From Gemmatimonadota bacterium (GTDB lineage Bacteria > Gemmatimonadota > Gemmatimonadetes > Palauibacterales > Palauibacteraceae): a DNA stretch of 64,000 bases. This document shows positions 1-64,000 of the stretch, piece after piece. Location of the stretch: the NCBI GenBank assembly GCA_963666735.1, contig OY762926.1, forward strand, positions 3,616,001 to 3,680,000. The letters are read 5' to 3'. The translations under genes were made by a program, and so were the position numbers. The notes beneath the pieces were generated by a model. It saw nothing but the letters and a program-made list of their open reading frames with translations. It was not told where the DNA came from and did no database searches. Numbering within the stretch: position 1 is the stretch's first letter; every line of letters begins with the position of its first letter.

Positions 1-1
1 T

Positions 2-1036
2 GACGTCACGCGCAACGGCGTCTTTCTTCGGGCCCGCCTCCGCGGGGAAGAGGTCGCGTTCGAGGCGGAATCGCCCTTCTTCCGACACGGGGAACGCACC
101 GTGCAGCTTGCGAATCCGCCATACGAGGAAGGCGGCGCCTTCTGGCTTCCGGCCGAGTTCGTCACGCGGTGGGTGTCGGAGGGATCGCCACAGGTCGCTG
201 CCGTGTCCCCGGGGTCCGAGCCGTCGGAGCCGTCCGCGTCATCTCCTGTGTCCCCGGCGTCCCCTGTGTCCCCTGTGTCCCCGCCGGCCGACGACCCGTT
301 GCCGGCCCGCGTCGACCCGGCCGCGCCGTGGCGCGTGATCATCGATCCGGGGCACGGAGGCCGCGACCCGGGCACGCTGGGCGGCACCAGCCAGGAGAAG
401 GACATCGTGCTCGCGATCGCGAGACGACTGTACGAGGAGCTTGAGGGGCGGGAGATGGTCGAGCCCTACCTGACCCGGGACAGGGATGTCTACGTGGACC
501 TCGACCTGCGCTCCCAGTTCGCGGTGGACCGGGCCGGGGACCTCTTCGTCTCGATCCACGCCAACGCCGCGGCGGACGAACGAGCGCGCGGGTTCGAGAC
601 CATCTTCCTCGGGCAGGCCCGCTCGGAGGAGGCGCGCGAGATTGCGCTGCGGGAGAACCGGGGCCCCGACGTGGACGACGCGGCGGGTTCGCCGTCCGAC
701 GTCCGGTTCATCCTCGCGGGACTGGACCGGACCGAGAATCTTGCCGAGTCGCGGCTCTTCGCCGGGTTCGTGCAGAACTCGATCCGAAGCGCCCGTCGCG
801 GCGGGTCGCCCGACCGCGGCGTCATCCAGGGCCCGTGGTGGGTGCTGCTCGGAGCGCTCGTGCGCATGCCGTCGGTGATCGTCGAAGTCGGATTTCTCTC
901 CAACGCGGAAGAGGAGCGCTACCTGAACGGCGCGGAGGGACAGGGAGCCATCGCTGGGGCGATCGCGGACGCGATCGTGGCGTACCGCGAGGACTTGCTG
1001 CGCCGGTACGCTCCCGCGCCGGAGCCGGGGTGCTGA
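2..1036 (+). CDS. N-acetylmuramoyl-L-alanine amidase (Amidase_3), 5'-truncated by window edge
   Basis: Motifs IIDPGHGG-DPG, EKDIVL, FVSIHANA, SVIVEVGFLSN; frame is open from position 2, upstream of the listed GTG at 101. Confidence 0.92.
   Translation, partial: DVTRNGVFLRARLRGEEVAFEAESPFFRHGERTVQLANPPYEEGGAFWLPAEFVTRWVSEGSPQVAAVSPGSEPSEPSASSPVSPASPVSPVSPPADDPLPARVDPAAPWRVIIDPGHGGRDPGTLGGTSQEKDIVLAIARRLYEELEGREMVEPYLTRDRDVYVDLDLRSQFAVDRAGDLFVSIHANAAADERARGFETIFLGQARSEEAREIALRENRGPDVDDAAGSPSDVRFILAGLDRTENLAESRLFAGFVQNSIRSARRGGSPDRGVIQGPWWVLLGALVRMPSVIVEVGFLSNAEEERYLNGAEGQGAIAGAIADAIVAYREDLLRRYAPAPEPGC
244..282 (+). repeat. 9-bp imperfect tandem repeat encoding an SPV/SPA proline-rich linker
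   Basis: cctgtgtcc-type units repeated about 4 times; protein SPVSPASPVSPVSPP just before the catalytic domain. Confidence 0.7.
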
Positions 1037-1848
1037 GCGCCGGCGCCGGCGGCGGTGTCGCCGTGGAGCGCGCGGTGCCGGTGAGCCGGCGGGCGACGTT
1101 GCTCTCCACGCGTCTCGTGGCCCGCGATACCTGGTGGCAGGAGTTCGACTGCCCGGACATCGCGGCTGCCGCGCGGCCCGGGCAGTTCGTCATGCTCGGC
1201 GTCGGGCTCGGCGCGCCGGGGGCCTGGCTCCTCCCGCGTCCGTTCAGCGTCGGCTGGACGGGCTCCGGCGGCGAAGTCGGCATCCTGCTGCGCGCCTACG
1301 GGCAGGGCACCCGGGCGCTGGCGAAACTGGAGGCCGGGCAGACCGCCCTCCTGCTCGGCCCGCTCGGCCGACCCTTCGACACGGAGGGCGCGGAAGTCGA
1401 GTGCATCGCCGGCGGCGTCGGGCTCGCTCCGTTCATCTTCCTCGCGGCGCGCGAGGCCGCCGCGGGACGGCGGGTGCGGCTCATCTACGGAGAGCGGGAC
1501 GCCGGAGCCGTCTTCGACCCCGGGCTCATCGCCCGCCTCACCGAGCACGACCCGGAGTTGTTCACGGAAGACGGAAGCGCCGGCCGGAAGGGGCTCGTGA
1601 CCGCCGGCCTCGACCCGGCGTCGAACGCGCTTCTCCTCGGCTGCGGTCCCACGCCGCTCCTCCGGGCGCTCGAGGCCTTCGCGCGGGAACATGGCCGCGG
1701 GCTCCAGGTCTCGGTGGAGGAACACATGGGCTGCGGGATCGGCACCTGCCAGGGGTGCGTGGTGCGCGGGGCGGACGGTCGCTGGGTGAAGTCGTGCATC
1801 GAGGGCTCCGTCTTCCCCGCGGAGGAACTCGACTGGGGGGCGATCTGA
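1030..1848 (+). CDS. pyrK: Dihydroorotate dehydrogenase B electron-transfer subunit
   Basis: PGQFVM, RPFS, GPLGRPF, IAGGVGLAP, CGP and MGCGIGTCQGC...C [2Fe-2S] motif; GTG start overlaps amidase stop; adjacent to pyrD. Confidence 0.9.
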   Translation: MLSAGAGGGVAVERAVPVSRRATLLSTRLVARDTWWQEFDCPDIAAAARPGQFVMLGVGLGAPGAWLLPRPFSVGWTGSGGEVGILLRAYGQGTRALAKLEAGQTALLLGPLGRPFDTEGAEVECIAGGVGLAPFIFLAAREAAAGRRVRLIYGERDAGAVFDPGLIARLTEHDPELFTEDGSAGRKGLVTAGLDPASNALLLGCGPTPLLRALEAFAREHGRGLQVSVEEHMGCGIGTCQGCVVRGADGRWVKSCIEGSVFPAEELDWGAI

Positions 1849-2810
1849 CCTCGGCTGCGGCGTCCCCGGGCCTCGTCCAGCGCGTGTTCGGGGCGGAGTT
1901 TCCGAGTCCCGTGCTCCTGGCCTCGGGCACGTGCGGCTACGGACAGGAATACGCGGATCTCATTCCCCTCGACGAGATCGGTGGGCTGGTCACGAAGGCG
2001 GTGAGCCTCGAGCCGCGCCCCGGGAACCCGCCGCACCGCGTCGCGGAGACGCCCGGCGGGATGATCAACGCGATCGGGCTCGAGAACCCCGGCCTGCGCG
2101 GCTTCATCGCGGAGAAACTCCCCTGGCTGCGCGAGCACCTCCGCCGCGCGCAGGTGTTCGTGAACGTCGTCGGGCACTCGGCGGAGGACTTCGCCGCCGT
2201 CGTAAGCGGACTCGACGGAGAGGATGGCTTCCTCGGGTACGAGATCAACGTCTCCTGCCCCAACGTGAAGGGCGGCACGATGTTCGGCACCGACGAACGG
2301 GCGCTGGCCGACCTTGTGGCGCGGCTCCGCGGCTGCACGGAGCGGCCGCTCGTGATCAAGCTCACGCCCAACGTTCCCGACGTGGGCGACTTCGCCCGCA
2401 TCTGCGAGGAAGCGGGGGCCGACGGCCTGAGCGCGATCAACACCTTCCCCGGGATGGTCGTCGACGTCGCGCGCCGCGAACCGCTGATCGGCAGCCGGTC
2501 CGGCGGCGTGAGCGGCCCCGCCATCCTCCCCATGGGCGTCTACGCGACGTGGCGGGCGCGGCAGACGTGCGAGCTTCCGATCATGGGGATCGGGGGGATC
2601 CGCAACGCAGAGGACGCGTTGCAGTACGTCCTCGCCGGCGCCTGCCTCGTCCAGATCGGGACGGCCTCGTTCGTCGATCCGGGCGCGGCCGTGGCGGTCC
2701 ACGAGGGGATCTCGGACCACCTGAGGGCGAACGGGGTCGCGCGCATCGAGGATCTCGTGGGCGTGCTCCGGGCCCGGCCCGGCACGGGCCCCGCGATTCC
2801 GGCCGGCTGA
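1845..2810 (+). CDS. pyrD: Dihydroorotate dehydrogenase, family 1B catalytic subunit (start uncertain)
   Basis: ASGTCGYG, TKAVS, GNPP-RVAET, NAIGLENPG, EINVSCPN, IKLTPN, GGVSGP, GIGGI; start is either CTG 1845 (overlapping pyrK stop) or GTG 1884. Confidence 0.92.
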   Translation: MTSAAASPGLVQRVFGAEFPSPVLLASGTCGYGQEYADLIPLDEIGGLVTKAVSLEPRPGNPPHRVAETPGGMINAIGLENPGLRGFIAEKLPWLREHLRRAQVFVNVVGHSAEDFAAVVSGLDGEDGFLGYEINVSCPNVKGGTMFGTDERALADLVARLRGCTERPLVIKLTPNVPDVGDFARICEEAGADGLSAINTFPGMVVDVARREPLIGSRSGGVSGPAILPMGVYATWRARQTCELPIMGIGGIRNAEDALQYVLAGACLVQIGTASFVDPGAAVAVHEGISDHLRANGVARIEDLVGVLRARPGTGPAIPAG

Positions 2811-4306
2811 TGGCTCCCGGAAAGGCGATTCCCGGCCAGGCGCTGGTCGACCTCGCGTCGGCGCTCTTCGTCGAGTGGCACGGCGAACCGCCGCAGGACA
2901 TCCGTCCCGTCGCCGCGGATGGCTCCACCCGCAGCTACTGGCGTCTCACCGCCCGGGACGGGGCGTCCGCCGTGGGCGCCCACGGGCCCGACCCCATGGA
3001 GAACCGGGCCTTTCTCTCCTACTCCCGCACGTTGCGCGAACTCGGACTGCCCGTGCCCGAGGTGTACGGAGCGGACGAGAAGTCCGGCGTGTGGCTCCTC
3101 GAGGATCTCGGCGACACGACCCTCTTCGATGCGATCAAGGAGGCCCGCGAGCCGGGATCGGACGCCCTCCCCGACGCCGTCCTCCCCCTCTACCGGCAGG
3201 TGCTCGAGGTCCTGCCGCGCTTCCAGGTCGAGGGAGGGAAGCGGATCGACTTCCGCCGCGCCTATCCCCGGGCCGCGTTCGACCGGCAGTCCATCCTGTG
3301 GGATCTCAACTACTTCAAGTACCACTTCCTGAAGCTCGCGCACATCCCGTTCAACGAAGCGCACCTCGAGCGCGACTTCTCGCGGCTCGCGCGGCATCTG
3401 CTCGCCGGCGACCGGTCCCGGTTCCTGTACCGCGACCTCCAGTCCCGCAACGTGATGGTGCGGCAGGGGCCGGAGGGTCCGGAACCCTGGTTCATCGACT
3501 ATCAGGGCGGACGGCGCGGGGCGCTGCAGTACGACGTGGCGTCGCTCCTCTACGACTCGAAGGCGAATCTCGGGCACCGGCAACGGGAGGCGCTGCTCGA
3601 TCACTACATCGGCGTCATCGAATCGCACGGGGTCGCGCGGCGCGAGGAGTTCCTCGAACTCTGGCCCGGGTACGTCCTCGTGCGGCTGCTGCAGGCGCTC
3701 GGGGCCTACGGTTACCGGGGGTTCTTCGAGCGGAAGCCGCGTTTCCTGCAGAGCGTGCCCTACGCGGCGGAGAACCTGCGGGGGTTGCTCGAGGGAGGTC
3801 TGCCCGCGGACGTCCCCGAACTCGAGGGGGCGCTGCGCGCGATCGTCGACCGCTGGGGCCGCGAGGCGGAGCCGTCGGCGGTCGAGGGAGGACTGGAGGT
3901 GACGGTCTCCAGCTTCCGGTATCCCGGCGGATATCCGGAGGACACGTCCGGTCACGGCGGAGGGTACGTGTTCGACTGCCGCGGGCTCACGAATCCGGGC
4001 CGGCAGGAGGCGTACCGCAACCTCACGGGTCTCGACGAGGAGACGATCGCCTTCATCGCGGCCCGGCCGGAGGCGCAGGAGTTCTGGGAACGGGTGCGGG
4101 GGATCGTGGACGCGCACATCGCGAACTACCTGGAGCGCGGGTTCCACAGCCTTGGCGTGCATTTCGGGTGTACGGGGGGGCAGCACCGCTCGGTGTACAT
4201 GGCGGAGCGGCTGCGCCAGCACCTGACCGTGCGCTTCCCGGACGTGCGCGTGGAGGTCACGCACCGGGAATCGGCGGACTGGCCCCGCCGTCCCGCGCGG
4301 GTCTGA
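2810..4306 (+). CDS. AmgK-like sugar phosphotransferase (APH fold) fused to a RapZ C-terminal-like domain
   Basis: ADGSTRSYWR, LEDLGD, YRDLQSRNVM, IDYQG, YDVASLL; C-terminus VSSF..DCRGL-NPG..GCTGGQHRSV; ATG overlaps pyrD stop (TGATG). Confidence 0.85.
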   Translation: MAPGKAIPGQALVDLASALFVEWHGEPPQDIRPVAADGSTRSYWRLTARDGASAVGAHGPDPMENRAFLSYSRTLRELGLPVPEVYGADEKSGVWLLEDLGDTTLFDAIKEAREPGSDALPDAVLPLYRQVLEVLPRFQVEGGKRIDFRRAYPRAAFDRQSILWDLNYFKYHFLKLAHIPFNEAHLERDFSRLARHLLAGDRSRFLYRDLQSRNVMVRQGPEGPEPWFIDYQGGRRGALQYDVASLLYDSKANLGHRQREALLDHYIGVIESHGVARREEFLELWPGYVLVRLLQALGAYGYRGFFERKPRFLQSVPYAAENLRGLLEGGLPADVPELEGALRAIVDRWGREAEPSAVEGGLEVTVSSFRYPGGYPEDTSGHGGGYVFDCRGLTNPGRQEAYRNLTGLDEETIAFIAARPEAQEFWERVRGIVDAHIANYLERGFHSLGVHFGCTGGQHRSVYMAERLRQHLTVRFPDVRVEVTHRESADWPRRPARV

Positions 4307-4328
4307 GCCGGCGGGCGGGGGCGGACGC

Positions 4329-5138
4329 GTGGAGGCGATGATCTTCGCGGCGGGCCGGGGACGCCGCCTGCGGCCGCTCACCGACGCGACGCCCAAGGCG
4401 CTCGTCGACTTCGGCGGCGTCCCCCTCCTGGAGCGCGTCGCCGGGAGCCTCGTCGCGGCCGGGGCCCACCGCCTGATCGTGAACGCCCACTATCTCGCCG
4501 GACAGGTGGCGGCGTGGGCCGAGGCGTCGTCGCTGGACGTTCCCGTGTTCGTGTCGCGGGAGGACGAGGAGTCGCCGGCTCCCCTCGACACGAGCGGCGG
4601 GCTCTTCCACGCGCGGCCGCTGTTCGAGGCGCGGGAACCCTTCCTGCTCCACAACTGCGACGTCGTGACCGAGGTCGACTTGGCGGCGCTGTATCGTGCG
4701 CACCTGGAGGGGGAGGCGCGGGACGGGCGGCTGGCCACGCTCGCGATCGCGGAGCGGGAGACGTCGCGCCCTCTCCTGGCGGACGGCCGGGGCGTGTACG
4801 GGCGCGCGAACCGGACGGAGGGGTGGGAAGTCATCGCGCGCGAGCCGTCGAGCGCACACGAAGCCCGGGAGGTCGGATTCTGCGGCATTCACGTGTTCTC
4901 ACCGCGCGTATTCGAACGCCACGCGGAAGGAGGCGTCTTCTCGATCATGGATTCGTACATGGACTGGATCGGGGACGGGGAGCACGTCGGCGTGTTCGAC
5001 GCGACGGGCGCGGCGTGGTACGACATCGGGACGCCGGAGCGGCTGCACGACGCGCGGCGCGCCTTTGGCGTGGCCACTGGCGCCGCGACAGCGCCTTCGG
5101 CAGCGGCCACGCCGAAGGTGGGGAGCGCGGACGCATGA
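4329..5138 (+). CDS. MurU-like sugar-1-phosphate nucleotidyltransferase
   Basis: AMIFAAGRGRRLRPLT..PKAL, VNAHYL, LDTSGG, HNCDV, WYDIGTPE; follows the AmgK-like gene. Confidence 0.85.
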   Translation: MEAMIFAAGRGRRLRPLTDATPKALVDFGGVPLLERVAGSLVAAGAHRLIVNAHYLAGQVAAWAEASSLDVPVFVSREDEESPAPLDTSGGLFHARPLFEAREPFLLHNCDVVTEVDLAALYRAHLEGEARDGRLATLAIAERETSRPLLADGRGVYGRANRTEGWEVIAREPSSAHEAREVGFCGIHVFSPRVFERHAEGGVFSIMDSYMDWIGDGEHVGVFDATGAAWYDIGTPERLHDARRAFGVATGAATAPSAAATPKVGSADA

Positions 5139-6142
5139 GGGCGATCCGCATCCGGGAGCCCGGCGGCCCCGAAGTCCTGGAACTCGTCGAGCGGGACGAC
5201 CCGGTCGACGCGGCGGGGGAGGTGCGGGTGCGCGTGCGGTGTGCGGGGATCAACCGGGCCGATCTCCTGCAGCGGATGGGCCGCTATCCGGCGCCCGCGG
5301 ACGCCCCCCCGGACATTCCGGGACTCGAGTTTGCCGGTGAGATCGAGACGGTCGGGGCCGGCGTCGCCGGCTGGTCGGCGGGCGACCGCGCGATGGGCAT
5401 TCTCGGGGGCGGCGGATACGCGGAGCGGGTAACGGTGCCGGCCGGGCAGCTCCTGCCCGTCCCGCCGACGCTGAGCTGGACCGAGGCGGGAGCGATCCCG
5501 GAGGTCTTCCTCACCGCGGCGGACGCCCTAGTCGAGCGCGGCCGCCTGCGCCCCGGCGAGTGCGTGCTCGTGCACACGGCCGGCGGCGGCGTCGGAACGG
5601 CCGCCCTGCAGCTTGCCCAGGCGGCCGGGGCGGGCGCGATCATCGCCACGGCGTCGGCGGACAAGCTTCGCCGCCTGCGTGAAGCCGGACTGCCGCACGA
5701 CCTCGCCGTCGACCGCCGGGCCGGCTCCTTCGCCGACGCCATCGCGCAGCACACCGCCCGGGCCGGCGCCGACGTCATCCTCGACACCGTCGGCGCCCCG
5801 TACTGGGAGGCGAACATGGCCAGCCTCGCCACGCTGGGCCGCCTCGTCATCGTCGGCGTCATGGGCGGCATGAAGGTCGAGGCCGATCTCCGCTATCTCA
5901 TGGGCAAGCGCGCGACCGTCGTCGGCACCGTCCTCCGCGCCCGCGCGAAGGCGGAGAAGGCATACCTCACGGAGATGTTCGCGACCCGCTTCCTCCCCGG
6001 ATTCAGCGAGCCGGAGGGCGACCCCTCCCACCTGCGCCCGGTCATCGACCGCGTGTTTCCCCTGGCCGAAGCCGCCGAGGCGCACCGCTACGTCGAGTCC
6101 AACCGCTCCTTCGGCAAGGTCCTCCTCGACCTCGATGCCTGA
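5135..6142 (+). CDS. NAD(P)H:quinone oxidoreductase (PIG3/zeta-crystallin family)
   Basis: GGPEVL, GINRADLLQR-G-Y, PGLEFAG, GGGVGTAA, GKVLL; ATGA overlap with upstream gene. Confidence 0.9.
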   Translation: MRAIRIREPGGPEVLELVERDDPVDAAGEVRVRVRCAGINRADLLQRMGRYPAPADAPPDIPGLEFAGEIETVGAGVAGWSAGDRAMGILGGGGYAERVTVPAGQLLPVPPTLSWTEAGAIPEVFLTAADALVERGRLRPGECVLVHTAGGGVGTAALQLAQAAGAGAIIATASADKLRRLREAGLPHDLAVDRRAGSFADAIAQHTARAGADVILDTVGAPYWEANMASLATLGRLVIVGVMGGMKVEADLRYLMGKRATVVGTVLRARAKAEKAYLTEMFATRFLPGFSEPEGDPSHLRPVIDRVFPLAEAAEAHRYVESNRSFGKVLLDLDA

Positions 6143-6295
6143 CGCGGGGCTTACACTAAAGGCTGTGCCGGTTCTCCTGCGTCAGTCCGACGATTCGCTC
6201 AACCGATCCACGCCGCGATTCGCGACCGGGCCGCGTAAGCCCTGACACACCCGCCTCGGCACCCGCCAGACTACCCAGACGGCGATGATGTTGCG

Positions 6296-7066
6296 TTGAG
6301 GTGCTGCGGTATCGCTACGTGTCGTGACATGCACAACTCCACCAATGGGAGCGCCATGATCGCCTATTGCCTCGCGGACGTGTTCAACCTCGAACTCTGG
6401 CCTCGCCACCGCCTGCCGGTGCAGCTCGCGGTTGAAGATGGCCTTCGCGACCTCGTCGGTCAGGTGAACTCCGCAGTGCCATCGGCCACCGAGGTCACGA
6501 TCCGCCTCTACGGCGGGTGGCATCGAGAGACGCTCAAAGCACCGGTCGACATCCGGCACATGATGGAGCGAGCCATCGAAAACAACCCCAAGAGATACCG
6601 GGCACAGAGAATTCGGGTTCAGCTTGCCGACCATCCCATCTGGGATCCGGGCACACCCCTCCTGCGTTCGCTTCGCGACTCGCCGCTGATGCGCGTACAC
6701 GCCCAGGTGACCCCATCGAAGCAGTGCTTCTCTCCGGCCACTTGCACGTCCGAAGCGCTTCGCAGCTGGTGTACGGGAACCTGTCCCGAGTCACGTTGTC
6801 CCGTGACGCTACGGCAGATTGCCCACCGCACTCGCCAGAAGATGGTGGATACGTTGCTCACGGCCGACGCGATGGCGATAATTAAAGACCGCCTTGCCCA
6901 CGCCGTCGTTCTTGCGAGCGACGATAGCGACATGATCCCGGCGCTGCTCGCGCTGTCGGCCTCCGACATCCAGCTCACTCATCTTCGCCGCCACGTCGCT
7001 GGTGGTTCCGTGGGCATGTATGATTCCGTATTCGACGAAACCGGTACGCACATCAGGAACTGGTAA
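6296..7066 (+). CDS. NYN (LabA/DUF88-like, PIN-fold) putative ribonuclease with Cys-rich insert
   Basis: Candidate DxxN (DMHN), IRLYGGW, QKMVDTLLTAD, VVLASDDSDMIPAL; start uncertain (frame open from 6239). Confidence 0.7.
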   Translation: MRCCGIATCRDMHNSTNGSAMIAYCLADVFNLELWPRHRLPVQLAVEDGLRDLVGQVNSAVPSATEVTIRLYGGWHRETLKAPVDIRHMMERAIENNPKRYRAQRIRVQLADHPIWDPGTPLLRSLRDSPLMRVHAQVTPSKQCFSPATCTSEALRSWCTGTCPESRCPVTLRQIAHRTRQKMVDTLLTADAMAIIKDRLAHAVVLASDDSDMIPALLALSASDIQLTHLRRHVAGGSVGMYDSVFDETGTHIRNW

Positions 7067-7069
7067 TCC

Positions 7070-9334
7070 ATGGACCGATTTGCGGAAATCAAGCGCGACA
7101 TCGCTCTCTTCGCCGACCCCGGTTCGGAAGTGATGGTCGAGGGCGAGCTCCTGCTATGGCAAAAGGATGGCATCGAACAGGGTGCCAGGCTGACGCAGCG
7201 CCCCGGCGATTTCCCGGACGTTAAGGTCGAGGGAGGGCAGGCGATGCCGTATAGGACCTTCCTCGCCAGCTCTCATCTAGCCGACCTCGGCAGCTTGGCC
7301 GAGTTCATGCTCAAAACCATTCCGCGATTGGACCACTACGTCGAAACGCGCGCCGGCGCGACCGGCGAGGACTCCCCAACCGCATCGTCCGCCGAACGCC
7401 AAAACGCGGACAAGCTCATAGCATCACTCGCCCGGAACCTGCCGTACGGCTCGACTCGCGTGATCCTTGTGCAAGGCGCGGCGGGGTCCGGCAAGACGAT
7501 GGTCCTGAAGAACATGACCTTGGCTCAGGCCGGGAGATACCACACCCGATCTGCGGACTCGCTCTTCTTTTACATTGACGCGCAGGGGCGCGCGCTGTCA
7601 CGTCTTGACGATGCGATGGCTCGCGATCTTCAAGACCTTCGGTCGCGCTTCTCGTACAGCGCCGTTCCTGTTCTTGTCCGACGTGGGCTCCTGGTACCGG
7701 TCATCGATGGCTTTGACGAACTGTTGGGGAGCGGCGGTTACGACGAGGCGTTCTCTTCGCTGGCCGCTTTCATCGCGCGGCTGGAGGGAAACGGTGCCGT
7801 GATTGCCTCGGCTCGCTCTACTTTTTTTGACTACAACGCCTTCCGCCAGAACGCGGAGAGATACGCACACGATGGCAAGCTCAACTACGAGGTTGCGTCG
7901 GTAGACATCGAACCCTGGACGGATGCCGACGCGGACGAACTCGTGGCAAAAGCCGGTGATCCGGATCTCCTGACGGACTTCCGGCGCTTCCGGGGCACGC
8001 TGGATGAATCAAACCGGGCCCTGCTCAGAAAACCGTTCTACGTGTCGCGGATCGCGGCTCTCTTGACGGACGGCCGCCAGCTCGATTCGCATGAGGCGAT
8101 GCTCGACACGCTAGTCAACGCCTTCCTCGAGCGAGAGCGCGAGAAAGCCCAAGGTAGAGATGGCAATCCACTGCTCGACGTGAACGGCCATCGCCGGCTC
8201 TTGGTCATGCTCGCGGAGGAAATGTGGTGGCTGGAGGCGCGCCGACTCGACTTGGAGACGGTTCGGACGGTAGCGGAACTAGTGATGGATGAACTGGGCG
8301 TACCAGTCGATTCGGCGTGGCAGATCATCGAACGGATGCCATTCTATGGGTTGCTTCGCACGAGTGGCACGGGTGTCGGGAACCTGCGGTTCGAACATGA
8401 GATGTTCTATGGATACTTCCTAGCCGATGCCCTCAAGCGATGCATAGAGGGAGAGCGCGGAGAGCTTCGGCGGTTCTTGGCGCGCTCGGTGATCGACGAG
8501 TCCGTGGTGGATCAAGTCATTGCCCTGTATGACGGAGACGTGGATGCCTGCACGGACGCGGCGGTCAAGATATGTGGTGTCCTGCGGCGAGGGTTGGGCG
8601 ACAGCGTGGCTCGGCAAAATGGCGGTCGCTTCGTAGCACGGGCGATCAAGATCGGCGGGCGGCTGCGGAACGGGGTCAAGCTGAAGCATCTCTATTTCGA
8701 CCAGGATGATTTCGGTCAAGCGGTTCTGACGGAGCCGCAGTTTCAGAACTGCTACTTCGACCGCACAGACTTCACAGGCCTCAAGATGGTAAGACCGGGA
8801 TTCAGGGAGTGCACGATTCAGATGCCCAAACTGAGTCTGAATGGCACGCGGCTGGCAGAGGCGGATCCGGAGCTAGCCGACATGATGACGGGTGTCGAGA
8901 TCATCTCAAATGGCCATCGGGCCGGAGAACCGCCCACAAGGATTTACGCGCCTGAGCAGGTAAGGGAGGTCTTGATTCGATTGGGGATGAGGGGTGAGGA
9001 GAGCGGCGAGACGGGACCCAAGTACAATGACCGGCAGCGAGACCGCATACGATTGGTTGAGCGATTCCTCCTGAAAATGGAGCGCCGCTTCTACGTAGCA
9101 GCGGAGGATTTCGGTCGCCTCGGCTTGGCCGGTAGTCCTGAGTGGGACACCGTGTACGGCCTGCTCAAAGAATGTGGAATGACGAGAGAGGAGCGGCGGC
9201 CGATGTCCGGCCCGAGCAAGCCGCTGGTCCGCCTAAGCTACCCCGCAACCGTCATCCGGAGCGGCGAGAATACGGAAGACGGCCGGCATCCAGAAGTCCA
9301 GCGCTTCTGGCAGGAATTGTTGAACGCGAGATGA
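7070..9334 (+). CDS. NACHT/STAND-type P-loop NTPase with pentapeptide-repeat-like C-terminal region
   Basis: Walker A GAAGSGKT, Walker B VPVIDGFDE, sensor IASAR, LRKPFY, winged-helix motif FEHEMFYGYFLA; periodic F/L every 5 residues (FQNCYFDRTDFTGL). Confidence 0.8.
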   Translation: MDRFAEIKRDIALFADPGSEVMVEGELLLWQKDGIEQGARLTQRPGDFPDVKVEGGQAMPYRTFLASSHLADLGSLAEFMLKTIPRLDHYVETRAGATGEDSPTASSAERQNADKLIASLARNLPYGSTRVILVQGAAGSGKTMVLKNMTLAQAGRYHTRSADSLFFYIDAQGRALSRLDDAMARDLQDLRSRFSYSAVPVLVRRGLLVPVIDGFDELLGSGGYDEAFSSLAAFIARLEGNGAVIASARSTFFDYNAFRQNAERYAHDGKLNYEVASVDIEPWTDADADELVAKAGDPDLLTDFRRFRGTLDESNRALLRKPFYVSRIAALLTDGRQLDSHEAMLDTLVNAFLEREREKAQGRDGNPLLDVNGHRRLLVMLAEEMWWLEARRLDLETVRTVAELVMDELGVPVDSAWQIIERMPFYGLLRTSGTGVGNLRFEHEMFYGYFLADALKRCIEGERGELRRFLARSVIDESVVDQVIALYDGDVDACTDAAVKICGVLRRGLGDSVARQNGGRFVARAIKIGGRLRNGVKLKHLYFDQDDFGQAVLTEPQFQNCYFDRTDFTGLKMVRPGFRECTIQMPKLSLNGTRLAEADPELADMMTGVEIISNGHRAGEPPTRIYAPEQVREVLIRLGMRGEESGETGPKYNDRQRDRIRLVERFLLKMERRFYVAAEDFGRLGLAGSPEWDTVYGLLKECGMTREERRPMSGPSKPLVRLSYPATVIRSGENTEDGRHPEVQRFWQELLNAR

Positions 9335-9524
9335 TTCCCCGGCGTCACGAGGCTACAAGCCGAAGTGGATCTCGCCGCGGCCGAGCGATTCGACGCCGAC
9401 CTCCCGTAGACCGCGCTGGATACGCTCTGCGAGCCAATGTGCGCGGTGATACCTGAGAGTCTTGCAGTCTCCATCGGTCAGGTAAACCGTGTTGAGTTGC
9501 TGCGTGATGCAGTGCAGTTGTGAC

Positions 9525-11262
9525 CCCGGATCCTGCGATCATGGGCACGAGGCTGGTCCGGGAGGGCGGCCCGCATCCGGGCCGCGGAGGCCGTGACGAT
9601 AGCGAGAGCATAGTGTTGGACTATGGAAAAGCACCATCCGGGGCCCTACGTTCAGAGGGACTGGACAAGAGTTCACCCCGGAACGGAGGACACCCGAATG
9701 GTGCGTGGAAACGACTATACCGGATCGCGCACGCACGTGCAAGGATCGCCGGCGGCGCCGGGGGTCCGCGGGGGCGGCGGACGGATCACCGACGCGGGCG
9801 GCCTGGTCGTGGTCCGGAGGCTGTGGGACGCGCTGGGGCTGGGCCGTTGGATCGACGACCGGACCGGGAACGTCCCCGGCCGCTACCGGCCGTCGCTGAT
9901 GGTCGAGTTGTGGGTGGCGCTGCTCCTGTACGGCGGCGGGGTGATGGACGACCTGCCGCTTCTCGAGCGGCGGGGGGTACGCCGCATCTTCGGCTGGAGG
10001 CGGGTGCCGCACCCGGCCACGTTCGGGCGCTGGCTGCGGCGCTCGGCCGCGGTGATGTCCCCCCTGCTCGACGAGCTTCTGTGGCGGATGGTGCGGCGGC
10101 GCTGGGAGATGGCCGGCGGGGCGCCCCGGTCGGCGACGGTCGTCATGGACTCGACCGTCGTGGTGCGCTACGGGCTGAGACAGGCCGGGGCGGAGAAGGG
10201 CTACAATCCGAAGAAGCCGGGCCGTCCCTCGCACCATCCGCTGCTGGCCTACGTCTTGGAGACGGGCGACTGCCTCGGGGTGCGCTGGCGGCCGGGCAAC
10301 GCGCACACGGCCGGGGGAGCCGAGGCGTGGCTGGCCGGGCTGGTGGCCCGCCTGAGGGAGGCGGGGGTGCGGGACATCACCGTGCGGCTGGACAAGGGGT
10401 TCTTCTCCAAGCGCATCGCGGCGAGCATGGAGGAGCTCGGCGTCTCCTATCTGCTCAAGGTGCCGCGGTACGGCTGGCTCGACGGCTTCCGGGGCGCCTG
10501 GGAGACGGCCACCGCCGACGGGGCCGGGGACCGGGAGCTGAGGACCGCCTCCGGCGAGCTGTGGGGGACGCGGCTTCTCTCGGTCGAGAGGCGGAGACGG
10601 ACCGGCCCCGCGGAGGGGGAGCTCGATCTCGAGGCGTGGGAGACCGCGATGAGCGCCGACGTTCTGACCAACATCCGGGGCATCGGCCCCATCGAGGCGT
10701 GGCGCGCCTACAACGCGGGCGCGGTCGTCGAGCAGCGGATCGAGGAGTTGGGCCAGCTTTCGGCCGGGCGCACCGCGGTGGACGATCTGGGCGGAAACGC
10801 CCTCCTGTGGGGCCTCGCCGCGCTCGCCTACCAGCTCCTCCACATCCTGCGCGCGAACTGCCTCGGCCGTCGGTGGCGGGTCGTACAGCCGCGCGGCATC
10901 CGGCTGCGCCTGCTGCGCGCCCCGGCCAGGATCACCTCCCACGCCCGCCGAACCTCGCTCGGGTTCGCGCGCGGCGAACCGGCCCTCGGCCTCCCGCGGC
11001 GGGCGCTCCGCACCATCGAGAACGGCCTCCCGCCGCCCGCGCCCGCCTGACCGACCCCGGACCCGGCCTTGCGAAGGCGCCGCGCGGCGGCGCCCCGTTC
11101 CCGTGTCTCCGCGCGCCGCCCGGGGTCCCTCCCGAACCCCGCCGGCCCCCCACCGAGGCCCGGTCCGGCCCCGAAAACGCCACCACCCGCGCCAAGTCGC
11201 CACAGCCGCAGATCATAACCGCGCCTCCGGCCGTCCGACTATGCGCCAACGCAGGATCCGGG
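9525..11262 (+). mobile_element. IS1380-family insertion sequence, 1738 bp
   Basis: 13-bp perfect terminal IR cccggatcctgcg (9525-9537 / 11250-11262); 5-bp direct repeat GTGAC at 9520-9524 and 11263-11267. Confidence 0.88.
9623..11050 (+). CDS. IS1380-family DDE transposase (start uncertain)
   Basis: TDAGGL, VMDST, GYNPKK-GRPSHHPL, RPGNAHT, VRLDKGF, YN..VEQRIEE. Confidence 0.85.
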   Translation: MEKHHPGPYVQRDWTRVHPGTEDTRMVRGNDYTGSRTHVQGSPAAPGVRGGGGRITDAGGLVVVRRLWDALGLGRWIDDRTGNVPGRYRPSLMVELWVALLLYGGGVMDDLPLLERRGVRRIFGWRRVPHPATFGRWLRRSAAVMSPLLDELLWRMVRRRWEMAGGAPRSATVVMDSTVVVRYGLRQAGAEKGYNPKKPGRPSHHPLLAYVLETGDCLGVRWRPGNAHTAGGAEAWLAGLVARLREAGVRDITVRLDKGFFSKRIAASMEELGVSYLLKVPRYGWLDGFRGAWETATADGAGDRELRTASGELWGTRLLSVERRRRTGPAEGELDLEAWETAMSADVLTNIRGIGPIEAWRAYNAGAVVEQRIEELGQLSAGRTAVDDLGGNALLWGLAALAYQLLHILRANCLGRRWRVVQPRGIRLRLLRAPARITSHARRTSLGFARGEPALGLPRRALRTIENGLPPPAPA

Positions 11263-12124
11263 GTGACAAATCACTGAGGTTCCACCAGCTGATTCGTATG
11301 AAGCTGATAGCCGCGAAGATGTGACGCCGTCCCTCTCGTATCCCCTCTGAGGAGTCATCAAAAATCTGTTGGTGGATGCGCTCTGCGAGAGAGACGTGTT
11401 CCTCCCGCAGGACATTGAGGACAGGCGACCCGTGCTCAAAGCGCACCGGCCAGTCCGGCGAAAGACAATCTGTCAGGTCTACAACTAGGGCACCACCGTG
11501 GAAGCGCTTACGTACGACACCGTCGTCCCGTTTGAGCAACAGCTGCTTCGCTGCCTTCGAGACCATGTTGCGGACGTGGCCAAGACTCTCGGGTCGCTTC
11601 ACTTCCACGGAATATTGCTTCGTGCTCTCCGTGATTATGACATCTGGACTCTTCCCGTCCTTCTTGAGCTCTACGCGGCCGGGTGCCGTTCCGCTCGCGG
11701 CAATCATGGCGATGGCCCAAAGTTCGCTCTGCGCCCGATAAGCCGCGTGCGGGGTCAGCCCAAGGCGGCCGCCGATTGCATCTCGGAAGGCTGTGATGAT
11801 CGGGCGCGGCTTGCAGGGGCCAAGCATGTTGCCGATTACCCAGAAATTCTGCGCGTCGCGAACCGCATGGGCGATCCGTACCAGATCTACACGCGAGCCC
11901 GAAAAAGCGCCGGACGGCCTAACGGATCGTAGTACGCGGACGGTCTCCGCCACGCGGCTGCTCCCGGATACGGGGATCCCCGCCCAGCGCTTGATCTTGC
12001 CTATCGTGTCCTCCAGACGGTCGGCAAGGAGCGGCATGGCATCCGGGGTAAGGTGTCTGTTACTCGTCGGGGTCATTAGAGGCAGCTTGCATCTCGTTGG
12101 AGACGTGGCGGTGCCAGGGCGGAC

Positions 12125-15100
12125 TTAGGCGGACTTGAGGTCGTCGGAGACTTCGGCCAGCGCCGTGTCGATGCCGGCCCGTTCCTCGTCCGAGATGTCG
12201 CCGGTGAGTCTGACGGAGACCTCGAAGCCGAGTTCGGCGGAGCCGGCGGCGGCGAGGAGGTTCGGGGCCCTGTCGGCCAGTTCCTGTAGCTGTCCCACAT
12301 CGAGCTTGGCGGCGGCGGGCGGCGGGGGGGGTGTTAGAGGGCTGTCCTGGCGGACCCGTATCTTGAGTTGTGTGGCTTGATCGTACTCGCAGTCGGGGTT
12401 GGCGCTTCCGTCCGCGAGCACGAGCCAATGTGCGTTGATCGCGGCGCGGATTCCCTCGCGCACGAGCCCCCACGGAAGATTCGTCGAGTGTTCCTGCGAG
12501 AGCGCTTGGGCGAGGGTCAGGCCGGTCGTGGCGTCGTCGCGCCAGGCGGCGGCCTGGATGGCTTCGGATCGAAGATCTTGCGGCGTCAACGGGTCCGGTG
12601 GCGGGCGGAGTGTCGCCTTGTCGTTCAGCGCTCCTGCGGGCACTGGCTCCTTCCAGGAGGTAGCGGGGGGATTCGTAAGCCAGACGGTGCCCGACTCCAC
12701 CGCCTGCCCCACAGTTTCCAGCACCGTGTCGGCGGGGCACGCCGGAATCGTGACCATATCGTCGTAGTGGTCGCGGGGGATCTTCGCGACATGCCCGCCC
12801 GCGAAGTAGTTCAGGAGCGTCGCGACCGGCAGGACCGAGCCGGTTTCGCCGCTGTCGTCGTCCGTCCACAGGCTGGGCAGCGTCCCGGGAGCGAGCAGCG
12901 GTTCCGGCAGCCGGGTGAGTTCCGCCTTCTCCGGCAGGACGATCTCCAGCGCCTCGTCACTCGCCGCCTCGGCCTCCACCGGTTCGCGCCACCGCGTGCG
13001 GAAGCTGCCGTCGGGCCGTCTCAGCCGGGCGACGAACAGGCCCTCGCGGACCCCGGCCATTACCGTATCGGTGACGAGCTTTGGCCTCAATACCTTCGGG
13101 AGCCTTGGATGCCGGGCGAAGGCCCCGGCCAACTGGCTCGCGAAACGCGCGTCGTCTCCCTCCTGCCAGAGGTCGTACGGTCCGCCGGGAAGGAGGGCCT
13201 CGGCGTTCACCGGCGTGTCGGTGAGGCGCGTCTTGTCGTGTCCCTTGATCTCCTCAAAAAGCGGCTGTCCGCTGGCGGGGAGCTTGAAGGCGTGAACGCT
13301 GTTCTCCGCGTCCACCGTCACGACGATCCCGTAGGCCTGTCGAATGACGCTCGGCAACTCCGCCTGGGTGTTGGTCTTCTTGCGCCGGAGGCGTTGCGAC
13401 CGCACCGGATCCACCGTTTGGGTCGCGAGCTGCGATTCCACGTCCTCCCAGCCGAGCAGCGCCCGCACTCGGGTGCGCGCCGCATCCAGGCCCTCGCGCG
13501 AAGGCACGGCGATGACCACCGCGTTGCGGTTCACGCGGGGGCGGTTCGGCCCCGTGGTCTCGTCGAGAAACCGCTTCGCGATTCTGCTCGGTTTGCCCGA
13601 CTCCGACGCCGCGTCGGGGCCGAGGATCACGTACCGGAAGCTGCCGTCGTCGGCGACATCTCCGGGCGACTTCGGCAGCACGTGCACGCCTGCCCCGGCG
13701 GCTGCCGCGCCACTCGTAAGGGGCTTCGTCTTGCGGATGAAATCTCCCAGCCGTGTCTCCACCATGTCTGCGGTGACTCGGTCCTTGCAGGCCTGGTCGT
13801 GCATCTGTTTCAGGTTGGGCGCGTTGCCCAGACGCCACGACTTGGGGAGGCCCCGCTCCGCGCCGTAACCGGCCGCGTCGTCCCCGATGTCGGCGTCGTC
13901 GAGGAACCAGGAGGTTTCGCGCCAGCGGAGCAGCCCCTTCTCCAGTTCGATTCTGTCCGGCCCTGAGCCGCCCACGAGCCGGAGCAGCTCAGGCGTTTGC
14001 GCCTTCTGGCCCACCGGCTGCGAGCAGAGAAAGACGGCTGCGACGGCCTGCTCCGCCTCGCGCGCCGGCTGGAGCGCCGCGCACTCACGCTGCACATCCC
14101 GCGCCTTGTCCAGTTCGGCCTCGAGCAGGGGAACCCATTCCGTCTTCTTGCCCTGCACGTCGTCCGTCGAGGCGACGCCCGCGAGTTCCCGCACGGCCTC
14201 GGAGACGTTGGCGGAATCGGGCTCGGCGAGGAGGACGGCGGGACCGACGAGCGGACTCCGGTCCCATGACTCCGCGTCCCGGAGCGCGGTGGCGAGCGTG
14301 CGCAGGATGCCCCGCGTGCGCTGGAAGCTCGCGATCTGCGTCCAGCGACTGTACAGCGCATCCGTCATGTCCGGGTGGAACGGGAAGCTGTGCAGGAACC
14401 GCTCTTCGGCCTCCTTCTTTCCGCGCCGTGTCGTTTCGTCGAGCTTGGCGATGCCCTTCACGATCCCGATCACATGCGGCTTGTATCCCTGCGGATCGCG
14501 GATGCTCTCGGGCTCGAAGAAGCGGCGGCGCAGGACTTCCGCCACATCCTCTCTCTGCACCGGCTGCACGCCCTCCTCGCGCTGCCGGCGAAAGATGTCC
14601 GCGATATCGCGCAGGATCCTTCTGCCCAGGGTATCGGTCGTTCGCGCCGGGTCCGTGGCGAGGATGGACGCGACGATCGCTGCCCGGTCGATCTTCGCCA
14701 CGGCCTGCGTGAGGTACTGGAAGAAGTTCCGCAGGTGCGCCACCCACTCCTCGGCCACGCCCGCCTTGGCATGGGCGTACATCATGACCTCGTCCAGAAG
14801 GATGAGCGTGGCCGTCCCGTCCCGTTGCTGTCGCTCGATCAGCTTGACGAGGAGGGGCTCCGCAGGCGGCGTGTCGCGCTCCTCGTCTTCGTTGTTCGCG
14901 TGCAGCAGGCGGAGACCGTCCGCCCCGGCAAGTTGGAAGGCGAGCACGCTCCAAGGATGCTTGAGCGCGCGCCGCTCTCCGTCGGGGGCGCGCACACCCT
15001 CGATGCCCTTTTCCACATCGATCTTGTCGAAGCAGAGCGCGGCCATCGCGGCGCGGGGAAGGTGGGAGTCCGCGTGCTCGCGGAACTCCCGAACCGCGGC

Positions 15101-15451
15101 GATGTCCGGCAGCCCGCCGGGATCGTGGAACAGGTGATGGAGGGTGATGAGGGTATGCGTCTTGCCGCCGCCGTACGTCATCTCAAGCTGGCGGACGGCC
15201 TTGCTGTTCTGCCCCGCCAGTCGCCCCGCGACGTCCCGCACAAGCTCCCGCAGTGCGTGCGTGGGGTAGGTCAGTGCGAAGAACTTCTCTGGATCCTCGT
15301 AGATGGGCCGCTTCCCCGCCTCCGTGACCACCTCGTGCAGGTCGGCGGCGAACTCGGCGAGCGAGAGCTCCCCGGAACGTAGTTCCGGCTTGAGACGAAC
15401 GATCTCGTGCCAAGGCGCGGGGGTGGGCATGGTGACTATCCGTTGGGACAC
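12125..15451 (-). CDS. DUF499-family AAA+ ATPase (alternative start ATG 15430)
   Basis: PWHEIV, EFAADL, YEDPEKFFALTYPT, Walker A YGGGKTH, Walker B LILLDEV, VLRRRFFE, FPFHP, FQRTRGILR. Confidence 0.88.
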   Translation of the reverse strand: MSQRIVTMPTPAPWHEIVRLKPELRSGELSLAEFAADLHEVVTEAGKRPIYEDPEKFFALTYPTHALRELVRDVAGRLAGQNSKAVRQLEMTYGGGKTHTLITLHHLFHDPGGLPDIAAVREFREHADSHLPRAAMAALCFDKIDVEKGIEGVRAPDGERRALKHPWSVLAFQLAGADGLRLLHANNEDEERDTPPAEPLLVKLIERQQRDGTATLILLDEVMMYAHAKAGVAEEWVAHLRNFFQYLTQAVAKIDRAAIVASILATDPARTTDTLGRRILRDIADIFRRQREEGVQPVQREDVAEVLRRRFFEPESIRDPQGYKPHVIGIVKGIAKLDETTRRGKKEAEERFLHSFPFHPDMTDALYSRWTQIASFQRTRGILRTLATALRDAESWDRSPLVGPAVLLAEPDSANVSEAVRELAGVASTDDVQGKKTEWVPLLEAELDKARDVQRECAALQPAREAEQAVAAVFLCSQPVGQKAQTPELLRLVGGSGPDRIELEKGLLRWRETSWFLDDADIGDDAAGYGAERGLPKSWRLGNAPNLKQMHDQACKDRVTADMVETRLGDFIRKTKPLTSGAAAAGAGVHVLPKSPGDVADDGSFRYVILGPDAASESGKPSRIAKRFLDETTGPNRPRVNRNAVVIAVPSREGLDAARTRVRALLGWEDVESQLATQTVDPVRSQRLRRKKTNTQAELPSVIRQAYGIVVTVDAENSVHAFKLPASGQPLFEEIKGHDKTRLTDTPVNAEALLPGGPYDLWQEGDDARFASQLAGAFARHPRLPKVLRPKLVTDTVMAGVREGLFVARLRRPDGSFRTRWREPVEAEAASDEALEIVLPEKAELTRLPEPLLAPGTLPSLWTDDDSGETGSVLPVATLLNYFAGGHVAKIPRDHYDDMVTIPACPADTVLETVGQAVESGTVWLTNPPATSWKEPVPAGALNDKATLRPPPDPLTPQDLRSEAIQAAAWRDDATTGLTLAQALSQEHSTNLPWGLVREGIRAAINAHWLVLADGSANPDCEYDQATQLKIRVRQDSPLTPPPPPAAAKLDVGQLQELADRAPNLLAAAGSAELGFEVSVRLTGDISDEERAGIDTALAEVSDDLKSA

Positions 15452-15909
15452 AGGTCGGTTCGGTTGAGCAGGTCCCGTCGCCGCTTCACCGCCTTCCCGC
15501 TCTCACAGGTCGGATAGATGCGTCCGCGGGGGCCCGCGATCAGAGCTGGGTTCTTGAAATCGGCGCGTAGATCCCCATCGCGGGAGTAGAGGAGCCGGGC
15601 ACGGCTCACCCGCGCCAGCGCTATGATATGCTCGTCCTTCGACCTGCAAAGCCGTTTTGCGCGTACGGCCGACGTTTCCTGTTCGACCGTTTCGTCAGGG
15701 AATCGTCTCACCCGGCCGCCAAGGATCCCTTCCTTAACCCAAGCGCGGAACTTGCCGTTCTCGGAGAGTTCCTCCAGTAGCTTGCCACCGACGACGAGAC
15801 GGGCGCGCGGCGTTTCGAGCCAGTCAAAAAACTGTTCTCCCGGTGGAGCGCGGTCCGGAGTAAACACTTCCCCCAGAACGTTGACGTCGATGATTGCGCA
15901 CATGTTCAA
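15436..15909 (-). CDS. PIN-like domain protein
   Basis: AIIDVNV, DEHIIALA, LLYSRDGDL acidic PIN pattern; overlaps the ATPase stop. Confidence 0.7.
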   Translation of the reverse strand: MNMCAIIDVNVLGEVFTPDRAPPGEQFFDWLETPRARLVVGGKLLEELSENGKFRAWVKEGILGGRVRRFPDETVEQETSAVRAKRLCRSKDEHIIALARVSRARLLYSRDGDLRADFKNPALIAGPRGRIYPTCESGKAVKRRRDLLNRTDLCPNG

Positions 15910-17321
15910 AGCCCTAGGGATCTGCGAGTCTCGATTCTAAAAAACTCGCGGTAGCCGTCCGGTATCGCGCCATCTTGCGCCACCAAGTTGCCGTTGGCGT
16001 CCCACGCCAGCGAGTGGATCGTCACCGAGAGGTTCCGGCGTTTGAAGTACAGGATCGACACGTCTTCAGGTCTCAGCTTGCTCCGACCATCGCGCACGTC
16101 CATCCGAATGCGATCCATGAGGTGGTCGCTGTGCGTCTCGACGAGGAGTTGGCGTCCTCGAGCGGCCACATCGCAGAACAAGCTGCCGAGTGCGGCTTGT
16201 GCGCTAGGGTGAAGATGGACCTCTGGCTGTTGTAACAAGAACATCTCCGGTCCCTGCGGGCGAAGAAGTTCGGTAACGATGGGGAGCACCTGGCTTACTC
16301 CGTAACCGACGTCGATTATGTTCCGGCGGGGTCCCTTGGCGCGTGTGCCAAACTTCCTGATTTGAATCTGAAAGGGTCCGCCGACCTGCCCACCGAGTGT
16401 CTTGATGGCGATCTCATCGAAAAGGCCTGCCTCCTGCCCGAACGTTTCAAGCGACGACTTGAGGGATTCCCATGTGCGGTCGTTCCGGCGTGCAGCGCTC
16501 GACAGAAACATGGGGATGTGCTCGCCCTCCGCATCTTCAAGCGGATGCGACGGATCGTACGTTCTACGTGGGTGTGAGCGAACAGGCGCGCTCGAAAACG
16601 GTCGTGCGGAGCGCCCCTCGATCGGCGGCTCAAGGCCGAAGAGTTCCTCAATATCCTCCTTGGTCGGTGAGACTCTAGTACCGCTTGACGCGTCGGGTTG
16701 CGCGGATTCCGATACGGTCCTGCCGAGGAAATATCGAACCAAGAATCCGAGAGGAGGTAGCCTGCGTTGCTGGATGTCCGAGAGTGCAGGCGCCAGACCC
16801 CACGATCCGCCTCTGAGGTCTGGACGCTTGAGTTCCCACTTCCCATTACGTGTTGAGAACCGAAGCGAGACGTCCACGCCGTCGCCGGGGATGCAGGCCT
16901 CCACCCACGCGCTCTTGCTTTCGATGCGCCGTACGCTCGGGACGGGAGCGGCACCGTCGCGGCGGAACGTGGCGCGAAACCGGAATGCATGGTTCCGCGC
17001 GGTTGGGATCGGCCTATCTTCATGTTGCCGCGCTCCCCCTTGGTCTTCCCAGGAAAGCTCTGCTCCGAACTCCACCGCACGGCCGCCTCTGCCACCGCGG
17101 TGATGCGCGATCTCATCGAAACTACCGAGATCATACGGCGGCTCTTTGAAGTCGGGAAACCGGTCGTGGAACGCAACGTCCCAGAGGACCTGTAGGAGCG
17201 CGAGGAACGACGTTTTGCCCGTGCTGTTTTCTCCTACTAGGAGCGTGAGCGGTGCAAGACGGGCCGTCTGCTTCCGCCGGAAACACCGGAAATCGGACAA
17301 GCTGAGTTCGTTAATGTGCAT
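15906..17321 (-). CDS. ABC/AAA_21-type ATPase (DUF3696-like C-terminus)
   Basis: LSDFRCF, Walker A GENSTGKT, signature VGYGVSQ, LLQQPEVHLHP, H-loop VETHSDH. Confidence 0.85.
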   Translation of the reverse strand: MHINELSLSDFRCFRRKQTARLAPLTLLVGENSTGKTSFLALLQVLWDVAFHDRFPDFKEPPYDLGSFDEIAHHRGGRGGRAVEFGAELSWEDQGGARQHEDRPIPTARNHAFRFRATFRRDGAAPVPSVRRIESKSAWVEACIPGDGVDVSLRFSTRNGKWELKRPDLRGGSWGLAPALSDIQQRRLPPLGFLVRYFLGRTVSESAQPDASSGTRVSPTKEDIEELFGLEPPIEGRSARPFSSAPVRSHPRRTYDPSHPLEDAEGEHIPMFLSSAARRNDRTWESLKSSLETFGQEAGLFDEIAIKTLGGQVGGPFQIQIRKFGTRAKGPRRNIIDVGYGVSQVLPIVTELLRPQGPEMFLLQQPEVHLHPSAQAALGSLFCDVAARGRQLLVETHSDHLMDRIRMDVRDGRSKLRPEDVSILYFKRRNLSVTIHSLAWDANGNLVAQDGAIPDGYREFFRIETRRSLGL

Positions 17322-17456
17322 CGTACCGACCAGACTCCTTGGGTCGTCGTGGACGCAAGGTTACGCCCACGGCAGGGGTGGCGGAAGGCTGGCCACCTCG
17401 CCGTGCATGAACGGACGCATATGGTTCGGGACCGAGGGCGGGTCGGCACGCGTCAC

Positions 17457-20400
17457 TCAGAACAGGGATCCCTGTTCTCGTGCCGTTGAAGTCTCCGTAG
17501 GGCCCCCGCCGCGCAGGTGGTTCTGCACCGATTCCAGCAGGGCCCGCTCCTCGGGGCCTCCCTCTGCTAGTTCGATAATGGCCTGCACAACGCTGGCAAA
17601 CAGTTCGTGCTTCCACAGCCCGCGGTCGCTGAGGTAGCTGTTGACGCGGGCTTGCTCCCCAGTTTTCCAGAGTTGCATGACCTTGTGCACACAGTCGATG
17701 AGCGCCGGGGGCGCGCCATCCGGCGTCGGGTGACCCAGCCGGGAGCCGCGCCGTTGGTTCCACCCCTTGAGGCGGACCTCGCTGCCCGATGTCTGCGGTG
17801 CCTCCTCGCCTTCCTCGTCGGACGCAGGAGCCGAGGCCCTCCCACCGCGGACGAGTAGGTTGTGCCTGCTCGCCAGATCGGCATCGGACAGATTGCACGA
17901 GAGCGCGTACAGGATGCACGCGCCGGCGGGGGCTACCTCCAGACCGAAATCGTTCCGGTGCAGCAGGTAGTAGGTCGTGACGTCGTCCAGCTCCGTCGCC
18001 GAACCGTTCCGCTGGGAAAGCAGCTGGCCTACGACGAAACCGACCACCATGCGTCGAACGTGTCGCAGGAAGTCCGCCACGGTCAGAACGTCACCCGGTC
18101 GGTCGGCTCGCTTGACGACGGGATGTCGGCTGAACGCCTCCAAAGCCGGCCCCGTGGCCGACCATACGAAGTCGGGTCCGCGAATCCCCGCATCCCAGAA
18201 GTCGCGCAGCCGCTGAGTGATCTTCTCCCGCATTTCGGTCAGGACCGGGCCCTCCCAGCCTTGCGTGGCGGTCATCGGCCGCTTGCGGCACACAAGCCAA
18301 ATCGATGACGCAAGCGCGGCGGAGGACAGCGCGCGCTGCCGAGTCTGCATTTCGGTCTGGATCGGCCACGAACCCGTCACCACGAACCCTGCCCGGATCA
18401 ACGCCGACACAAGCGTTTCCCACGCATCGGGGCTCTTGTTCGCAAACACGATGACCAGCCGGCCATCGTCGCCAAGAGCCTCGTGGAAGCCACGGAATGC
18501 CCGCGCCATCCCGTCTTCGTAGTTGTTCTTGGAAGCTTCCCGATCTCCCTCGAACCGGCTCGCGTCGTCGATAAGCTCGCCGTCGGAAGCGCCGGACTCC
18601 CACTTTGGACCCAAGGGGTCCGCGAAGGCCGCATCCGTCGCGGATGAGAAACCGTGCAGCACACGACGAAGCCAGACTTGAAAGAAGTCCGTCAAGTCCG
18701 AATACGGGATCGCATCATAGTACGGCGGGTCGGTGCAGATGACGTCGAGCCCGTTCGGCTGGGCGGCGATTGCGCTCCGGGTCTCAACTTCCACGGAGGG
18801 TGCATGCGACCCGGCGGGCAGGGCATGATCGGTCCAGCGTGCGACCCAATCAAGCATGCCCTTGAACCCGCCGGTTGTGGCCGACAGCGGATTCACTTCG
18901 CAATAATCCCACACCATCGGGAGCGCGAACCGTGCGAATGTTTGGCGGAGCTTTTCGCCACTATTGTGCCACGAGCAGATCGCGCTGCTGTAGTCGGTCA
19001 GCTTGCTGAACGCGCACGCCAGATATGCCGTAAACGCCTCCCGCCACTCGACCGGGTAGCCATCCATCTCGGTCGCAACGGCGCGGATCTCGCGCCCGAA
19101 CGTTCCCAGGGCAAGCAGCTGGCGGCGCGTGAACAGTTTGTCCCAAGAGTCGAAGCCATAGCGCGCCACCCGCATGCCGAGGGCCTCCTCGTGCGCAGTC
19201 GGTTCGTTGGGCATGCCGAAAGGGAAGTCCGAGTACAGCGCCTCAAGCTCGCTCTTGCCAATACTCGCGGCTTCGATGTCTTGCTCGGTCGGATGTCGGT
19301 ACTCCTTACCGGTCTGTCCATCCACCACCACGGCCGTCATCCGGGCGCCAAGCCGTCCCGACCGGCCTTGAGCGCGCAACTCGGCCATCCTGGTCACGGC
19401 CGCGCAGTTCGGGCACTCGACCCCGCTCGCGCTCATGGTGCCCGCGCCGAGCACCTGGTCGTGCTGCCGCTGCTGAGCGACCGATCCCGATCCCTTCGGC
19501 ACGTCCGTCGCCACGGCGAACTCGACCCCGCGTCCATCGGCTCGCTTCGTCAGCGTCAAGAGAACCCGCTTCACTGGGGCCGTCTTCTTGCACAGCCAGC
19601 GCGTCTTGAGGAGCGGGATCTCGGCTCGGCAGCCGCCGCACTCGGTCGTGCGCGCCCACAGATAGGCTACGACCGGCTTGGCCACCCAGCGCGGGTTAGC
19701 TTCGTCTTTCAAGTAGGCCTCGTCAAAACCGGCGTTCAGCGCATCGACCGATACACGCCCGTCCGAAGCCGGATCGAGTAGACGGGGCTCTCGCCGCTTG
19801 TATGGCTTGGGTTCCGCCCGCGACGCCCGTGCTCGGCCCCTGCGACGCACGGGCTCGAACTCGGCATAGGCCGGATATCGTGTGGCCAACTGCCGCCTGA
19901 CGCCTTCAAGTACGCGCAGGCTCCACGCCCGGACGTGCCAGGCAAAGTCGGCCTTGGCGTTGGCGTCGTCTCGAAGCAGCGAGGAGGAAAGCTGTACGTC
20001 GCCGCCATCGCGGTGTCCCAGCTCGGCGAGTGCGTTTCGGATCTGGACCTTCGTGCGCGCGCCGCGGGATTTGACGAGCGCGGTGGCGAAGTGCCGGTCG
20101 CGCAGCGCAAACTCGGGCAGCGCCCTCTCCTCCCGTCCCACAAGTTTCGGGTAGTGAAGCGTACAGCGAAGGATGAACCACGCGACCGGATTCAGGTCGG
20201 AAGCGAACGTCTTGCACCCCAGCCGCATCGCCTCCAGCGGAATCGCGCCCCCACCCGCGAAGGGATCCAGCACCCTCGGCGCTCGCCCACCGAACGCCTC
20301 TCGTATCTCCTCCCGCAGACGGTCCAACTCGGGGTCGGTTTCCCGCCCCCAGTGCAGCACCCCACCCGCCGTCTCCTTGAGCTTGGGATCCTCTGCGCCG

Positions 20401-20639
20401 CCTTTGAGCTTCTTGGGCACCAGCCGTCCTGCGATACGCCGCCCCAGTTCGCGCCGACCCTCGTCTTCACCGGGATCGGGCAACAGCGTGGCCAGCAGCA
20501 TCGCCCGGCTCGCCGCCAGCGGCCTCCGCGCCGGCCAGATGTGAAGCGTGGAGATGTGACCGTGCCGCACATTCTTCTCGTGCACCGAATCCAGCGAAAT
20601 CTGCCGTAGCGGCAGCGTCGTCTCGGCTAGGCGTCTCAT
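17457..20639 (-). CDS. DUF1156 adenine-specific DNA methyltransferase
   Basis: LHIWPARRPL, motif I DPFAGGG, CxxC Zn ribbons, motif IV TDPPY; ATG 20639 overlaps upstream stop (TGATG). Confidence 0.9.
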   Translation of the reverse strand: MRRLAETTLPLRQISLDSVHEKNVRHGHISTLHIWPARRPLAASRAMLLATLLPDPGEDEGRRELGRRIAGRLVPKKLKGGAEDPKLKETAGGVLHWGRETDPELDRLREEIREAFGGRAPRVLDPFAGGGAIPLEAMRLGCKTFASDLNPVAWFILRCTLHYPKLVGREERALPEFALRDRHFATALVKSRGARTKVQIRNALAELGHRDGGDVQLSSSLLRDDANAKADFAWHVRAWSLRVLEGVRRQLATRYPAYAEFEPVRRRGRARASRAEPKPYKRREPRLLDPASDGRVSVDALNAGFDEAYLKDEANPRWVAKPVVAYLWARTTECGGCRAEIPLLKTRWLCKKTAPVKRVLLTLTKRADGRGVEFAVATDVPKGSGSVAQQRQHDQVLGAGTMSASGVECPNCAAVTRMAELRAQGRSGRLGARMTAVVVDGQTGKEYRHPTEQDIEAASIGKSELEALYSDFPFGMPNEPTAHEEALGMRVARYGFDSWDKLFTRRQLLALGTFGREIRAVATEMDGYPVEWREAFTAYLACAFSKLTDYSSAICSWHNSGEKLRQTFARFALPMVWDYCEVNPLSATTGGFKGMLDWVARWTDHALPAGSHAPSVEVETRSAIAAQPNGLDVICTDPPYYDAIPYSDLTDFFQVWLRRVLHGFSSATDAAFADPLGPKWESGASDGELIDDASRFEGDREASKNNYEDGMARAFRGFHEALGDDGRLVIVFANKSPDAWETLVSALIRAGFVVTGSWPIQTEMQTRQRALSSAALASSIWLVCRKRPMTATQGWEGPVLTEMREKITQRLRDFWDAGIRGPDFVWSATGPALEAFSRHPVVKRADRPGDVLTVADFLRHVRRMVVGFVVGQLLSQRNGSATELDDVTTYYLLHRNDFGLEVAPAGACILYALSCNLSDADLASRHNLLVRGGRASAPASDEEGEEAPQTSGSEVRLKGWNQRRGSRLGHPTPDGAPPALIDCVHKVMQLWKTGEQARVNSYLSDRGLWKHELFASVVQAIIELAEGGPEERALLESVQNHLRGGGPTETSTAREQGSLF

Positions 20640-21799
20640 CACGAGGCCTTTTGGTAGGTTGATTCGGCGTCGCTGGTCCAGCCTCGAACGGTATCCGCCG
20701 CCTCCTGCGGAGCGGCGACGATGTCTATCTCCTCTACAACTTTTTCTCCGTGACCGTACCCGCTCGCCACCCCTCGCCGCTCCACCCGCGTCCGCCGGCT
20801 CAGGATGCGCTTCGTTGGCCACGCCTCACGGATCGCTTGCTCGCACGTTTCGGCCGTACGCTCCTTCGCTCCGCAGCGGACCAGAACGACTCCGTCCTCT
20901 CGCAGATGCCTCTTGGCCCTTTGGAACACCGTTGTCATGAGCGAACGGTATTCCCGCAGGTTCGTGTGTTTCTGCGTGCGCCGCCAATTCTTCCGCAGCG
21001 GTTCGCCCAGAATCCAAAGACGTATCCAATGGTCGTTCCAATAATCCGTCACGTCATGGTACGGAGGCGAGGTGATCAACAGCTTCGCGCGACATGGCCC
21101 GAGCTGCGCGAGTTTGCGGCGTGCATCACCGAGGAACGGTTTGGACGGCGCCATCGCGGGGAGGCCGAAAGCGTATCTTCGTGCAATTCGATCCGTCAGG
21201 AACGCGACCGGGTCGGTCGCGGGCGGCGTCATTAGCCCTCGCGCGGTCCACCAGCGCACGGCATAGGACGCCGAGTGCGCGACGGTCGGCGAGAAACGGT
21301 TCGACAGCCCCTTCGGATAACTGTCCTGCATGTGCAGGGCCACGAACGCCATCAGCGTCCGGTCCACGCGGGAGCTTCGCCAGTCGAGCTCACGCCGGGC
21401 GGCCTTGAGGAATCCTCGGACGTCAGGTGCCCAAGCCATGGTCTCAAAACGGCTTCGGGATCGGCGGTCGACCGGGCGGACAGCTCTTCCGATCGCCCGG
21501 ACACGCGCCAATACGCGCTTGGGCTGCTGAGCCGGCAACAACTTCGCCGCCGTGAAGAGCCACGCCACCGGCTGAATATCCACCGCGACTGCGGGCCTGC
21601 CGAGGGCCGCCGCCACGAAGGGGGCGTTCCCGCGGCCCGAAAACGGGTCCAGAACCATGTCTCCTGGCGCGGTGAAGGTCGTGACCGCCCGGGTCACGAA
21701 GGGTGCCGGGAACATCGCATAGTATCTGCCCAAGCCGTACCAACGGTGCTCCGCCGTGTTCGCAGGCCATGGAAGGCGGGAGATGCCGTAGGTCTTCAT
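20639..21799 (-). CDS. Amino-DNA methyltransferase (SPPY, likely m4C)
   Basis: YYAMFP, motif I LDPFSGRG, motif IV LITSPPY. Confidence 0.85.
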   Translation of the reverse strand: MKTYGISRLPWPANTAEHRWYGLGRYYAMFPAPFVTRAVTTFTAPGDMVLDPFSGRGNAPFVAAALGRPAVAVDIQPVAWLFTAAKLLPAQQPKRVLARVRAIGRAVRPVDRRSRSRFETMAWAPDVRGFLKAARRELDWRSSRVDRTLMAFVALHMQDSYPKGLSNRFSPTVAHSASYAVRWWTARGLMTPPATDPVAFLTDRIARRYAFGLPAMAPSKPFLGDARRKLAQLGPCRAKLLITSPPYHDVTDYWNDHWIRLWILGEPLRKNWRRTQKHTNLREYRSLMTTVFQRAKRHLREDGVVLVRCGAKERTAETCEQAIREAWPTKRILSRRTRVERRGVASGYGHGEKVVEEIDIVAAPQEAADTVRGWTSDAESTYQKAS

Positions 21800-23094
21800 G
21801 ATATGCCGGCAAGGCTCTCGATGATGGCCGCGCCGGCCGCGAACGGAATCGCCGCCTTGGCGTGCGCGCGCCGAAGCGGGAGGAATTCGTGGCGGCCCAC
21901 GCCCAGCCGCGCGGCCGTGGCAATCGCTTCATCGCAAACCCTGGGTCTCGCCGCGTTGGTCAGCGGTCGGTCCGCCTCGGGTTGTGCCAGATTGAGTAGA
22001 AGCCTCTGTCCCTCGCTCGTCTTTACGACCAGCGGGCGACCGAAATACGTGATCTCACCCCAGGGTTGATCCGTGTCTCGAGCGATGATGTTCTCCCGGA
22101 TGTAGTCGTCGTCGGGAAGCCACGCGGTTCCCAAGGGAATGCGAGAGTCCGGCGCCGGAGCCTCGTCAAGCTCGGAGAAGTGCTGAACGAAGGCTCCCGT
22201 CTTGATGGCGGACATGACCAGGAGCCTCCCCGGCGACAGTCGCTCATCGATCCGCCGCAGTTCTCGAAGTACCCCCGGCTGGAGTGCCGCGATCGTGCTG
22301 AAAGCCGCCAGCGGCCCGTCGAGGACAAACGCGATCCGACGCAGCGCCCGTCGCCCGTTCTCGATCTTCACCAGTTCCCGCAGCAGGTTCATCAACGTCA
22401 GGATCTCAAGTGCTTCGCGAACTCGGCCGTGAGCGTCACCGCACGGCTGCTCATCGCTGAAGATTTCATGCGCTCGGAGCGCGTCCGACAACAACACGCT
22501 GGCACCGCATTCTTCGCAGTTGGATTCCATCGCCCCCTCGGGCGGAGTCAGGGGGCGTGAATGGCACCGCCGGTTGGGACACCGAATCGGTCGGGGATCT
22601 TCGAGCAGAGCATGAAGCGTGGCGGCCAGATTCTCTCCGCCGTAGTGCCCCTCTTCCAACGTCGTTTGCACTTCCTGTCGAAACCAATCCCGAGACGATT
22701 CTCCGTCCACCGACCTCGCGTTGCGTCCGGGGAGGGCCAACTGCAGCGTGCTGGCTTGCTCTGTTTCCCGGAGCTGCACGGGATCCGTTGCACCACTCGC
22801 AGGCAGTCGAGGCAAGGACTCCAAGCGCTCGACATCAATCCGGACAACCGCGATCGAAATCAGCCCGGCTTCGGTGCACGGAAGCCGCGCCGGAATCCGG
22901 TGGTAGATGCTCGAGCCGTCGAGAGCGACGACGATTGGGCGCGGCTCTCCATCCCGAAATGACGCGAACGGCGGTAGTGGCTTTGGCGGGACGTTCACAC
23001 CGCGCTGGAGCCGAGCGCCGAACGCGTCGATGATGCGCCGTCGTTCGAGGTCCTCCAACGCCGAGAATCCGGCGCGCTCATTCGGGTAGGGCAT
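21796..23094 (-). CDS. NurA-like nuclease with Zn-ribbon insert
   Basis: VVALDGS, FVLDGPL, IKTG, C-terminal PLRRAH; CPNRRC...CEEC insert; directly downstream of HerA. Confidence 0.72.
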   Translation of the reverse strand: MPYPNERAGFSALEDLERRRIIDAFGARLQRGVNVPPKPLPPFASFRDGEPRPIVVALDGSSIYHRIPARLPCTEAGLISIAVVRIDVERLESLPRLPASGATDPVQLRETEQASTLQLALPGRNARSVDGESSRDWFRQEVQTTLEEGHYGGENLAATLHALLEDPRPIRCPNRRCHSRPLTPPEGAMESNCEECGASVLLSDALRAHEIFSDEQPCGDAHGRVREALEILTLMNLLRELVKIENGRRALRRIAFVLDGPLAAFSTIAALQPGVLRELRRIDERLSPGRLLVMSAIKTGAFVQHFSELDEAPAPDSRIPLGTAWLPDDDYIRENIIARDTDQPWGEITYFGRPLVVKTSEGQRLLLNLAQPEADRPLTNAARPRVCDEAIATAARLGVGRHEFLPLRRAHAKAAIPFAAGAAIIESLAGIS

Positions 23095-23099
23095 TCGCG

Positions 23100-25232
23100 C
23101 TACTCCGCCTCGGTTGTGTCGGGTGGATCCGGCAAGCGAAACCGATCAAGCTGGACCGGCACCGTGTATCCGGCAGAGAGCGTTCGCAGCCTGATGAAGC
23201 CGGGTTGGGAGACTTGCCGAATCTGCGGCACGAAATCGGCAAAATCCTGATAGCCCTCGACGACCCTGGCTTCACCGTCGGAATTGAGATGGGAGATGAA
23301 CCAGTTGTCGGTCTCGCTCAGAATCTCGGGCAGCACGGAACTCGGCGCCTGCGTGGCCAAGACCATCCCGAGGTTCATCTTTCCTCCCTCCTTGGCGGCC
23401 CGCGCCCACACCGTGGAAAGCACGTCCTTGCCGCCGGTACGCGGTAGCAGGTTGTGCGCCTCCTCGACGTACACGAGGACGTGACCCTCCCACGGCTCGG
23501 CGTTCGCGTGCGATGTGAACATCGCCTGCTGCTCCCTGAACACCTTCCACATGATCCGCTCCGCCGCCCGCCGGTTGAGTTCGGGGCTTCCGATCGACTG
23601 ATCGAAGATCACGAGTTTCCCGGCCTTGAGGTCCTTCACGATGTCCTCCGCGAAATCCGAGCCCGCTTCCACCGAATGCTGATCTCGCAGGCGTTGCAGC
23701 TTTCGAACTCCGTTCGGTGTGCGGAAGATGCTCAGAACGGACTTGAGCCGCGCATCCGCCCAGTCCTCTCCGCTCCCGCTCGGACGCTGTCGGTACTGCC
23801 GCTCAAAGGCTTCGTAGGCATCGTCGCCTCGATTGATGAAGGAATCGAGCGATTGGAATGCGCTGGCGAGACTGGACCATGAGGCGCTATCCCTCGCAAG
23901 TGTGTCGGCGGCTTGCTCGAACCTGCCCCCTGCGGAGCGAAGCGCGGCGCAAAAATCTCGACTGAACAGTCGCCTAAGATCTGCGGTCGGCCTGGGAGTG
24001 CTAAACCCGGCGGCCGCCAGCGCGACGCGGTGCACCAGCACGGAGCGATGATAGCGGACGGCGGGGCCGCGGTCGGCGTAGTTCGGCGGGACGGACAGGT
24101 CGGCGTCGCGGTAATTCCGCACATACTGCGCATCCTCAGACCCCAACTCCTCCTCGATGATGGTTCTGCCGACGAGGAGCTGCTCCAGCGCTGTCTCTGT
24201 TGCCTCCCGGTTGGGCGGGTCGTTGGGCGGAATTGGGTTGCCGAAGAAGTTGACCTTCGTGATGCGGCGCTCGGTGTCGGTTTCGGGAACGTACATGCCG
24301 TACGTCTCGATCTCGCCGCTCCGCTCGCGACCGAGAAGGTCGTGGATGCGGTGCAGTCCCCGTCCGTCCTGCGGATTGTCTTGCGCGTACTCGCCGTTCG
24401 GATCGAAAACGAGCTGGCCAACACGGAGCTTTTCGTGCTTTCCGCGCAGCATGTAAACGGCCTGCGCAGTGATCTTCATGGCGTTCGACTTCCCCGACCG
24501 GGACATCCCGAGGAACACCGTACGACGCTTGAGGAGGTCGGTCGGGTCGATCCGCACCAGCACTTGAGCCGATCGCTCGGCGGCCGAGTCGAGAGCGGAG
24601 GAAAAGCGTGTAAGGGCTATGCGTATCCGACGGTCCGAGTGGAGCGACGAATCAAGCTCCGAGAAGTCGAGGTTGTTGCTTCGATGCGAGAGGTTGACGA
24701 TGCGCTCCAGCAGCTCTCCCTCGGGCTTCCAAGCATACGCGCCATGAGCGGAATAGTAGTTGGAGATGTCCTCCGCGAACTGCAGTTCTTCGGCTGCGCG
24801 AATCGTGAGCGTACCGAGAACCCGAGCTTCGATACCTCCGAGCGCTATCTCATCGGCGATCCATTTTGTGAGGCTCTCCGTCCAAAGCTCACGCCCGATC
24901 GAGTCGCGGGCGGCGGTCAACCGAGCCTCCTGAGTCGTCGGGTGGTTGGCGAGCCGCTTCGCTCCAACGACCCGCATCAAGACCATCGCGGCATCATCTT
25001 TCGCGGAAGTCTTGCCCGCGATCAGGAACATCCCGCGCGCGAGGCCTCCGGCACGCTCCTTGTGGTAGTCGTGGACAGCCAAGGTCGCCGTGTTGTAGTC
25101 CAACAACAGCACCTGACCGACGGCTGCGCCGGGCGTGAGGTCTTGGAGCAGTCGGATGTCCCCGTGTTCGGCGGCGAGCTCCCCGACCACATCCTCCCCC
25201 GGCGCCGGTCCGCCTGATTCGTTATCGGGCAT
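23100..25232 (-). CDS. HerA/FtsK-superfamily ATPase (DUF87)
   Basis: HAS-barrel-like N-terminus, Walker A GMSRSGKS, VFDPNGEY, Walker B VYVEEAHN, LATQAPS. Confidence 0.85.
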   Translation of the reverse strand: MPDNESGGPAPGEDVVGELAAEHGDIRLLQDLTPGAAVGQVLLLDYNTATLAVHDYHKERAGGLARGMFLIAGKTSAKDDAAMVLMRVVGAKRLANHPTTQEARLTAARDSIGRELWTESLTKWIADEIALGGIEARVLGTLTIRAAEELQFAEDISNYYSAHGAYAWKPEGELLERIVNLSHRSNNLDFSELDSSLHSDRRIRIALTRFSSALDSAAERSAQVLVRIDPTDLLKRRTVFLGMSRSGKSNAMKITAQAVYMLRGKHEKLRVGQLVFDPNGEYAQDNPQDGRGLHRIHDLLGRERSGEIETYGMYVPETDTERRITKVNFFGNPIPPNDPPNREATETALEQLLVGRTIIEEELGSEDAQYVRNYRDADLSVPPNYADRGPAVRYHRSVLVHRVALAAAGFSTPRPTADLRRLFSRDFCAALRSAGGRFEQAADTLARDSASWSSLASAFQSLDSFINRGDDAYEAFERQYRQRPSGSGEDWADARLKSVLSIFRTPNGVRKLQRLRDQHSVEAGSDFAEDIVKDLKAGKLVIFDQSIGSPELNRRAAERIMWKVFREQQAMFTSHANAEPWEGHVLVYVEEAHNLLPRTGGKDVLSTVWARAAKEGGKMNLGMVLATQAPSSVLPEILSETDNWFISHLNSDGEARVVEGYQDFADFVPQIRQVSQPGFIRLRTLSAGYTVPVQLDRFRLPDPPDTTEAE

Positions 25233-25346
25233 AAAAGCTTGTCCTCCCCGTCGTTGCTGGTGTTGTTGATATGCTCCCGGAAGGTGCCCCGCCCAAGCTT
25301 CCGAGCCGTTGGAGACTAATCGAGTTTCCGGGAACGCGTTCTTCAG

Positions 25347-26447
25347 TCACGCGGCGTGCGCCTCGATGTGTGAGCGGATCGTATCGCCGATGGCGGTCGC
25401 CAAGCCAACCGGAACGGCGTTGCCGACGTGGCGTCCGACGCGGGCGAACCGAACGGGGTCGCCGGGGGCGGTGAACTGGTAGCTCCGGGGGAAGCTCTGG
25501 AGCAGCGCCGCCTCACGAAGGGAGATCGCGCGGTCCTGAACGGGATGGCCGAAGCGCCCCCGCCCAAACGAGAAACACCCCGTCGTCAGGGTCGGAGCGG
25601 GTTTGTCCCACTCCATCCGGCCGTACACGTTCTTGTAGCTCGCGCCGCCGCGCCGACGATGGCACGGAGAAACGAGATCCGGGTCATCCCATTCGGACCA
25701 CGGCCTCCCGGGCTTGGCCGCGCGGATGCGCCGGAGGTTCAGCAGCGAAAGTCGAGACGCGCAGTGTAGTTGATCGTGGGGACACACCTCACCCGCGTCG
25801 AGCGCGGGCAGGTGACCTATGGCGTGCCGAACCGTGCGGCGTGGACCGGGGGACGGAGCGGGAACGGCGATGGGGCCGAGCCTCGAGGCCAGCACGACAA
25901 GTCGGCTGCGGTCCTGCGGTACGCCGTAGTCCGCAGCGTTGACGACCTTGTCAGCCGCTTGGTAGCCCGCCCGCCCGAGCCGCTCAAGGAAGCGGTCGAA
26001 TACCCTTCGCCCTTGGAACGACTTGAGTCGGGGGACGTTCTCCATCGAAACGATCTCGGGCTCGAGCGCTACGACCCGATCCATGAAGAGATCCACGAGC
26101 GACCACTTGTCGCGGGGCTGACCAGAGCCCGCGCTGTAGGGAGAAAACGGCGTACAAGGCGCGCAGCCCACGAGGATGCGCCGGCAGCCCTTGGGGAACA
26201 TCGCACCTATCTCTGCGACCGACACTTCCTCCAGCCGTCGGCCCACGAAGGCCGCATCGTTGTTCGCCTCGAACGCGTACCGGCACTTCTCGTCGGCGTC
26301 GACGCCCGCCACGACGTTGAACCCCGAGCGACGGAGCCCGTGGCTCAGTCCTCCGATCCCGCAAAAGAGATCGATCACCGCCCAGCCGGGGATACCTTCG
26401 ACGGTGGCACCTACCTCATCCGCCTCCGGCCGCTCCCGATCCGGCAT
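25347..26447 (-). CDS. DNA (cytosine-5)-methyltransferase
   Basis: DLFCGIGG, GCAPC, MENV, YGVPQDRSR, YGRMEW, GNAVP. Confidence 0.93.
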   Translation of the reverse strand: MPDRERPEADEVGATVEGIPGWAVIDLFCGIGGLSHGLRRSGFNVVAGVDADEKCRYAFEANNDAAFVGRRLEEVSVAEIGAMFPKGCRRILVGCAPCTPFSPYSAGSGQPRDKWSLVDLFMDRVVALEPEIVSMENVPRLKSFQGRRVFDRFLERLGRAGYQAADKVVNAADYGVPQDRSRLVVLASRLGPIAVPAPSPGPRRTVRHAIGHLPALDAGEVCPHDQLHCASRLSLLNLRRIRAAKPGRPWSEWDDPDLVSPCHRRRGGASYKNVYGRMEWDKPAPTLTTGCFSFGRGRFGHPVQDRAISLREAALLQSFPRSYQFTAPGDPVRFARVGRHVGNAVPVGLATAIGDTIRSHIEAHAA

Positions 26448-26695
26448 CAATCGGTCCGCTTTACGGGCGTGTCCGCGAGGTTCATGCTCGTGATCCTGTC
26501 TCCCACTCACTGCCATAGCTGGTCGATGTCCGCACAGACCTCCGCCAGTCGCCAACGCCAATCGTCGAAAAATGAAGCATCGTATCTTGCCCTATCATCT
26601 TCCGTCATGTGTTGTTCTCCATCCACGGTAGCGACTTTCCAGTGCCGAGAGATCCGGGCGACCCCCGTGTTGGTTACGTCCGTCCAATTCTCAAA

Positions 26696-26905
26696 CTAGG
26701 CCGGCGGGTGTGATCGCCGGACGGCGGCGGCGCGCTCCGGGGCGTGGTCACGGGCTCGGATCCGCACAGCCAAGACGTTCTCATCGGACGGCTCGCCATC
26801 CGGGATCCTTCCAGGGTTTGCCTCCACGGTGCTCCTCCAGGGAGTTGCGTGTGAGAGCGCCGCTTTTCCCGCACCGTTCGGGCCCACGATGATGATGATT
26901 CTCAT
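26696..26905 (-). pseudogene. Truncated P-loop kinase/zeta-toxin-like remnant
   Basis: MRIIIIVGPNGAGK then loss of recognisable sequence; ATGA-coupled to the helicase stop. Confidence 0.5.
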
Positions 26906-29900
26906 GCGGAGACCTCTGCCGCTCTCATCACTTCGCCGACGGCAATGCTCCAGCGGCTCGTGATCGTTGCGACCAGGCGGTTGAAGGGGTCTTGGATGCA
27001 TACAAGCTGCGGGTTGGGTGTCGCGCAGTCGTAGACCACGTACAGCCAGAACTCGTCGCCGAGGTGGCAGGCCGCCCTCCACTCGTTGTCCTCCATGCGG
27101 ATCTCGGCTCGGCCGGCGCGGCCCTTGACCTCGATGTGCCGCTTGCTGCCGTCGGGCCGGGTCGCGAGCAGGTCGAAGCCGGGGTAGTCGCCGAGGCCCG
27201 CCGTCCGCGCCCCGCTCGGTCGCGAGACATCCACCACCGTCGCCCCTTGTGCGCGCTCCCACTCTGAGGCGATGCGCATGGCCGTCTCCTCCACGTGCGC
27301 GTCAAAAGCCTCGACCTCCTCGCCGCCGCGGGGCGGGAGGGTGATCGCCAGCGCGCGGAAGCGAGGCTCCGCGGGAACGATGCGCCGCGCCGCCGCCTCC
27401 AGTTCCTCGACGGCGGCCAAGCGCTCCAGACGGAGGTTGGCCTGGTCCCGCTTCACTGCCTCCAGCTCTTCCGGGTCTGCGTCGGGGTCGCGCGACAGCG
27501 CCGAGCGACGACTGGCGGCCTCCGCCGCTCGCAGGTTGAGGTTCAGGGTGATCCGTGCCCGGCGTTCGGGAATCGCATCCCGAACCAACTCCCGTCGAGC
27601 CTCGGCCACGCGCTGCGCCTCCTCATGCAGATGCACGTTGGTTGCCGCGCGCAGCGTGACGGCCTTGTTCGCGAGGGGGACCGTGCCGGGGGGCACATGC
27701 CGGGCCTCTTGGAGAAACGAGAGGTATTCAAGGGGCAACGGCGCGATCCGACCGTCCTCCCCTTGTCGGAGACAGACAAGGCGCTTCTCGAGCGTGCGGT
27801 CCGCGGGGGCGCTGGGGGCGGTCTCGTCCTCCGCCTCCTCCAGCACAGCCAATTCGCCCAGGTGGACAAGGTAGGGTTCCTCGGCCCGCGGATCGATGAA
27901 GATCGCGCCCCGCTGGGCGTCTCTCTCGCACGTCGCAAGGACGCGAGCACACAGGGCGTCGAACACGGGTTCGCCGGGGTGGAGCCAGATGCAGGGCTCG
28001 TCGCCCTCCGGACGCCTCACGCGCAGCCGATCTCTGGCCTCGGGCGGATAGGCTTCCAGCGCGGGAAGCAGCGGATCCAATGCGCTCCCGCGGGCCGGAA
28101 CGAATGCAAACACATCGTTCAGGTCTCCGTGAAGGTTGAGTCCCAGCAGCGGCGCCGACAGTTCCACGAACCGCAACACCCATGCGGGAAGCAGATGCAG
28201 GTAGCGCTCGCTCTCGATCTCGCCGCGCAGGGTGTCCAGGCGGCGGGCCACATCGCCGCCTGGACCGTAGTGGCGCGCGTCGTGCTCTCCGATCTCGCGT
28301 ACCGCATCGCTTCCGAGTTGGGACATTCGATCGCGCGCTCGCCGCTCGCCCTGGTCGGTCAGGGTGTCCTGCATGTATTCGAGCAGCGACCGGTTCTCGA
28401 ACAGCCGCCCGATCACGTCGAACACCTTGTCCGATTGCAGCTCACGGCGGATCGCGTCCAGTCTCTCCAGCAGCACCTTGAGGACACGTCCCTCTCGCGT
28501 GTCGGTGGACACGAGGTTGAAGATGCGGACGTCGTGCTCCTGTCCGTAGCGGTGAATGCGACCCATGCGCTGTTCGAGCCGGGCAGGGTTCCACGGGACG
28601 TCGTAGTTCACCATCAGCCGGCAGAACTGGAGGTTGATACCCTCCCCGGCGGCGTCGGTCGCGACCAGGAAGCGAGCACCGGAGGGATCGCGAAAGCGCT
28701 CCACGGCCTCCTCGCGTTCGGGCCAAGCCATGCCGCCGTGGATCGTGGCCACCCGCCCCGCGTGCCCCAGCGCCTCCAGCCGCCTGACGAGGTAATCGGC
28801 GGTGTCGCGGTGCTCGCTGAACACGAGCCACTTCTTCTCCGTGTGCTCGGGGCTCTCCAGCAGCTCGCGGAGCCGCTCGAACTTCGACTCCCGGCCCGAG
28901 TCTATGAGATGGTGCGCGCGGTCCCTGAGATCGCGCAGCGTCTCGATTTCCTCCCGCAACTCCTCGACCGTGACCGCGACGACCGCCCCGAGCACCGCAT
29001 CCTCGTAGTCCTCGTTGCCTTCTCGCCGCCGGTCGTCGTTCTGATCGTCGGCCGAGTCGAATTCCTCGAAGAAATCCGCCCGGAATTTCCCGTCGAGGCG
29101 CGTCTGGCGGCGGCCGAGAGCGGCCGCGTCGATGCGCCCGGCTTCAAGATCGGCGACCAACGCCTCGACCTTCCGGATACGGCGCTCCAGCGACGTGAAC
29201 AGCGCCCACGTCGAACTGGCCAGCCGTCGCTGGAACACGCCCATGGCGAGCTTGACCGCCTGCCGGTTCTCCATCGCCCGGCCGTACGAGCGGCGGAGAT
29301 ACTCCGTGGTGCGGTCGTACAGCGCCCGCTCGCCGTCCGGTCCCTCCGTGAGGTCGTAACCGAACGTGTCGCAGCGGCGGTCGCGGAAGATTGGCTGGCC
29401 GTCGAAACCCAGCATCTCCTCCTTGGTGCGGCGAATGAAGTGGCGCGAGCGATCGTCGGGCGGGAAGCGCCGCCACGCCTCCTCCGTTCCGAACACCCGG
29501 TGATCCAGCAGCCGCCACAGGTGATGGTACGGAGAATCCTTGCCCATGTGGGGCGTGGCCGTCAGGAGCAGGAGATGATGCGCCGACCACTTGAGGGACG
29601 ACCAGTCGGGCTCCGTCGAGCCGCCTCGGTGTCCGTTCCCCCGCGGGGTGCGCACCCGGCCCGGCGTACCGGACGAACACCCCGCCAGCGCCTCGGCAAG
29701 CTTGTAGCGTTGGGTCTTGCGGGTTCTCGCGCCTTCGCTCGTGGCGCTCAGCTTGTGCGCCTCGTCAAAGACCACGAGGTCGTAGGGTGCCGTCCCCGGA
29801 TCGGCCAACCTCGAAAAGGCTGTGTTACCGCGCAGCGTGTCCAGCGAAACGATGACCCGGTCGCTCCCGGAGCCGGCGAACGGATTACCCGCCCGCGCAT

Positions 29901-30582
29901 CTGGGCCCGACACGATGCGGAAGTCGAGCCGGAACAGGGTCCGGAGTTCCCGCTCCCAGTTGCCCACGAGCCCGGCCGGCGGGACGACGAGCACCCGCCG
30001 GATCCGCCCTCGCATGAGCATCTCGCGAACGTAGAGCCCGGTCATGATCGTCTTGCCCGCGCCCGCGTCGTCCGCGAGCAGGAAGCGGAGCGGCTCCCGC
30101 GTGAGCATGTGCTCGTAGACCGCGATCCGCTGGTGGGGCAGGGGATGGATCCGCGAGATTTCGCTCGCGAACGCCGGATTGAACTGATAGCCGTGCGTCA
30201 GCCGGAGGCCTTCCACAAAGAGGGAGAGCCGGTCCGGGTCACCGTTGAAGTCGAGGAACGGAAGGTCGCGAGCGCCTTGAGCTCCGCCCTGAAGCGTGTC
30301 CGCTCCGTCAAGGTGTCGCGGGCGCTGCCGAGCCGTGTCCAGGGCGTGTTCCTCCTCCAGTTCGCCAAGCCGCCGCAACGCCAGCTTTCGGGGACTAGAC
30401 TGGCCCGTCTCCCACCGATGGACCGTGATGACCGAAACGCCGAGCCGCTCAGCAAAGCTCTCTTGGGTTAGCTTCAACCCGCGGCGAAGGCGACGAACGC
30501 GGGCCGGGATGCCTCCGTCGGCCTGGGCGGAAATCGCCGGGCTTACTGGGTTCGAAGGCGGCGAGTCGAGATGTGATGGCAT
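26902..30582 (-). CDS. XRE HTH + SNF2-type helicase + DUF3883-like nuclease fusion
   Basis: LTQESFAERLGVSVITVHRWETG; LLADDAGAGKT, DEAH, LTATP, GEGINLQ, QRMGRIHR; C-terminal GFDL..IEVKGR..NEW. Confidence 0.9.
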   Translation of the reverse strand: MPSHLDSPPSNPVSPAISAQADGGIPARVRRLRRGLKLTQESFAERLGVSVITVHRWETGQSSPRKLALRRLGELEEEHALDTARQRPRHLDGADTLQGGAQGARDLPFLDFNGDPDRLSLFVEGLRLTHGYQFNPAFASEISRIHPLPHQRIAVYEHMLTREPLRFLLADDAGAGKTIMTGLYVREMLMRGRIRRVLVVPPAGLVGNWERELRTLFRLDFRIVSGPDARAGNPFAGSGSDRVIVSLDTLRGNTAFSRLADPGTAPYDLVVFDEAHKLSATSEGARTRKTQRYKLAEALAGCSSGTPGRVRTPRGNGHRGGSTEPDWSSLKWSAHHLLLLTATPHMGKDSPYHHLWRLLDHRVFGTEEAWRRFPPDDRSRHFIRRTKEEMLGFDGQPIFRDRRCDTFGYDLTEGPDGERALYDRTTEYLRRSYGRAMENRQAVKLAMGVFQRRLASSTWALFTSLERRIRKVEALVADLEAGRIDAAALGRRQTRLDGKFRADFFEEFDSADDQNDDRRREGNEDYEDAVLGAVVAVTVEELREEIETLRDLRDRAHHLIDSGRESKFERLRELLESPEHTEKKWLVFSEHRDTADYLVRRLEALGHAGRVATIHGGMAWPEREEAVERFRDPSGARFLVATDAAGEGINLQFCRLMVNYDVPWNPARLEQRMGRIHRYGQEHDVRIFNLVSTDTREGRVLKVLLERLDAIRRELQSDKVFDVIGRLFENRSLLEYMQDTLTDQGERRARDRMSQLGSDAVREIGEHDARHYGPGGDVARRLDTLRGEIESERYLHLLPAWVLRFVELSAPLLGLNLHGDLNDVFAFVPARGSALDPLLPALEAYPPEARDRLRVRRPEGDEPCIWLHPGEPVFDALCARVLATCERDAQRGAIFIDPRAEEPYLVHLGELAVLEEAEDETAPSAPADRTLEKRLVCLRQGEDGRIAPLPLEYLSFLQEARHVPPGTVPLANKAVTLRAATNVHLHEEAQRVAEARRELVRDAIPERRARITLNLNLRAAEAASRRSALSRDPDADPEELEAVKRDQANLRLERLAAVEELEAAARRIVPAEPRFRALAITLPPRGGEEVEAFDAHVEETAMRIASEWERAQGATVVDVSRPSGARTAGLGDYPGFDLLATRPDGSKRHIEVKGRAGRAEIRMEDNEWRAACHLGDEFWLYVVYDCATPNPQLVCIQDPFNRLVATITSRWSIAVGEVMRAAEVSA

Positions 30583-30639
30583 CGCGTAAGCTCGCCCCTT
30601 TCCGACACTGAGTCAAGCGGGCATGCACGAGTCGCCGGA

Positions 30640-30661
30640 CAATCTATCATTTGATATATTG
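30640..30661. promoter_or_regulatory. AT-rich imperfect palindrome, candidate operator
   Basis: caatctatcatttgatatattg, 18/22 positions dyad-symmetric, ~58 bp upstream of the HTH-helicase start. Confidence 0.45.
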
Positions 30662-30753
30662 CGAACGCCACCACACGATGGCGTTGTCGCCAAGCGGTTG
30701 GCGGCGATACCGCGACCCGGTATGATCGCTCCACACAGGATCGAGGGGAATCA

Positions 30754-30997
30754 ATGCGCACGGTCGAAATCCACGATGCAAAGAGGCACCTCTCCCGTCT
30801 CGTTCAGGAGGCGGCGGACGGCGATCCGTTCGTGATCACGCGGGACGGAAAACCGATGGTCAAGGTGGTGCCGGTCGAGATTCCGGAGCCCGCGGGAGCC
30901 CGCTGGATTGGTTCAGGCCGGCGAGATCACCGTCCCGCCGGACTTCGACCGGATGGGGTCGGGAGAAATCGAGTCCCTGTTCGACGCCGATCCGTAA
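30754..30997 (+). pseudogene. Phd/YefM-family antitoxin, frameshifted
   Basis: MRTVEIHDAKRHLSRLV..GDPFVITRDGKP; typical tail AGEITVPPDFDRMG..LF lies in another frame after ~30912 and ends TAA 30997. Confidence 0.72.
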
Positions 30998-31015
30998 ACA
31001 TCGGCGCGGCCCACC

Positions 31016-31321
31016 TCAGCCGCCGCTCAGGGCGGGGAGGACGACGACTTCGGCGCCGTCCGCCACGGGCGTATCCAGGCCGCTCAGGAAACGGATGTTC
31101 TCGCCATCCACGAAGACGTTCACGTGCGGCCGCAGGTGGCCCCGCTCCGTGATCAGACGGTCGCGCACGCCGGGGTGGGCGGCCCCGAGTCCGGCCAGGA
31201 TGTCCCGGACGGCGGCGGGCGCGCCGGGGATGTCGACCACCGCCCGCCCGCCGGCCAACTCCGTCAGCGCGGCCGGCAGCGTCACGCGCGCCACGCCGCC
31301 GGCCGGCGTCCCGGCGGGCAT
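31016..31321 (-). CDS. MoaD/ThiS-family ubiquitin-like protein
   Basis: HVNVFVDGENIR..GLDTPV..VVLPALSGG C-terminal Gly-Gly. Confidence 0.88.
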   Translation of the reverse strand: MPAGTPAGGVARVTLPAALTELAGGRAVVDIPGAPAAVRDILAGLGAAHPGVRDRLITERGHLRPHVNVFVDGENIRFLSGLDTPVADGAEVVVLPALSGG

Positions 31322-32538
31322 CAGGCCTCCCGGGGGGCGCACGCCTTTACGCACACCACCGGCGGGAGACCCTCGCACACCAGCCGCCAGGTCGTCCCCG
31401 CGTCGCGAGAGGCGTACACCTTGCCGCTGCGGGTGCCGAAGAACACCTGTGCGGGGGCGAGCGTCGCCAGCGCGTCGCGCAGCACGGTTTCGTACGCGTT
31501 CCGCTGCGGCAGTCCTTCGGTGAGCGCCTCCCAGCTCGCGCCGCCGTCCCGGGTTCGGTAGACGCGCAGCTTCGCCTCCGGCGTACACCGGAAGCCGTCC
31601 GATTCGAGCGGGACGATGTAGACCGTGTCGGCATCGCCCGGGTGGATCGCCATCGCGAAGCCGAAGTCGGACGGCACCCCGTTGGCGATGTCCGTCCACG
31701 AATCGCCCCAGTCGTCGCTGCGGTACAATCCCCAGTGGTTCTGCAGAAAGAGCCGGGCCGGGTTCGACGGATGGTGCACGATCTTGTGCACGCACTGCCC
31801 GAATTCCGGGTGCTTGTCGGGGAGAAACTCCGCCCGCACCCCTTCGTTGCGCGCGGTCCACGTCGCGCCGCCGTCGTCGCTGCGGTACGCCCCCGCCGCC
31901 GAGATGGCGATCGTCGCGCGCCCCTCCGGCTCGCCGTCGGTGATGATCGTGTGCAGGCACAGCCCGCCGGCGCCCGGCTGCCACCGCTCCCGGTGCGGAT
32001 GGTTCAGCAGCCCCTCCACCGCCTCCCACCGCTCGCCCGCATCGCGGGAGATGAACAGGCAGGCCGGCTCCACGCCCAGCCGGATCACATCCGGTTCGCG
32101 GACCGAGCCCGGCTGGATCTGCCAGATGCGCTTGAGAGCGAGCCCGGAATCCTCGGGAAACCTGACCGAACGCTCGGCCTTCCCGGACCAGCTCGCCCCG
32201 AAGTCGTCGGAGAAGCGCAGCGTCGTGCCCCAGAAGGGATTGTGCGGCGCCGCCCACAGGCGCGACCTGCCGGCCCGGTCGTCGTACGCCATCGCGTAGA
32301 CTTCCTCACCCGGAAAATGGGGGCCGTCCAGCTCCCAGCCCCCGCCGCCGTCGCCGCTCCCGTCGCCGCCTCCGTCGTCCAGTCCGCCGCCCGCGCGCGC
32401 CCGCGCCAGGAAGGCGCCCTTCGTCGTGCCCAGCAGGAGCGTGCCGCCCCCGTTCGTCTCGACGCCACTCGCCACGATCCGTTCCCTCGTCCCTTGCCAG
32501 TCGTTTCGCGACCGCAGTCGCCGGCGGCCAATGTACAA
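31321..32538 (-). CDS. BNR/Asp-box beta-propeller (sialidase-like/Ycf48-like); start uncertain
   Basis: LLGTTKGAF; repeated SxDxGxxW (SDDFGASW, SRDAGERW, SDDGGATW, SDDWGDSW, TRDGGASW, SRDAGTTW). Confidence 0.85.
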   Translation of the reverse strand: MYIGRRRLRSRNDWQGTRERIVASGVETNGGGTLLLGTTKGAFLARARAGGGLDDGGGDGSGDGGGGWELDGPHFPGEEVYAMAYDDRAGRSRLWAAPHNPFWGTTLRFSDDFGASWSGKAERSVRFPEDSGLALKRIWQIQPGSVREPDVIRLGVEPACLFISRDAGERWEAVEGLLNHPHRERWQPGAGGLCLHTIITDGEPEGRATIAISAAGAYRSDDGGATWTARNEGVRAEFLPDKHPEFGQCVHKIVHHPSNPARLFLQNHWGLYRSDDWGDSWTDIANGVPSDFGFAMAIHPGDADTVYIVPLESDGFRCTPEAKLRVYRTRDGGASWEALTEGLPQRNAYETVLRDALATLAPAQVFFGTRSGKVYASRDAGTTWRLVCEGLPPVVCVKACAPREA

Positions 32539-32601
32539 CGTGGGTGCCGGCGGAGTGCGTCGGCCCCCTGGCGGGGCGCCGGGGCCCGCCAGGGGGGTGC
32601 G

Positions 32602-32630
32602 TTGGCCCGCTGACGGCGGGACGGTATCAT
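32602..32630 (+). promoter_or_regulatory. Candidate sigma70 promoter for a leaderless DUF72 transcript
   Basis: TTGGCC-17 nt-TATCAT, then 6 nt to ATG 32637; no SD. Confidence 0.45.
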
Positions 32631-32636
32631 CCTCCG

Positions 32637-33389
32637 ATGCAGGTCTGGATCGGCACGAGCGGCTACAGCTATCCCGCGTGGAAGGGCAGCTTCTATCCGG
32701 AGGATCTCCCCAACAAGGAGATGTTGTCCTTCTATGGCCGCCGGCTCGGGGCCGTGGAGATCAACAACACCTTCTACCGCATGCCGCGCGAGAGCGTGCT
32801 CGAAAAATGGGCCGGGGCCGTGCCCGACGGATTCCGCTTCGCGCTCAAGGCGTCGCGCCGCATCACGCACTTCAAGCGCTTGCAGAACGCGGAGGAGGAG
32901 ACGGAGTATCTCGTGCAGACGGCCGCGGCGATGGCGGACCGCGCCGGCGTCATCCTGTACCAGCTTCCGCCCAACTTCAAACGGGACGATGACCGGCTCG
33001 CGCGCTTCGTGGACCAGCTTCCGAACCCGGGAACGTCCGCCTTCGAGTTCCGGCATGCCTCGTGGTTCGACGAGGGCGTGTTCGACATCCTCCGGTCGCG
33101 GAACTCCGCCCTCTGTCTCGCCGAAACGGATGACGGCGACGACGCCCCTCTCGTCGAGACGGCGGACTGGACCTACGTCCGGCTGCGCCGCAGCGCCTAC
33201 TCAACGGAGGAGCTGGAAGGCTGGGCCGCGCGGCTGCGCGCCTCGGGCTGGGACCGGGTCTACGCCTTCTTCAAGCATGAAGATGCCGGCGTCGGCCCCG
33301 CGCTCGCCGGGCAGTTCACGGAGATGATGGCGGACATGACGGCGGAGATGGCGGACGCGACGGATGTGACGGAGGAGACGGACGCATGA
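32637..33389 (+). CDS. DUF72 family protein
   Basis: IGTSGYSYPAWKGSFYP, VEINNTFY, FALKA, YQLPPNF, FEFRHASW, YVRLR. Confidence 0.9.
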   Translation: MQVWIGTSGYSYPAWKGSFYPEDLPNKEMLSFYGRRLGAVEINNTFYRMPRESVLEKWAGAVPDGFRFALKASRRITHFKRLQNAEEETEYLVQTAAAMADRAGVILYQLPPNFKRDDDRLARFVDQLPNPGTSAFEFRHASWFDEGVFDILRSRNSALCLAETDDGDDAPLVETADWTYVRLRRSAYSTEELEGWAARLRASGWDRVYAFFKHEDAGVGPALAGQFTEMMADMTAEMADATDVTEETDA

Positions 33390-34174
33390 CCCGCGTCGTC
33401 GGCCAGCTCCTCCTGATCAACGTCCTCGCGTACGTGTTGACGCGCCAGAGTCCCGCCCTGATGTCGGAGCTGTGGCTCGTCCCCGCCCAGGTCCTGACGA
33501 AGCCCTGGACGCTCCTCACGTACCAGTTCCTGCACGGCGGCATGTCCCACATCTTCTTCAACATGCTCGCGCTCTTCTTTTTTGGGCCGAAGCTCGAGTC
33601 GCTGCTCGGATCGAAGGATTTCCTGAAGCTGTACCTGCTGGCCGGGCTCGTCGGGGCCCTCGCCCACATCCTGTGGACCCTCCTCGCGATGTCGCAGGGA
33701 GGCCTCTACGTGCCGATGGTCGGCGCCTCGGCGGCCGTGTACGGCGTGCTCTTCGGCTACGCGCGCTACTGGCCGCGCGACCGGGTGATGATCTGGTTCG
33801 TCATCCCGGTGCAGGTCCGCTACCTCGTCATCGGGTTCACGGTGCTTTCCCTGCGGCTGGGCCTCGGCGGCGTCGGCGGCGGCGTGGCGCACTTCGCGCA
33901 TCTGGGCGGGTTCCTCGGCGGCTGGCTCTTTCTGAGGTTGCGGGCCACGCGCTCCGCGGCGGCGCAGTTCCGCAAGAAGGCCGAGAGTCCCGGCGTCCGC
34001 ATGAGAGAGCGGGAGTTGAACGTGAAATGGGCGCGCATCGAGCCGGGCGCCCTTCACCCCGTGAACCGGGCCGAGTACGAGCGCATCGCCGGCAAGCTCA
34101 AGGCCGCGGGGTGGTCCGCCCTCACCGACCGCGAACGCACGTTCGTAGAGAGATTCGGCGGAGGCTTCGGCTAG
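33386..34174 (+). CDS. Rhomboid intramembrane serine protease
   Basis: YQFLH, HIFFNM, GASAA catalytic Ser, AHFAHLGG catalytic His. Confidence 0.92.
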   Translation: MTRVVGQLLLINVLAYVLTRQSPALMSELWLVPAQVLTKPWTLLTYQFLHGGMSHIFFNMLALFFFGPKLESLLGSKDFLKLYLLAGLVGALAHILWTLLAMSQGGLYVPMVGASAAVYGVLFGYARYWPRDRVMIWFVIPVQVRYLVIGFTVLSLRLGLGGVGGGVAHFAHLGGFLGGWLFLRLRATRSAAAQFRKKAESPGVRMRERELNVKWARIEPGALHPVNRAEYERIAGKLKAAGWSALTDRERTFVERFGGGFG

Positions 34175-35819
34175 GAGCTTGCGCGGTAGAACGGTCGCGA
34201 AGGGCGGCGGATCCCGGGAAGCGCGGCCGCCCGGAGGCTGAGGGGCGCCGGTTGTCGGCGGGAGCCGCCGTCGCGCGGGCGAAGCCGCCGCGCCGGCGCC
34301 GTTTCCGGGTGGATCCGGCCGCGTTTCGGGCCCCGGAGGCCCTCCGGCGCGAAGATTTCGCCCCTCACGCGGCCCGAAGGACGTGGAGGCGCCGCGCGTT
34401 GAGCGCCAGACACACCAGATCCCACTCGCCGCGCACGTTCTCCAAGCCCCTGAGGCTGAACCTCCTGAACCCCATCGCCTCCTTGACCCACCCGATGGGC
34501 GCTTCGGCGATCCACTTGCGCTTGGCATACACCGCCCGGCCTTGGGGAGTCTCCAGCTTCTTCGCCATGCGCGCCGTCGCCGGGAGCTTCTTCGGGTCGG
34601 GCTTGCCGGCCCCCTTGCCCTCCCGGCCCAGCGCCACGTAGCCGTCGATCCCCCGCGCATCCAGAGCCGCCAGATCCTCCTCGTTCGAGTAGCCCGCGTC
34701 GGCCAGCACCTCGCCCGGCGTCTCCCCCAACCGCCCGGACACCTCGTCCACCCGCTCCACCAGCTGCCCCTGGTCGCTCGCGTTGTCGGTCACCTCCGCC
34801 CCCAGCACCAGCTGGCTCTCGCCGTCGACCACCGCCTGCGCGTTGTAGCACTGCTGGTAGCCCTCCGTGCTCGTCCGCATGATCCGGCTCTCCGGATCCG
34901 TGAAGTTCGTCTGCGAGTCCGCCTCCGGCTCCCCGTAGGCCAGCTTGTACGGCGACCCCCCCTTCGGGTTGCGGTCCCACTCCGGCTCCCGGCCCCGCGC
35001 GTCGTCGCGCTCCCGCGCCTCCGCCTCCAGACGAGCCCGCGCCGCCCGGATCGCCGCCAGCCGGTCCTCCCGCCGCTTCAGCTCCTCCGGCAGCTCGTCG
35101 CCCCGAACGTCCTCCCCGTGCCGCTCGTCCTCCTCCGCGTCGGCCGCCTCCGCACGCGCCAGCAACTCCGCGATCTCCGCCTCCAGGCGCGCCTCCTCCG
35201 GACCCATCCGCCCGTAGCTCATCGCCTTCCGCTTGCTCGCGTTCGCCCGAACCTTCGTCCCGTCCACCGCCACCCGGCCCAGCCCCGCCAGACCCAGCTC
35301 CCGCGCCAGAAGCACCGCCTCGGCGAACAACGCACCGAACGCCCTCAGGTTCTTCTTCCGGAACTCGCACAGCGTCCGGTGCGCCGGAAAGTTCCCCGCC
35401 GCCAGCATCCTGAGCGGCACGTCCTCCTCCAGCTTCCGCGCCAGCTTCCGAGACGAGAACACCCCCGTCGCGTAACCGTACAGCAGAACCTTCACCATCA
35501 TCCGCGGATCGTACGGGCTCCGACGGCGTCCGTCCCCCTCGTACCGCGCGTAGAACGCCGACAGGTCCAGCGCGTCCACCAGATCGCTCACGTGGTGCGC
35601 CAGATGCCCCGCCGGCACCCACTCGCGAAGATCCTGCGGCAGCAGCAACCGCTGGTCCGGATCGTACGGGCGGAACCTCGTCCGCATCCTCTCCGGATCG
35701 TACGGTAGAGACCTCGCACTCATCGCCAACTCCCCGCGCCGAACTTGAACCCGTCACAGCACGCCATCACCATAACCACCCGAAACGCGCCGCACCATCG
35801 GTTTCTACGGCGCAGGCTC
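34175..35819 (-). mobile_element. IS1182-family insertion sequence, 1645 bp
   Basis: 17-bp imperfect IR gagcttgcgcggtagaa / ttctacggcgcaggctc; 4-bp direct repeat CTAG at 34171-34174 and 35820-35823. Confidence 0.88.
34365..35729 (-). CDS. IS1182-family DDE transposase
   Basis: LLLP..LREW..HLA, YDPRMMVK..YGY, VDGTK.RANAS, TDPESRIM, YNAQ, LADAGY, RK..AE. Confidence 0.9.
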   Translation of the reverse strand: MAMSARSLPYDPERMRTRFRPYDPDQRLLLPQDLREWVPAGHLAHHVSDLVDALDLSAFYARYEGDGRRRSPYDPRMMVKVLLYGYATGVFSSRKLARKLEEDVPLRMLAAGNFPAHRTLCEFRKKNLRAFGALFAEAVLLARELGLAGLGRVAVDGTKVRANASKRKAMSYGRMGPEEARLEAEIAELLARAEAADAEEDERHGEDVRGDELPEELKRREDRLAAIRAARARLEAEARERDDARGREPEWDRNPKGGSPYKLAYGEPEADSQTNFTDPESRIMRTSTEGYQQCYNAQAVVDGESQLVLGAEVTDNASDQGQLVERVDEVSGRLGETPGEVLADAGYSNEEDLAALDARGIDGYVALGREGKGAGKPDPKKLPATARMAKKLETPQGRAVYAKRKWIAEAPIGWVKEAMGFRRFSLRGLENVRGEWDLVCLALNARRLHVLRAA

Positions 35820-35965
35820 CTAGCACGAGCCGCTGCGGCGCCCCGCGCCGGCATTTTGCGAAACGAGTCACGTCGCCTATCTTCCGCCGCTTCCGCGTCG
35901 GCCAACCCTTCCCGGGATTCCGCCATGCATCACGCCCCGCCCCTCGATCCGACGGTCTAACCATC

Positions 35966-37099
35966 ATGGATGGGCGCATCCTGTTTCTGCCGGGCGATGG
36001 CATCGGACCCGAGGTCCTGCTTGAGGCGCGACGGGTACTGGAGGCCATCGGCGAGATCCGCGGCCACCGGTTCGAGATCCTGGAGGCCCCCATCGGCGAC
36101 GGCGCGCTCGAGCGGTTCGGCGATCCGCTGCCGGACGAGACGCGAGCACTGGCGGTCGAGGTCGACGCCGTGCTCGTCGGGGCCGTCGGCCTCGCCGTGC
36201 GCCCGGCGGACGGAACGCAGGTCGACGCCTCCAGAGGGCTGCTGGATCTGCGGCAGTTGCTGGGGAACCACGCGAATATCCGGCCCGTTTCCGTACCCGC
36301 GGCGCTCGTGGACCGGTCTCCCCTCCGCCCGGACCGTGTTCGCGGCGTGGACCTCGTCGTCGTCCGCGAACTGCTCGGCGGCATCTATTTCGGTCCCGGC
36401 GGGATCGAGGACGGCGTCGCCTTCGACATCGAGATGTACACGGAGGCGGAGATTCGGCGGATCTCCGGGGCGGCGTTCGAAATCGCGCGGGCGCGGCGGA
36501 AGAAGGTGACCTCGGTCGACAAGGCGAATGTCCTCGAGTCATCGATCCTCTGGCGCCGAGTCGCCGAAGAGGTGTCCCGCGACTATCCGGATGTCGAGTT
36601 CTCCAGCATGCTCGTGGACAATTGCGCGATGCAGTTGATCCACAACCCGCGCCAGTTCGACGTGCTGCTGACCAACAACATGTTCGGCGACATTCTGAGC
36701 GATGAAGCGGCGGTGCTCGCCGGGAGCTTGGGCATGCTGCCCTCGGCGAGCGTGGGCGGCGACATCGGTCTCTATGAGCCGGTCCACGGCGCGGCGCCGG
36801 ACATCGCGGGGCAGGGGATCGCGAACCCGCTCGGCGCGGTCCTCTCCGTCGCGATGATGCTCGAACTCACGTTCGCGCTCCAGGAGGAGGCGAACGCCGT
36901 GCGGTACGCCGTGAACCGCGTGCTCGAAGATGGACACGGCACGGCGGATCTCCAGGTCGGCGGCGGACCGGCGCCGGTGTCGACGGCGCGGATGGGCGCG
37001 TTGATCGTCGAGGCCCTGGGCCGCGTGGGCCTGGCGCGCGCGCGAGGCTCGGCGGGCTCGGTGGCCGCGGCAAACGGAGCAGGGGGGAACCAATGCTGA
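35966..37099 (+). CDS. leuB: 3-isopropylmalate dehydrogenase
   Basis: [51 protein letters not shown]. Confidence 0.93.
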
Positions 37100-38775
37100 A
37101 CCGGATCAGCCGCGAGCTGACGCAGCATCCGGATCGGCCGGCCGCGCGCGCGATGCTGTTCGCGGCGGGCCTGACGGAGGAAGACCTGGACCGCCCGCAG
37201 ATCGGGATCGTCAGCTCCGGCTACGAGGGCAATCCGTGCAACATGCACCTCAACGGCCTCGCCGCGGCGGCGAAGGAAGGGGTCCGGTCATCCGGCATGA
37301 TCGGCTTCGTCTCGAACACGATCGGGGTCAGCGACGGGATCTCGATGGGCACGCTCGGGATGCGCTATTCGCTCCCCTCGCGCGACCTGATCGCGGATTC
37401 GATCGAGACGATCGCGTCGGCGCAGCACTACGACGGCGTTATCACGGTCATGGGCTGCGACAAGAACATGCCGGGCGCCATGATGGCCATGAGTCGGCTC
37501 GGCCGCCCCGCGATGATGATTTACGGCGGCACGATCGCGCCGGGGCGCCGCAACGGGGAGCGGCTCGACGTCGTCTCCTCCTTCGAGGCCCTCGGGCAGC
37601 GGCTGGCCGGGACCATCACCTCCGGGGAGTACCGGGAGATCGTGCGTTTGAGTTGTCCGGGCGCGGGGGCGTGCGGCGGGATGTTCACGGCGAACACGAT
37701 GGCCTCGACGATCGAGGTCATGGGGATGAGTCTCCCCGGCAGTTCCTCGAACCCCGCGACGAGCGACGACAAGCGGGCGGAATGCGGGAGGGCGGGAGAG
37801 GCGATCCGGAACCTGCTCGAGCGGAACCTGTGTCCCCGCGACATCCTCACGCGCGAGGCGTTCGAGAACGCGATCACGCTCGCCGTCGTCATCGGCGGGT
37901 CCACGAACGTCGTGCTTCACCTGCTCGCCATCGCGCGCACGATCGGCGTCGATCTCACGATCGACGACTTCCAGCGCATCAGCGATCGCACGCCGCTGCT
38001 GGCGGACTTCAGGCCCAGCGGCCCGTACGTGATGGAGGACCTGCACCGCATCGGCGGCATGCCCGCCCTCATCAAGGCCCTCCTCGCGGAAGGCCTCCTG
38101 CACGGCGACTGCATGACCGTCACGGGACAGACGCTGGCCGAGAACGCGGCGGATGCGCCCCCGCTGGGCGACGATCCGAGAGTCGTGCACGGCCTGGACG
38201 ATCCCATCAAGGCGTCCGGGCACCTCCGCATCCTCTACGGCAACGTGGCCGAGGATGGCTCCGTGGCGAAGATCACCGGCAAGGAGGGCGAGGTCTTCGA
38301 GGGGCCGGCCCGCGTGTTCGACGGCGAAGCCGAGGCGAACGAGGCGATCGGAGAGGGCCGGATCCGGAAGGGGGACGTGATCGTCATCCGCTACGAGGGT
38401 CCGCGCGGCGGGCCCGGCATGCCGGAGATGCTCACGCCGACCTCCATGATCATGGGACGCGGGCTGGGCGGAGACGTCGCCCTCATCACGGACGGCCGCT
38501 TCTCCGGCGGCACCCACGGCTTCGTCGTCGGACACATCACGCCGGAAGCGCGGGAAGGCGGCGTCATCGCCCTCCTCGCCGACGGCGACCGCATACGGAT
38601 CGACGCGATCGAGAACACGATCGACGTCCACCTCTCGCCGGCGGAGATCCAGGCCCGCCGCGAGGCGTGGGCCGCGCCGCCGCCGCGCGCGAATTCCGGG
38701 GCCCTGTACAGGTACGCGCGCACCGTGTCGCCGGCCTCGGAAGGTTGTACCACGGACAGGGATGTACCGCGATGA
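37093..38775 (+). CDS. ilvD: Dihydroxy-acid dehydratase
   Basis: [51 protein letters not shown]. Confidence 0.95.
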
Positions 38776-40541
38776 CGCACGACACGGCAGTACTCATCGA
38801 CGAGAGACGGACCGGCCACGCCGGTCGCGGAGAGCCGCCGGTTCCGCCGGCGCGAACCATGTCGGGCGCGGAGGCCCTCGCCTCTTCCCTTGTCCGGGGC
38901 GGGGTGCGCGTCGTATTCGGCTACCCGGGCGGCGCGATCATGCCGGTCTACGACGCGCTGCTCGACTACGAGGACCAGCTTCGCCACGTCCTCGTACGCC
39001 ACGAGCAGGGGGCGATTCACGCGGCGCAGGGCTACGCGCGTGTGTCCGGAGAACCGGGCGTGTGCCTCACGACCTCCGGGCCGGGCGCCACGAACCTGAT
39101 CACCGGCATCGCCGACGCGAAGATGGACAGCACGCCGGTCGTCTGCATCACGGGCCAGGTCCCGTCGGCCCTGCTCGGCTCCGATGCGTTCCAGGAAACC
39201 GATGTGCTCTCCGTGAGCGCGCCGGTCACGAAGTGGAGTTGCAAGATCACGCGTCCCGAGGATATCCCGGCCGCGGTCTCCAGGGCGCTGTACATCGCCC
39301 GCACCGGACGCCCGGGCCCCGTCCTCATCGACATCACGAAGGACGCGCAGTTCGGCACGTTCGAGTACCGGCCGGTCGAGCACGAGCCCCGGGTCCGGGG
39401 TTACGACCCGCGGCCTCCGCTCGACGCGAAAGCCGTCGCGTCCGCGTGCCGCCTCATCGACCGGGCCCGCAAGCCTCTCGTCCTCGTGGGCCAGGGCGTC
39501 CTCCTGTCGGGGGCCCAGGAAGAACTTCGGCGCTTCGTCGAGCGGGCGGGACTTCCCTTCGCCTGCACGCTGCTCGGTCTCGGGGCCCTGCCCACCCGCC
39601 ATCCGCAATACGTCGGCCTGCTGGGGATGCACGGGAACTACGGGCCCAACATCAAGACGAACGACTGCGACCTGCTCATCGCGGCCGGGATGCGGTTCGA
39701 CGACCGCGTGACCGGCAGTCTCGCGAAGTACGCGCGGGGCGCTCAGGTCGTCCACGTGGATATCGATGCGTCCGAAATCGACAAGAACGTCCCGGCGGAC
39801 GTCGGGATCGTGGCGGACGCCAAGGAGGCGCTGGCCGCCCTCGCCACGGGCGTCGCGAGCGGGTCGCACGAGGCCTGGCTGGCCGAGTTCCGCGCCTGCG
39901 ACGAGATCGAGCGCGAACGTGTGATCGAGGGCGATCTCTTCCCCGATTCTCCCGGCATCCGGATGGCCGAGGTGATCCACCGGCTCTCCGAGCGCACGGA
40001 GGGCCGGGCGACGCTCATCGCCGACGTGGGGCAGCATCAGATGGCGGCGGCCCGCTACTACCGGTTCGACGAGGGCCACACGCTCGTCACCTCCGGCGGC
40101 GCGGGCACGATGGGCTACGCGCTGCCGGCGGCGATGGGCGCCGTCGTCGCCCGTCCGGACCGCGCGATCGTCGCGGTGATCGGCGACGGGGGCTTCCAGA
40201 TGACGCTTCAGGAACTCGGCGCCATCGTCCAGGAGGGCATCGCCGTCAAGGCGGTGATCCTGAACAACGGCTTCCTGGGGATGGTCCGGCAGTGGCAGGA
40301 GATGTTCTTCGCCCGCCGCTACTCCGCGATCGAACTGAAGAACCCGAACTTCGCGGAGGTCGCGGCGGCGTTCGGCATGGAAGGGCGGCAGGTGACGGAG
40401 AGGGGCGAAATCGACGACGCCATCGACGAGATGCTGGCGTCCGAGACCGCCTTTCTGCTCGAAGTCGTCGTCGAGCGGGAGGAGAACGTCTTCCCGATGG
40501 TGCCGGCCGGCGCGAGCTGTTCCGAGATCCGCCTCGAATAA
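38772..40541 (+). CDS. ilvB: Acetolactate synthase large subunit
   Basis: [53 protein letters not shown]. Confidence 0.95.
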
Positions 40542-40813
40542 TGGCTGCAGATACAGCTCGATACCGGGTGTCCGCGCTGACGGATCGGGACAGCGCGCTG
40601 CTCCTGCGCGTCATCGCGTGTCTGGGGCGTCACTGCATCGAGATCGAACGTTTCCGCTGCGAGACCCTGCCGGGCGCCGCCGCCTTCGAGCACGAGCTCG
40701 TCGTCCGGACGGAGAAGGACCGCATGCGGCGCGCGGCGAAACAGATCCGCGCCACGGTAGGGGTGGCGCGAGTAGACTATTGCGTCGTCGAGGACGACGA
40801 CGCGGATCGCTGA
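40541..40813 (+). CDS. ilvN: ACT-domain protein, probable acetolactate synthase small subunit
   Basis: 90 aa ACT-like pattern; ATG overlaps ilvB stop (TAATG); divergent sequence, called mainly on position. Confidence 0.6.
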   Translation: MAADTARYRVSALTDRDSALLLRVIACLGRHCIEIERFRCETLPGAAAFEHELVVRTEKDRMRRAAKQIRATVGVARVDYCVVEDDDADR

Positions 40814-40852
40814 CCAAAGACCCGCTGACAAGAACCGGCGGAGGGAGAGGTC

Positions 40853-41890
40853 GTGGCCAGAATACGTGTGGGCGATGCCGAAGAGACCGTAGTCACGCGG
40901 GAAGAGTGGCCGCTGGAGAAGGCGCGGGAGGCGCTGAGGGATGAGACGATCGCGGTGCTGGGCTACGGGGTCCAGGGCCCCGGGCAGGCGCTCAACCTGA
41001 GGGACAACGGATTCCGTGTGATCGTCGGACAGCGCAAGGGTTCCGGCTCCTGGGACCGGGCCGTCGCGGATGGATGGGTGGAGGGCGAGACGCTGTTCGA
41101 GATCGGGGAAGCGGCCCGGCGGGGCACCGTCCTCCAGTATCTCCTCTCCGACGCGGGTCAGATCGCGTGCTGGGAAGAGGTCAAGGCGCGGCTCACGCCC
41201 GGGAAATGTCTCTATTTCTCGCACGGTTTCGGCGTGACCTACCGGGAACTGACCGGAATCATCCCCCCCGCGGATGTCGACGTCGTGCTCGTGGCGCCCA
41301 AGGGGTCCGGCCTCTCGCTGCGGCGGCTGTTCGTTCAGGGAAAGGGCGTGAACTCGAGCTACGGCGTCTTCCGGGACGCGACGGGCCGGGCGCGGGAGCG
41401 GGCCATCTCGCTGGGGATCGGCGTCGGCTCCGCCTTCCTCTTCGAGACCGATTTCCAGCGTGAGGTGTGGTCCGATCTCACCGGCGAGCGCGGGATCCTC
41501 ATGGGCGCGATCGCCGGCGTCTTCGAGGCGCAGTTCGCGGTGCTGCGGAAGAACGGCCATTCCCCCTCGGAGGCCTTCAACGAGACGGTGGAGGAACTCA
41601 CCCAGAGCCTCATGCCGCTCGTGGCCGAGAACGGCATGGACTGGATGTACCGAAACTGCTCGACCACGGCGCAGCGCGGTGCGCTCGACTGGCGCCACAG
41701 ATTCCGCGAGGCCGTCACGCCGCTGTTCGACGAGCTCTATGAGAGCGTGAAGACGGGCGAGGAAGCCCGGGTCGTCATCGAGACGTGCGGCAGAGATGAC
41801 TATCGGGAGCGGCTCGGGGAGGAACTCGACGAGATGGCGAACTCGGAACTGTGGCGAGCCGGCAAGACGCTCCGCGAGCTGAGGCCCTGA
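40853..41890 (+). CDS. ilvC: Ketol-acid reductoisomerase
   Basis: AVLGYGVQG, FSHGF, VAPKGSG, SDLTGERG, EAFNETVEE, CSTTAQRGALDW. Confidence 0.93.
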   Translation: MARIRVGDAEETVVTREEWPLEKAREALRDETIAVLGYGVQGPGQALNLRDNGFRVIVGQRKGSGSWDRAVADGWVEGETLFEIGEAARRGTVLQYLLSDAGQIACWEEVKARLTPGKCLYFSHGFGVTYRELTGIIPPADVDVVLVAPKGSGLSLRRLFVQGKGVNSSYGVFRDATGRARERAISLGIGVGSAFLFETDFQREVWSDLTGERGILMGAIAGVFEAQFAVLRKNGHSPSEAFNETVEELTQSLMPLVAENGMDWMYRNCSTTAQRGALDWRHRFREAVTPLFDELYESVKTGEEARVVIETCGRDDYRERLGEELDEMANSELWRAGKTLRELRP

Positions 41891-41896
41891 CCCGGC

Positions 41897-44204
<2,308 letters not shown>

Positions 44205-44226
44205 GACCGCAAGGAGAGGAGGGAGT

Positions 44227-44660
44227 ATGGTAAGACAGCACGCCTGCTTCGCCGGGGTCGATTGGGCGCCAGAGACTCATCACGTCTGCTTTCCGTCCAT
44301 TCGATCAACCCGAAGCAACTTGATCGCTTCCGCGGCCGCTTCTCGCCCACCGGTGCCAAGAACGACAGCCGCGACGCCCGCGTCCTCGCCGACGCGCTCC
44401 GGACAGACGGCCACTGCATCCGCAGGATCAATCCCGTTGATCCTGCGGATGCCGAGTTGAGGGAGTGGTCGCGCATCGCGGAGGAACTGACGCGCGAACC
44501 CACTCGCCTGTCGAACCGGTTACGCGAGCAGCTCTGGCGCTACTAGCCGCAGATTCTCGAAGCTGCCGACAACATCGCCCAGCCCTGGTTCCTGGAGCTT
44601 TGGGCGCGGGTTCCCACGCCTGCCAAGGCGCGGCGGGTCCACCTCCACACCCGCCTTCCG
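44227..44660 (+). pseudogene. IS110-family transposase remnant
   Basis: FAGVDWA..HHVC, frameshift/deletion, then INPKQLDRFR..AKNDSRDARVLAD, NRLR; in-frame TAG at 44544-44546; C-terminal half absent. Confidence 0.8.
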
Positions 44661-44689
44661 TGTGGCGGACGCGACAGCGGAACCACGCA

Positions 44690-45229
44690 TCATCTGTGCC
44701 TCTTGTAGAGGAACCACCCGCCGACACCGATGCCGCCGGATACGACAACGTACGGCACGCAACGGCCTCCCAACCCATCGCTGGCGCAGGTAGCGCTGCC
44801 GTACAGGAAGTTGAGCCCCCCCACTACCATCATGCCGAGGCCTACGTACTTGAGCACAGGATCCTTCTCCTCCTGCTCCTGTCGGAAGTCCGCGAAGGCG
44901 CGCTGGAACGATGGTCGGCCCGGCAACGAAGTCGTCAGGGTCGGGCCGGCGGGGGTGGCACGCGAGGCGTTCAAGTCGGTCGTCGGATTCGATGGACGGA
45001 AGCGGCTCTGCGAACTAGAGAATCTCGGTGCCACCGCAACATTCCCGCTCCGCAGCGTGCTTGCAGGACTGCGGCTGAATGTGACGACGTGGGGAACCAG
45101 GAGCGCTCGGGCCGCGAGGGCGCGTGAGGCCTCTCCGGCGCCCGAGGACGGAACCGTCTGGGCGTCTGCGGGCACGGCCTCGAGCGCCGCCCCGACCATG
45201 AGGAGCCTGATGATGGTTCGGATTGGCAT
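44690..45229 (-). CDS. Hypothetical exported/membrane protein
   Basis: SD aggaga before ATG 45229; signal-peptide-like N-terminus ending ADA-Q; two C-terminal hydrophobic segments. Confidence 0.55.
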   Translation of the reverse strand: MPIRTIIRLLMVGAALEAVPADAQTVPSSGAGEASRALAARALLVPHVVTFSRSPASTLRSGNVAVAPRFSSSQSRFRPSNPTTDLNASRATPAGPTLTTSLPGRPSFQRAFADFRQEQEEKDPVLKYVGLGMMVVGGLNFLYGSATCASDGLGGRCVPYVVVSGGIGVGGWFLYKRHR

Positions 45230-45499
45230 TACTTTTCTCCTTATGGCTGTTGGGAAACCAGGGACAGTCGACTGAACCGTCGAACCGCAGCCCTTGGGTG
45301 GGCACCTCTCCGACGAAAAAGAGCACGGCTTGCGTCGGCGAGGGGGCGAACAGGCGGAGCGTGCCAGCTGTAGGGCGACGAGGAGGAGGGGAGAAACGGG
45401 GGCGGCAGCGCCGAAAACGCGCGTCAGGCTCGGCTCGAGCTTGGAGTTGCCCCGCTTTGACGGACACCTATCCATTGGGGTCAAGCAAGGAGGTGTTCC

Positions 45500-45814
45500 A
45501 TGGCGGGCCGGAAGGGGCGGTATCCATCCGAGTACAGGGAGCGGCTGGTGGAACTGGTGAGGGGCGGGCGTAGTGCCGCGTCACTCGCCCGGAAGTTCGA
45601 GCCGTCGGAGCAGACGATCCGGAACTGGGTCCGGCAGGCGGATGTGGACGAGGGGTTCCGTAGCGACGGGCTGACAACGGAGGCGCGCAGCGAGTTGCGG
45701 CGCCTGGAGCGGGAGAACAAGCGGCTCAGGATGGAGCGCGACATCCTAAAAAAAGCCGCGGCCTGGTTCGCGAGGGAGAGCGGATCGATCCCCGGCGGGG
45801 GTATGCGTTCATGA
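45500..45814 (+). CDS. IS3-family OrfA (HTH + coiled coil)
   Basis: YPSEYR..TIRNWVRQ..ELRRLERENKRLRMERDILKKAAAWF; A7G slippery site at 45748-45755. Confidence 0.9.
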   Translation: MAGRKGRYPSEYRERLVELVRGGRSAASLARKFEPSEQTIRNWVRQADVDEGFRSDGLTTEARSELRRLERENKRLRMERDILKKAAAWFARESGSIPGGGMRS

Positions 45815-46659
45815 GGGCGCACCGGGCCGAGTTCCCGCTTCGGGCCATGTGCCGGGTGCTGGGTCTCTCCCCCAGCGGCTACTACGACTGGTTGAGGCGT
45901 CCTCCCTCGGACCGCGCGCGTCGGGACGCGGAACTGGAGGCCCGGATCGCGAAGATATGGACCGGCAGCGGCGAGACGTACGGCCGTCCGCGGATCCACG
46001 CGGCGCTCAGGGCCGAGGGCGAGCGGGTGGGGCAGAAGCGCGTGGGGCGGCTGATGAGGGGGCTGGAGATCGAGGGCGCGACCAGGCGGCGCTTCAAGAC
46101 GGCGACGACGAAGAGGGATACCGAGGCCCGCCCCGCGCCGGACCTGGTGGACCGTGACTTCTCGGCCTCGGGGCCCGACGAGCTGTGGGTGGCCGACATC
46201 ACCTACGTCCCCACGTGGGCTGGCTGGCTGTATCTGGCCGTCGTGCTCGACGTCTGGAGCCGCCGCGTCGTCGGCTGGGCCATGGCGACGCACATGCGGA
46301 CCGAGCTCGTCGAGACCGCGCTGGCGATGGCTCTCGCAAGGCGTCGTCCCGAGGGTCGTGTCGTGCATCATTCCGACAGGGGCTCGCAGTACACCTCGCT
46401 CGCCTTCGGGGAGCGCTGCCGCGAGTCGGGCATCGCCCAGTCCATGGGCTCGGCGGGCGATGCGTACGACAACGCCATGTGCGAGAGCTTCTTCGCCACC
46501 CTCGAGTGCGAGCTGATCTGGAAGCGCTCGTTCCGCACGGCGGATGAGGCGCGACGGGAGGTCTTCGGCTTCATCGAGGGCTTCTACAACACCCGGCGGC
46601 TGCACTCGGCACTCGGCTACGAGTCGCCGGCCGACTACGAGAGCAACCATGCGGCCTGA
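45811..46659 (+). CDS. IS3-family OrfB (rve integrase core)
   Basis: YGRPRI, WVADITY, HHSDRGSQY, DNAMCESFF..LE.E, FYNTRRLHSALGY. Confidence 0.92.
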   Translation: MRAHRAEFPLRAMCRVLGLSPSGYYDWLRRPPSDRARRDAELEARIAKIWTGSGETYGRPRIHAALRAEGERVGQKRVGRLMRGLEIEGATRRRFKTATTKRDTEARPAPDLVDRDFSASGPDELWVADITYVPTWAGWLYLAVVLDVWSRRVVGWAMATHMRTELVETALAMALARRRPEGRVVHHSDRGSQYTSLAFGERCRESGIAQSMGSAGDAYDNAMCESFFATLECELIWKRSFRTADEARREVFGFIEGFYNTRRLHSALGYESPADYESNHAA

Positions 46660-47219
46660 GGCGCACCCGCGGCGCGCACCGACATCCTCTCCCGAGCGCC
46701 TGAGGGAGGCTGAAAGGAGAAGAACCGGAGGCGATCAACCACAGAAACTAACCGTCCGTGAAAGCGGGACAGCTCCAAGCTTAACGATGGGACCGAACGG
46801 AACGACATCGTGTCAACACCCTGTACGATGGTTTGTTCTCGGGCATGCCTGCCTCAGCGATCAAAGATAATCGAAACACCTCCATCCAAACAGAGTCTTG
46901 TCCAATGACAAGTGAGCCCGAGCAGGGATTCGGTCTCCAACGAGATGAGCCCGAAGCGTGGGGCGAAGAGATCATTGGAGCATGATCGTGACACTTCGCA
47001 CCGAACGGATTCAGACGCTCGACCAGATGCGCGCCTCCCGCTTTCGCGGCACGATCCAGCCAAGTCCAGCATAACGGACGAAAACGCAGATCGTGCAGTC
47101 CTGTTTGACTTTATACGATCCCCTGCCGAGAATCTGACCTTACGAGTTCCGCCGGGCCGGCGGGCGGCTACTGCTGTTCCGCGCAAGCCGGATCCGGCCA
47201 GGGAGGAAGGGAGGCAGGG

Positions 47220-47822
47220 ATGGGTGACCGAAAGCATGTGATCGCAGTGGTCCTCGCCGGCGCGCTCGCGGCCGGCTGCAGCGAGGGAACGACGGAGCCG
47301 ACCACCACGGCGGAGCCGCTTTCAGCGGCCGAGTCCATGGCGCTGTTCGAGGGGATGAGAGCGATTCAGCTGGATTCGACTTCCACGATCATCGGCGGCT
47401 CCGAGAGCAGCATCGTGTTCTCGTGTCCGCTCGGGGGACAGGTGAGCGTTGCGGGGACGTCCGTGGACGAGGCGATTGGGGACACCCTGAGGCTGGTGTC
47501 CGAGTTCACGGCCACCCCCGCCGGATGCGAGTTCTCGATCGACGGATTGCAGTTCGCCGTGGATGGCGCCCCGGATGTGCGCGAACGGACTGTCCTCGTC
47601 ATCGCCGGATTCCTTGAGCATTTCAGCCTCGAGGGCACGGTGGCGGGTCGGCTGGACTGGCGGCTCGACGACCGGTCCGGGTCGTGCGACATCGATCTTG
47701 TGCTGCGCGGGGAGCCCGACCTCTCCTCCATGGAACCGTCCGTGACCGGAACCCTGTCCGGCACGTTGTGCGACCACGAGGTCGAAATCGACGCGCAGGA
47801 CATTCCCGGCCCATCCGGCTGA
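47220..47822 (+). CDS. Hypothetical lipoprotein
   Basis: Hydrophobic signal and lipobox LAAGC; purine-rich SD-like sequence upstream; four further Cys. Confidence 0.65.
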   Translation: MGDRKHVIAVVLAGALAAGCSEGTTEPTTTAEPLSAAESMALFEGMRAIQLDSTSTIIGGSESSIVFSCPLGGQVSVAGTSVDEAIGDTLRLVSEFTATPAGCEFSIDGLQFAVDGAPDVRERTVLVIAGFLEHFSLEGTVAGRLDWRLDDRSGSCDIDLVLRGEPDLSSMEPSVTGTLSGTLCDHEVEIDAQDIPGPSG

Positions 47823-47901
47823 GCGACACCGGATCCGGTCTAGCGCCGACAGCCCCTCTTGAGCGGGTTGCCGGCGCAGCGCTTGCCGCCAGGCCCTTCT
47901 G

Positions 47902-49902
47902 CTAGACGACCTCGGCTCCGGCGCTCGCCGAGCGGACACCCGCGCGGGGCTCCGTGAACGGTTCGGGCGGGGGAGCGTCGGGGCCGCCATCCGATGGCAG
48001 ATCCGGCACCTCGCCCTTCCAGGCTTCGAGCGCGGCCTTCTGGAGGCCGACGATGTCACGTTCCATCCACTCGAAGCTGCCGGCCATGATGTCCTGGGCG
48101 ATGCGGTAGTCCGCCACGTCGTGGTTCGAGCGGATGCGGCGGAAGAGTTCGCCCACGCGGCGGCGTGACTCGGCCGCGAACGAATCGGCGAGGCGCGCGG
48201 CCTCCCGCGCCTCATCGCGGGCTCCCTCACCCTCCCGGCGCCGCAGCATGTCGGCACGCGTGACCGCGGCCGCGATCGCGAACAGTTCCGCGCCGATGTC
48301 GATGCAGCGGAAGAGCAGACCCTGGCGCCGCTCGAGCTTCGGGCCGTGGCGGAGCATGAGATGGAAGATCGTCCGCGCCAGCTTGCGGCTGTTGCGCTCG
48401 ACGAAACGCAGATGCTTCGCGAGGCGTCCGTGGCTCCCGAAGCGCGGCGGCAGGCTCCAGCCGGTCCACGTCGTCGGATACCAGGTGGCGTAGAACCACG
48501 CCGCCCGCGGGAGGGCCTTGAGCTTCGCGCCGAGGCCGAGCCGGGGGTCGACGAGGTCGCCCGCGATCTGGAGGTGCCGGTCCACGGCTTCGCGGGCCAT
48601 GAACAGGCGCAGGATCTCGCTCGACCCCTCGAAGATCCGGTTGATGCGGAAGTCGCGCAGCCAGCGTTCGACCGCGACGGGTTCTTCGCCTCGCGCCGTG
48701 AGCGAGTCCGCCGTCTCGTAGCCTCGTCCGCCCCGGACCTGCAACGCGTCGTCCACGAGTTGCCAGCCCGTCTCGGTGTTCCAGAGCTTCGCCATCGCGG
48801 CTTCGAGCCGGATGTCGTACCCGCCCCGGTCCGCCATCGACTGCGTGAGGTCGGCGATCGCGGACATGGCGTAGGTCCGCGTCGCGATCGAGGTCAGGTA
48901 GTGCGCGATCGTCTCGTGCTTTCCAACCGGCACGCCCCACTGGATCCGCTCCGCGCACCAGCGCCGGCACGCCTCGAGCGCGGCCTGGGCCCCGCCCACC
49001 GAGGACGCGGGGATCGTGAGCCGCCCCGTGTTCAGCGTCATGAGCGCGAGTTTGAGGCCGCTCCCTTCCTTCCAGAGAAGATTCTCCGCCGGAACGCGGA
49101 CGTTCCTGAAGCGGATGATCCCGTTCTCCAGCGCCTTGAGTCCCATGAAATGGCAGCGCCGCACGATCTCGACGCCCGGCCAGTCGCGCTCGACGATGAA
49201 GGCGGAGATGCGGCCCGTGTCGGGATGGCGGGCCATCACGACGTATAGTTCGGCCAGGGTGCCGTTCGTGCACCACAGCTTCTCGCCATTGAGGATGAAG
49301 GCGGACCCGTCTTCCGTGCGCTCGGCAGCGGTCGTGAGGCGGGCGGGGTCCGAACCCACGTCGTTCTCGGTGAGCGCGAAGGCGCTGACGGCGCCCTTCG
49401 CCAATCGGGGGAAGTACGCCTCTTTCTGTGCCTCGGTACCGAACATCTTGAGCGGCTGCCCCACGCCGATCGACTGATGGGCCGAGAGGAGGGCGACGAC
49501 GTTGCCATCCACGGAACCCACGACCCGCATCGCGTTGGCGTACTCCGTCTGGTTGAAGCCCAGTCCGCCGTACTTCTCCGGCACCTTGATGCCGAAGGCG
49601 CCGCGCTCGGCGAGCGCCCGCACGACCTCCGGCGGGATCTTTCCGTCCCGGTCGATGCCGTCCGAGTCCACCTCGTCCCGCAGGAAGACGCGCAGGTCCC
49701 CGGTCCACGCGCGGGCGCGCTCGGAGATGAAGTCGTGCGGGTCGGGATAGGGGTGAATCGCGTCGAGGCGGAGTTTCCCGAGAAAGAGGTTCCGGACGAA
49801 GGTGCGCCCCCTCCAGTCCGTCTCGCGCGCGGCCTCGGCGACCTTCCGGGCCTCGGCTTCGCTGACGTGGGGTTCTGCGCTCGCGTCTGTATGTGCGGAC
49901 AT
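47902..49902 (-). CDS. Acyl-CoA dehydrogenase (long, VLCAD-like)
   Basis: [46 protein letters not shown]. Confidence 0.92.
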
Positions 49903-50127
49903 GCGGATCTTCCGTCTCTCGTGCCTCATTCGGTGACTCCGCCCCGGCGGGCGGCACCCTCGCAAACCTACCCCGCGCCATGCGTTCGCGACAAACCCGC
50001 GGGGTCACGCTTGCGCCGGCGGGAGAGGCGGGCGCGCGTGACCGGACGGGTCGCGTCATGTGGACCTCCCGTGATACCCTTGAGCCCCCGAAACGGCCCC
50101 CCGGCCAGATTCGAAAGGCCGCCGCGA

Positions 50128-51423
50128 GTGAACTCGACGCCTCGGAACCCCACCCTCGCGCGCCGGGAGATCGTCTCCTGGGCGCTGTACGACTTCGCCC
50201 ACTCGGCGTTCGGGACCATCGTCGTGACGTTCATCTTCTCCGCCTACTTCGCTCGCTCGATCGCGCCCGACCCGGTGCTGGGGGGTGTCTGGTGGACGCG
50301 CGCGGTCACCGTCTCCGCGATCACGACCGCGCTCATCATGCCGGTCGTCGGCGCGATGGGAGACTTCGGCGGCCTCAAGAAGCGGTTTCTGCTCATCGCA
50401 ACGGCGATCTGCGTCGCCCTGACCGCGGGCCTCTTCCGCATGGGGCCGGGCGATGCGTGGATCGCCGCGCTCGTGTTCATCGGGGCCAGCGTCGCCTACG
50501 AGTCGATGCAGTCGCTCGCCAACGCGTTCCTCCCCGAGATTTGCACGAGAGAGAACATGGGACGGATCTCCGGGCTGGGCTGGGGTCTCGGGTACTTCGG
50601 CGGCCTCCTCTGTCTGGCTCTGGCTCTGGGAATGGTCAGCGCCTGGCTGCCGGCCGATGGGGGGCTGAACGTGCGGGCCACGAACCTCCTCGCCGCCGGT
50701 TGGCTCCTCGTGTTCTCGATACCGACCTTTCTCTTCCTTCGCGAGCGGCAGCCCCGCCGCCGCGCGTCGCTTGGTACCTACGTGCGCGTGGGCTTCGGCC
50801 GCATCGCGGACACCGCCCGGAATCTGAGCCGCTACCGCCAGGCCGTCCGCCTTCTCGTCGCGCGCCTCGTCTACAACGACGGGCTCGCGACCGCCTTCGC
50901 CATGGCGGCGATCTTCGCCGGGGCCGAGTTCGGAATGGAAACGGCCGACCTCCTCATCCTCGGCATCGTCGTGAACGCGACGGCCGGCGCGAGCGCGATC
51001 GGTTTCGGGTTCGTGCAGGACCGGATCGGCGGCAAGCGAACGATCGCGGTCACGCTCGTGCTGCTGATGGTGGCGATCGCCATGGCATGGCTCGCTCGGG
51101 ATCTACCGATGTTCTGGGCCGCGGCCATACTTCTGGGGCTGATGGTCGGGCCGAACCAGGCGGGGAGCCGTGCCCTGCTCGGTTCGTTCGTCCCCGAGAA
51201 CAAGCAGGGCGAACTGTTCGGCTTCTACGCCTTCTCCGGCCGGCTTTCCGCAGCGGTGGGGCCGCTCTCCTACGGGCTCATTCTGGGGGCCACGGGCAGC
51301 CACAGATGGGCCATCGCCTCCATCCTCTTGTTTTTCGCCGCGGGGTTGCTGCTCCTGCTGCGGGTGGACGAGGAGGAGGGCGTGAAGCTGGCGGCGGCGG
51401 AGGGGGCTACGCGTTCCGATTGA
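50128..51423 (+). CDS. MFS transporter (UMF1/ATG22-like)
   Basis: SWALYDFA, GRISGLGWGLGYFGG, YNDG, SRALL..VP..GELFGFY; ~12 hydrophobic segments. Confidence 0.88.
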   Translation: MNSTPRNPTLARREIVSWALYDFAHSAFGTIVVTFIFSAYFARSIAPDPVLGGVWWTRAVTVSAITTALIMPVVGAMGDFGGLKKRFLLIATAICVALTAGLFRMGPGDAWIAALVFIGASVAYESMQSLANAFLPEICTRENMGRISGLGWGLGYFGGLLCLALALGMVSAWLPADGGLNVRATNLLAAGWLLVFSIPTFLFLRERQPRRRASLGTYVRVGFGRIADTARNLSRYRQAVRLLVARLVYNDGLATAFAMAAIFAGAEFGMETADLLILGIVVNATAGASAIGFGFVQDRIGGKRTIAVTLVLLMVAIAMAWLARDLPMFWAAAILLGLMVGPNQAGSRALLGSFVPENKQGELFGFYAFSGRLSAAVGPLSYGLILGATGSHRWAIASILLFFAAGLLLLLRVDEEEGVKLAAAEGATRSD

Positions 51424-51607
51424 TCAACTCTCCATTCCGCGACACGATCTCGGCATCGCGGCCCGTCGTCGGACCCGAGGGTCGCGGATACGCCACCACA
51501 CGTTGATCCGAGGGCCGGTCACTCGTTGCTCGGACCCCCTGCGCGAAGCACGTCGAGTTGGGAGCGCTTGCTTCGCCCGGCGGGAGTCGAGAGCTGGGAA
51601 CCCGGAG

Positions 51608-54600
51608 CTAGCGCCAAGGTTGTCGTGCAAGCCGCTCGGCCGTCGCGAGCGCTCGGCGCAGGAGGGCTCGCTCAAGCGCAGCGGTCGGGGAGGTTGCGCC
51701 GGCGAGGGAGGCGGCGCGGGCGCGTAGCGCGGCGGCTTCGGCTGCGGCAGCCCGGGGCGCGGCTCCGTCGACGGCTTCCACCAACCCAAGCAGGAACCGG
51801 ACCAGCTGCTCGTCGGGATCGAAGGGGCGACCCTGGCCGAGCGCTTCCGGCCACAACAGCGCGTCCTTCAGATGACGGAGTGCGGTCTGGCGGTTTCCGG
51901 CCTCGAGTTCGTCCAGAGCGGCGCCGACGTGCGCGAATTCGTACAGGCGGTGGGCCTCGCCGGAGTTCTCCGAGGGAAGGACGCGGGCGTCGTCGAGGAT
52001 CCGGATCGCCTCGCCGCGGGCGCCGGTCTGGAGGAGTCCCCGCACATGGAGGAGGTCGAGGTTGAAGTCGTCCGGGAAGAGTTCCCGTCCCCGGCCGGAC
52101 ACCTCGCGCGCCTCCGCCCACCCCCCGGTTTCCTGCAGGTGCCGGACGAGGGAGACGCGGAGGAGACGGCTATCGGGATCCGTCCGGACAGCGCGCCGCA
52201 AATCGGGCCCGGGGTCGCCGCCCACGGCCTCCGTCAGGTGCGCGCGCGCCGCGTAGGCGGGGCCATGGCCGGGCTCCTCGCCGAGGGACGCCAGCACTTC
52301 GGCCGCCTCGGCGTCGCGGTCGAGCGCCCACAGGTTGAGGCCGAGCAGGTAGCGCCAAACCCAGTGCGGGTCTTCGGCGGCGGCCCAGCGCAGGACCGGC
52401 AGGGTCTCGGCGCGGTAGGGGAAGGCGAAGTCGGGATCGGCCCCCGCGCCCAGCAGGTCCGCGTCGCCCCGCAGAAAAGCGAGCCACGCCGCGGCCACGG
52501 GGCTGCCGCCCACTTCATGCGCCAACTCGAGCAGGCGGGCCGCATCGCCGGGCAGCCCCCGGTTCGCGTAGCCGACCGCGAGTTCCAGCAGCGTCTGCTC
52601 CGGATACTCGCTCCGCATCGTTTCGGTGAGGCGGGCAGCCTCGGGCCCGCCTGCCGCCTCCGCGGTGCCGGATCCCTCACCCCGCGCCGCGAGGTATCGC
52701 TCGGCCAGCGCGAAATGGTTCAGCGGGTCAAGCTCGAGCAGTTCCGCCAGCGTCCGCTCCGCGCCGGCTTCGTCCCCCTCCAGGCGCGCCGCGATTGCCA
52801 GCACCTCGCGCGCCGGGATACTCACACGATCATGGTCGAGCGCCAGCCCGGCGTGGCGGCGTGCCCCGGCCACGTCCCCCGCTTCGAGCGCCAACTCTGC
52901 CAGCCGAACGCGCGCCGCGGCCCGGAAGGCCACCGACCGGGCTGCCCAGCCGAACGAGTCGAGCGCATCCGCGCGGCGCCCCAGGGCGAGGTACAGGTTG
53001 CCGGCGAGGAAGTTGGCCTCGGGATCGTAGGTGTCGAGCTGGAGCACGCGACGCGCGTGGGCGAGTCCCACTTCGTAGCGGGCCGATCTCAGCGCCAGCG
53101 ATCCCAGGCCGAGCAGCGCCTCCCGGTTCCACGGCTCGGCCGCGACGGCCCGCTCGTAGAGCGCCCGCGCTTCGGCGTAACGCCGACCCCGTGCCAGTTC
53201 CCTCGCCTCGAACACCAGACGATCCGTCTCCGGAAGGGCCTCCCACGCCTCGGCGTTGGACCCAAACGGCCGGGACACCGAGGGCTCGCCCCGGAATCCG
53301 CACACGCCATCGAGGCCGGGTTCTTCCGCGTTGGAGCAGGCTTCCAGACCGAGTCCGGGCACCGCAACCTGCCACGGACTCTCGGGTGCGGCGTCGAACT
53401 CGACGACCACCGGGTCGAGCGCTTCCAGCACCACCGCCCGCGCGCCGACCTGTTCGCCGCCGGACCACGCCTTCACCGTGTCGGCTCCGGCCCGGAACGC
53501 CTGGACCACGACTCGCAAGCGGCCGTCCTCCTGCTCGACGTGCATGGCGCCGAGCGGCGACGCGTCGGTGAGACCGCCCGTCCCTTCCAGCGGGAACCAC
53601 CACTCGGTCCAGCGGCTGGCCGAGAGGGGATCGAACCCGCCCTGCGTGATGGGGTTGCGCTGCGCCCCGGGCGAATACTGCACGTGCAGCCGCCCCGCCT
53701 GGAACTCGACGTACTGTCCGTCGGTGTCGGTGAGCAGGTCCTCCCAGATACCCCCCGCGCGGGAGAGCGCCCACAGCCACATCTTGCGCCCGGGCATCTC
53801 TTCATGAGGGGCCCAGTGGCCCCAGCCGTAGTCGTCGTCGTGGTAGTAGCCGCCGAAGAAGTCGTTGAGCGCCCCGGCCACGTGGTAGGACTTGTGTCCG
53901 GCAAACGCGTTGTTGCGGTACAGGGGAAGGAACCTGCCCTCCTCGTCCAGGGGCCAGGAGCGCGCCTGGCCGGAGTGCTCCAGATAGGCGTTGCCGGGCA
54001 CGAACAGCTCCAGGTCGTCCTGCGCGAAGGCCGCGGCCGTCATCCAGTTGTAGTAGGGCTGCTCCAGCGGCGTCGGGTTGTACCACAGGACGCGCGTCTC
54101 GAAGGCGGCCCGGTCCGGCGGGAGGCGTATCTCCACGCGCCACGGCGTGCGCGCCGGGAGGTCGGTGGCGCCGACGATCGTGCTTACGCTGCCGTCCGCG
54201 TTTTCCCGCACCACGTAGTCGACCGGGGTGGCCGTGGCCGGCGTGTGCCCGATGACGCCGAAGTTGAACTCGAGGCCGCCCGAGGTCCATGGACCCCGCA
54301 GCGCGATGTCCCGGAACTTCATCACCTCGTTCCGATAGATGAACTCGTGGCCGGTCTCCTTCACCACGGCCCCCCACACCTTGCCGCCCACCTCGGGAAG
54401 GACGAAGACCTCGATGAGGTCGTTCTCCATCCTCACGACCTTCCATTCCCGGGGCTCCGAGGTCGCGGCGTAGCCCTCGAACGTGTGGTAGGGGTACAGC
54501 CGGCGGTCGGTGGCGAGCACCGGAACGGGATTCGGATCCGAGAACGGGTAGGTGTCGAGGACGCGCGTCTCCTCCGAGATGCGGGCCCGAGGTCCGGGGG

Positions 54601-54685
54601 CGGCGCACGAGGCGACGGACAGGGCGGCGCACAGGATGGCCGCGTTCAGACGACCGTGCCGGACGCAGAACGGCCAAGTTGACAC
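51608..54685 (-). CDS. DUF5107-domain, TPR-repeat protein, probable lipoprotein
   Basis: MENDLIEVFVLPEVGGKVW, FIYRNEV.K..IALRGPWTSGGLEFNF; Ala/Leu-rich helical repeats; VASC lipobox. Confidence 0.78.
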   Translation of the reverse strand: MSTWPFCVRHGRLNAAILCAALSVASCAAPGPRARISEETRVLDTYPFSDPNPVPVLATDRRLYPYHTFEGYAATSEPREWKVVRMENDLIEVFVLPEVGGKVWGAVVKETGHEFIYRNEVMKFRDIALRGPWTSGGLEFNFGVIGHTPATATPVDYVVRENADGSVSTIVGATDLPARTPWRVEIRLPPDRAAFETRVLWYNPTPLEQPYYNWMTAAAFAQDDLELFVPGNAYLEHSGQARSWPLDEEGRFLPLYRNNAFAGHKSYHVAGALNDFFGGYYHDDDYGWGHWAPHEEMPGRKMWLWALSRAGGIWEDLLTDTDGQYVEFQAGRLHVQYSPGAQRNPITQGGFDPLSASRWTEWWFPLEGTGGLTDASPLGAMHVEQEDGRLRVVVQAFRAGADTVKAWSGGEQVGARAVVLEALDPVVVEFDAAPESPWQVAVPGLGLEACSNAEEPGLDGVCGFRGEPSVSRPFGSNAEAWEALPETDRLVFEARELARGRRYAEARALYERAVAAEPWNREALLGLGSLALRSARYEVGLAHARRVLQLDTYDPEANFLAGNLYLALGRRADALDSFGWAARSVAFRAAARVRLAELALEAGDVAGARRHAGLALDHDRVSIPAREVLAIAARLEGDEAGAERTLAELLELDPLNHFALAERYLAARGEGSGTAEAAGGPEAARLTETMRSEYPEQTLLELAVGYANRGLPGDAARLLELAHEVGGSPVAAAWLAFLRGDADLLGAGADPDFAFPYRAETLPVLRWAAAEDPHWVWRYLLGLNLWALDRDAEAAEVLASLGEEPGHGPAYAARAHLTEAVGGDPGPDLRRAVRTDPDSRLLRVSLVRHLQETGGWAEAREVSGRGRELFPDDFNLDLLHVRGLLQTGARGEAIRILDDARVLPSENSGEAHRLYEFAHVGAALDELEAGNRQTALRHLKDALLWPEALGQGRPFDPDEQLVRFLLGLVEAVDGAAPRAAAAEAAALRARAASLAGATSPTAALERALLRRALATAERLARQPWR

Positions 54686-54702
54686 ATAACCCCGGATCGT
54701 GG

Positions 54703-54864
54703 TCAGCCCGCCACCGCCTCAAGAAGCATGGCGATCACTTCCTTGAGATTCCGATCGAGTCTCCCGAGGGGTCGCCCTGGCTGTGCGCACCCTGGACCGG
54801 GCACGCAGCCCACGTACAGGCCCGTGTAGGGGCGGCGCTGCAAGACGGCAATGTAGGTTTGCAT
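54703..54864 (-). pseudogene. HicB/UPF0150-like antitoxin remnant
   Basis: MQTYIAV..TGLYVG.VPG..NLKEVIAMLLE with a degraded middle; no hicA adjacent. Confidence 0.6.
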
Positions 54865-54898
54865 CGGCAAGATCCTCTCCTGGTCCGTCCCCACCATT

Positions 54899-57088
54899 CT
54901 AGCCATCACCGGTCGGGCCGGCCAACGGTGCACCGCCAATCCCGTCGCGGCCCGTTACCGTGGCTCCGCCGGACGCCGCGGCCACGAATAGCGCACCGCC
55001 AGCCCCTCCCCGGGGCGCGTAGAACCGCTCGCGCAGCGCGGCCATCACACCCTCCGCTCCGCTCTCCCGGCACAGGGCGATCGCGCAGCCGCCGAATCCC
55101 GCGCCGGTGAGCCGCGCCCCCGCCGCGCCGGCGTCGAGGGCCACGTCCACGATCTCGTCCAACGCCGGCGTGCTCACGCCGAAGTCGTCGCGCAGGCTGG
55201 CGTGCGACGCGTTCATCAGTGCGCCGAAGGCGGCCATGTCCTCGCAGCGCAGCGCGGCCTCGGCCTCCGTCACGCGGCGCCCCTCCGTCGCCACGTGACG
55301 GAAGCGCCGCCACAGCGTAGGCGGCAACGACCGGCGCGCTCCGGCCAGGATGGATTCGAACTCGGCGTCGTCGGCCCCGACCACCTCCAGCCAGGAGGTC
55401 CGGTCCAGCCGCTCGATCGCCTCGGCGCACTGGGCCCGCCGCTCGTTGTACGCCTCGCGCGCCGCCCCGGCCTTCTCCGCGCGCGCCAGCGACGACGCGA
55501 CGACCCACCGCCATCCCTCGGGCACCCGCACCGGCGTCACGCGCAGGGGCTCGAAGTCGATCCTCAGCGCGTGCCCCTTCGCCCCGCACAGGGACGCGGC
55601 CTGATCCATCCCGCCGCCCCGCACCCCGACGAACCGCTCGGCGCGGGCCAGCAGCGCCGCCAACTCGAGCGCCTCCACACGGGTCTCGTTGGCGTGCAGC
55701 AGGGCCAGCGCGGATGCGACGACGAGGGCGGAGGAGGACGACAGCCCCTCCGCCACCGGCACCGTGCCGGAGACCGTCCCGCCGATGCCCCGCTGCAGCT
55801 CTACGCCGTCGTCGAGCAACCCCTTGGCGGCGGCCCTCACATAATTCGACCAGTGCCCCTGGGGCGCGGGTTCGACCGGCCGGTCCAGGCGGAAGGCGAA
55901 GGGGCCGTGGCCGGCATCGCCATCGAGTTCGACCGCCGGCCGGCGCAGCACCTCGAAGTCCAGACGGATGTGCCGGTCGAGCGCCACCGGCAGCACGGAG
56001 AGGCCGTTGTAGTCGAGGTGCTCGCCGATGAGGTTGATGCGCCCCGGAGCGATCGCGACCCTGCGGGAGGGTGCCTGCGGCGTCCCCGGTGGACGAGCCG
56101 ACGGGTTCTGCGGGCCGCGGGCCGGTTCCGTGCGAGCGGGCATCGTATGGAGATCCTGGGGATAGACCCCGGCCGCGGTCAGCCGCCGGAGCGAGGCCGC
56201 GACATTCTCTCGGTCCCCGGGGAACGTGACGCCCATCCAACCCTCGCCGGTGGGCAGAAGGCCCAGGCTCGCCTCTCCGGAGGTGACGAGGCCGCTCACG
56301 GTCTCGGAGAGGTAGAACTCGTCGCCGGCTCCGGGGGCAGCGGCGAGGAAGGCGCGGAAACGCTCCGCCAGGAGCGGCAGGATCTCGGGGAAAAACCCCC
56401 ACAGGCCCATGCACGCCCGGCTGTCCGCGTCCACGCGGATCGCCGGGCCGGAGGGGGTGCGCCCGACGACGGTGGGCCGGGGAGCATCGCGTTCGAGGCG
56501 CAGGTCCAGACCCTCGGTCATGCGGCGCAGCGTGCCGTCCGGCGCCGCTTCGCAGAGGCCGCGCGACACGCCGCTGAAGCCGGACAGAGTGTCGGCCAGG
56601 GGGTAGGTGACGGTGAAGGCGCGGACGCCCGGGGGAGGGGCCGCGAGGGCGCGGGCCAGGCTCTCGTACGCGGCCCGCCCGTAGAAGTCGTCCGCGTTGC
56701 ACACGGCGAACGGGCCCCGGCGGGGCAGGGCGGCGGCCGCAGCCAGCACGGCGAATCCCGTGCCCCAGGGGCGGACGCGCCCGGGCGGGGGCAGCGGCAC
56801 GAGGTCGGGGTGCGCGAGGCGCTGGCAGGCGAAGGAGAGCGCGATCCCCGCCGAGCGTAGCGGAGCGAGCCGTGCCTCGAACTCATCTCGCTGACTCTCC
56901 CGCACGACGAGCACGAAGCGCCCGAAGCCCGCGCGCAGGGCGTCATCGACCGCGTATTCGAGCAGCGTTGCGCCGCCCGGCCCCACGGGCTCGAGTTGCT
57001 TGGCGCGGCCGAAGCGGGTGGATCGCCCGGCGGCGAGGATCACCAGCGTCGACCCTTCCGCGGGACGACCCGCCTCCACGGCCTTCAT
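54899..57088 (-). CDS. Fused sugar-phosphate nucleotidyltransferase + galactokinase-family (GHMP) kinase
   Basis: N-half LAAGRSTRFG..KQ, PWGTG, NADDFYG, EFYL, WMGVT; C-half APGRINLIGEHLDYN, GLSSSS, GGMDQ, GARLTGAGFGG; no stop between. Confidence 0.85.
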   Translation of the reverse strand: MKAVEAGRPAEGSTLVILAAGRSTRFGRAKQLEPVGPGGATLLEYAVDDALRAGFGRFVLVVRESQRDEFEARLAPLRSAGIALSFACQRLAHPDLVPLPPPGRVRPWGTGFAVLAAAAALPRRGPFAVCNADDFYGRAAYESLARALAAPPPGVRAFTVTYPLADTLSGFSGVSRGLCEAAPDGTLRRMTEGLDLRLERDAPRPTVVGRTPSGPAIRVDADSRACMGLWGFFPEILPLLAERFRAFLAAAPGAGDEFYLSETVSGLVTSGEASLGLLPTGEGWMGVTFPGDRENVAASLRRLTAAGVYPQDLHTMPARTEPARGPQNPSARPPGTPQAPSRRVAIAPGRINLIGEHLDYNGLSVLPVALDRHIRLDFEVLRRPAVELDGDAGHGPFAFRLDRPVEPAPQGHWSNYVRAAAKGLLDDGVELQRGIGGTVSGTVPVAEGLSSSSALVVASALALLHANETRVEALELAALLARAERFVGVRGGGMDQAASLCGAKGHALRIDFEPLRVTPVRVPEGWRWVVASSLARAEKAGAAREAYNERRAQCAEAIERLDRTSWLEVVGADDAEFESILAGARRSLPPTLWRRFRHVATEGRRVTEAEAALRCEDMAAFGALMNASHASLRDDFGVSTPALDEIVDVALDAGAAGARLTGAGFGGCAIALCRESGAEGVMAALRERFYAPRGGAGGALFVAAASGGATVTGRDGIGGAPLAGPTGDG

Positions 57089-59106
57089 TGCGACAGCTGC
57101 ACGGTCCGCGCCCGTCCCGCGACGCGAATCTTCGCGATGCGGGCCCAGGCGCCATCGCCCGCGGATCCGCCGGAGGCGTCCCCTCCCACGGCGCGAGCGA
57201 CGAACGCGGGCAGCCGGGAGCCGACGCGCAGTCCGCGCCATGGACAGGCGTCGACGAACTCTTCGATCGCGCCGAGCGCGAACAGCGGCCCCCAGCTCTG
57301 AAAGCGGCGCCCCCGCCCCCGCCCGCTGCGCGCGTCGAAGTTCTCGCGGCAGAACCCCGTCCGCCGCCGGTCGGCCAGGAACATGAGCGCCCCTTTCCAT
57401 GCCAGCTCGCTGGCGAGTTCATTGAACCCGTACCGCCGCAATCCCTGCAACACGAGGTAGTTCATGGGCGGCCAGATGGAACCCCGCCAGTACTGCTGGT
57501 CGTCGAACGCGGGGTCGTCGCGCGAGATCGTGGGCAGCACCCACTCTCCCCAGAAGCGCGCGGGGTCGCGCAGCACGTCAACCATGCGCCGCGCCCGCTC
57601 CCCGGACGGCACGCCGGCAATCAAGGGAAGGAAGTTCGACGCCGCCACGCGGGGAGAGTGGCCGCCGGGCAACTCGTCCAGGTAGAGTCCCGCCTCCTCG
57701 GACCACAGGACGCGGTTCATCGTCGCGACGAGGCTGCGGTGCTCGGCCTCCAGCCGATCCGCGGCCGCCGGGTCGTCCAGGATGCGGGCGATCCGCGACA
57801 GGCACTCGATGTCCAGGGCGCGGTAGCTGCAGAGATCGACGGCGGACATCGCGAGCACTTCCCGCCGGGGATTCCACTCCGCCTCCTCCCACAGCGGCAG
57901 GTCGTCCTGGCCCGATTCCCACGCCGCCCGCTGGTGGCCGGTTGCGCCGACCTCCCACTCCGGCACCTGCTCCCGGCCCGGAACCCGTGCAGCGTCCGAG
58001 CCCCACGCCAGCAGTCCAGGCGTGAGACCTTCCCTGCGCGGGTGCCCGCCCTTGTCGGCCACCCACCAGTCGTTCCAAGCGCGAAGCCCCGGCCAGGCGG
58101 TGGCCAGCGCGTCCACGTCGGGGCACGCGAGGTGCAGCTTCAGGGCCGCGAACGACCCCACCGGAGGCTGTGAGCGGTCGGGCGTGCCGGCGAGCCGGCT
58201 CCTCCAGTTGGGCACGTTCCCGTTCCGGTAGCGCGAATCGAGCCCGGCGAGGAGAACGTCCCAGGCCAGGCGCCCCGACACGGTGGCGAGCGCCAGCGCA
58301 TTGAAGAAGGAATCCCACCCGAACACCGTCCAGTCGTCGGGTGCCGGGGTGGGATCCTCCGCGCTTTCTCCCGGTGGGCCCTCGCGCCGCGCTCCGCCGT
58401 CCGGCTTCGGAAAGATCCAGCGCCGGCCGGCCGGTGCGTACAGGCGCCCGGTTTCCGGTTGGAGGAGGATGGTCCACATCAGGTTCTCCGCGACGGCTTC
58501 GACGAGTCCTTCCGCGGCTCCCAACGAACGAGGACGGCGGCGGTCCCACTCCGTGCGCGCATCGTCAATCCAGCGATCCAGCCCGGGGAGGAGACGTTGG
58601 GCGCGGGCAAGGGCGCCTCCGGAGCGGGACGGCGCCTCCCTCGGCTCCCATGCGACCACGGTGGCCGCGCGTTCTCCCGCCCGAGGCCCGAACGCGGCGG
58701 CGATCTCCACGCTCCCGAGCGCGGCCCGCCAGCCGTTGGACGCTTTCTCCCACCGCGTCCTCCACCCCCAGGGATCGTCGGCCGCCAACTCCACCCGGCC
58801 CGGCGCCCGCGCCACGGCCCGCAACGCCAGGGTGTCTCCGCGGCGCGACCATTCCAGTACGAGCGTGCCCTCTCCAGGGCGGGACGCGGACGACGGCTCG
58901 GCGGAGAGGTCGAACTCCATTCGCGCGTAGCAGCCGTTCGGCGCGTGGGGACCGACGCGAGAGACCATCCAGTGCCAGTCCTCCAACTCGCGGCGCCGGC
59001 CGCCGGGCGTCGTGAAGACCAGGCGGAGGCCGATGCCGTCGTCCGGTCCCGCTGCGAACACGAGACCGGCCCAGCGACGCGCCTCGAGCGCCCCGACGCG
59101 CATCAT
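57085..59106 (-). CDS. GH63/MGH1-like (alpha/alpha)6 glycoside hydrolase
   Basis: FGWDSFF, RSQPPV, WESGQDD, YWRGSIWPP, ENFD. Confidence 0.82.
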   Translation of the reverse strand: MMRVGALEARRWAGLVFAAGPDDGIGLRLVFTTPGGRRRELEDWHWMVSRVGPHAPNGCYARMEFDLSAEPSSASRPGEGTLVLEWSRRGDTLALRAVARAPGRVELAADDPWGWRTRWEKASNGWRAALGSVEIAAAFGPRAGERAATVVAWEPREAPSRSGGALARAQRLLPGLDRWIDDARTEWDRRRPRSLGAAEGLVEAVAENLMWTILLQPETGRLYAPAGRRWIFPKPDGGARREGPPGESAEDPTPAPDDWTVFGWDSFFNALALATVSGRLAWDVLLAGLDSRYRNGNVPNWRSRLAGTPDRSQPPVGSFAALKLHLACPDVDALATAWPGLRAWNDWWVADKGGHPRREGLTPGLLAWGSDAARVPGREQVPEWEVGATGHQRAAWESGQDDLPLWEEAEWNPRREVLAMSAVDLCSYRALDIECLSRIARILDDPAAADRLEAEHRSLVATMNRVLWSEEAGLYLDELPGGHSPRVAASNFLPLIAGVPSGERARRMVDVLRDPARFWGEWVLPTISRDDPAFDDQQYWRGSIWPPMNYLVLQGLRRYGFNELASELAWKGALMFLADRRRTGFCRENFDARSGRGRGRRFQSWGPLFALGAIEEFVDACPWRGLRVGSRLPAFVARAVGGDASGGSAGDGAWARIAKIRVAGRARTVQLSQ

Positions 59107-59167
59107 GCCGGCGGGCCGAGATGGGTCCTCGGTCGGGCGGGGTTCATGCCCTGCCAGTCTAGGGTCA

Positions 59168-59989
59168 CTACCGGATTCCCTCCAGTTGGATCCCGCGCGC
59201 GAAATACCTCTGGGTGAAGAGGAAGAGGAGGGCGATCGGCAGCACCGCGGCGACGCCGGCCGCCATCTGGTAGGGCCAGTTGATCTCGTAGGTTGAATGG
59301 AAGGCGGCGATCCCCACCTCGACGACCCTCATTTCCGTGGACCGCGTGACCAGGAGCGGCCACAGCAGGTTCTTCCACGCATCGACGAACGCGAACAGCG
59401 CGAGCGTGGCCACGGCGGGCTTCGCGAGCGGCAGCGCGACGCTCCAGAAGATCCGCACCCGTCCGGCCCCGTCCACGCGCGCGGCGTCCTCCAGCTCCTG
59501 CGGCACCGTCCGAAAATACTGACGCATGAGGAAGATGCCCCACACCGAGACGAGTTCCGTGGAGATGAGCCCCTGGTAGGTGTCGACCCAGCCGATGGCC
59601 TCGATCATGAGGAAGCGGGGGATGAGGACGACGACCGCCGGCACCATCATCGTCGACAGGAAGAGCATGAACAGCCCATCCCGTCCCGGAAAGTCGAGCC
59701 GGGCGAAGGCGTATCCGGCTGTGGCCGAGGTCGCGACCTGGCCCGCGGCCACGGCAGTCGCGAACACGAGCGAGTTCAGGAAGTAGCGCCCGAAGGGCTG
59801 GACCGTCAGCGCCTCGGGATAGTTCGACCAGCGCGGCGTCCGCGGCAGGAGGCCCTCGCCGGCGAACACCTCCAGCTGTCCCATGAGGCTCGTGAGCGCC
59901 ATCCACGCGAAGGGCGCCGCCATGAGGAGGCATGCCGCGGCGAGGAGGAGCCCGCGCGCCGTCCGGGACGCGATCGCGCGCCTAGCCAT
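59168..59989 (-). CDS. Carbohydrate ABC transporter permease (MalG-like)
   Basis: AGYAFARL.FPGR, ELEDAARVDGA EAA loop, QRYF..GI. Confidence 0.92.
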   Translation of the reverse strand: MARRAIASRTARGLLLAAACLLMAAPFAWMALTSLMGQLEVFAGEGLLPRTPRWSNYPEALTVQPFGRYFLNSLVFATAVAAGQVATSATAGYAFARLDFPGRDGLFMLFLSTMMVPAVVVLIPRFLMIEAIGWVDTYQGLISTELVSVWGIFLMRQYFRTVPQELEDAARVDGAGRVRIFWSVALPLAKPAVATLALFAFVDAWKNLLWPLLVTRSTEMRVVEVGIAAFHSTYEINWPYQMAAGVAAVLPIALLFLFTQRYFARGIQLEGIR

Positions 59990-61778
59990 GGGCGCGGCGT
60001 GTGTCGAGGAAGCGGAAGTGCAGCCACGTGGCGGCGAACACGACCGCGAACAGCAGCCAGCTCATGGCGGCGGCGTTGCCGAACCGCAGGAACTCCCACG
60101 CCTCCCGGTAGATGTGATAGACGGCGACATCGGTGGCGCCCAGCGGACCGCCCTCGGTCATCACGTAGACGAGTCCGAACACCTGGAAGGATCCGATCAC
60201 GGACGTGACGAGGACGAAGAACAGAGTGTGGCGCAGGCCGGGCAGGGTGACGTGGCGGAAACGCCGCCACGGCCCCGCGCCGTCGACCCGGGCCGCGTCG
60301 TACCAGTCGCGCGGGATGGCGGCGAGTCCCGCCTGAAAGACGACCATCTGGTAGCCCACGACCATCCAGATGCCGATGAGCATGAGGCTGACGAGCGCGG
60401 TATCGGGCGACGTGAGCCACGGGACGGACTCGAGCCCGGCGCGCTCCAGACCCCGGTTCAGCAGTCCGTACCGGTCGCTCAGCAGCCACTTCCACACCAC
60501 CGCGATCGCCGCCACGCTCGTGATGCCGGGCAGGAAGAGGGCGAGCCGGGCCCAGCGCAGCGCGCGGCGCGACCCCCGGGTGAGGAGCGCGAGGGCGAGG
60601 GCGACGGCCATCGCGGCGGGCACGTGGAGCGTGAACAGCGCCGTGTTCCCGATCGCCGACCGCCACTCGCCGTCCGAGAGCAGCGCCCCATAGTTGTCGA
60701 GGCCGAGGAAGAGGGGCGCGGGGTCGATGAGGCGCCATTCGTGCAGCGAGATCCACAGGGAGAAGAGGAGCGGGCCGAGGGTGAACGCGAGGATGAGGGC
60801 CGCCGCCGGGGCGAGGAGGCCCCAGGCCGCCAGCGTTCGCCGCAGGGCGCGGGGGCGGGCCGCGAGTTGGACGAGGTGGAGCGCGAGGGCGACCAGCAGG
60901 GCGGCGAGCCCGCCGGCTGCGGTCAGCGGAAGGGCGGGCGAGGCCGTGTGTTCATATCCGAGAAAGGCGAGGTGGATGTCGGCGATGCGGGCCGCGTGCC
61001 AGGCGGCGCCGTTCGCCTCCACCGTGTGCGGTGTGCCGGTCGGCGTCTCCGGGGGCGGCGCGAGAGGCGGGGCCGCGCCCCGTTCGGGCGAGGCGGCGAT
61101 GGCCGACGCGACTTCGGCCGGCATGGTCCACTGCCCGTCCGCGGACTCCAGCGCACGGTCCCTGGCCCACGGAAGGTGGGCGACCCGGGCGGCACGGGGC
61201 GGATCCGCGCCGGTCGCCATGGCGAGTTCGACGCCTCCCGCGGCCCGGGCCACCGTAGCGGCACTCAGCGCGCGGAGTTCGCGGTCCGCCCACCGCTCGG
61301 CGGCGACCGCCGTCAGGGCGATGCAGCCGACCGCGAGGAGCGCGAGGCCCGCCGGGTAGCGCGGCCGCGTCGGCCCCCGGCGCCGGCCCGCGGCCCAGCC
61401 CGAGACGAGCGCGACACCCGCGAGCGCTATGATCGCGGCGACGGCAGGGAAGGCCGCCCAGGGGCCGCCCGTCCGGCGCGGCGCGACCGCGATCCAGGCG
61501 GCGGGGTCGAGCGCGCCGGCCTCGTAGGCGTGTGCCCCCGCCCCTTCGCCTCCGTCGCTGGCGTCGAGGATCGTCGCCCGGTCACCGAGCAGTCCGGCGA
61601 CGGCCGGGGCGCCGCCTCCCTCCTCCCACAGCGCCGCCGCCATGCGCGCCTCGGCTTCCGCCGACGCGACCCGCACGCTCTGGACCCGGCCCGCGGCGAT
61701 GGCCAGGACCAGCGCCAGGCCGGCGGCCAGGACGACGGCGGCGAGGGCGGCGAAGGCCGGTTGCCGCGCGCCGCTCAC
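59982..61778 (-). CDS. Carbohydrate ABC transporter permease (MalF-like) with long N-terminal extension
   Basis: GLDNY, GLLN, YDAARVDGA, SFQVF, T.GGP; GTG start overlaps SBP stop (GTGA). Confidence 0.85.
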   Translation of the reverse strand: MSGARQPAFAALAAVVLAAGLALVLAIAAGRVQSVRVASAEAEARMAAALWEEGGGAPAVAGLLGDRATILDASDGGEGAGAHAYEAGALDPAAWIAVAPRRTGGPWAAFPAVAAIIALAGVALVSGWAAGRRRGPTRPRYPAGLALLAVGCIALTAVAAERWADRELRALSAATVARAAGGVELAMATGADPPRAARVAHLPWARDRALESADGQWTMPAEVASAIAASPERGAAPPLAPPPETPTGTPHTVEANGAAWHAARIADIHLAFLGYEHTASPALPLTAAGGLAALLVALALHLVQLAARPRALRRTLAAWGLLAPAAALILAFTLGPLLFSLWISLHEWRLIDPAPLFLGLDNYGALLSDGEWRSAIGNTALFTLHVPAAMAVALALALLTRGSRRALRWARLALFLPGITSVAAIAVVWKWLLSDRYGLLNRGLERAGLESVPWLTSPDTALVSLMLIGIWMVVGYQMVVFQAGLAAIPRDWYDAARVDGAGPWRRFRHVTLPGLRHTLFFVLVTSVIGSFQVFGLVYVMTEGGPLGATDVAVYHIYREAWEFLRFGNAAAMSWLLFAVVFAATWLHFRFLDTRRAHG

Positions 61779-63094
61779 CACTCGAACTCCGCGTCGATGC
61801 GGCGGGCCACGTCCGAGGCGCTCGATGCGAGGGGTTCTCCGCGCACCAGGCGGCGGTCCATGATCTCCACCGCCAGCGCCTCGATACGGGAGAAATCGCG
61901 CACCCGCGCGCCCCACGTCATCCGGGCGCCCTCCACCAGCGCGATGAACGCATCCTCGATTCCCGTGCCCTCCGCCGCGGCGATCTCCGCCGCCACGTCC
62001 ATGCGCGAGGGGATGGCGAGTCCTGACCGCGCCCGGACGCGCTGCGCTTCGGGCGAGGCGAGGAAGCCGGCCAGATCGATGGCCCGCCGCAGGTTCGGCG
62101 CGTTGGGCGGCACGGCCCACCCGGACGCGTACAGCACGCTGGTCGCCGCTGTGCGCGAGGGATGGTGCGGAATGGGGAGGATGGCCAGGTCCAGGGCGCC
62201 CGCCTCCACCAAATCCCGGAACACGGGGAGCGTCCAGTGGCCGGAGAGCAGAAACGCCTGTCCGCCCGAGGCGAAGCGCGCCTCCCGCGCGGGGTCTCCC
62301 TGCTGGACGAACTGCGCGCCCGGCGTGAGGCCATCCTCCGCCAGGGCCGTGAGGAAACGGTACGCCTCCAGGGCTTCCGGCCCGTCCAGGTACCCCGCCG
62401 CGCGGCTGCCGCCGGGCGCCAGGATGTCCCCGCCCGCCGACCATACGAACGGCACCCATTGGTACAGGTTGCGCGGGAAGTCGAACCCGAACACGTCCTT
62501 CCGGCCGTCGCCGTCGGTGTCCGCGGTGACCGCCTCCGCGGCGCGCCGGAAGTCCGTCCAGGTCCAGCCGGGCGCGGGCAGAAGGTCCTCGACGCCCGCG
62601 GCGGCGAGCACGCTCCGGTTCGCGTACAGGACCATGGGCGTGAAGTCCTTCGGCAGCGCGAACATGGATCCGCCCCGGCGGAACGCGTCCGCCACCTGCC
62701 CGAACACGCTGTCCGGCCGAAATCCGAGCGCCTCCCGATATGGAGCGAGATCCAGCGCCAGCCCGCGCTCCACAAACGTGGGGATGTCGGGCGAGTCCAT
62801 GAGGTACACGTCTGGCGGACGCCCCGCCGCGATCGAGGTCAGCAGCCGCTCCTCGTAGCCGTTGGGCGCCGATTCGAGCACGACCCGCACGCCGGGGTGC
62901 AGAGCCTCGTAGCGGTCCGCGACCTGGCGTTCGATTTCCAGTTCGCGCCCTCCGGCCCAGAGGGCTACGCGCAGCACGGCGTCGGACCCGTCGGGGGCGC
63001 AGGCGACCGCCGAGAGAACGGCCGTGGCCAGGATGGCGGCGCGGCTGGCGACCGCTCGAGGCGACCGGCTTGCCCGCGGCCGGGGACTCGTCAT
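61775..63094 (-). CDS. Sugar ABC transporter substrate-binding lipoprotein
   Basis: Lipobox AVAC, AAGRPPDV, ALPKDF..LYAN, WTWTDF. Confidence 0.9.
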   Translation of the reverse strand: MTSPRPRASRSPRAVASRAAILATAVLSAVACAPDGSDAVLRVALWAGGRELEIERQVADRYEALHPGVRVVLESAPNGYEERLLTSIAAGRPPDVYLMDSPDIPTFVERGLALDLAPYREALGFRPDSVFGQVADAFRRGGSMFALPKDFTPMVLYANRSVLAAAGVEDLLPAPGWTWTDFRRAAEAVTADTDGDGRKDVFGFDFPRNLYQWVPFVWSAGGDILAPGGSRAAGYLDGPEALEAYRFLTALAEDGLTPGAQFVQQGDPAREARFASGGQAFLLSGHWTLPVFRDLVEAGALDLAILPIPHHPSRTAATSVLYASGWAVPPNAPNLRRAIDLAGFLASPEAQRVRARSGLAIPSRMDVAAEIAAAEGTGIEDAFIALVEGARMTWGARVRDFSRIEALAVEIMDRRLVRGEPLASSASDVARRIDAEFEW

Positions 63095-63099
63095 TGCGC

Positions 63100-64000
63100 T
63101 TACGGCCGGCTCATCGGCCGCGGCGCGGCGGCGTCGCGGCGGCCATCCGGACCGAACAGGTGGCTGCGCTCCCACGCGACCGAGACGCTCACCCGGTCGC
63201 CGGGAGCGATCCGGAGGGCGGGGGACGCCCGCGCCACCCACGCCGCCTCGCCGGGGCCGTCCATGTGCACGCGCTGTTCGCTCCCCAGCGCCTCGACGCG
63301 GAGCACGGTGGCCCGGAAGTCGGCGGCCTCGCGATCCCCGCCGGGCCCGCCGCCATCTCTCCTTGCAGCCACGGCGAGGTCTTCGGGGCGCACCGCCAGC
63401 GTGCCGCGGCCGACACCCGCCGGCGCGCGGATCGCGAACGGACCACCGGCGAGGCGACCCCCTTCGCCGCGGTCCAGGGCGATGCGGTTGATGGGCGGCG
63501 ATCCCACGAAGCCCGCCACGAACAGGTTGCCCGGCCGGCGGTAGACTTCATCCGGCGTGCCCACCTGCTGGAGCCGGCCGCGATCCATCACCGCGACCCG
63601 CTGGCCCAGCGAGAGCGCTTCCACCTGGTCGTGCGTCACGAAGATCATCGTCGTGCCGAGGCGCCGGTGCAGGGCGGCGATCTCGTCCCGGGTCCGCAAC
63701 CGCAGTTCCGCGTCGAGGTTCGAGAGCGGCTCGTCGAACAGGAACACGCCCGGATTGCGGACCATGGCCCGTCCCAGAGCCACCCGTTGGCGCTGTCCGC
63801 CGGACAGCTCGCCGGGCTTCCGCAACAGGAGTTCGGCGAGCCCCAGAACGGCGGCCGTCTCCGAGACGCGCCGCTCGATCTCGTCGCGCGGGGCGCCGCG
63901 CACGCGAAGGCCGAAGCCGAGATTCCCGGCCACGGTCATGTGCGGGTAGAGGGCGTAGCTCTGGAACACCATGGCTACGTCCCGGGCCCCCGGCTCGATG
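63100..64000 (-). CDS. Sugar ABC transporter ATPase (MalK/UgpC-like), 5'-truncated by window edge
   Basis: MVFQSYALYPHM, LSGGQRQRVALGRA, LFDEPLSNLD, VTHDQ. Confidence 0.95.
   Translation of the reverse strand, partial: IEPGARDVAMVFQSYALYPHMTVAGNLGFGLRVRGAPRDEIERRVSETAAVLGLAELLLRKPGELSGGQRQRVALGRAMVRNPGVFLFDEPLSNLDAELRLRTRDEIAALHRRLGTTMIFVTHDQVEALSLGQRVAVMDRGRLQQVGTPDEVYRRPGNLFVAGFVGSPPINRIALDRGEGGRLAGGPFAIRAPAGVGRGTLAVRPEDLAVAARRDGGGPGGDREAADFRATVLRVEALGSEQRVHMDGPGEAAWVARASPALRIAPGDRVSVSVAWERSHLFGPDGRRDAAAPRPMSRP

Follow-up and report, generated by a model that had tools for sequence, protein, structure and literature searches.

A conserved NYN–NACHT gene pair as a candidate NLR-like anti-phage system with a separately encoded ribonuclease

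A NACHT gene that directly follows the gene for a predicted NYN-family ribonuclease in a Gemmatimonadota bacterium raises the question of whether an NLR-like switch can work with an effector encoded as a separate protein. NACHT proteins are established anti-phage proteins, as set out in the available text of two reports (10.1101/2022.07.19.500537; PMC13581612). Both genes lie in a window of 64,000 nucleotides (contig OY762926.1), the whole stretch of DNA that was analysed, in which an earlier note had proposed a sensor/effector pair acting in trans. On balance, we conclude that NYN and NACHT probably form a conserved two-gene unit that acts against phages in an NLR-like way, by abortive infection, with an RNase effector encoded apart from the switch and docked on it; as an anti-phage system, such a pair is likely undescribed. 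What the sequence contributes to this reading is that the genes are adjacent and tightly spaced, have been inherited together in many phyla, keep their NTPase and nuclease motifs intact, and occur patchily in a variable slot.

Both open reading frames are where the earlier note had put them, the NYN stop codon (TAA) ending at 7066 and the ATG of the 754-aa NACHT protein following after 3 bases at 7070 (Table 1). Contigs from two public sequencing runs cross positions 5500-9647 with zero letter differences, indicating that both frames are real and no assembly artefact. The span drawn from 6296 needs to be shortened, as NYN translation most likely begins with the ATG at position 6356 rather than with the TTG at 6296. 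The protein as called is 236 aa long, and the same methionine opens its close homologues. The pair lies at the edge of an Hma island, limited by a quinone oxidoreductase gene on one side and a BNR/DUF72 block on the other, that also contains an IS transposase, the Hma genes (HmaA/B/C), an ABC-ATPase + PIN pair, HerA/NurA, and three methyltransferases. GC content is 0.60-0.62 in the pair versus 0.69-0.74 in four core genes, and a promoter and terminator scan gave nothing above shuffled sequences and no plus-strand promoter.

Table 1. Features of the NYN–NACHT locus, in positions of the window
Feature	Position	Strand	Evidence
NYN-family (PIN-like fold) predicted ribonuclease, 236 aa, likely effector	6356..7066	+	Pfam NYN; MARF1 fold match; D8, K162, D165, D190 and D192 in 82/82 locus homologues
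Cys4 insert C124-x5-C130-x12-C143-x4-C148, likely Zn-binding (inferred), accessory	6725..6799	+	homologue alignments
NACHT (STAND) NTPase, 754 aa, likely sensor and switch	7070..9334	+	Pfam NACHT; AF2 model; NLR fold matches
Conserved N-terminal domain of NACHT protein, ~85 aa	7070..7324	+	model and alignments; outside predicted NYN interface
Walker A GAAGSGKT, K142	7475..7498	+	invariant G139, G141, K142
Walker B region VPVIDGFDE, D213-E217	7694..7720	+	invariant D213, G214, E217
Winged-helix subdomain of NACHT module; residues 384-404, predicted NYN docking core; invariant H443	8156..8404	+	models and alignment
Short pentapeptide-like beta-helix, ~70 aa, roughly three coils, candidate sensor	8660..8869	+	profile match, model, fold match
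C-terminal domain, ~105 aa, winged-helix-like by secondary structure only, candidate sensor	9005..9322	+	model
Accessory island, ~25 kb, context, outside the system	6145..30750	.	gene content, GC

The NYN/PIN fold first read from the sequence was borne out. The protein scores above the Pfam NYN cut-off (25.2 bits versus 24.2), as part of a family in which 52 of 60 members match that profile at E 0.01. Its AF2 model (pLDDT 89.7), in which the fold begins at residue 1, best matched the NYN domain of MARF1 (Z 12.9, rmsd 3.0, 140 aligned) and also VPA0982 (Z 11.0, rmsd 3.7, 147 aligned) in a VIA search where unrelated rows had Z 9 or less. Foldseek of the same model against the PDB returned nothing at E 0.001, where VIA did yield matches, and the family has no solved sequence relative. 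The acidic metal-binding motifs DxxN, QKxVD and SxDxD are present, mapped onto MARF1's three aspartates by motif position rather than superposition, and the catalytic residues are invariant across pairs that share about 25% identity; we accordingly predict that the protein is an RNase. It has the fold and acidic active-site motif of MARF1, LabA/DUF88 and VPA0982 but belongs to a distinct subfamily, in which NACHT is the fixed neighbour, RxYGGW is a motif and the Cys4 insert is optional. This subfamily comprises 644 clusters (50% identity) at 1e-10, or 1031 at E up to 0.001, a figure that includes weak matches to ordinary NYNs. The Cys-rich insert of the earlier note (CFSPATC..WCTGTCPESRC) is real, and four of its cysteines (124, 130, 143, 148) are invariant in 60 close homologues, whereas Cys139 of the string is not conserved. 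The insert likely binds Zn; it is found in 50 of 82 locus homologues, and one large clade deleted it wholly yet keeps the NACHT partner.

The downstream protein is likewise the NACHT-type NTPase it had been taken for. It matches Pfam NACHT at 33.1 bits (cut-off 26.7), and the best folds for its AF2 model (pLDDT 89.1, pTM 0.86) are NLRC4, NOD2 and NLRP3, with NLRC4 at E 1e-15 in Foldseek and NLRP3 at Z 13.9 (rmsd 5.0, 412 aligned) in VIA. The NBD-HD1-WHD-HD2 module, model residues ~70-576, aligns to the NACHT modules of NLRP3, NOD2 and NLRP9 at Z 13-14. The three Walker A residues in Table 1 are invariant in 113 homologues and in the 89/89 locus proteins counted, as are the three Walker B residues among NACHT homologues. 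A fold search against viral structures gave no specific match, its results being AAA+ ATPases and a single phage protein annotated as NLR.

The earlier note had made the proposal depend on co-occurrence across genomes, and the two genes do keep together. A NYN gene or its remnant lies directly upstream of NACHT in 62 of 80 GTDB loci, and NACHT directly downstream of 18 of 24 family-level NYNs in metagenomes, the other 6 contigs stopping within ~200 bp. Among 401 genomes of the phylum there are 6 NACHT matches, all 6 with NYN adjacent, and no intact family NYN without NACHT. The spacing is 20 bp or less in 65 of 72 pairs. The NYN and NACHT trees, built with FastTree and subject to long-branch warnings, mirror each other (patristic r 0.90, best of 999 permutations 0.12; 46 of 70 splits in common), although adjacency alone can yield co-inheritance of this kind; host phyla are scrambled on both. 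Chance adjacency is rejected. No third conserved gene emerged when the 7845 ORFs of 113 loci and the window were clustered all against all; the neighbours that recur, in 4-10 loci each, are genes of type I RM, of Hma and of DISARM-like systems, AlbA_2 genes and transposase genes. A 64-sequence NYN profile found no natural NYN–NACHT fusion among longer proteins (472-2000 aa), which is weak evidence, and two apparent fusions were set aside: L037 has a frame change at the NYN end relative to its close relatives, and in L061 both genes share one frame but NACHT is frameshifted. The pair is absent from IMG/VR contigs, PLSDB plasmids and INPHARED phages, and is carried by the cultured organisms Methylorubrum rhodinum (L052), Kribbella (L079) and Embleya (L078).

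Complex modelling, also put forward as a check, predicts that the two proteins bind each other. The model scored 0.64 (runs 0.65, 0.61, 0.64) against 0.00 for the best of three controls. Of 157 solved complexes, 116 attain the score mark, and of 215 mismatched pairs, 2 do; at least 79% of contacts recur between the runs, and the partner pLDDT is at least 79. In the predicted complex, a basic loop and strand of NYN (residues 78-87) would dock on an acidic winged-helix patch of NACHT (384-404), with further contacts to the NBD (181-233) and HD2 (506-510). In a clade of NACHT proteins without NYN, the predicted interface has diverged more than matched columns (p 0.015), compared with p 0.10-0.28 in three NYN-bearing control clades. 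Against this, a strict identity count finds 2 of 7 conserved interface columns lost versus 34 of 186 other columns, and the NYN-less clade is a single evolutionary event.

A docked nuclease could also be a restrained one. Under the logic of a type II toxin-antitoxin system, NYN would need no activator and the NACHT protein at rest would be its antitoxin, with a phage trigger or loss of NACHT releasing it; parts and outcome would be the same as in the preferred reading, control would be by inhibition and release, and the pair could act as an addiction module. Apart from the lack of orphan NYNs noted above, the reverse state, NACHT without NYN, occurs in one clade and as single losses of NYN (L018, L021, L062, L051), and NYN is usually broken where NACHT is broken (L046, L068, L080, G356). 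Toxin-antitoxin pairs occupy the same slot in relatives, and the NACHT monomer model is closer to closed NLRC4 (TM 0.41-0.43) than to active NLRC4 (0.26-0.27), so NYN may be docked in the resting state. However, the catalytic aspartates of NYN lie outside the predicted interface, an apparently intact NYN region sits beside the frameshifted NACHT of L061, and the asymmetry does not discriminate, since orphaned copies would vanish just as well if NYN were inert in the absence of its activator. We regard inhibition and release as unlikely, if the most serious of the alternatives.

The NACHT protein might instead be self-sufficient. The statement that it lacks an N-terminal enzymatic effector holds insofar as its N-terminal ~85 aa gave no significant Pfam, PDB-sequence or Atlas match and no enzyme signature, in sequence searches and with the full-length model; the region is nevertheless a folded domain (helix, beta-meander, two helices) conserved in all clades, with D10, F14, D16, Y61, A71 and A77 each kept in at least 90% of 51 sequences. 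Detectable NYN is missing from 18 of 80 NACHT loci, 14 of which form one clade of full-length proteins with intact Walker A and B motifs. That NACHT can persist alone counts against a docked NYN effector and makes an effector in cis possible, as does the precedent of bNACHT11, reported in the available text to kill via a short non-enzymatic N-terminus (10.1101/2024.12.17.629029). NYN would then be an accessory, either a back-up effector or a regulator trimming the system's own transcript. We think this distinctly unlikely: invariant catalytic residues and co-inheritance through most of the family exceed what is usual for an optional accessory, and in several loci the NYN-less NACHTs adjoin other possible effectors (Schlafen AlbA_2, GmrSD-HNH, JAB-ThiF).

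The surroundings of the pair bear on whether its role is defence at all. NACHT is present in 2 of 24 congeners, the flanking core DNA being matched in 24 of 24, and its distribution is very patchy (3 of 41 and 6 of 401 genomes); in relatives, the slot holds Abi_C, VapBC, HicB, Fic or AbiJ-like genes. An RM, BREX, DISARM, Hma or similar gene is among the nearest neighbours in 15 of 48 tested loci, in a scan that used both libraries on only part of the neighbours; the other 33 have no strong defence gene adjoining, which weighs against the preferred reading. Membership in Hma was rejected: elsewhere the pair adjoins type I, III or IV RM, BREX, DISARM or housekeeping genes, and the Hma island of a close relative carries an Abi_C gene where the pair would be. 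A role in stress-triggered RNA decay or programmed lysis might be read from the many loci flanked by housekeeping genes (L023, L027, L029, L040, L041, L049, L052, L053), from LypABC, an NLR-like system outside defence islands that was co-opted for gene transfer agent release (PMC13236601, available text), and from non-defence STAND clades interspersed among defence clades (PMC13581612, available text). Nonetheless, a non-defence role is very unlikely: the pair is patchy, often decayed and low in GC, its host taxa are scrambled, and it is found nested in Hma, DISARM, BREX and RM loci, a profile typical of defence genes.

The C-terminal region of the NACHT protein, according to the model, fits the layout of a sensor, making its short beta-helix and small domain candidates for that function. 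The pentapeptide-like region described earlier is real, but it is short (65-77 aa in 75 homologues) and is not the C-terminus, lying at residues ~537-596 with a conserved domain after it. Searched with the single protein, it stays under the Pfam cut-offs; searched with the family profile, it matches MfpA at E 2e-12 as well as the Qnr and HalA beta-helices (HalA at E 2e-5, far under its cut-off), and the fold matches alr1298 (Z 10.2, rmsd 2.1, 90 aligned). The domain after it has a helix-helix-helix-hairpin order and gave no significant Pfam, PDB-sequence or Atlas match in sequence searches. Although the beta-helix varies more than any other part of the protein (median identity 20%) and has the profile matches just given, it is extremely unlikely to be the Qnr/MfpA-like DNA mimic, baiting phage DNA-binding proteins, that the earlier note had suggested, because it has about a third of the length of Qnr and MfpA chains (186-217 aa), is internal, capped by HD2 and the C-terminal domain, and has no conserved acidity, its net charge as counted from sequence, not surface potential, having a median of -1 (range -6 to +6, window copy +1).

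The pairing corresponds to no named system in PADLOC 2.0.0, NCBIfam 20.0 or the literature searched, in which most subscription papers fall outside the coverage. In those libraries NYN had no match and NACHT had short P-loop matches (E 0.002 or worse), and 14 homologues came nowhere near a cut-off of the system HMMs. Hailong was rejected: the HalA match (23.9 bits, cut-off 250) is confined to the beta-helix. HEC-09 resembles our NYN in being an NYN/PIN RNase that has MARF1-like aspartates and occurs in or beside Hma loci; unlike our NYN, it has an extra N-terminal region and, in the available text, no mention of a NACHT partner (10.1101/2024.01.29.577857). The window NYN, which lacks that region, has 0 matches to the HEC-09 HMM at E 0.1, and HEC-09 was rejected as its identity, while 6 of 64 family members do match (best E 1e-4). 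This different, Hma-embedded NYN gave no protection in E. coli according to the same text, a point against the preferred reading. HEC-03 (ABC ATPase + PIN) is described there as needing both proteins for defence, its ATPase being ABC-class, not STAND.

Among NLR-like systems, bNACHT proteins have the same NACHT module with intact motifs, and their 'hybrid' sensor class, a C-terminal repeat followed by a small terminal domain, resembles the layout here; as far as the available text goes, their sensors include pentapeptide repeats and their effectors the RNases Schlafen and HEPN (10.1101/2022.07.19.500537). Our pair differs from them in lacking a fused enzyme domain and in having the NYN gene as a strongly conserved operon partner. 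Avs1-24 (PMC13581612) likewise combine a STAND switch, a C-terminal sensor, a defence-island context and a nuclease as likely output, but in the available text their sensors are mostly TPR-like, WD40 or FGE and their effectors are fused domains. NYN, PIN, pentapeptide and six accessions of our family are absent from the main text and seven supplements of that report; the family may figure as a clade without a name in its three other large supplements. The novelty that the earlier note implied for an effector in trans was overstated, as the available texts describe separate effectors encoded beside the sensor, as proposed here, in protease-effector modules (PMC12642450), CARD-NLR/LypABC (PMC13236601), and amyloid-linked NLR/Bell and Bab/Agp pairs (10.1101/2024.11.07.622273). 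Those systems are linked by a fused protease, a CARD-like adaptor or an amyloid motif, none of which was detected in the NYN–NACHT pair; the link predicted here is direct docking on the winged-helix face of NACHT. What would be new relative to print is an NYN RNase partner docking directly, not found in the literature searched, rather than trans effectors as such.

If the pair is the abortive-infection system that we favour, its action can be sketched from NLR, Avs and bNACHT biology. The resting, ADP-bound NACHT protein would carry NYN; a phage protein (or nucleic acid) would bind the variable beta-helix and the winged-helix-like domain; exchange of ADP for ATP, rearrangement of NBD and WHD, and oligomerisation would follow; and oligomerisation would cluster or free NYN, which would cleave cellular RNA, leading to growth arrest or death.

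A broader reading is possible, though we hold it only tentatively: that the family is a widespread class of bacterial NLR in which a free-standing NYN and the winged-helix switch bind each other directly, without an adaptor, a protease or an amyloid link, the sensor of beta-helix and winged-helix-like domain lies outside assigned Avs families, and the effector reads the ADP/ATP switch instead of being clustered from the N-terminus. Because catalogues of bacterial NLR-like proteins sort by fused effectors, they would overlook a family that has no fused enzyme but an RNase partner of its own, or list it as effector-less. If the pair does work in this way, NYN RNases would join the validated anti-phage effectors, where HEC-09, the sole tested NYN candidate found, failed; an NLR switch would be coupled to its output by a new route, docking on the WHD, and the small beta-helix would serve as a sensor.

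Both genes are plus-strand open reading frames (ORFs) with three bases between them, as the earlier note had described; since homologues of the first begin at the Met encoded at 6356, the NYN protein is 236 amino acids long. Contigs from two public runs span 5500-9647 unbroken with zero letter differences, a run from a second study matches this stretch piecewise, and a run labelled sponge metagenome contains the stretch and may be where it comes from. Among the NACHT matches listed (best 80 of 141), the closest named relatives are Candidatus Palauibacter (Gemmatimonadota), at 69-70% identity.

Features of the window, of the NACHT protein and of related loci (L handles, loci of homologues or relatives)
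Feature	Position	Strand	Remark
NYN ORF	6296/6356-7066	+	ORF reading of window
NACHT ORF	7070-9334	+	ORF reading of window
N-terminal domain, 85 aa	NACHT protein, first part		no match in family search
NACHT module	second part, after N-terminal domain		
Short beta-helix	residues about 537-596, after NACHT module		MfpA E 2e-12 (family profile); alr1298 Z 10.2
C-terminal domain, 105 aa	last part, after beta-helix		secondary structure order winged-helix-like
Accessory island, about 25 kb	about 6145-30750		pair at its opening
Variable slot of genus	junction 6142-6150; L129-L142		empty, VapBC, HicB, Fic, AbiJ-like, Abi_C, whole Hma island
Transposase, DDE_Tnp_1_4	9623-11050	+	multi-copy, polymorphic in public runs; missing at same place in L001
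287-aa ORF	11213-12076	-	downstream of HmaC; relative at same place in L001; no match in Pfam, PADLOC or NCBIfam
ABC ATPase (AAA_15/21) and small PIN gene	15436-17321	-	between HmaB and HmaC; PADLOC NsnB, PDC-M55A, HEC-03 matches; resembles HEC-03-type pair
HerA, NurA, N4/N6 and C5 methyltransferases	20639-26561	-	between HmaA and HmaB; no strong match to named system
HmaA	26902-30582	-	N-terminal XRE helix-turn-helix, C-terminal NOV_C/DUF3883
Transposase	34365-35729	-	
Unannotated slot genes	L129:1667-2269; L135:13627-14382; L139:3896-4675		candidate defence or toxin-antitoxin
Schlafen AlbA_2 gene	L043:6274-7971	+	
Schlafen AlbA_2 gene	L066:6512-7942	-	
Two divergent pair copies, 2.5 kb apart	L039:7343-10307	+	one copy with Cys4 insert, one without
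	L039:12860-15918	-	

By the features tested, the window proteins belong to the NYN and NACHT families. Pfam NYN is matched at 25.2 bits (cut-off 24.2), and by 52 of 60 close homologues at E 0.01. The AF2 model (pLDDT 89.7) gave no Foldseek match at E 0.001; its top VIA match is the MARF1 NYN domain (Z 12.9, rmsd 3.0, 140 aligned), with VPA0982 (Z 11.0) also among the best, bearing out the NYN/PIN fold that had been read from the sequence. D8, K162, D165, D190 and D192 are kept in all 82 NYN homologues at the loci, as is a family-specific motif, Y52-x-G54-W55. The Cys-rich insert noticed earlier has four conserved cysteines (124, 130, 143, 148; Cys4), a putative Zn-binding site; it occurs in 50 of the 82 and is accessory, because one large clade that retains its NACHT partner has cleanly deleted it. 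Clustered at 50% identity, the matches to a profile of the NYN protein form 1031 clusters with a limit of E 0.001 and 644 with one of 1e-10.

The NACHT protein matches Pfam NACHT at 33.1 bits (cut-off 26.7). The best fold matches of its AF2 model (pLDDT 89.1, pTM 0.86) are NLRC4, NOD2 and NLRP3, and TM-scores place the model nearer to closed NLRC4 (0.41-0.43) than to its active state (0.26-0.27). Among homologues, no or almost no variation is seen in Walker A, Walker B, R249, R355-E356 and H443, a histidine of the winged-helix subdomain (WHD). From 44% in the nucleotide-binding part, median identity drops to 20-22% across the beta-helix and the C-terminal domain, the pattern expected of a sensor. 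The earlier note had placed a pentapeptide-like region at the C-terminus; the beta-helix is present, but it is followed by the 105-aa domain, for which sequence searches gave no significant match.

The two genes co-occur, as a two-gene system would predict, whichever is used as query. A NACHT profile recovered 141 relatives in GTDB genomes; among the best 80, used for counting, 62 have a NYN gene or remnant directly upstream, broken in four (L046, L051, L068, L080) and in one frame with NACHT in two (L037, L061). NYN was undetected at 18 of the 80, 14 of them forming one well-supported clade, mostly Solirubrobacterales (the NYN-less clade). Single losses inside a NYN-bearing clade are seen in L018, where a decayed NYN piece is visible by eye, L021 and L062; L075, a broken NACHT copy without detectable NYN, was excluded from the tree. 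Conversely, a NYN profile found 33 metagenome loci, nine of them weak matches to the C-terminal motif of ordinary NYNs, without NACHT; in the 24 family-level loci kept for counting, NACHT lies directly downstream in 18 and the other 6 end within about 200 bp. Across 401 genomes of the phylum, NACHT occurs in 6 and adjoins NYN in all 6; genome G356 has a frameshifted NYN copy before a truncated NACHT, G306 a NYN fragment with four stops, and the remaining NYN matches are two weak ordinary NYNs. Spacing is at most 20 bp in 65 of 72 pairs, and no third conserved gene was found at these loci. The NYN and NACHT trees built from 73 pairs are congruent, with a patristic r of 0.90 (permutation maximum 0.12) and 46 of 70 splits in common; on both, Gemmatimonadota, Acidobacteriota, Pseudomonadota, Actinomycetota, Myxococcota, Bacteroidota, Spirochaetota and other hosts are interleaved. 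At the level of sequence, this shows transfer of the pair as a unit; tree agreement alone does not establish interaction.

The pair's island also holds HmaA/B/C of the Hma defence system, an ABC ATPase-PIN pair, HerA/NurA, methyltransferases and IS. GC is 0.60-0.62 in the pair versus 0.69-0.74 in four core genes, and NACHT is found in 2 of 24 other genomes of the genus, all 24 of which match the flanking core DNA. In 14 relatives the slot, after a quinone oxidoreductase gene, is empty or carries VapBC, HicB, Fic or AbiJ-like genes; genome G017, with the same Hma island, has an Abi_C gene at the pair's position. We called 210 ORFs among up to three neighbours per side at 48 pair-bearing loci, scanning 136 by NCBIfam and 98 by PADLOC (50 of the 136, 47 of the remaining 74 and one added). 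Strong neighbour matches to type I, IIG, III or IV RM, Dam, BREX, DISARM, Hma or Nsn occur at 15 loci, with copies nested in DISARM in L022 and L031; the scanned neighbours at the other 33 gave no strong defence match, and several loci lie between housekeeping genes. PMC13581612, in the part available, takes 0.0153 for the probability that a non-defence gene falls within 5 kb of a DefenseFinder system, which is not the criterion applied here. Searches of viral contigs (IMG/VR), phages (INPHARED) and plasmids (PLSDB) gave no copies of the pair. The two genes are intact, co-inherited and situated in a variable, defence-rich slot.

ESMFold2 scored the NYN-NACHT complex at 0.64 (runs 0.65, 0.61, 0.64); the best of three controls scored 0.00. 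Reference rates for the score mark are 116 of 157 among solved complexes and 2 of 215 among mismatched pairs; they apply only roughly because alignments were made for this analysis. At least 79% of contacts recur between runs, and the partners' pLDDT is 79 or higher. A sequence search found no solved relative of the NYN family, so recall of a similar complex by the model is unlikely. Core contacts join NACHT 384-404 (WHD) to NYN 78-87 and 46, and further NACHT segments take part at 181-233 and 506-510. Neither the catalytic aspartates nor the Cys4 insert is listed among them, nor are the N- and C-terminal parts of NACHT. NYN is predicted to bind NACHT directly at the WHD face. In the NYN-less clade, which retains intact Walker motifs, acidic residues at NACHT 226 and 394 and Ser/Thr at 397 are substituted, and the interface diverges more than conservation-matched columns (p 0.015; WHD core p 0.048), whereas three NYN-bearing control clades show no significant effect (p 0.10, 0.14, 0.28). 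This is a hint only, since a strict identity count gives no clear interface excess (2 of 7 columns versus 34 of 186) and a single evolutionary event is involved.

At seven loci of the NYN-less clade (L043, L066, L069 and L074-L077), the gene immediately before NACHT encodes Schlafen AlbA_2 + RecG-C (+HTH); it overlaps NACHT and shares its orientation in L043 and is divergent in the other six. A swap of RNases is possible, as is a regulator. Elsewhere in this clade the upstream position is taken by GmrSD-HNH (L035) or by JAB-ThiF together with a small gene upstream (L057).

By analogy with NLR, Avs and bNACHT proteins (10.1101/2022.07.19.500537, 10.1101/2024.12.17.629029 and PMC13581612, in the parts available), which the pair resembles in its proposed mode of working, a trigger would bind the C-terminal region of NACHT, and nucleotide exchange, oligomerisation and activation of an effector would follow, leading to abortive infection. 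We moderately favour activation of NYN by NACHT. That NACHT instead restrains NYN and then releases it is a distinctly weaker candidate: NYN is never found intact alone, but this fits activation equally, so sequence does not distinguish the two. Still less probable is a non-enzymatic effector in cis, in the NACHT N-terminal domain, as the accessible text of 10.1101/2024.12.17.629029 describes for bNACHT11; the existence of the NYN-less clade speaks for it. A role outside defence seems improbable. DNA mimicry by the beta-helix, suggested in the earlier note, is the least likely reading of all and does not fit a helix of 65-77 aa and median net charge -1 among homologues.

PADLOC 2.0.0 and NCBIfam 20.0 place the pair in no named system, in line with the earlier impression. 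HEC-09, an Hma-embedded candidate for which no protection was observed (10.1101/2024.01.29.577857, in part), was considered and rejected; its NYN is a different protein. Bacterial STAND effectors in trans have been published, linked through proteases (PMC12642450), CARD-like adaptors (PMC13236601) or amyloids (10.1101/2024.11.07.622273), as far as the accessible portions of these papers go; none of these links was detected in the pair. No description of the pair was found in the available parts of the literature searched (including PMC10853773, PMC13092281, PMC8195603, 10.64898/2026.10.19.760177 and 10.1101/2022.07.19.500537), nor the family in word and accession searches of part of the PMC13581612 supplements, though further supplements of the two STAND surveys could list it unnamed. 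The pair is a real, conserved and apparently undescribed two-gene module and, judging from sequence, structural models and analogy, may represent a new form of NLR-like defence.

Follow-up and report, generated by a model that had tools for sequence, protein, structure and literature searches.

We lean toward the view that three adjacent genes in the 64,000-nucleotide stretch of DNA analyzed here (the window) form a TdpAB-related mobile cassette that stands on its own and that is likely a methylation-gated restriction system. What is observed is the gene order, the folds, the intact catalytic residues, the co-inheritance of the genes, the exchange of methyltransferase class, the defense neighborhood, and the insertion of the trio into a slot of a host Hma locus. 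The cassette and the surrounding genes are as follows.

23100..25232, minus strand: HerA/FtsK-family ATPase, TdpA-related, 710 aa; intact ORF with a PF01935 match (29.8 bits; cutoff, 23.2)
21796..23094, minus strand: NurA-fold nuclease, TdpB-related, 432 aa; intact ORF with a PF09376 (NurA) match (21.9 bits; cutoff, 21)
20639..21799, minus strand: amino-type DNA methyltransferase, 386 aa; intact ORF with a PF01555 match (52.5 bits; cutoff, 26.7)
26902..30582, minus strand: host locus, HmaA SNF2 helicase with an N-terminal HTH and a C-terminal NOV_C domain (HmaA, 563 bits)
25347..26561, minus strand: host locus, C5-cytosine methyltransferase (Dcm), start uncertain (family match)
17457..20639, minus strand: host locus, HmaB/DUF1156 adenine methyltransferase (HmaB, 373 bits)
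12125..15451, minus strand: host locus, HmaC/DUF499 ATPase (HmaC, 236 bits)

The junctions within the trio are those that the initial annotation described, with 5 bp between the HerA stop and the NurA ATG and an ATGA overlap between the nuclease and methyltransferase genes. A single contig of run X2 spans positions 20223-27500 with zero differences, in support of the assembly. A scan for promoters and terminators gave nothing beyond chance level, as did a repeat search at the trio, which is not flanked by long or att-like repeats.

The ATPase has a Walker A motif, GMSRSGKS (residues 242 to 249), with an unusual arginine at position 245, and a Walker B motif, YVEEAH. Its best PDB match, a distant one, is of the TdpA type (114.5 bits versus ≤58.3 bits). 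The KEGGK noted earlier in the arginine finger region is indeed present at residues 614 to 618, and five solved HerA-type chains whose alignments cover this site read KEGRK. Gly617 stands in place of the finger arginine while Lys618 is retained, and this is a family trait: position 617 is A, S, or G and K618 is kept in 90/90 relatives. Based on the published finger of DUF4297-HerA, R455 (PMC11291478), mapped via the 8xau alignment, the cassette HerA family lacks the trans-acting arginine finger. With the canonical residue missing throughout the family, ATPase activity is not assured; we speculate that Arg245 in the P-loop would stand in, in cis, for the lost finger. The family-wide loss of one arginine and gain of another makes for a clean biochemical prediction.

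The nuclease adopts, as had been proposed, a NurA fold with an acidic active site (conserved residues D59, E230, D259, K298, and H411). The fold is of the TdpB type, with 13 to 15% identity to TdpB; a single-sequence PDB search gave no significant match, and neither did comparison with five PADLOC and three NCBIfam models. The four-cysteine insert is also where the initial annotation placed it (C172-x4-C177 … C193-x2-C196). This zinc ribbon is missing in 24/89 relatives, so it is not a universal reader of the mark, and we rejected it as a defining or mark-reading feature.

In the methyltransferase, motif I (DPFSGRG, 51 to 57) precedes motif IV (SPPY, 244 to 247), the order of the alpha class, and all 76 SPPY-type enzymes share both the order and the SPPY. 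As a rule, an SPPY motif IV goes with N4-cytosine methylation, which suggests that the cassette enzyme is an N4-cytosine methyltransferase. The link between the methyltransferase and HerA-NurA, which the initial annotation had marked for neighborhood analysis, is near-absolute across the relatives' loci. The enzyme itself has been replaced repeatedly by other methyltransferases, such that one motor family is found with three types: SPPY-type, Dam-type (D12), and PD-lambda-5B-like, the last in four HerA-NurA loci. Additional scans gave no D12-type loci beyond those already found. A sister of the SPPY methyltransferase sits behind a PD-lambda-5A-like gene, and the trees of the three cassette genes disagree at 9 to 12 supported splits. 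We also looked for the target by word avoidance: in a codon shuffle of 76 SPPY-type and 9 D12-type cassettes, no 4- or 5-mer was depleted beyond the flanks, a few low-count 6-mers aside (cassettes versus flanks, GATC, 0.93 versus 1.00; GGCC, 0.84 versus 0.85).

The trio has spread widely by horizontal transfer among many unrelated microbes. It is present in 0/23 genomes of the same family, and when 401 genomes of the G303 phylum were sampled, it was found only in the center genome. The matches include a protein of a cultured carrier, Synechococcus sp. PCC 7336. One metagenome scan gave at least 572 matches to the HerA family, and the methyltransferase clusters number at least 1,429; the metagenome loci analyzed were the best 80 of those at least 572 HerA matches, so this sample leans toward the query's clade. 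The location in defense islands that had been anticipated was borne out, with flanks that vary and are rich in defense genes. Across the loci examined, the cassette has no fixed neighbor among integrase, restriction, or conjugation genes.

In our preferred model, the methyltransferase would modify a short sequence that is common in the host's own DNA, predicted to be by N4-cytosine chemistry. Based on HerA-NurA and TdpAB structures, we posit a complex of a HerA ring and a NurA dimer, which would load onto incoming unmarked DNA, probably at ends, as in Thermococcus kodakarensis HerA-NurA. The ring would then pump the unmarked DNA while the dimer degrades both strands; on DNA that bears the mark, the machine would either halt or fail to load. 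How a ring that grips the backbone could sense a methyl group on a base is a point against gating that is without explanation. Other points against the model are the lack of depleted words in the cassettes, the low identity to TdpB, the missing canonical finger, the zinc ribbon's absence from some relatives, the conflicting splits among the three trees, the cyanobacterial plasmid loci described below, and the dispensable methylase of Thermus ICETh1. Could the idea be generalized to one HerA-ring/NurA machine with interchangeable self-marks, read during translocation, a P-loop arginine finger, and a widespread restriction-modification architecture? We offer this joint reading as a tentative possibility. 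In it, the self-marks would be phosphorothioate in Tdp and, in cassettes, N4-methylcytosine or N6-methyladenine of the Dam or PD-lambda-5B type, and no classical recognition domain would be used.

Is the mark needed at all? HerA-NurA might instead be an anti-invader nuclease keyed to free ends or infection, with a methyltransferase that does not gate cleavage and is occupied otherwise, in regulation, in sensing phage anti-methylase proteins or serving as a decoy for them, or in protection from other restriction enzymes. This we consider unlikely, but several observations favor it. Three methyltransferase types with one motor family strain the notion of a sequence-specific reader, and three cyanobacterial plasmid loci (three of five plasmid matches) carry HTH-HerA-NurA with no adjacent methyltransferase. 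Host methylation in the Nostocales may serve such loci, which counts against the alternative. HerA-NurA of T. kodakarensis can start from any DNA end and degrades both strands, but its NurA does not cut circular double-stranded DNA (PMC12977600), so a circular chromosome would need no mark; PD-lambda-5, described as a compact RM+Abi system (PMC9519451), points the same way. What a nuclease without gating leaves unaccounted for is the near-absolute linkage to a methyltransferase that is nonetheless exchanged repeatedly, as well as the modification dependence of TdpAB.

It is less probable still that the cassette is a module for DNA export or donation, spreading itself and host genes in the manner of TdtA-NurA of ICETh1, a mobile element of Thermus thermophilus HB27. 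In the published accounts, the co-transcribed operon tth111II-nurA-tdtA-TTC1880 (PMC5365140, PMC7767461) encodes a NurA-like protein of 377 aa and an N4/N6-methylase of 410 aa with PF01555; transjugation depends on both tdtA and nurA (PMC5365140), whereas loss of the methylase has only minor effects on transfer (PMC5365140, PMC7767461), so the methylase is dispensable there. By this description, the parts are the same three at the Pfam level and similar in size, and the wide horizontal spread of the cassette would suit donation. On the other hand, that operon has a different order (nurA-tdtA-methylase) with an extra type IIG enzyme and an integrase, and it was studied as DNA donation and not as defense; the cassette has variable, defense-rich flanks and here sits, without att-like repeats, in place of a restriction gene. 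Donation and defense need not be mutually exclusive.

An ordinary repair pair for end resection, with the methyltransferase as an unrelated neighbor, would explain the NurA fold and Pfam match, but it is very improbable and already largely refuted. In addition to the absence from same-family genomes, the ATPase misses the NCBIfam repair-HerA cutoffs by far (36.3 versus 970 and 29.2 versus 800 bits), and the methyltransferase linkage is not chance. Mre11/Rad50-like motifs occur in 0/91 loci (crude motifs, without a positive control), no mre11/rad50 is found among the annotated plasmid neighbors of the relatives, and none is encoded among the 15 window proteins scanned, in keeping with the initial annotation. 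The genome has no SbcD above the cutoff and does encode two large PD-(D/E)XK proteins side by side, an arrangement typical of AddAB, which they may be. The earlier proposal of a repurposed repair translocase-nuclease has partial support: the nearest relatives are TdpA and TdpB and not repair HerA-NurA, and the zinc ribbon does not define the family.

That the trio serves the surrounding BREX-related Hma/DUF499 system as an accessory, as its place between hmaA and hmaB and the overlap of its last stop with the hmaB start might imply, is scarcely credible, given that HmaB, HmaC, and Dcm are absent from all 17 related genome loci of the trio, that 3/3 orthologous Hma loci lack the trio, and that Hma loci are known cargo hotspots (10.1101/2024.01.29.577857). 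On the same counts, DUF1156 and Dcm were rejected as partners. Relatives have the C5-cytosine methyltransferase followed by a GHKL restriction gene; here, the GHKL gene is missing and the trio takes its place, cargo in a hotspot of its host locus. The TGATG overlap of the methyltransferase and DUF1156 genes is present as reported but is an insertion boundary and not a sign of partnership. The word NurA is absent from the main texts, supplements aside, of both Hma papers (10.1101/2024.01.29.577857, PMC12839542).

How new, then, is the cassette? The initial claim of an undescribed system stands as to the methyltransferase link, the defense islands, and the lack of a PADLOC or NCBIfam model for the trio; it is weakened by the nearness of TdpA/TdpB and by the published ICETh1 operon. 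The literature searched names no HerA-NurA-methyltransferase defense system, and supplements beyond that search, or TdpAB and HerA papers, may mention such loci. The anti-phage systems SIR2-HerA and DUF4297-HerA likewise join a HerA motor to an effector in defense islands, but they have another effector, no methyltransferase, and an intact finger (R455/K456) (PMC11291478), and the cassette HerA falls far below their NCBIfam cutoffs (51.5 versus 800 and 23.9 versus 850 bits). PD-lambda-5 draws on the same methyltransferase pool without HerA or NurA (PMC9519451). Archaeal and Deinococcus HerA-NurA (PDB 2ygk, 9x1m, and 7f6d) share the fold, the active-site residues, and probably the ring-plus-dimer architecture (PMC12977600 and PMC13748450); in contrast to them, the cassette is patchy and mobile with a fixed methyltransferase partner, and its nuclease scores structurally lower against them than against TdpB.

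If our preferred reading is true, the Tdp systems, themselves a recent discovery, would gain a branch that relies on methylation, and restriction would gain a mechanism distinct from types I to IV, a processive ring motor-nuclease under base-mark control. Can bacterial HerA-NurA pairs act as immune machines, and how does a translocase sense modification? The trio opens both questions. TdpABC, a phosphorothioate system reportedly described by An et al. in 2025, provides the nearest solved relatives of both the ATPase and the nuclease (PDB 8wet, 8wfd, and 8y1k). TdpAB is a characterized modification-dependent anti-phage pair (PMC12914056, PMC13223576). Each system has a single modifying enzyme alongside, and TdpB and the cassette nuclease share an MPYxGE N terminus. 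The differences are equally clear: the phosphorothioate-forming TdpC is not in the cassette, whose third gene is a PF01555 SPPY methyltransferase and whose flanking genes are Dcm and HmaB; the ATPase and nuclease are larger (710 and 432 aa versus 586 and 375 aa); the four-cysteine insert is a feature of the cassette nuclease, unlike TdpB; and TdpA keeps KEGRK with GKTGFGKS, whereas the cassette family has KEG[AGS]K with GMxRxGKS.

Three adjoining genes make up the cassette:

23100-25232, minus strand: HerA-like ATPase
21796-23094, minus strand: NurA-fold nuclease
20639-21799, minus strand: methyltransferase

The open reading frames, junctions, cysteine insert and KEGGK motif claimed in the initial annotation are all borne out in the sequence, and the products fall into the Pfam families DUF87/HerA, NurA (marginally above the cut-off) and N6_N4 methylase. 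The trio is present once in the genome, and window positions 20223-27500 lie on one public contig with zero differences.

The cassette is real and widespread, and its defence function is predicted. The methyltransferase linkage proposed earlier as a check is conserved: the trio is complete at 15 of 17 related genome loci (the exceptions being L010, which runs into the end of its contig, and L017, interrupted by an IS4/5 gene), and the best 80 of 572 metagenome matches, several of them duplicates, comprise 64 co-directional trios, 15 loci cut off at their ends and one whose adjoining methyltransferase is on the opposite strand. The complete loci from all sources number 83, or 76 at 90% HerA identity. 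In its own phylum, the cassette occurs in 6 of 301 genomes (0 of 23 in the same family); two of the six have the order methyltransferase-HerA-NurA and 24% nuclease identity, and one of the six is decayed. When the search was reversed, starting from the methyltransferase, NurA was adjacent at 6 of 7 loci above 440 bits (2 of the 6 already in the set), the sole NurA-less locus being a phage contig, and at 0 of 46 loci below 300 bits, with flanks of mostly 1.5 kb. The divergence of the three genes is correlated (Spearman 0.88 to 0.93), with some conflict between their trees. These patterns indicate that the genes are co-inherited, which alone does not prove functional coupling.

The exceptions are 3 of 5 plasmid matches, all Nostocales (L018, L020, L021), which read HTH-HerA-NurA with no adjoining methyltransferase; as an idea only, they may rely on solitary host methyltransferases. 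Broken copies (loci L022:4733-11206, L036, L017, L003, L016) include a Deferribacter HerA split by an IS200/IS605 element (L022), several fragments in genome G125, the IS insertion in L017 and HerA frameshifts in L003 and L016; the methyltransferase is intact in L022, L003 and L016. At L050:4024-6060 the cassette methyltransferase is inverted and shares its reading frame with a DUF6088/AbiEi-antitoxin-like domain at the N-terminus. A close relative within the methyltransferase family (584 bits) on a phage contig (L161:4965-6092) is without HerA-NurA and could serve counter-defence via self-marking. A sister clade of the SPPY (PF01555 amino-type) methyltransferase (242 to 284 bits) is the last gene of a different three-gene operon (L129:3862-7134, L162:2805-6101, L193, L194, L196, L197, L207). 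Its first gene is PD-lambda-5A/PDC-M38A-like (shown for L129 and L162), and the second encodes a ~330-aa Pfam-less protein whose conserved motifs (FPR, KDD..D, Q.A.G..W..K) are suggestive of a PD-(D/E)xK nuclease; the operon is possibly another unnamed restriction-like system.

Does the mark matter to the machine? The strongest argument that it does is exchange of the marking enzyme. The gene immediately upstream of HerA encodes a D12-class methyltransferase at 9 of 11 viral loci; each of the other two meets a contig edge on one flank. Five of the nine are Dam-like (L040 exceeds the TIGR00571 cut-off, L040 and L043 having been tested) and four have PD-lambda-5B as best match. In a midpoint-rooted FastTree phylogeny of HerA, D12-type loci fall on three branches, mixed among SPPY-type loci. 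From this tree we claim exchange alone, without direction or count. One motor-nuclease lineage thus stands beside four marking enzymes, TdpC included; for Dnd/CxC systems, a phosphorothioate-cytosine methylase swap is proposed in a portion of PMC10853773.

R455 and K456 of DUF4297-HerA, which act on ATP in trans (part of PMC11291478), correspond to G617 and K618 of the window HerA by counting along the 8xau alignment. Position 617, outside every search pattern, is A, S or G in 90/90 relatives, and K618 is retained in 90/90. The P-loop G-x-x-R-x-G-K-S occurs in 89/90; it seeded two of the scans and is also present in 17/17 sequences reached via the nuclease. Because GBP GTPases use R48, three before K51 and at the same P-loop position, as a built-in finger (a section of PMC11846989), we infer that the P-loop arginine of these HerA proteins may be a cis finger. 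The nuclease insert, previously read as a Zn ribbon, is real and common but not defining: a script finds at least four cysteines in 53 of 89, and visual inspection adds 12 in which the anchor motif had failed. The remaining 24 of 89 have one or two, the methyltransferase being present with all 24.

Enrichment in defence islands, also proposed as a check, is seen: PADLOC models (E 1e-10) match 33 of 100 neighbours (from 218 listed, mostly the nearest per side) versus 3 of 81 ORFs in a control set drawn from a single genome, the cassette's own, at 20 regularly spaced stretches (Fisher p 4e-7, treating loci that are not independent; a few matches are probably housekeeping look-alikes such as PolA, UvrD and HIT). 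The matches include type II/IIG/III/IV restriction genes, Gabija, Tiamat, Kiwa, Shosta, Ppl and HEC-01, among others. We favour, as somewhat probable, a defence machine in which a methyl mark gates HerA-NurA degradation. The methyltransferase would mark self DNA; a HerA hexamer and NurA dimer would load onto incoming DNA, probably at its ends, and digest it on both strands, like the HerA-NurA of Thermococcus kodakarensis (part of PMC12977600); and the mark would block loading or progress. No target sequence was inferable from word avoidance in 76 SPPY-type and 9 D12-type cassettes. Defence without gating is unlikely; DNA donation resembling ICETh1, whose methylase is dispensable for transfer (PMC5365140 and PMC7767461, both in part), is less likely again; and a repair role for the HerA-NurA pair is very improbable.

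The trio lies inside a host Hma/DUF499 system, between dcm and hmaB:

26902-30582, minus strand: hmaA
25347-26561, minus strand: dcm, C5 methyltransferase
17457-20639, minus strand: hmaB
15436-17321: ABC-type ATPase and weak PIN-domain gene
12125-15451, minus strand: hmaC

That it is an accessory of Hma is scarcely credible, since HmaB, HmaC and Dcm are absent at 17/17 related genome loci; by gene content, the cassette is best read as cargo independent of Hma. Three same-genus genomes chosen by close HmaC (75-96%) have the equivalent locus at the identical chromosomal site, in the order hmaA-dcm-GHKL ATPase-hmaB and without the trio, and their alignment to the window is interrupted at ~20640 to ~25340. 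Trio GC (0.638) is lower than that of the hma genes (0.66-0.68) or the window at 36-64 kb (0.70). Because the relatives have a GHKL restriction gene in the same slot (type II restriction model, 308 bits in G716), the trio has replaced a restriction gene. The window C5 methyltransferase, with the GHKL gene that comes next in the relatives gone, may now be an orphan.

The ATPase-PIN pair resembles HEC-03/Menshen, and its interval is a second cargo slot, holding the same pair in G716, an HNH protein in G713 and nothing in G715. Beyond hmaC (6296-12076), an NYN-domain gene, a NACHT/pentapeptide STAND protein, a DDE transposase and a 287-aa Pfam-less ORF extend the island. A transposase-like ORF (34365-35729) interrupts a region uninterrupted in the relatives.

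The nuclease matches no model of PADLOC 2023 (5 tested) or NCBIfam 2026 (3 tested); literature searches yielded no named system for the trio, and the word NurA is absent from the main text of the Hma papers (PMC12839542, 10.1101/2024.01.29.577857) and of PMC10853773. Membership in TdpABC, a phosphorothioate anti-phage system, is ruled out by the lack of TdpC, and the NurA-fold TdpB is ~70 residues shorter at the cysteine-insert region, judged from alignment lengths. On present evidence, what the cassette, without TdpC, would share with TdpABC is its predicted mode of working.
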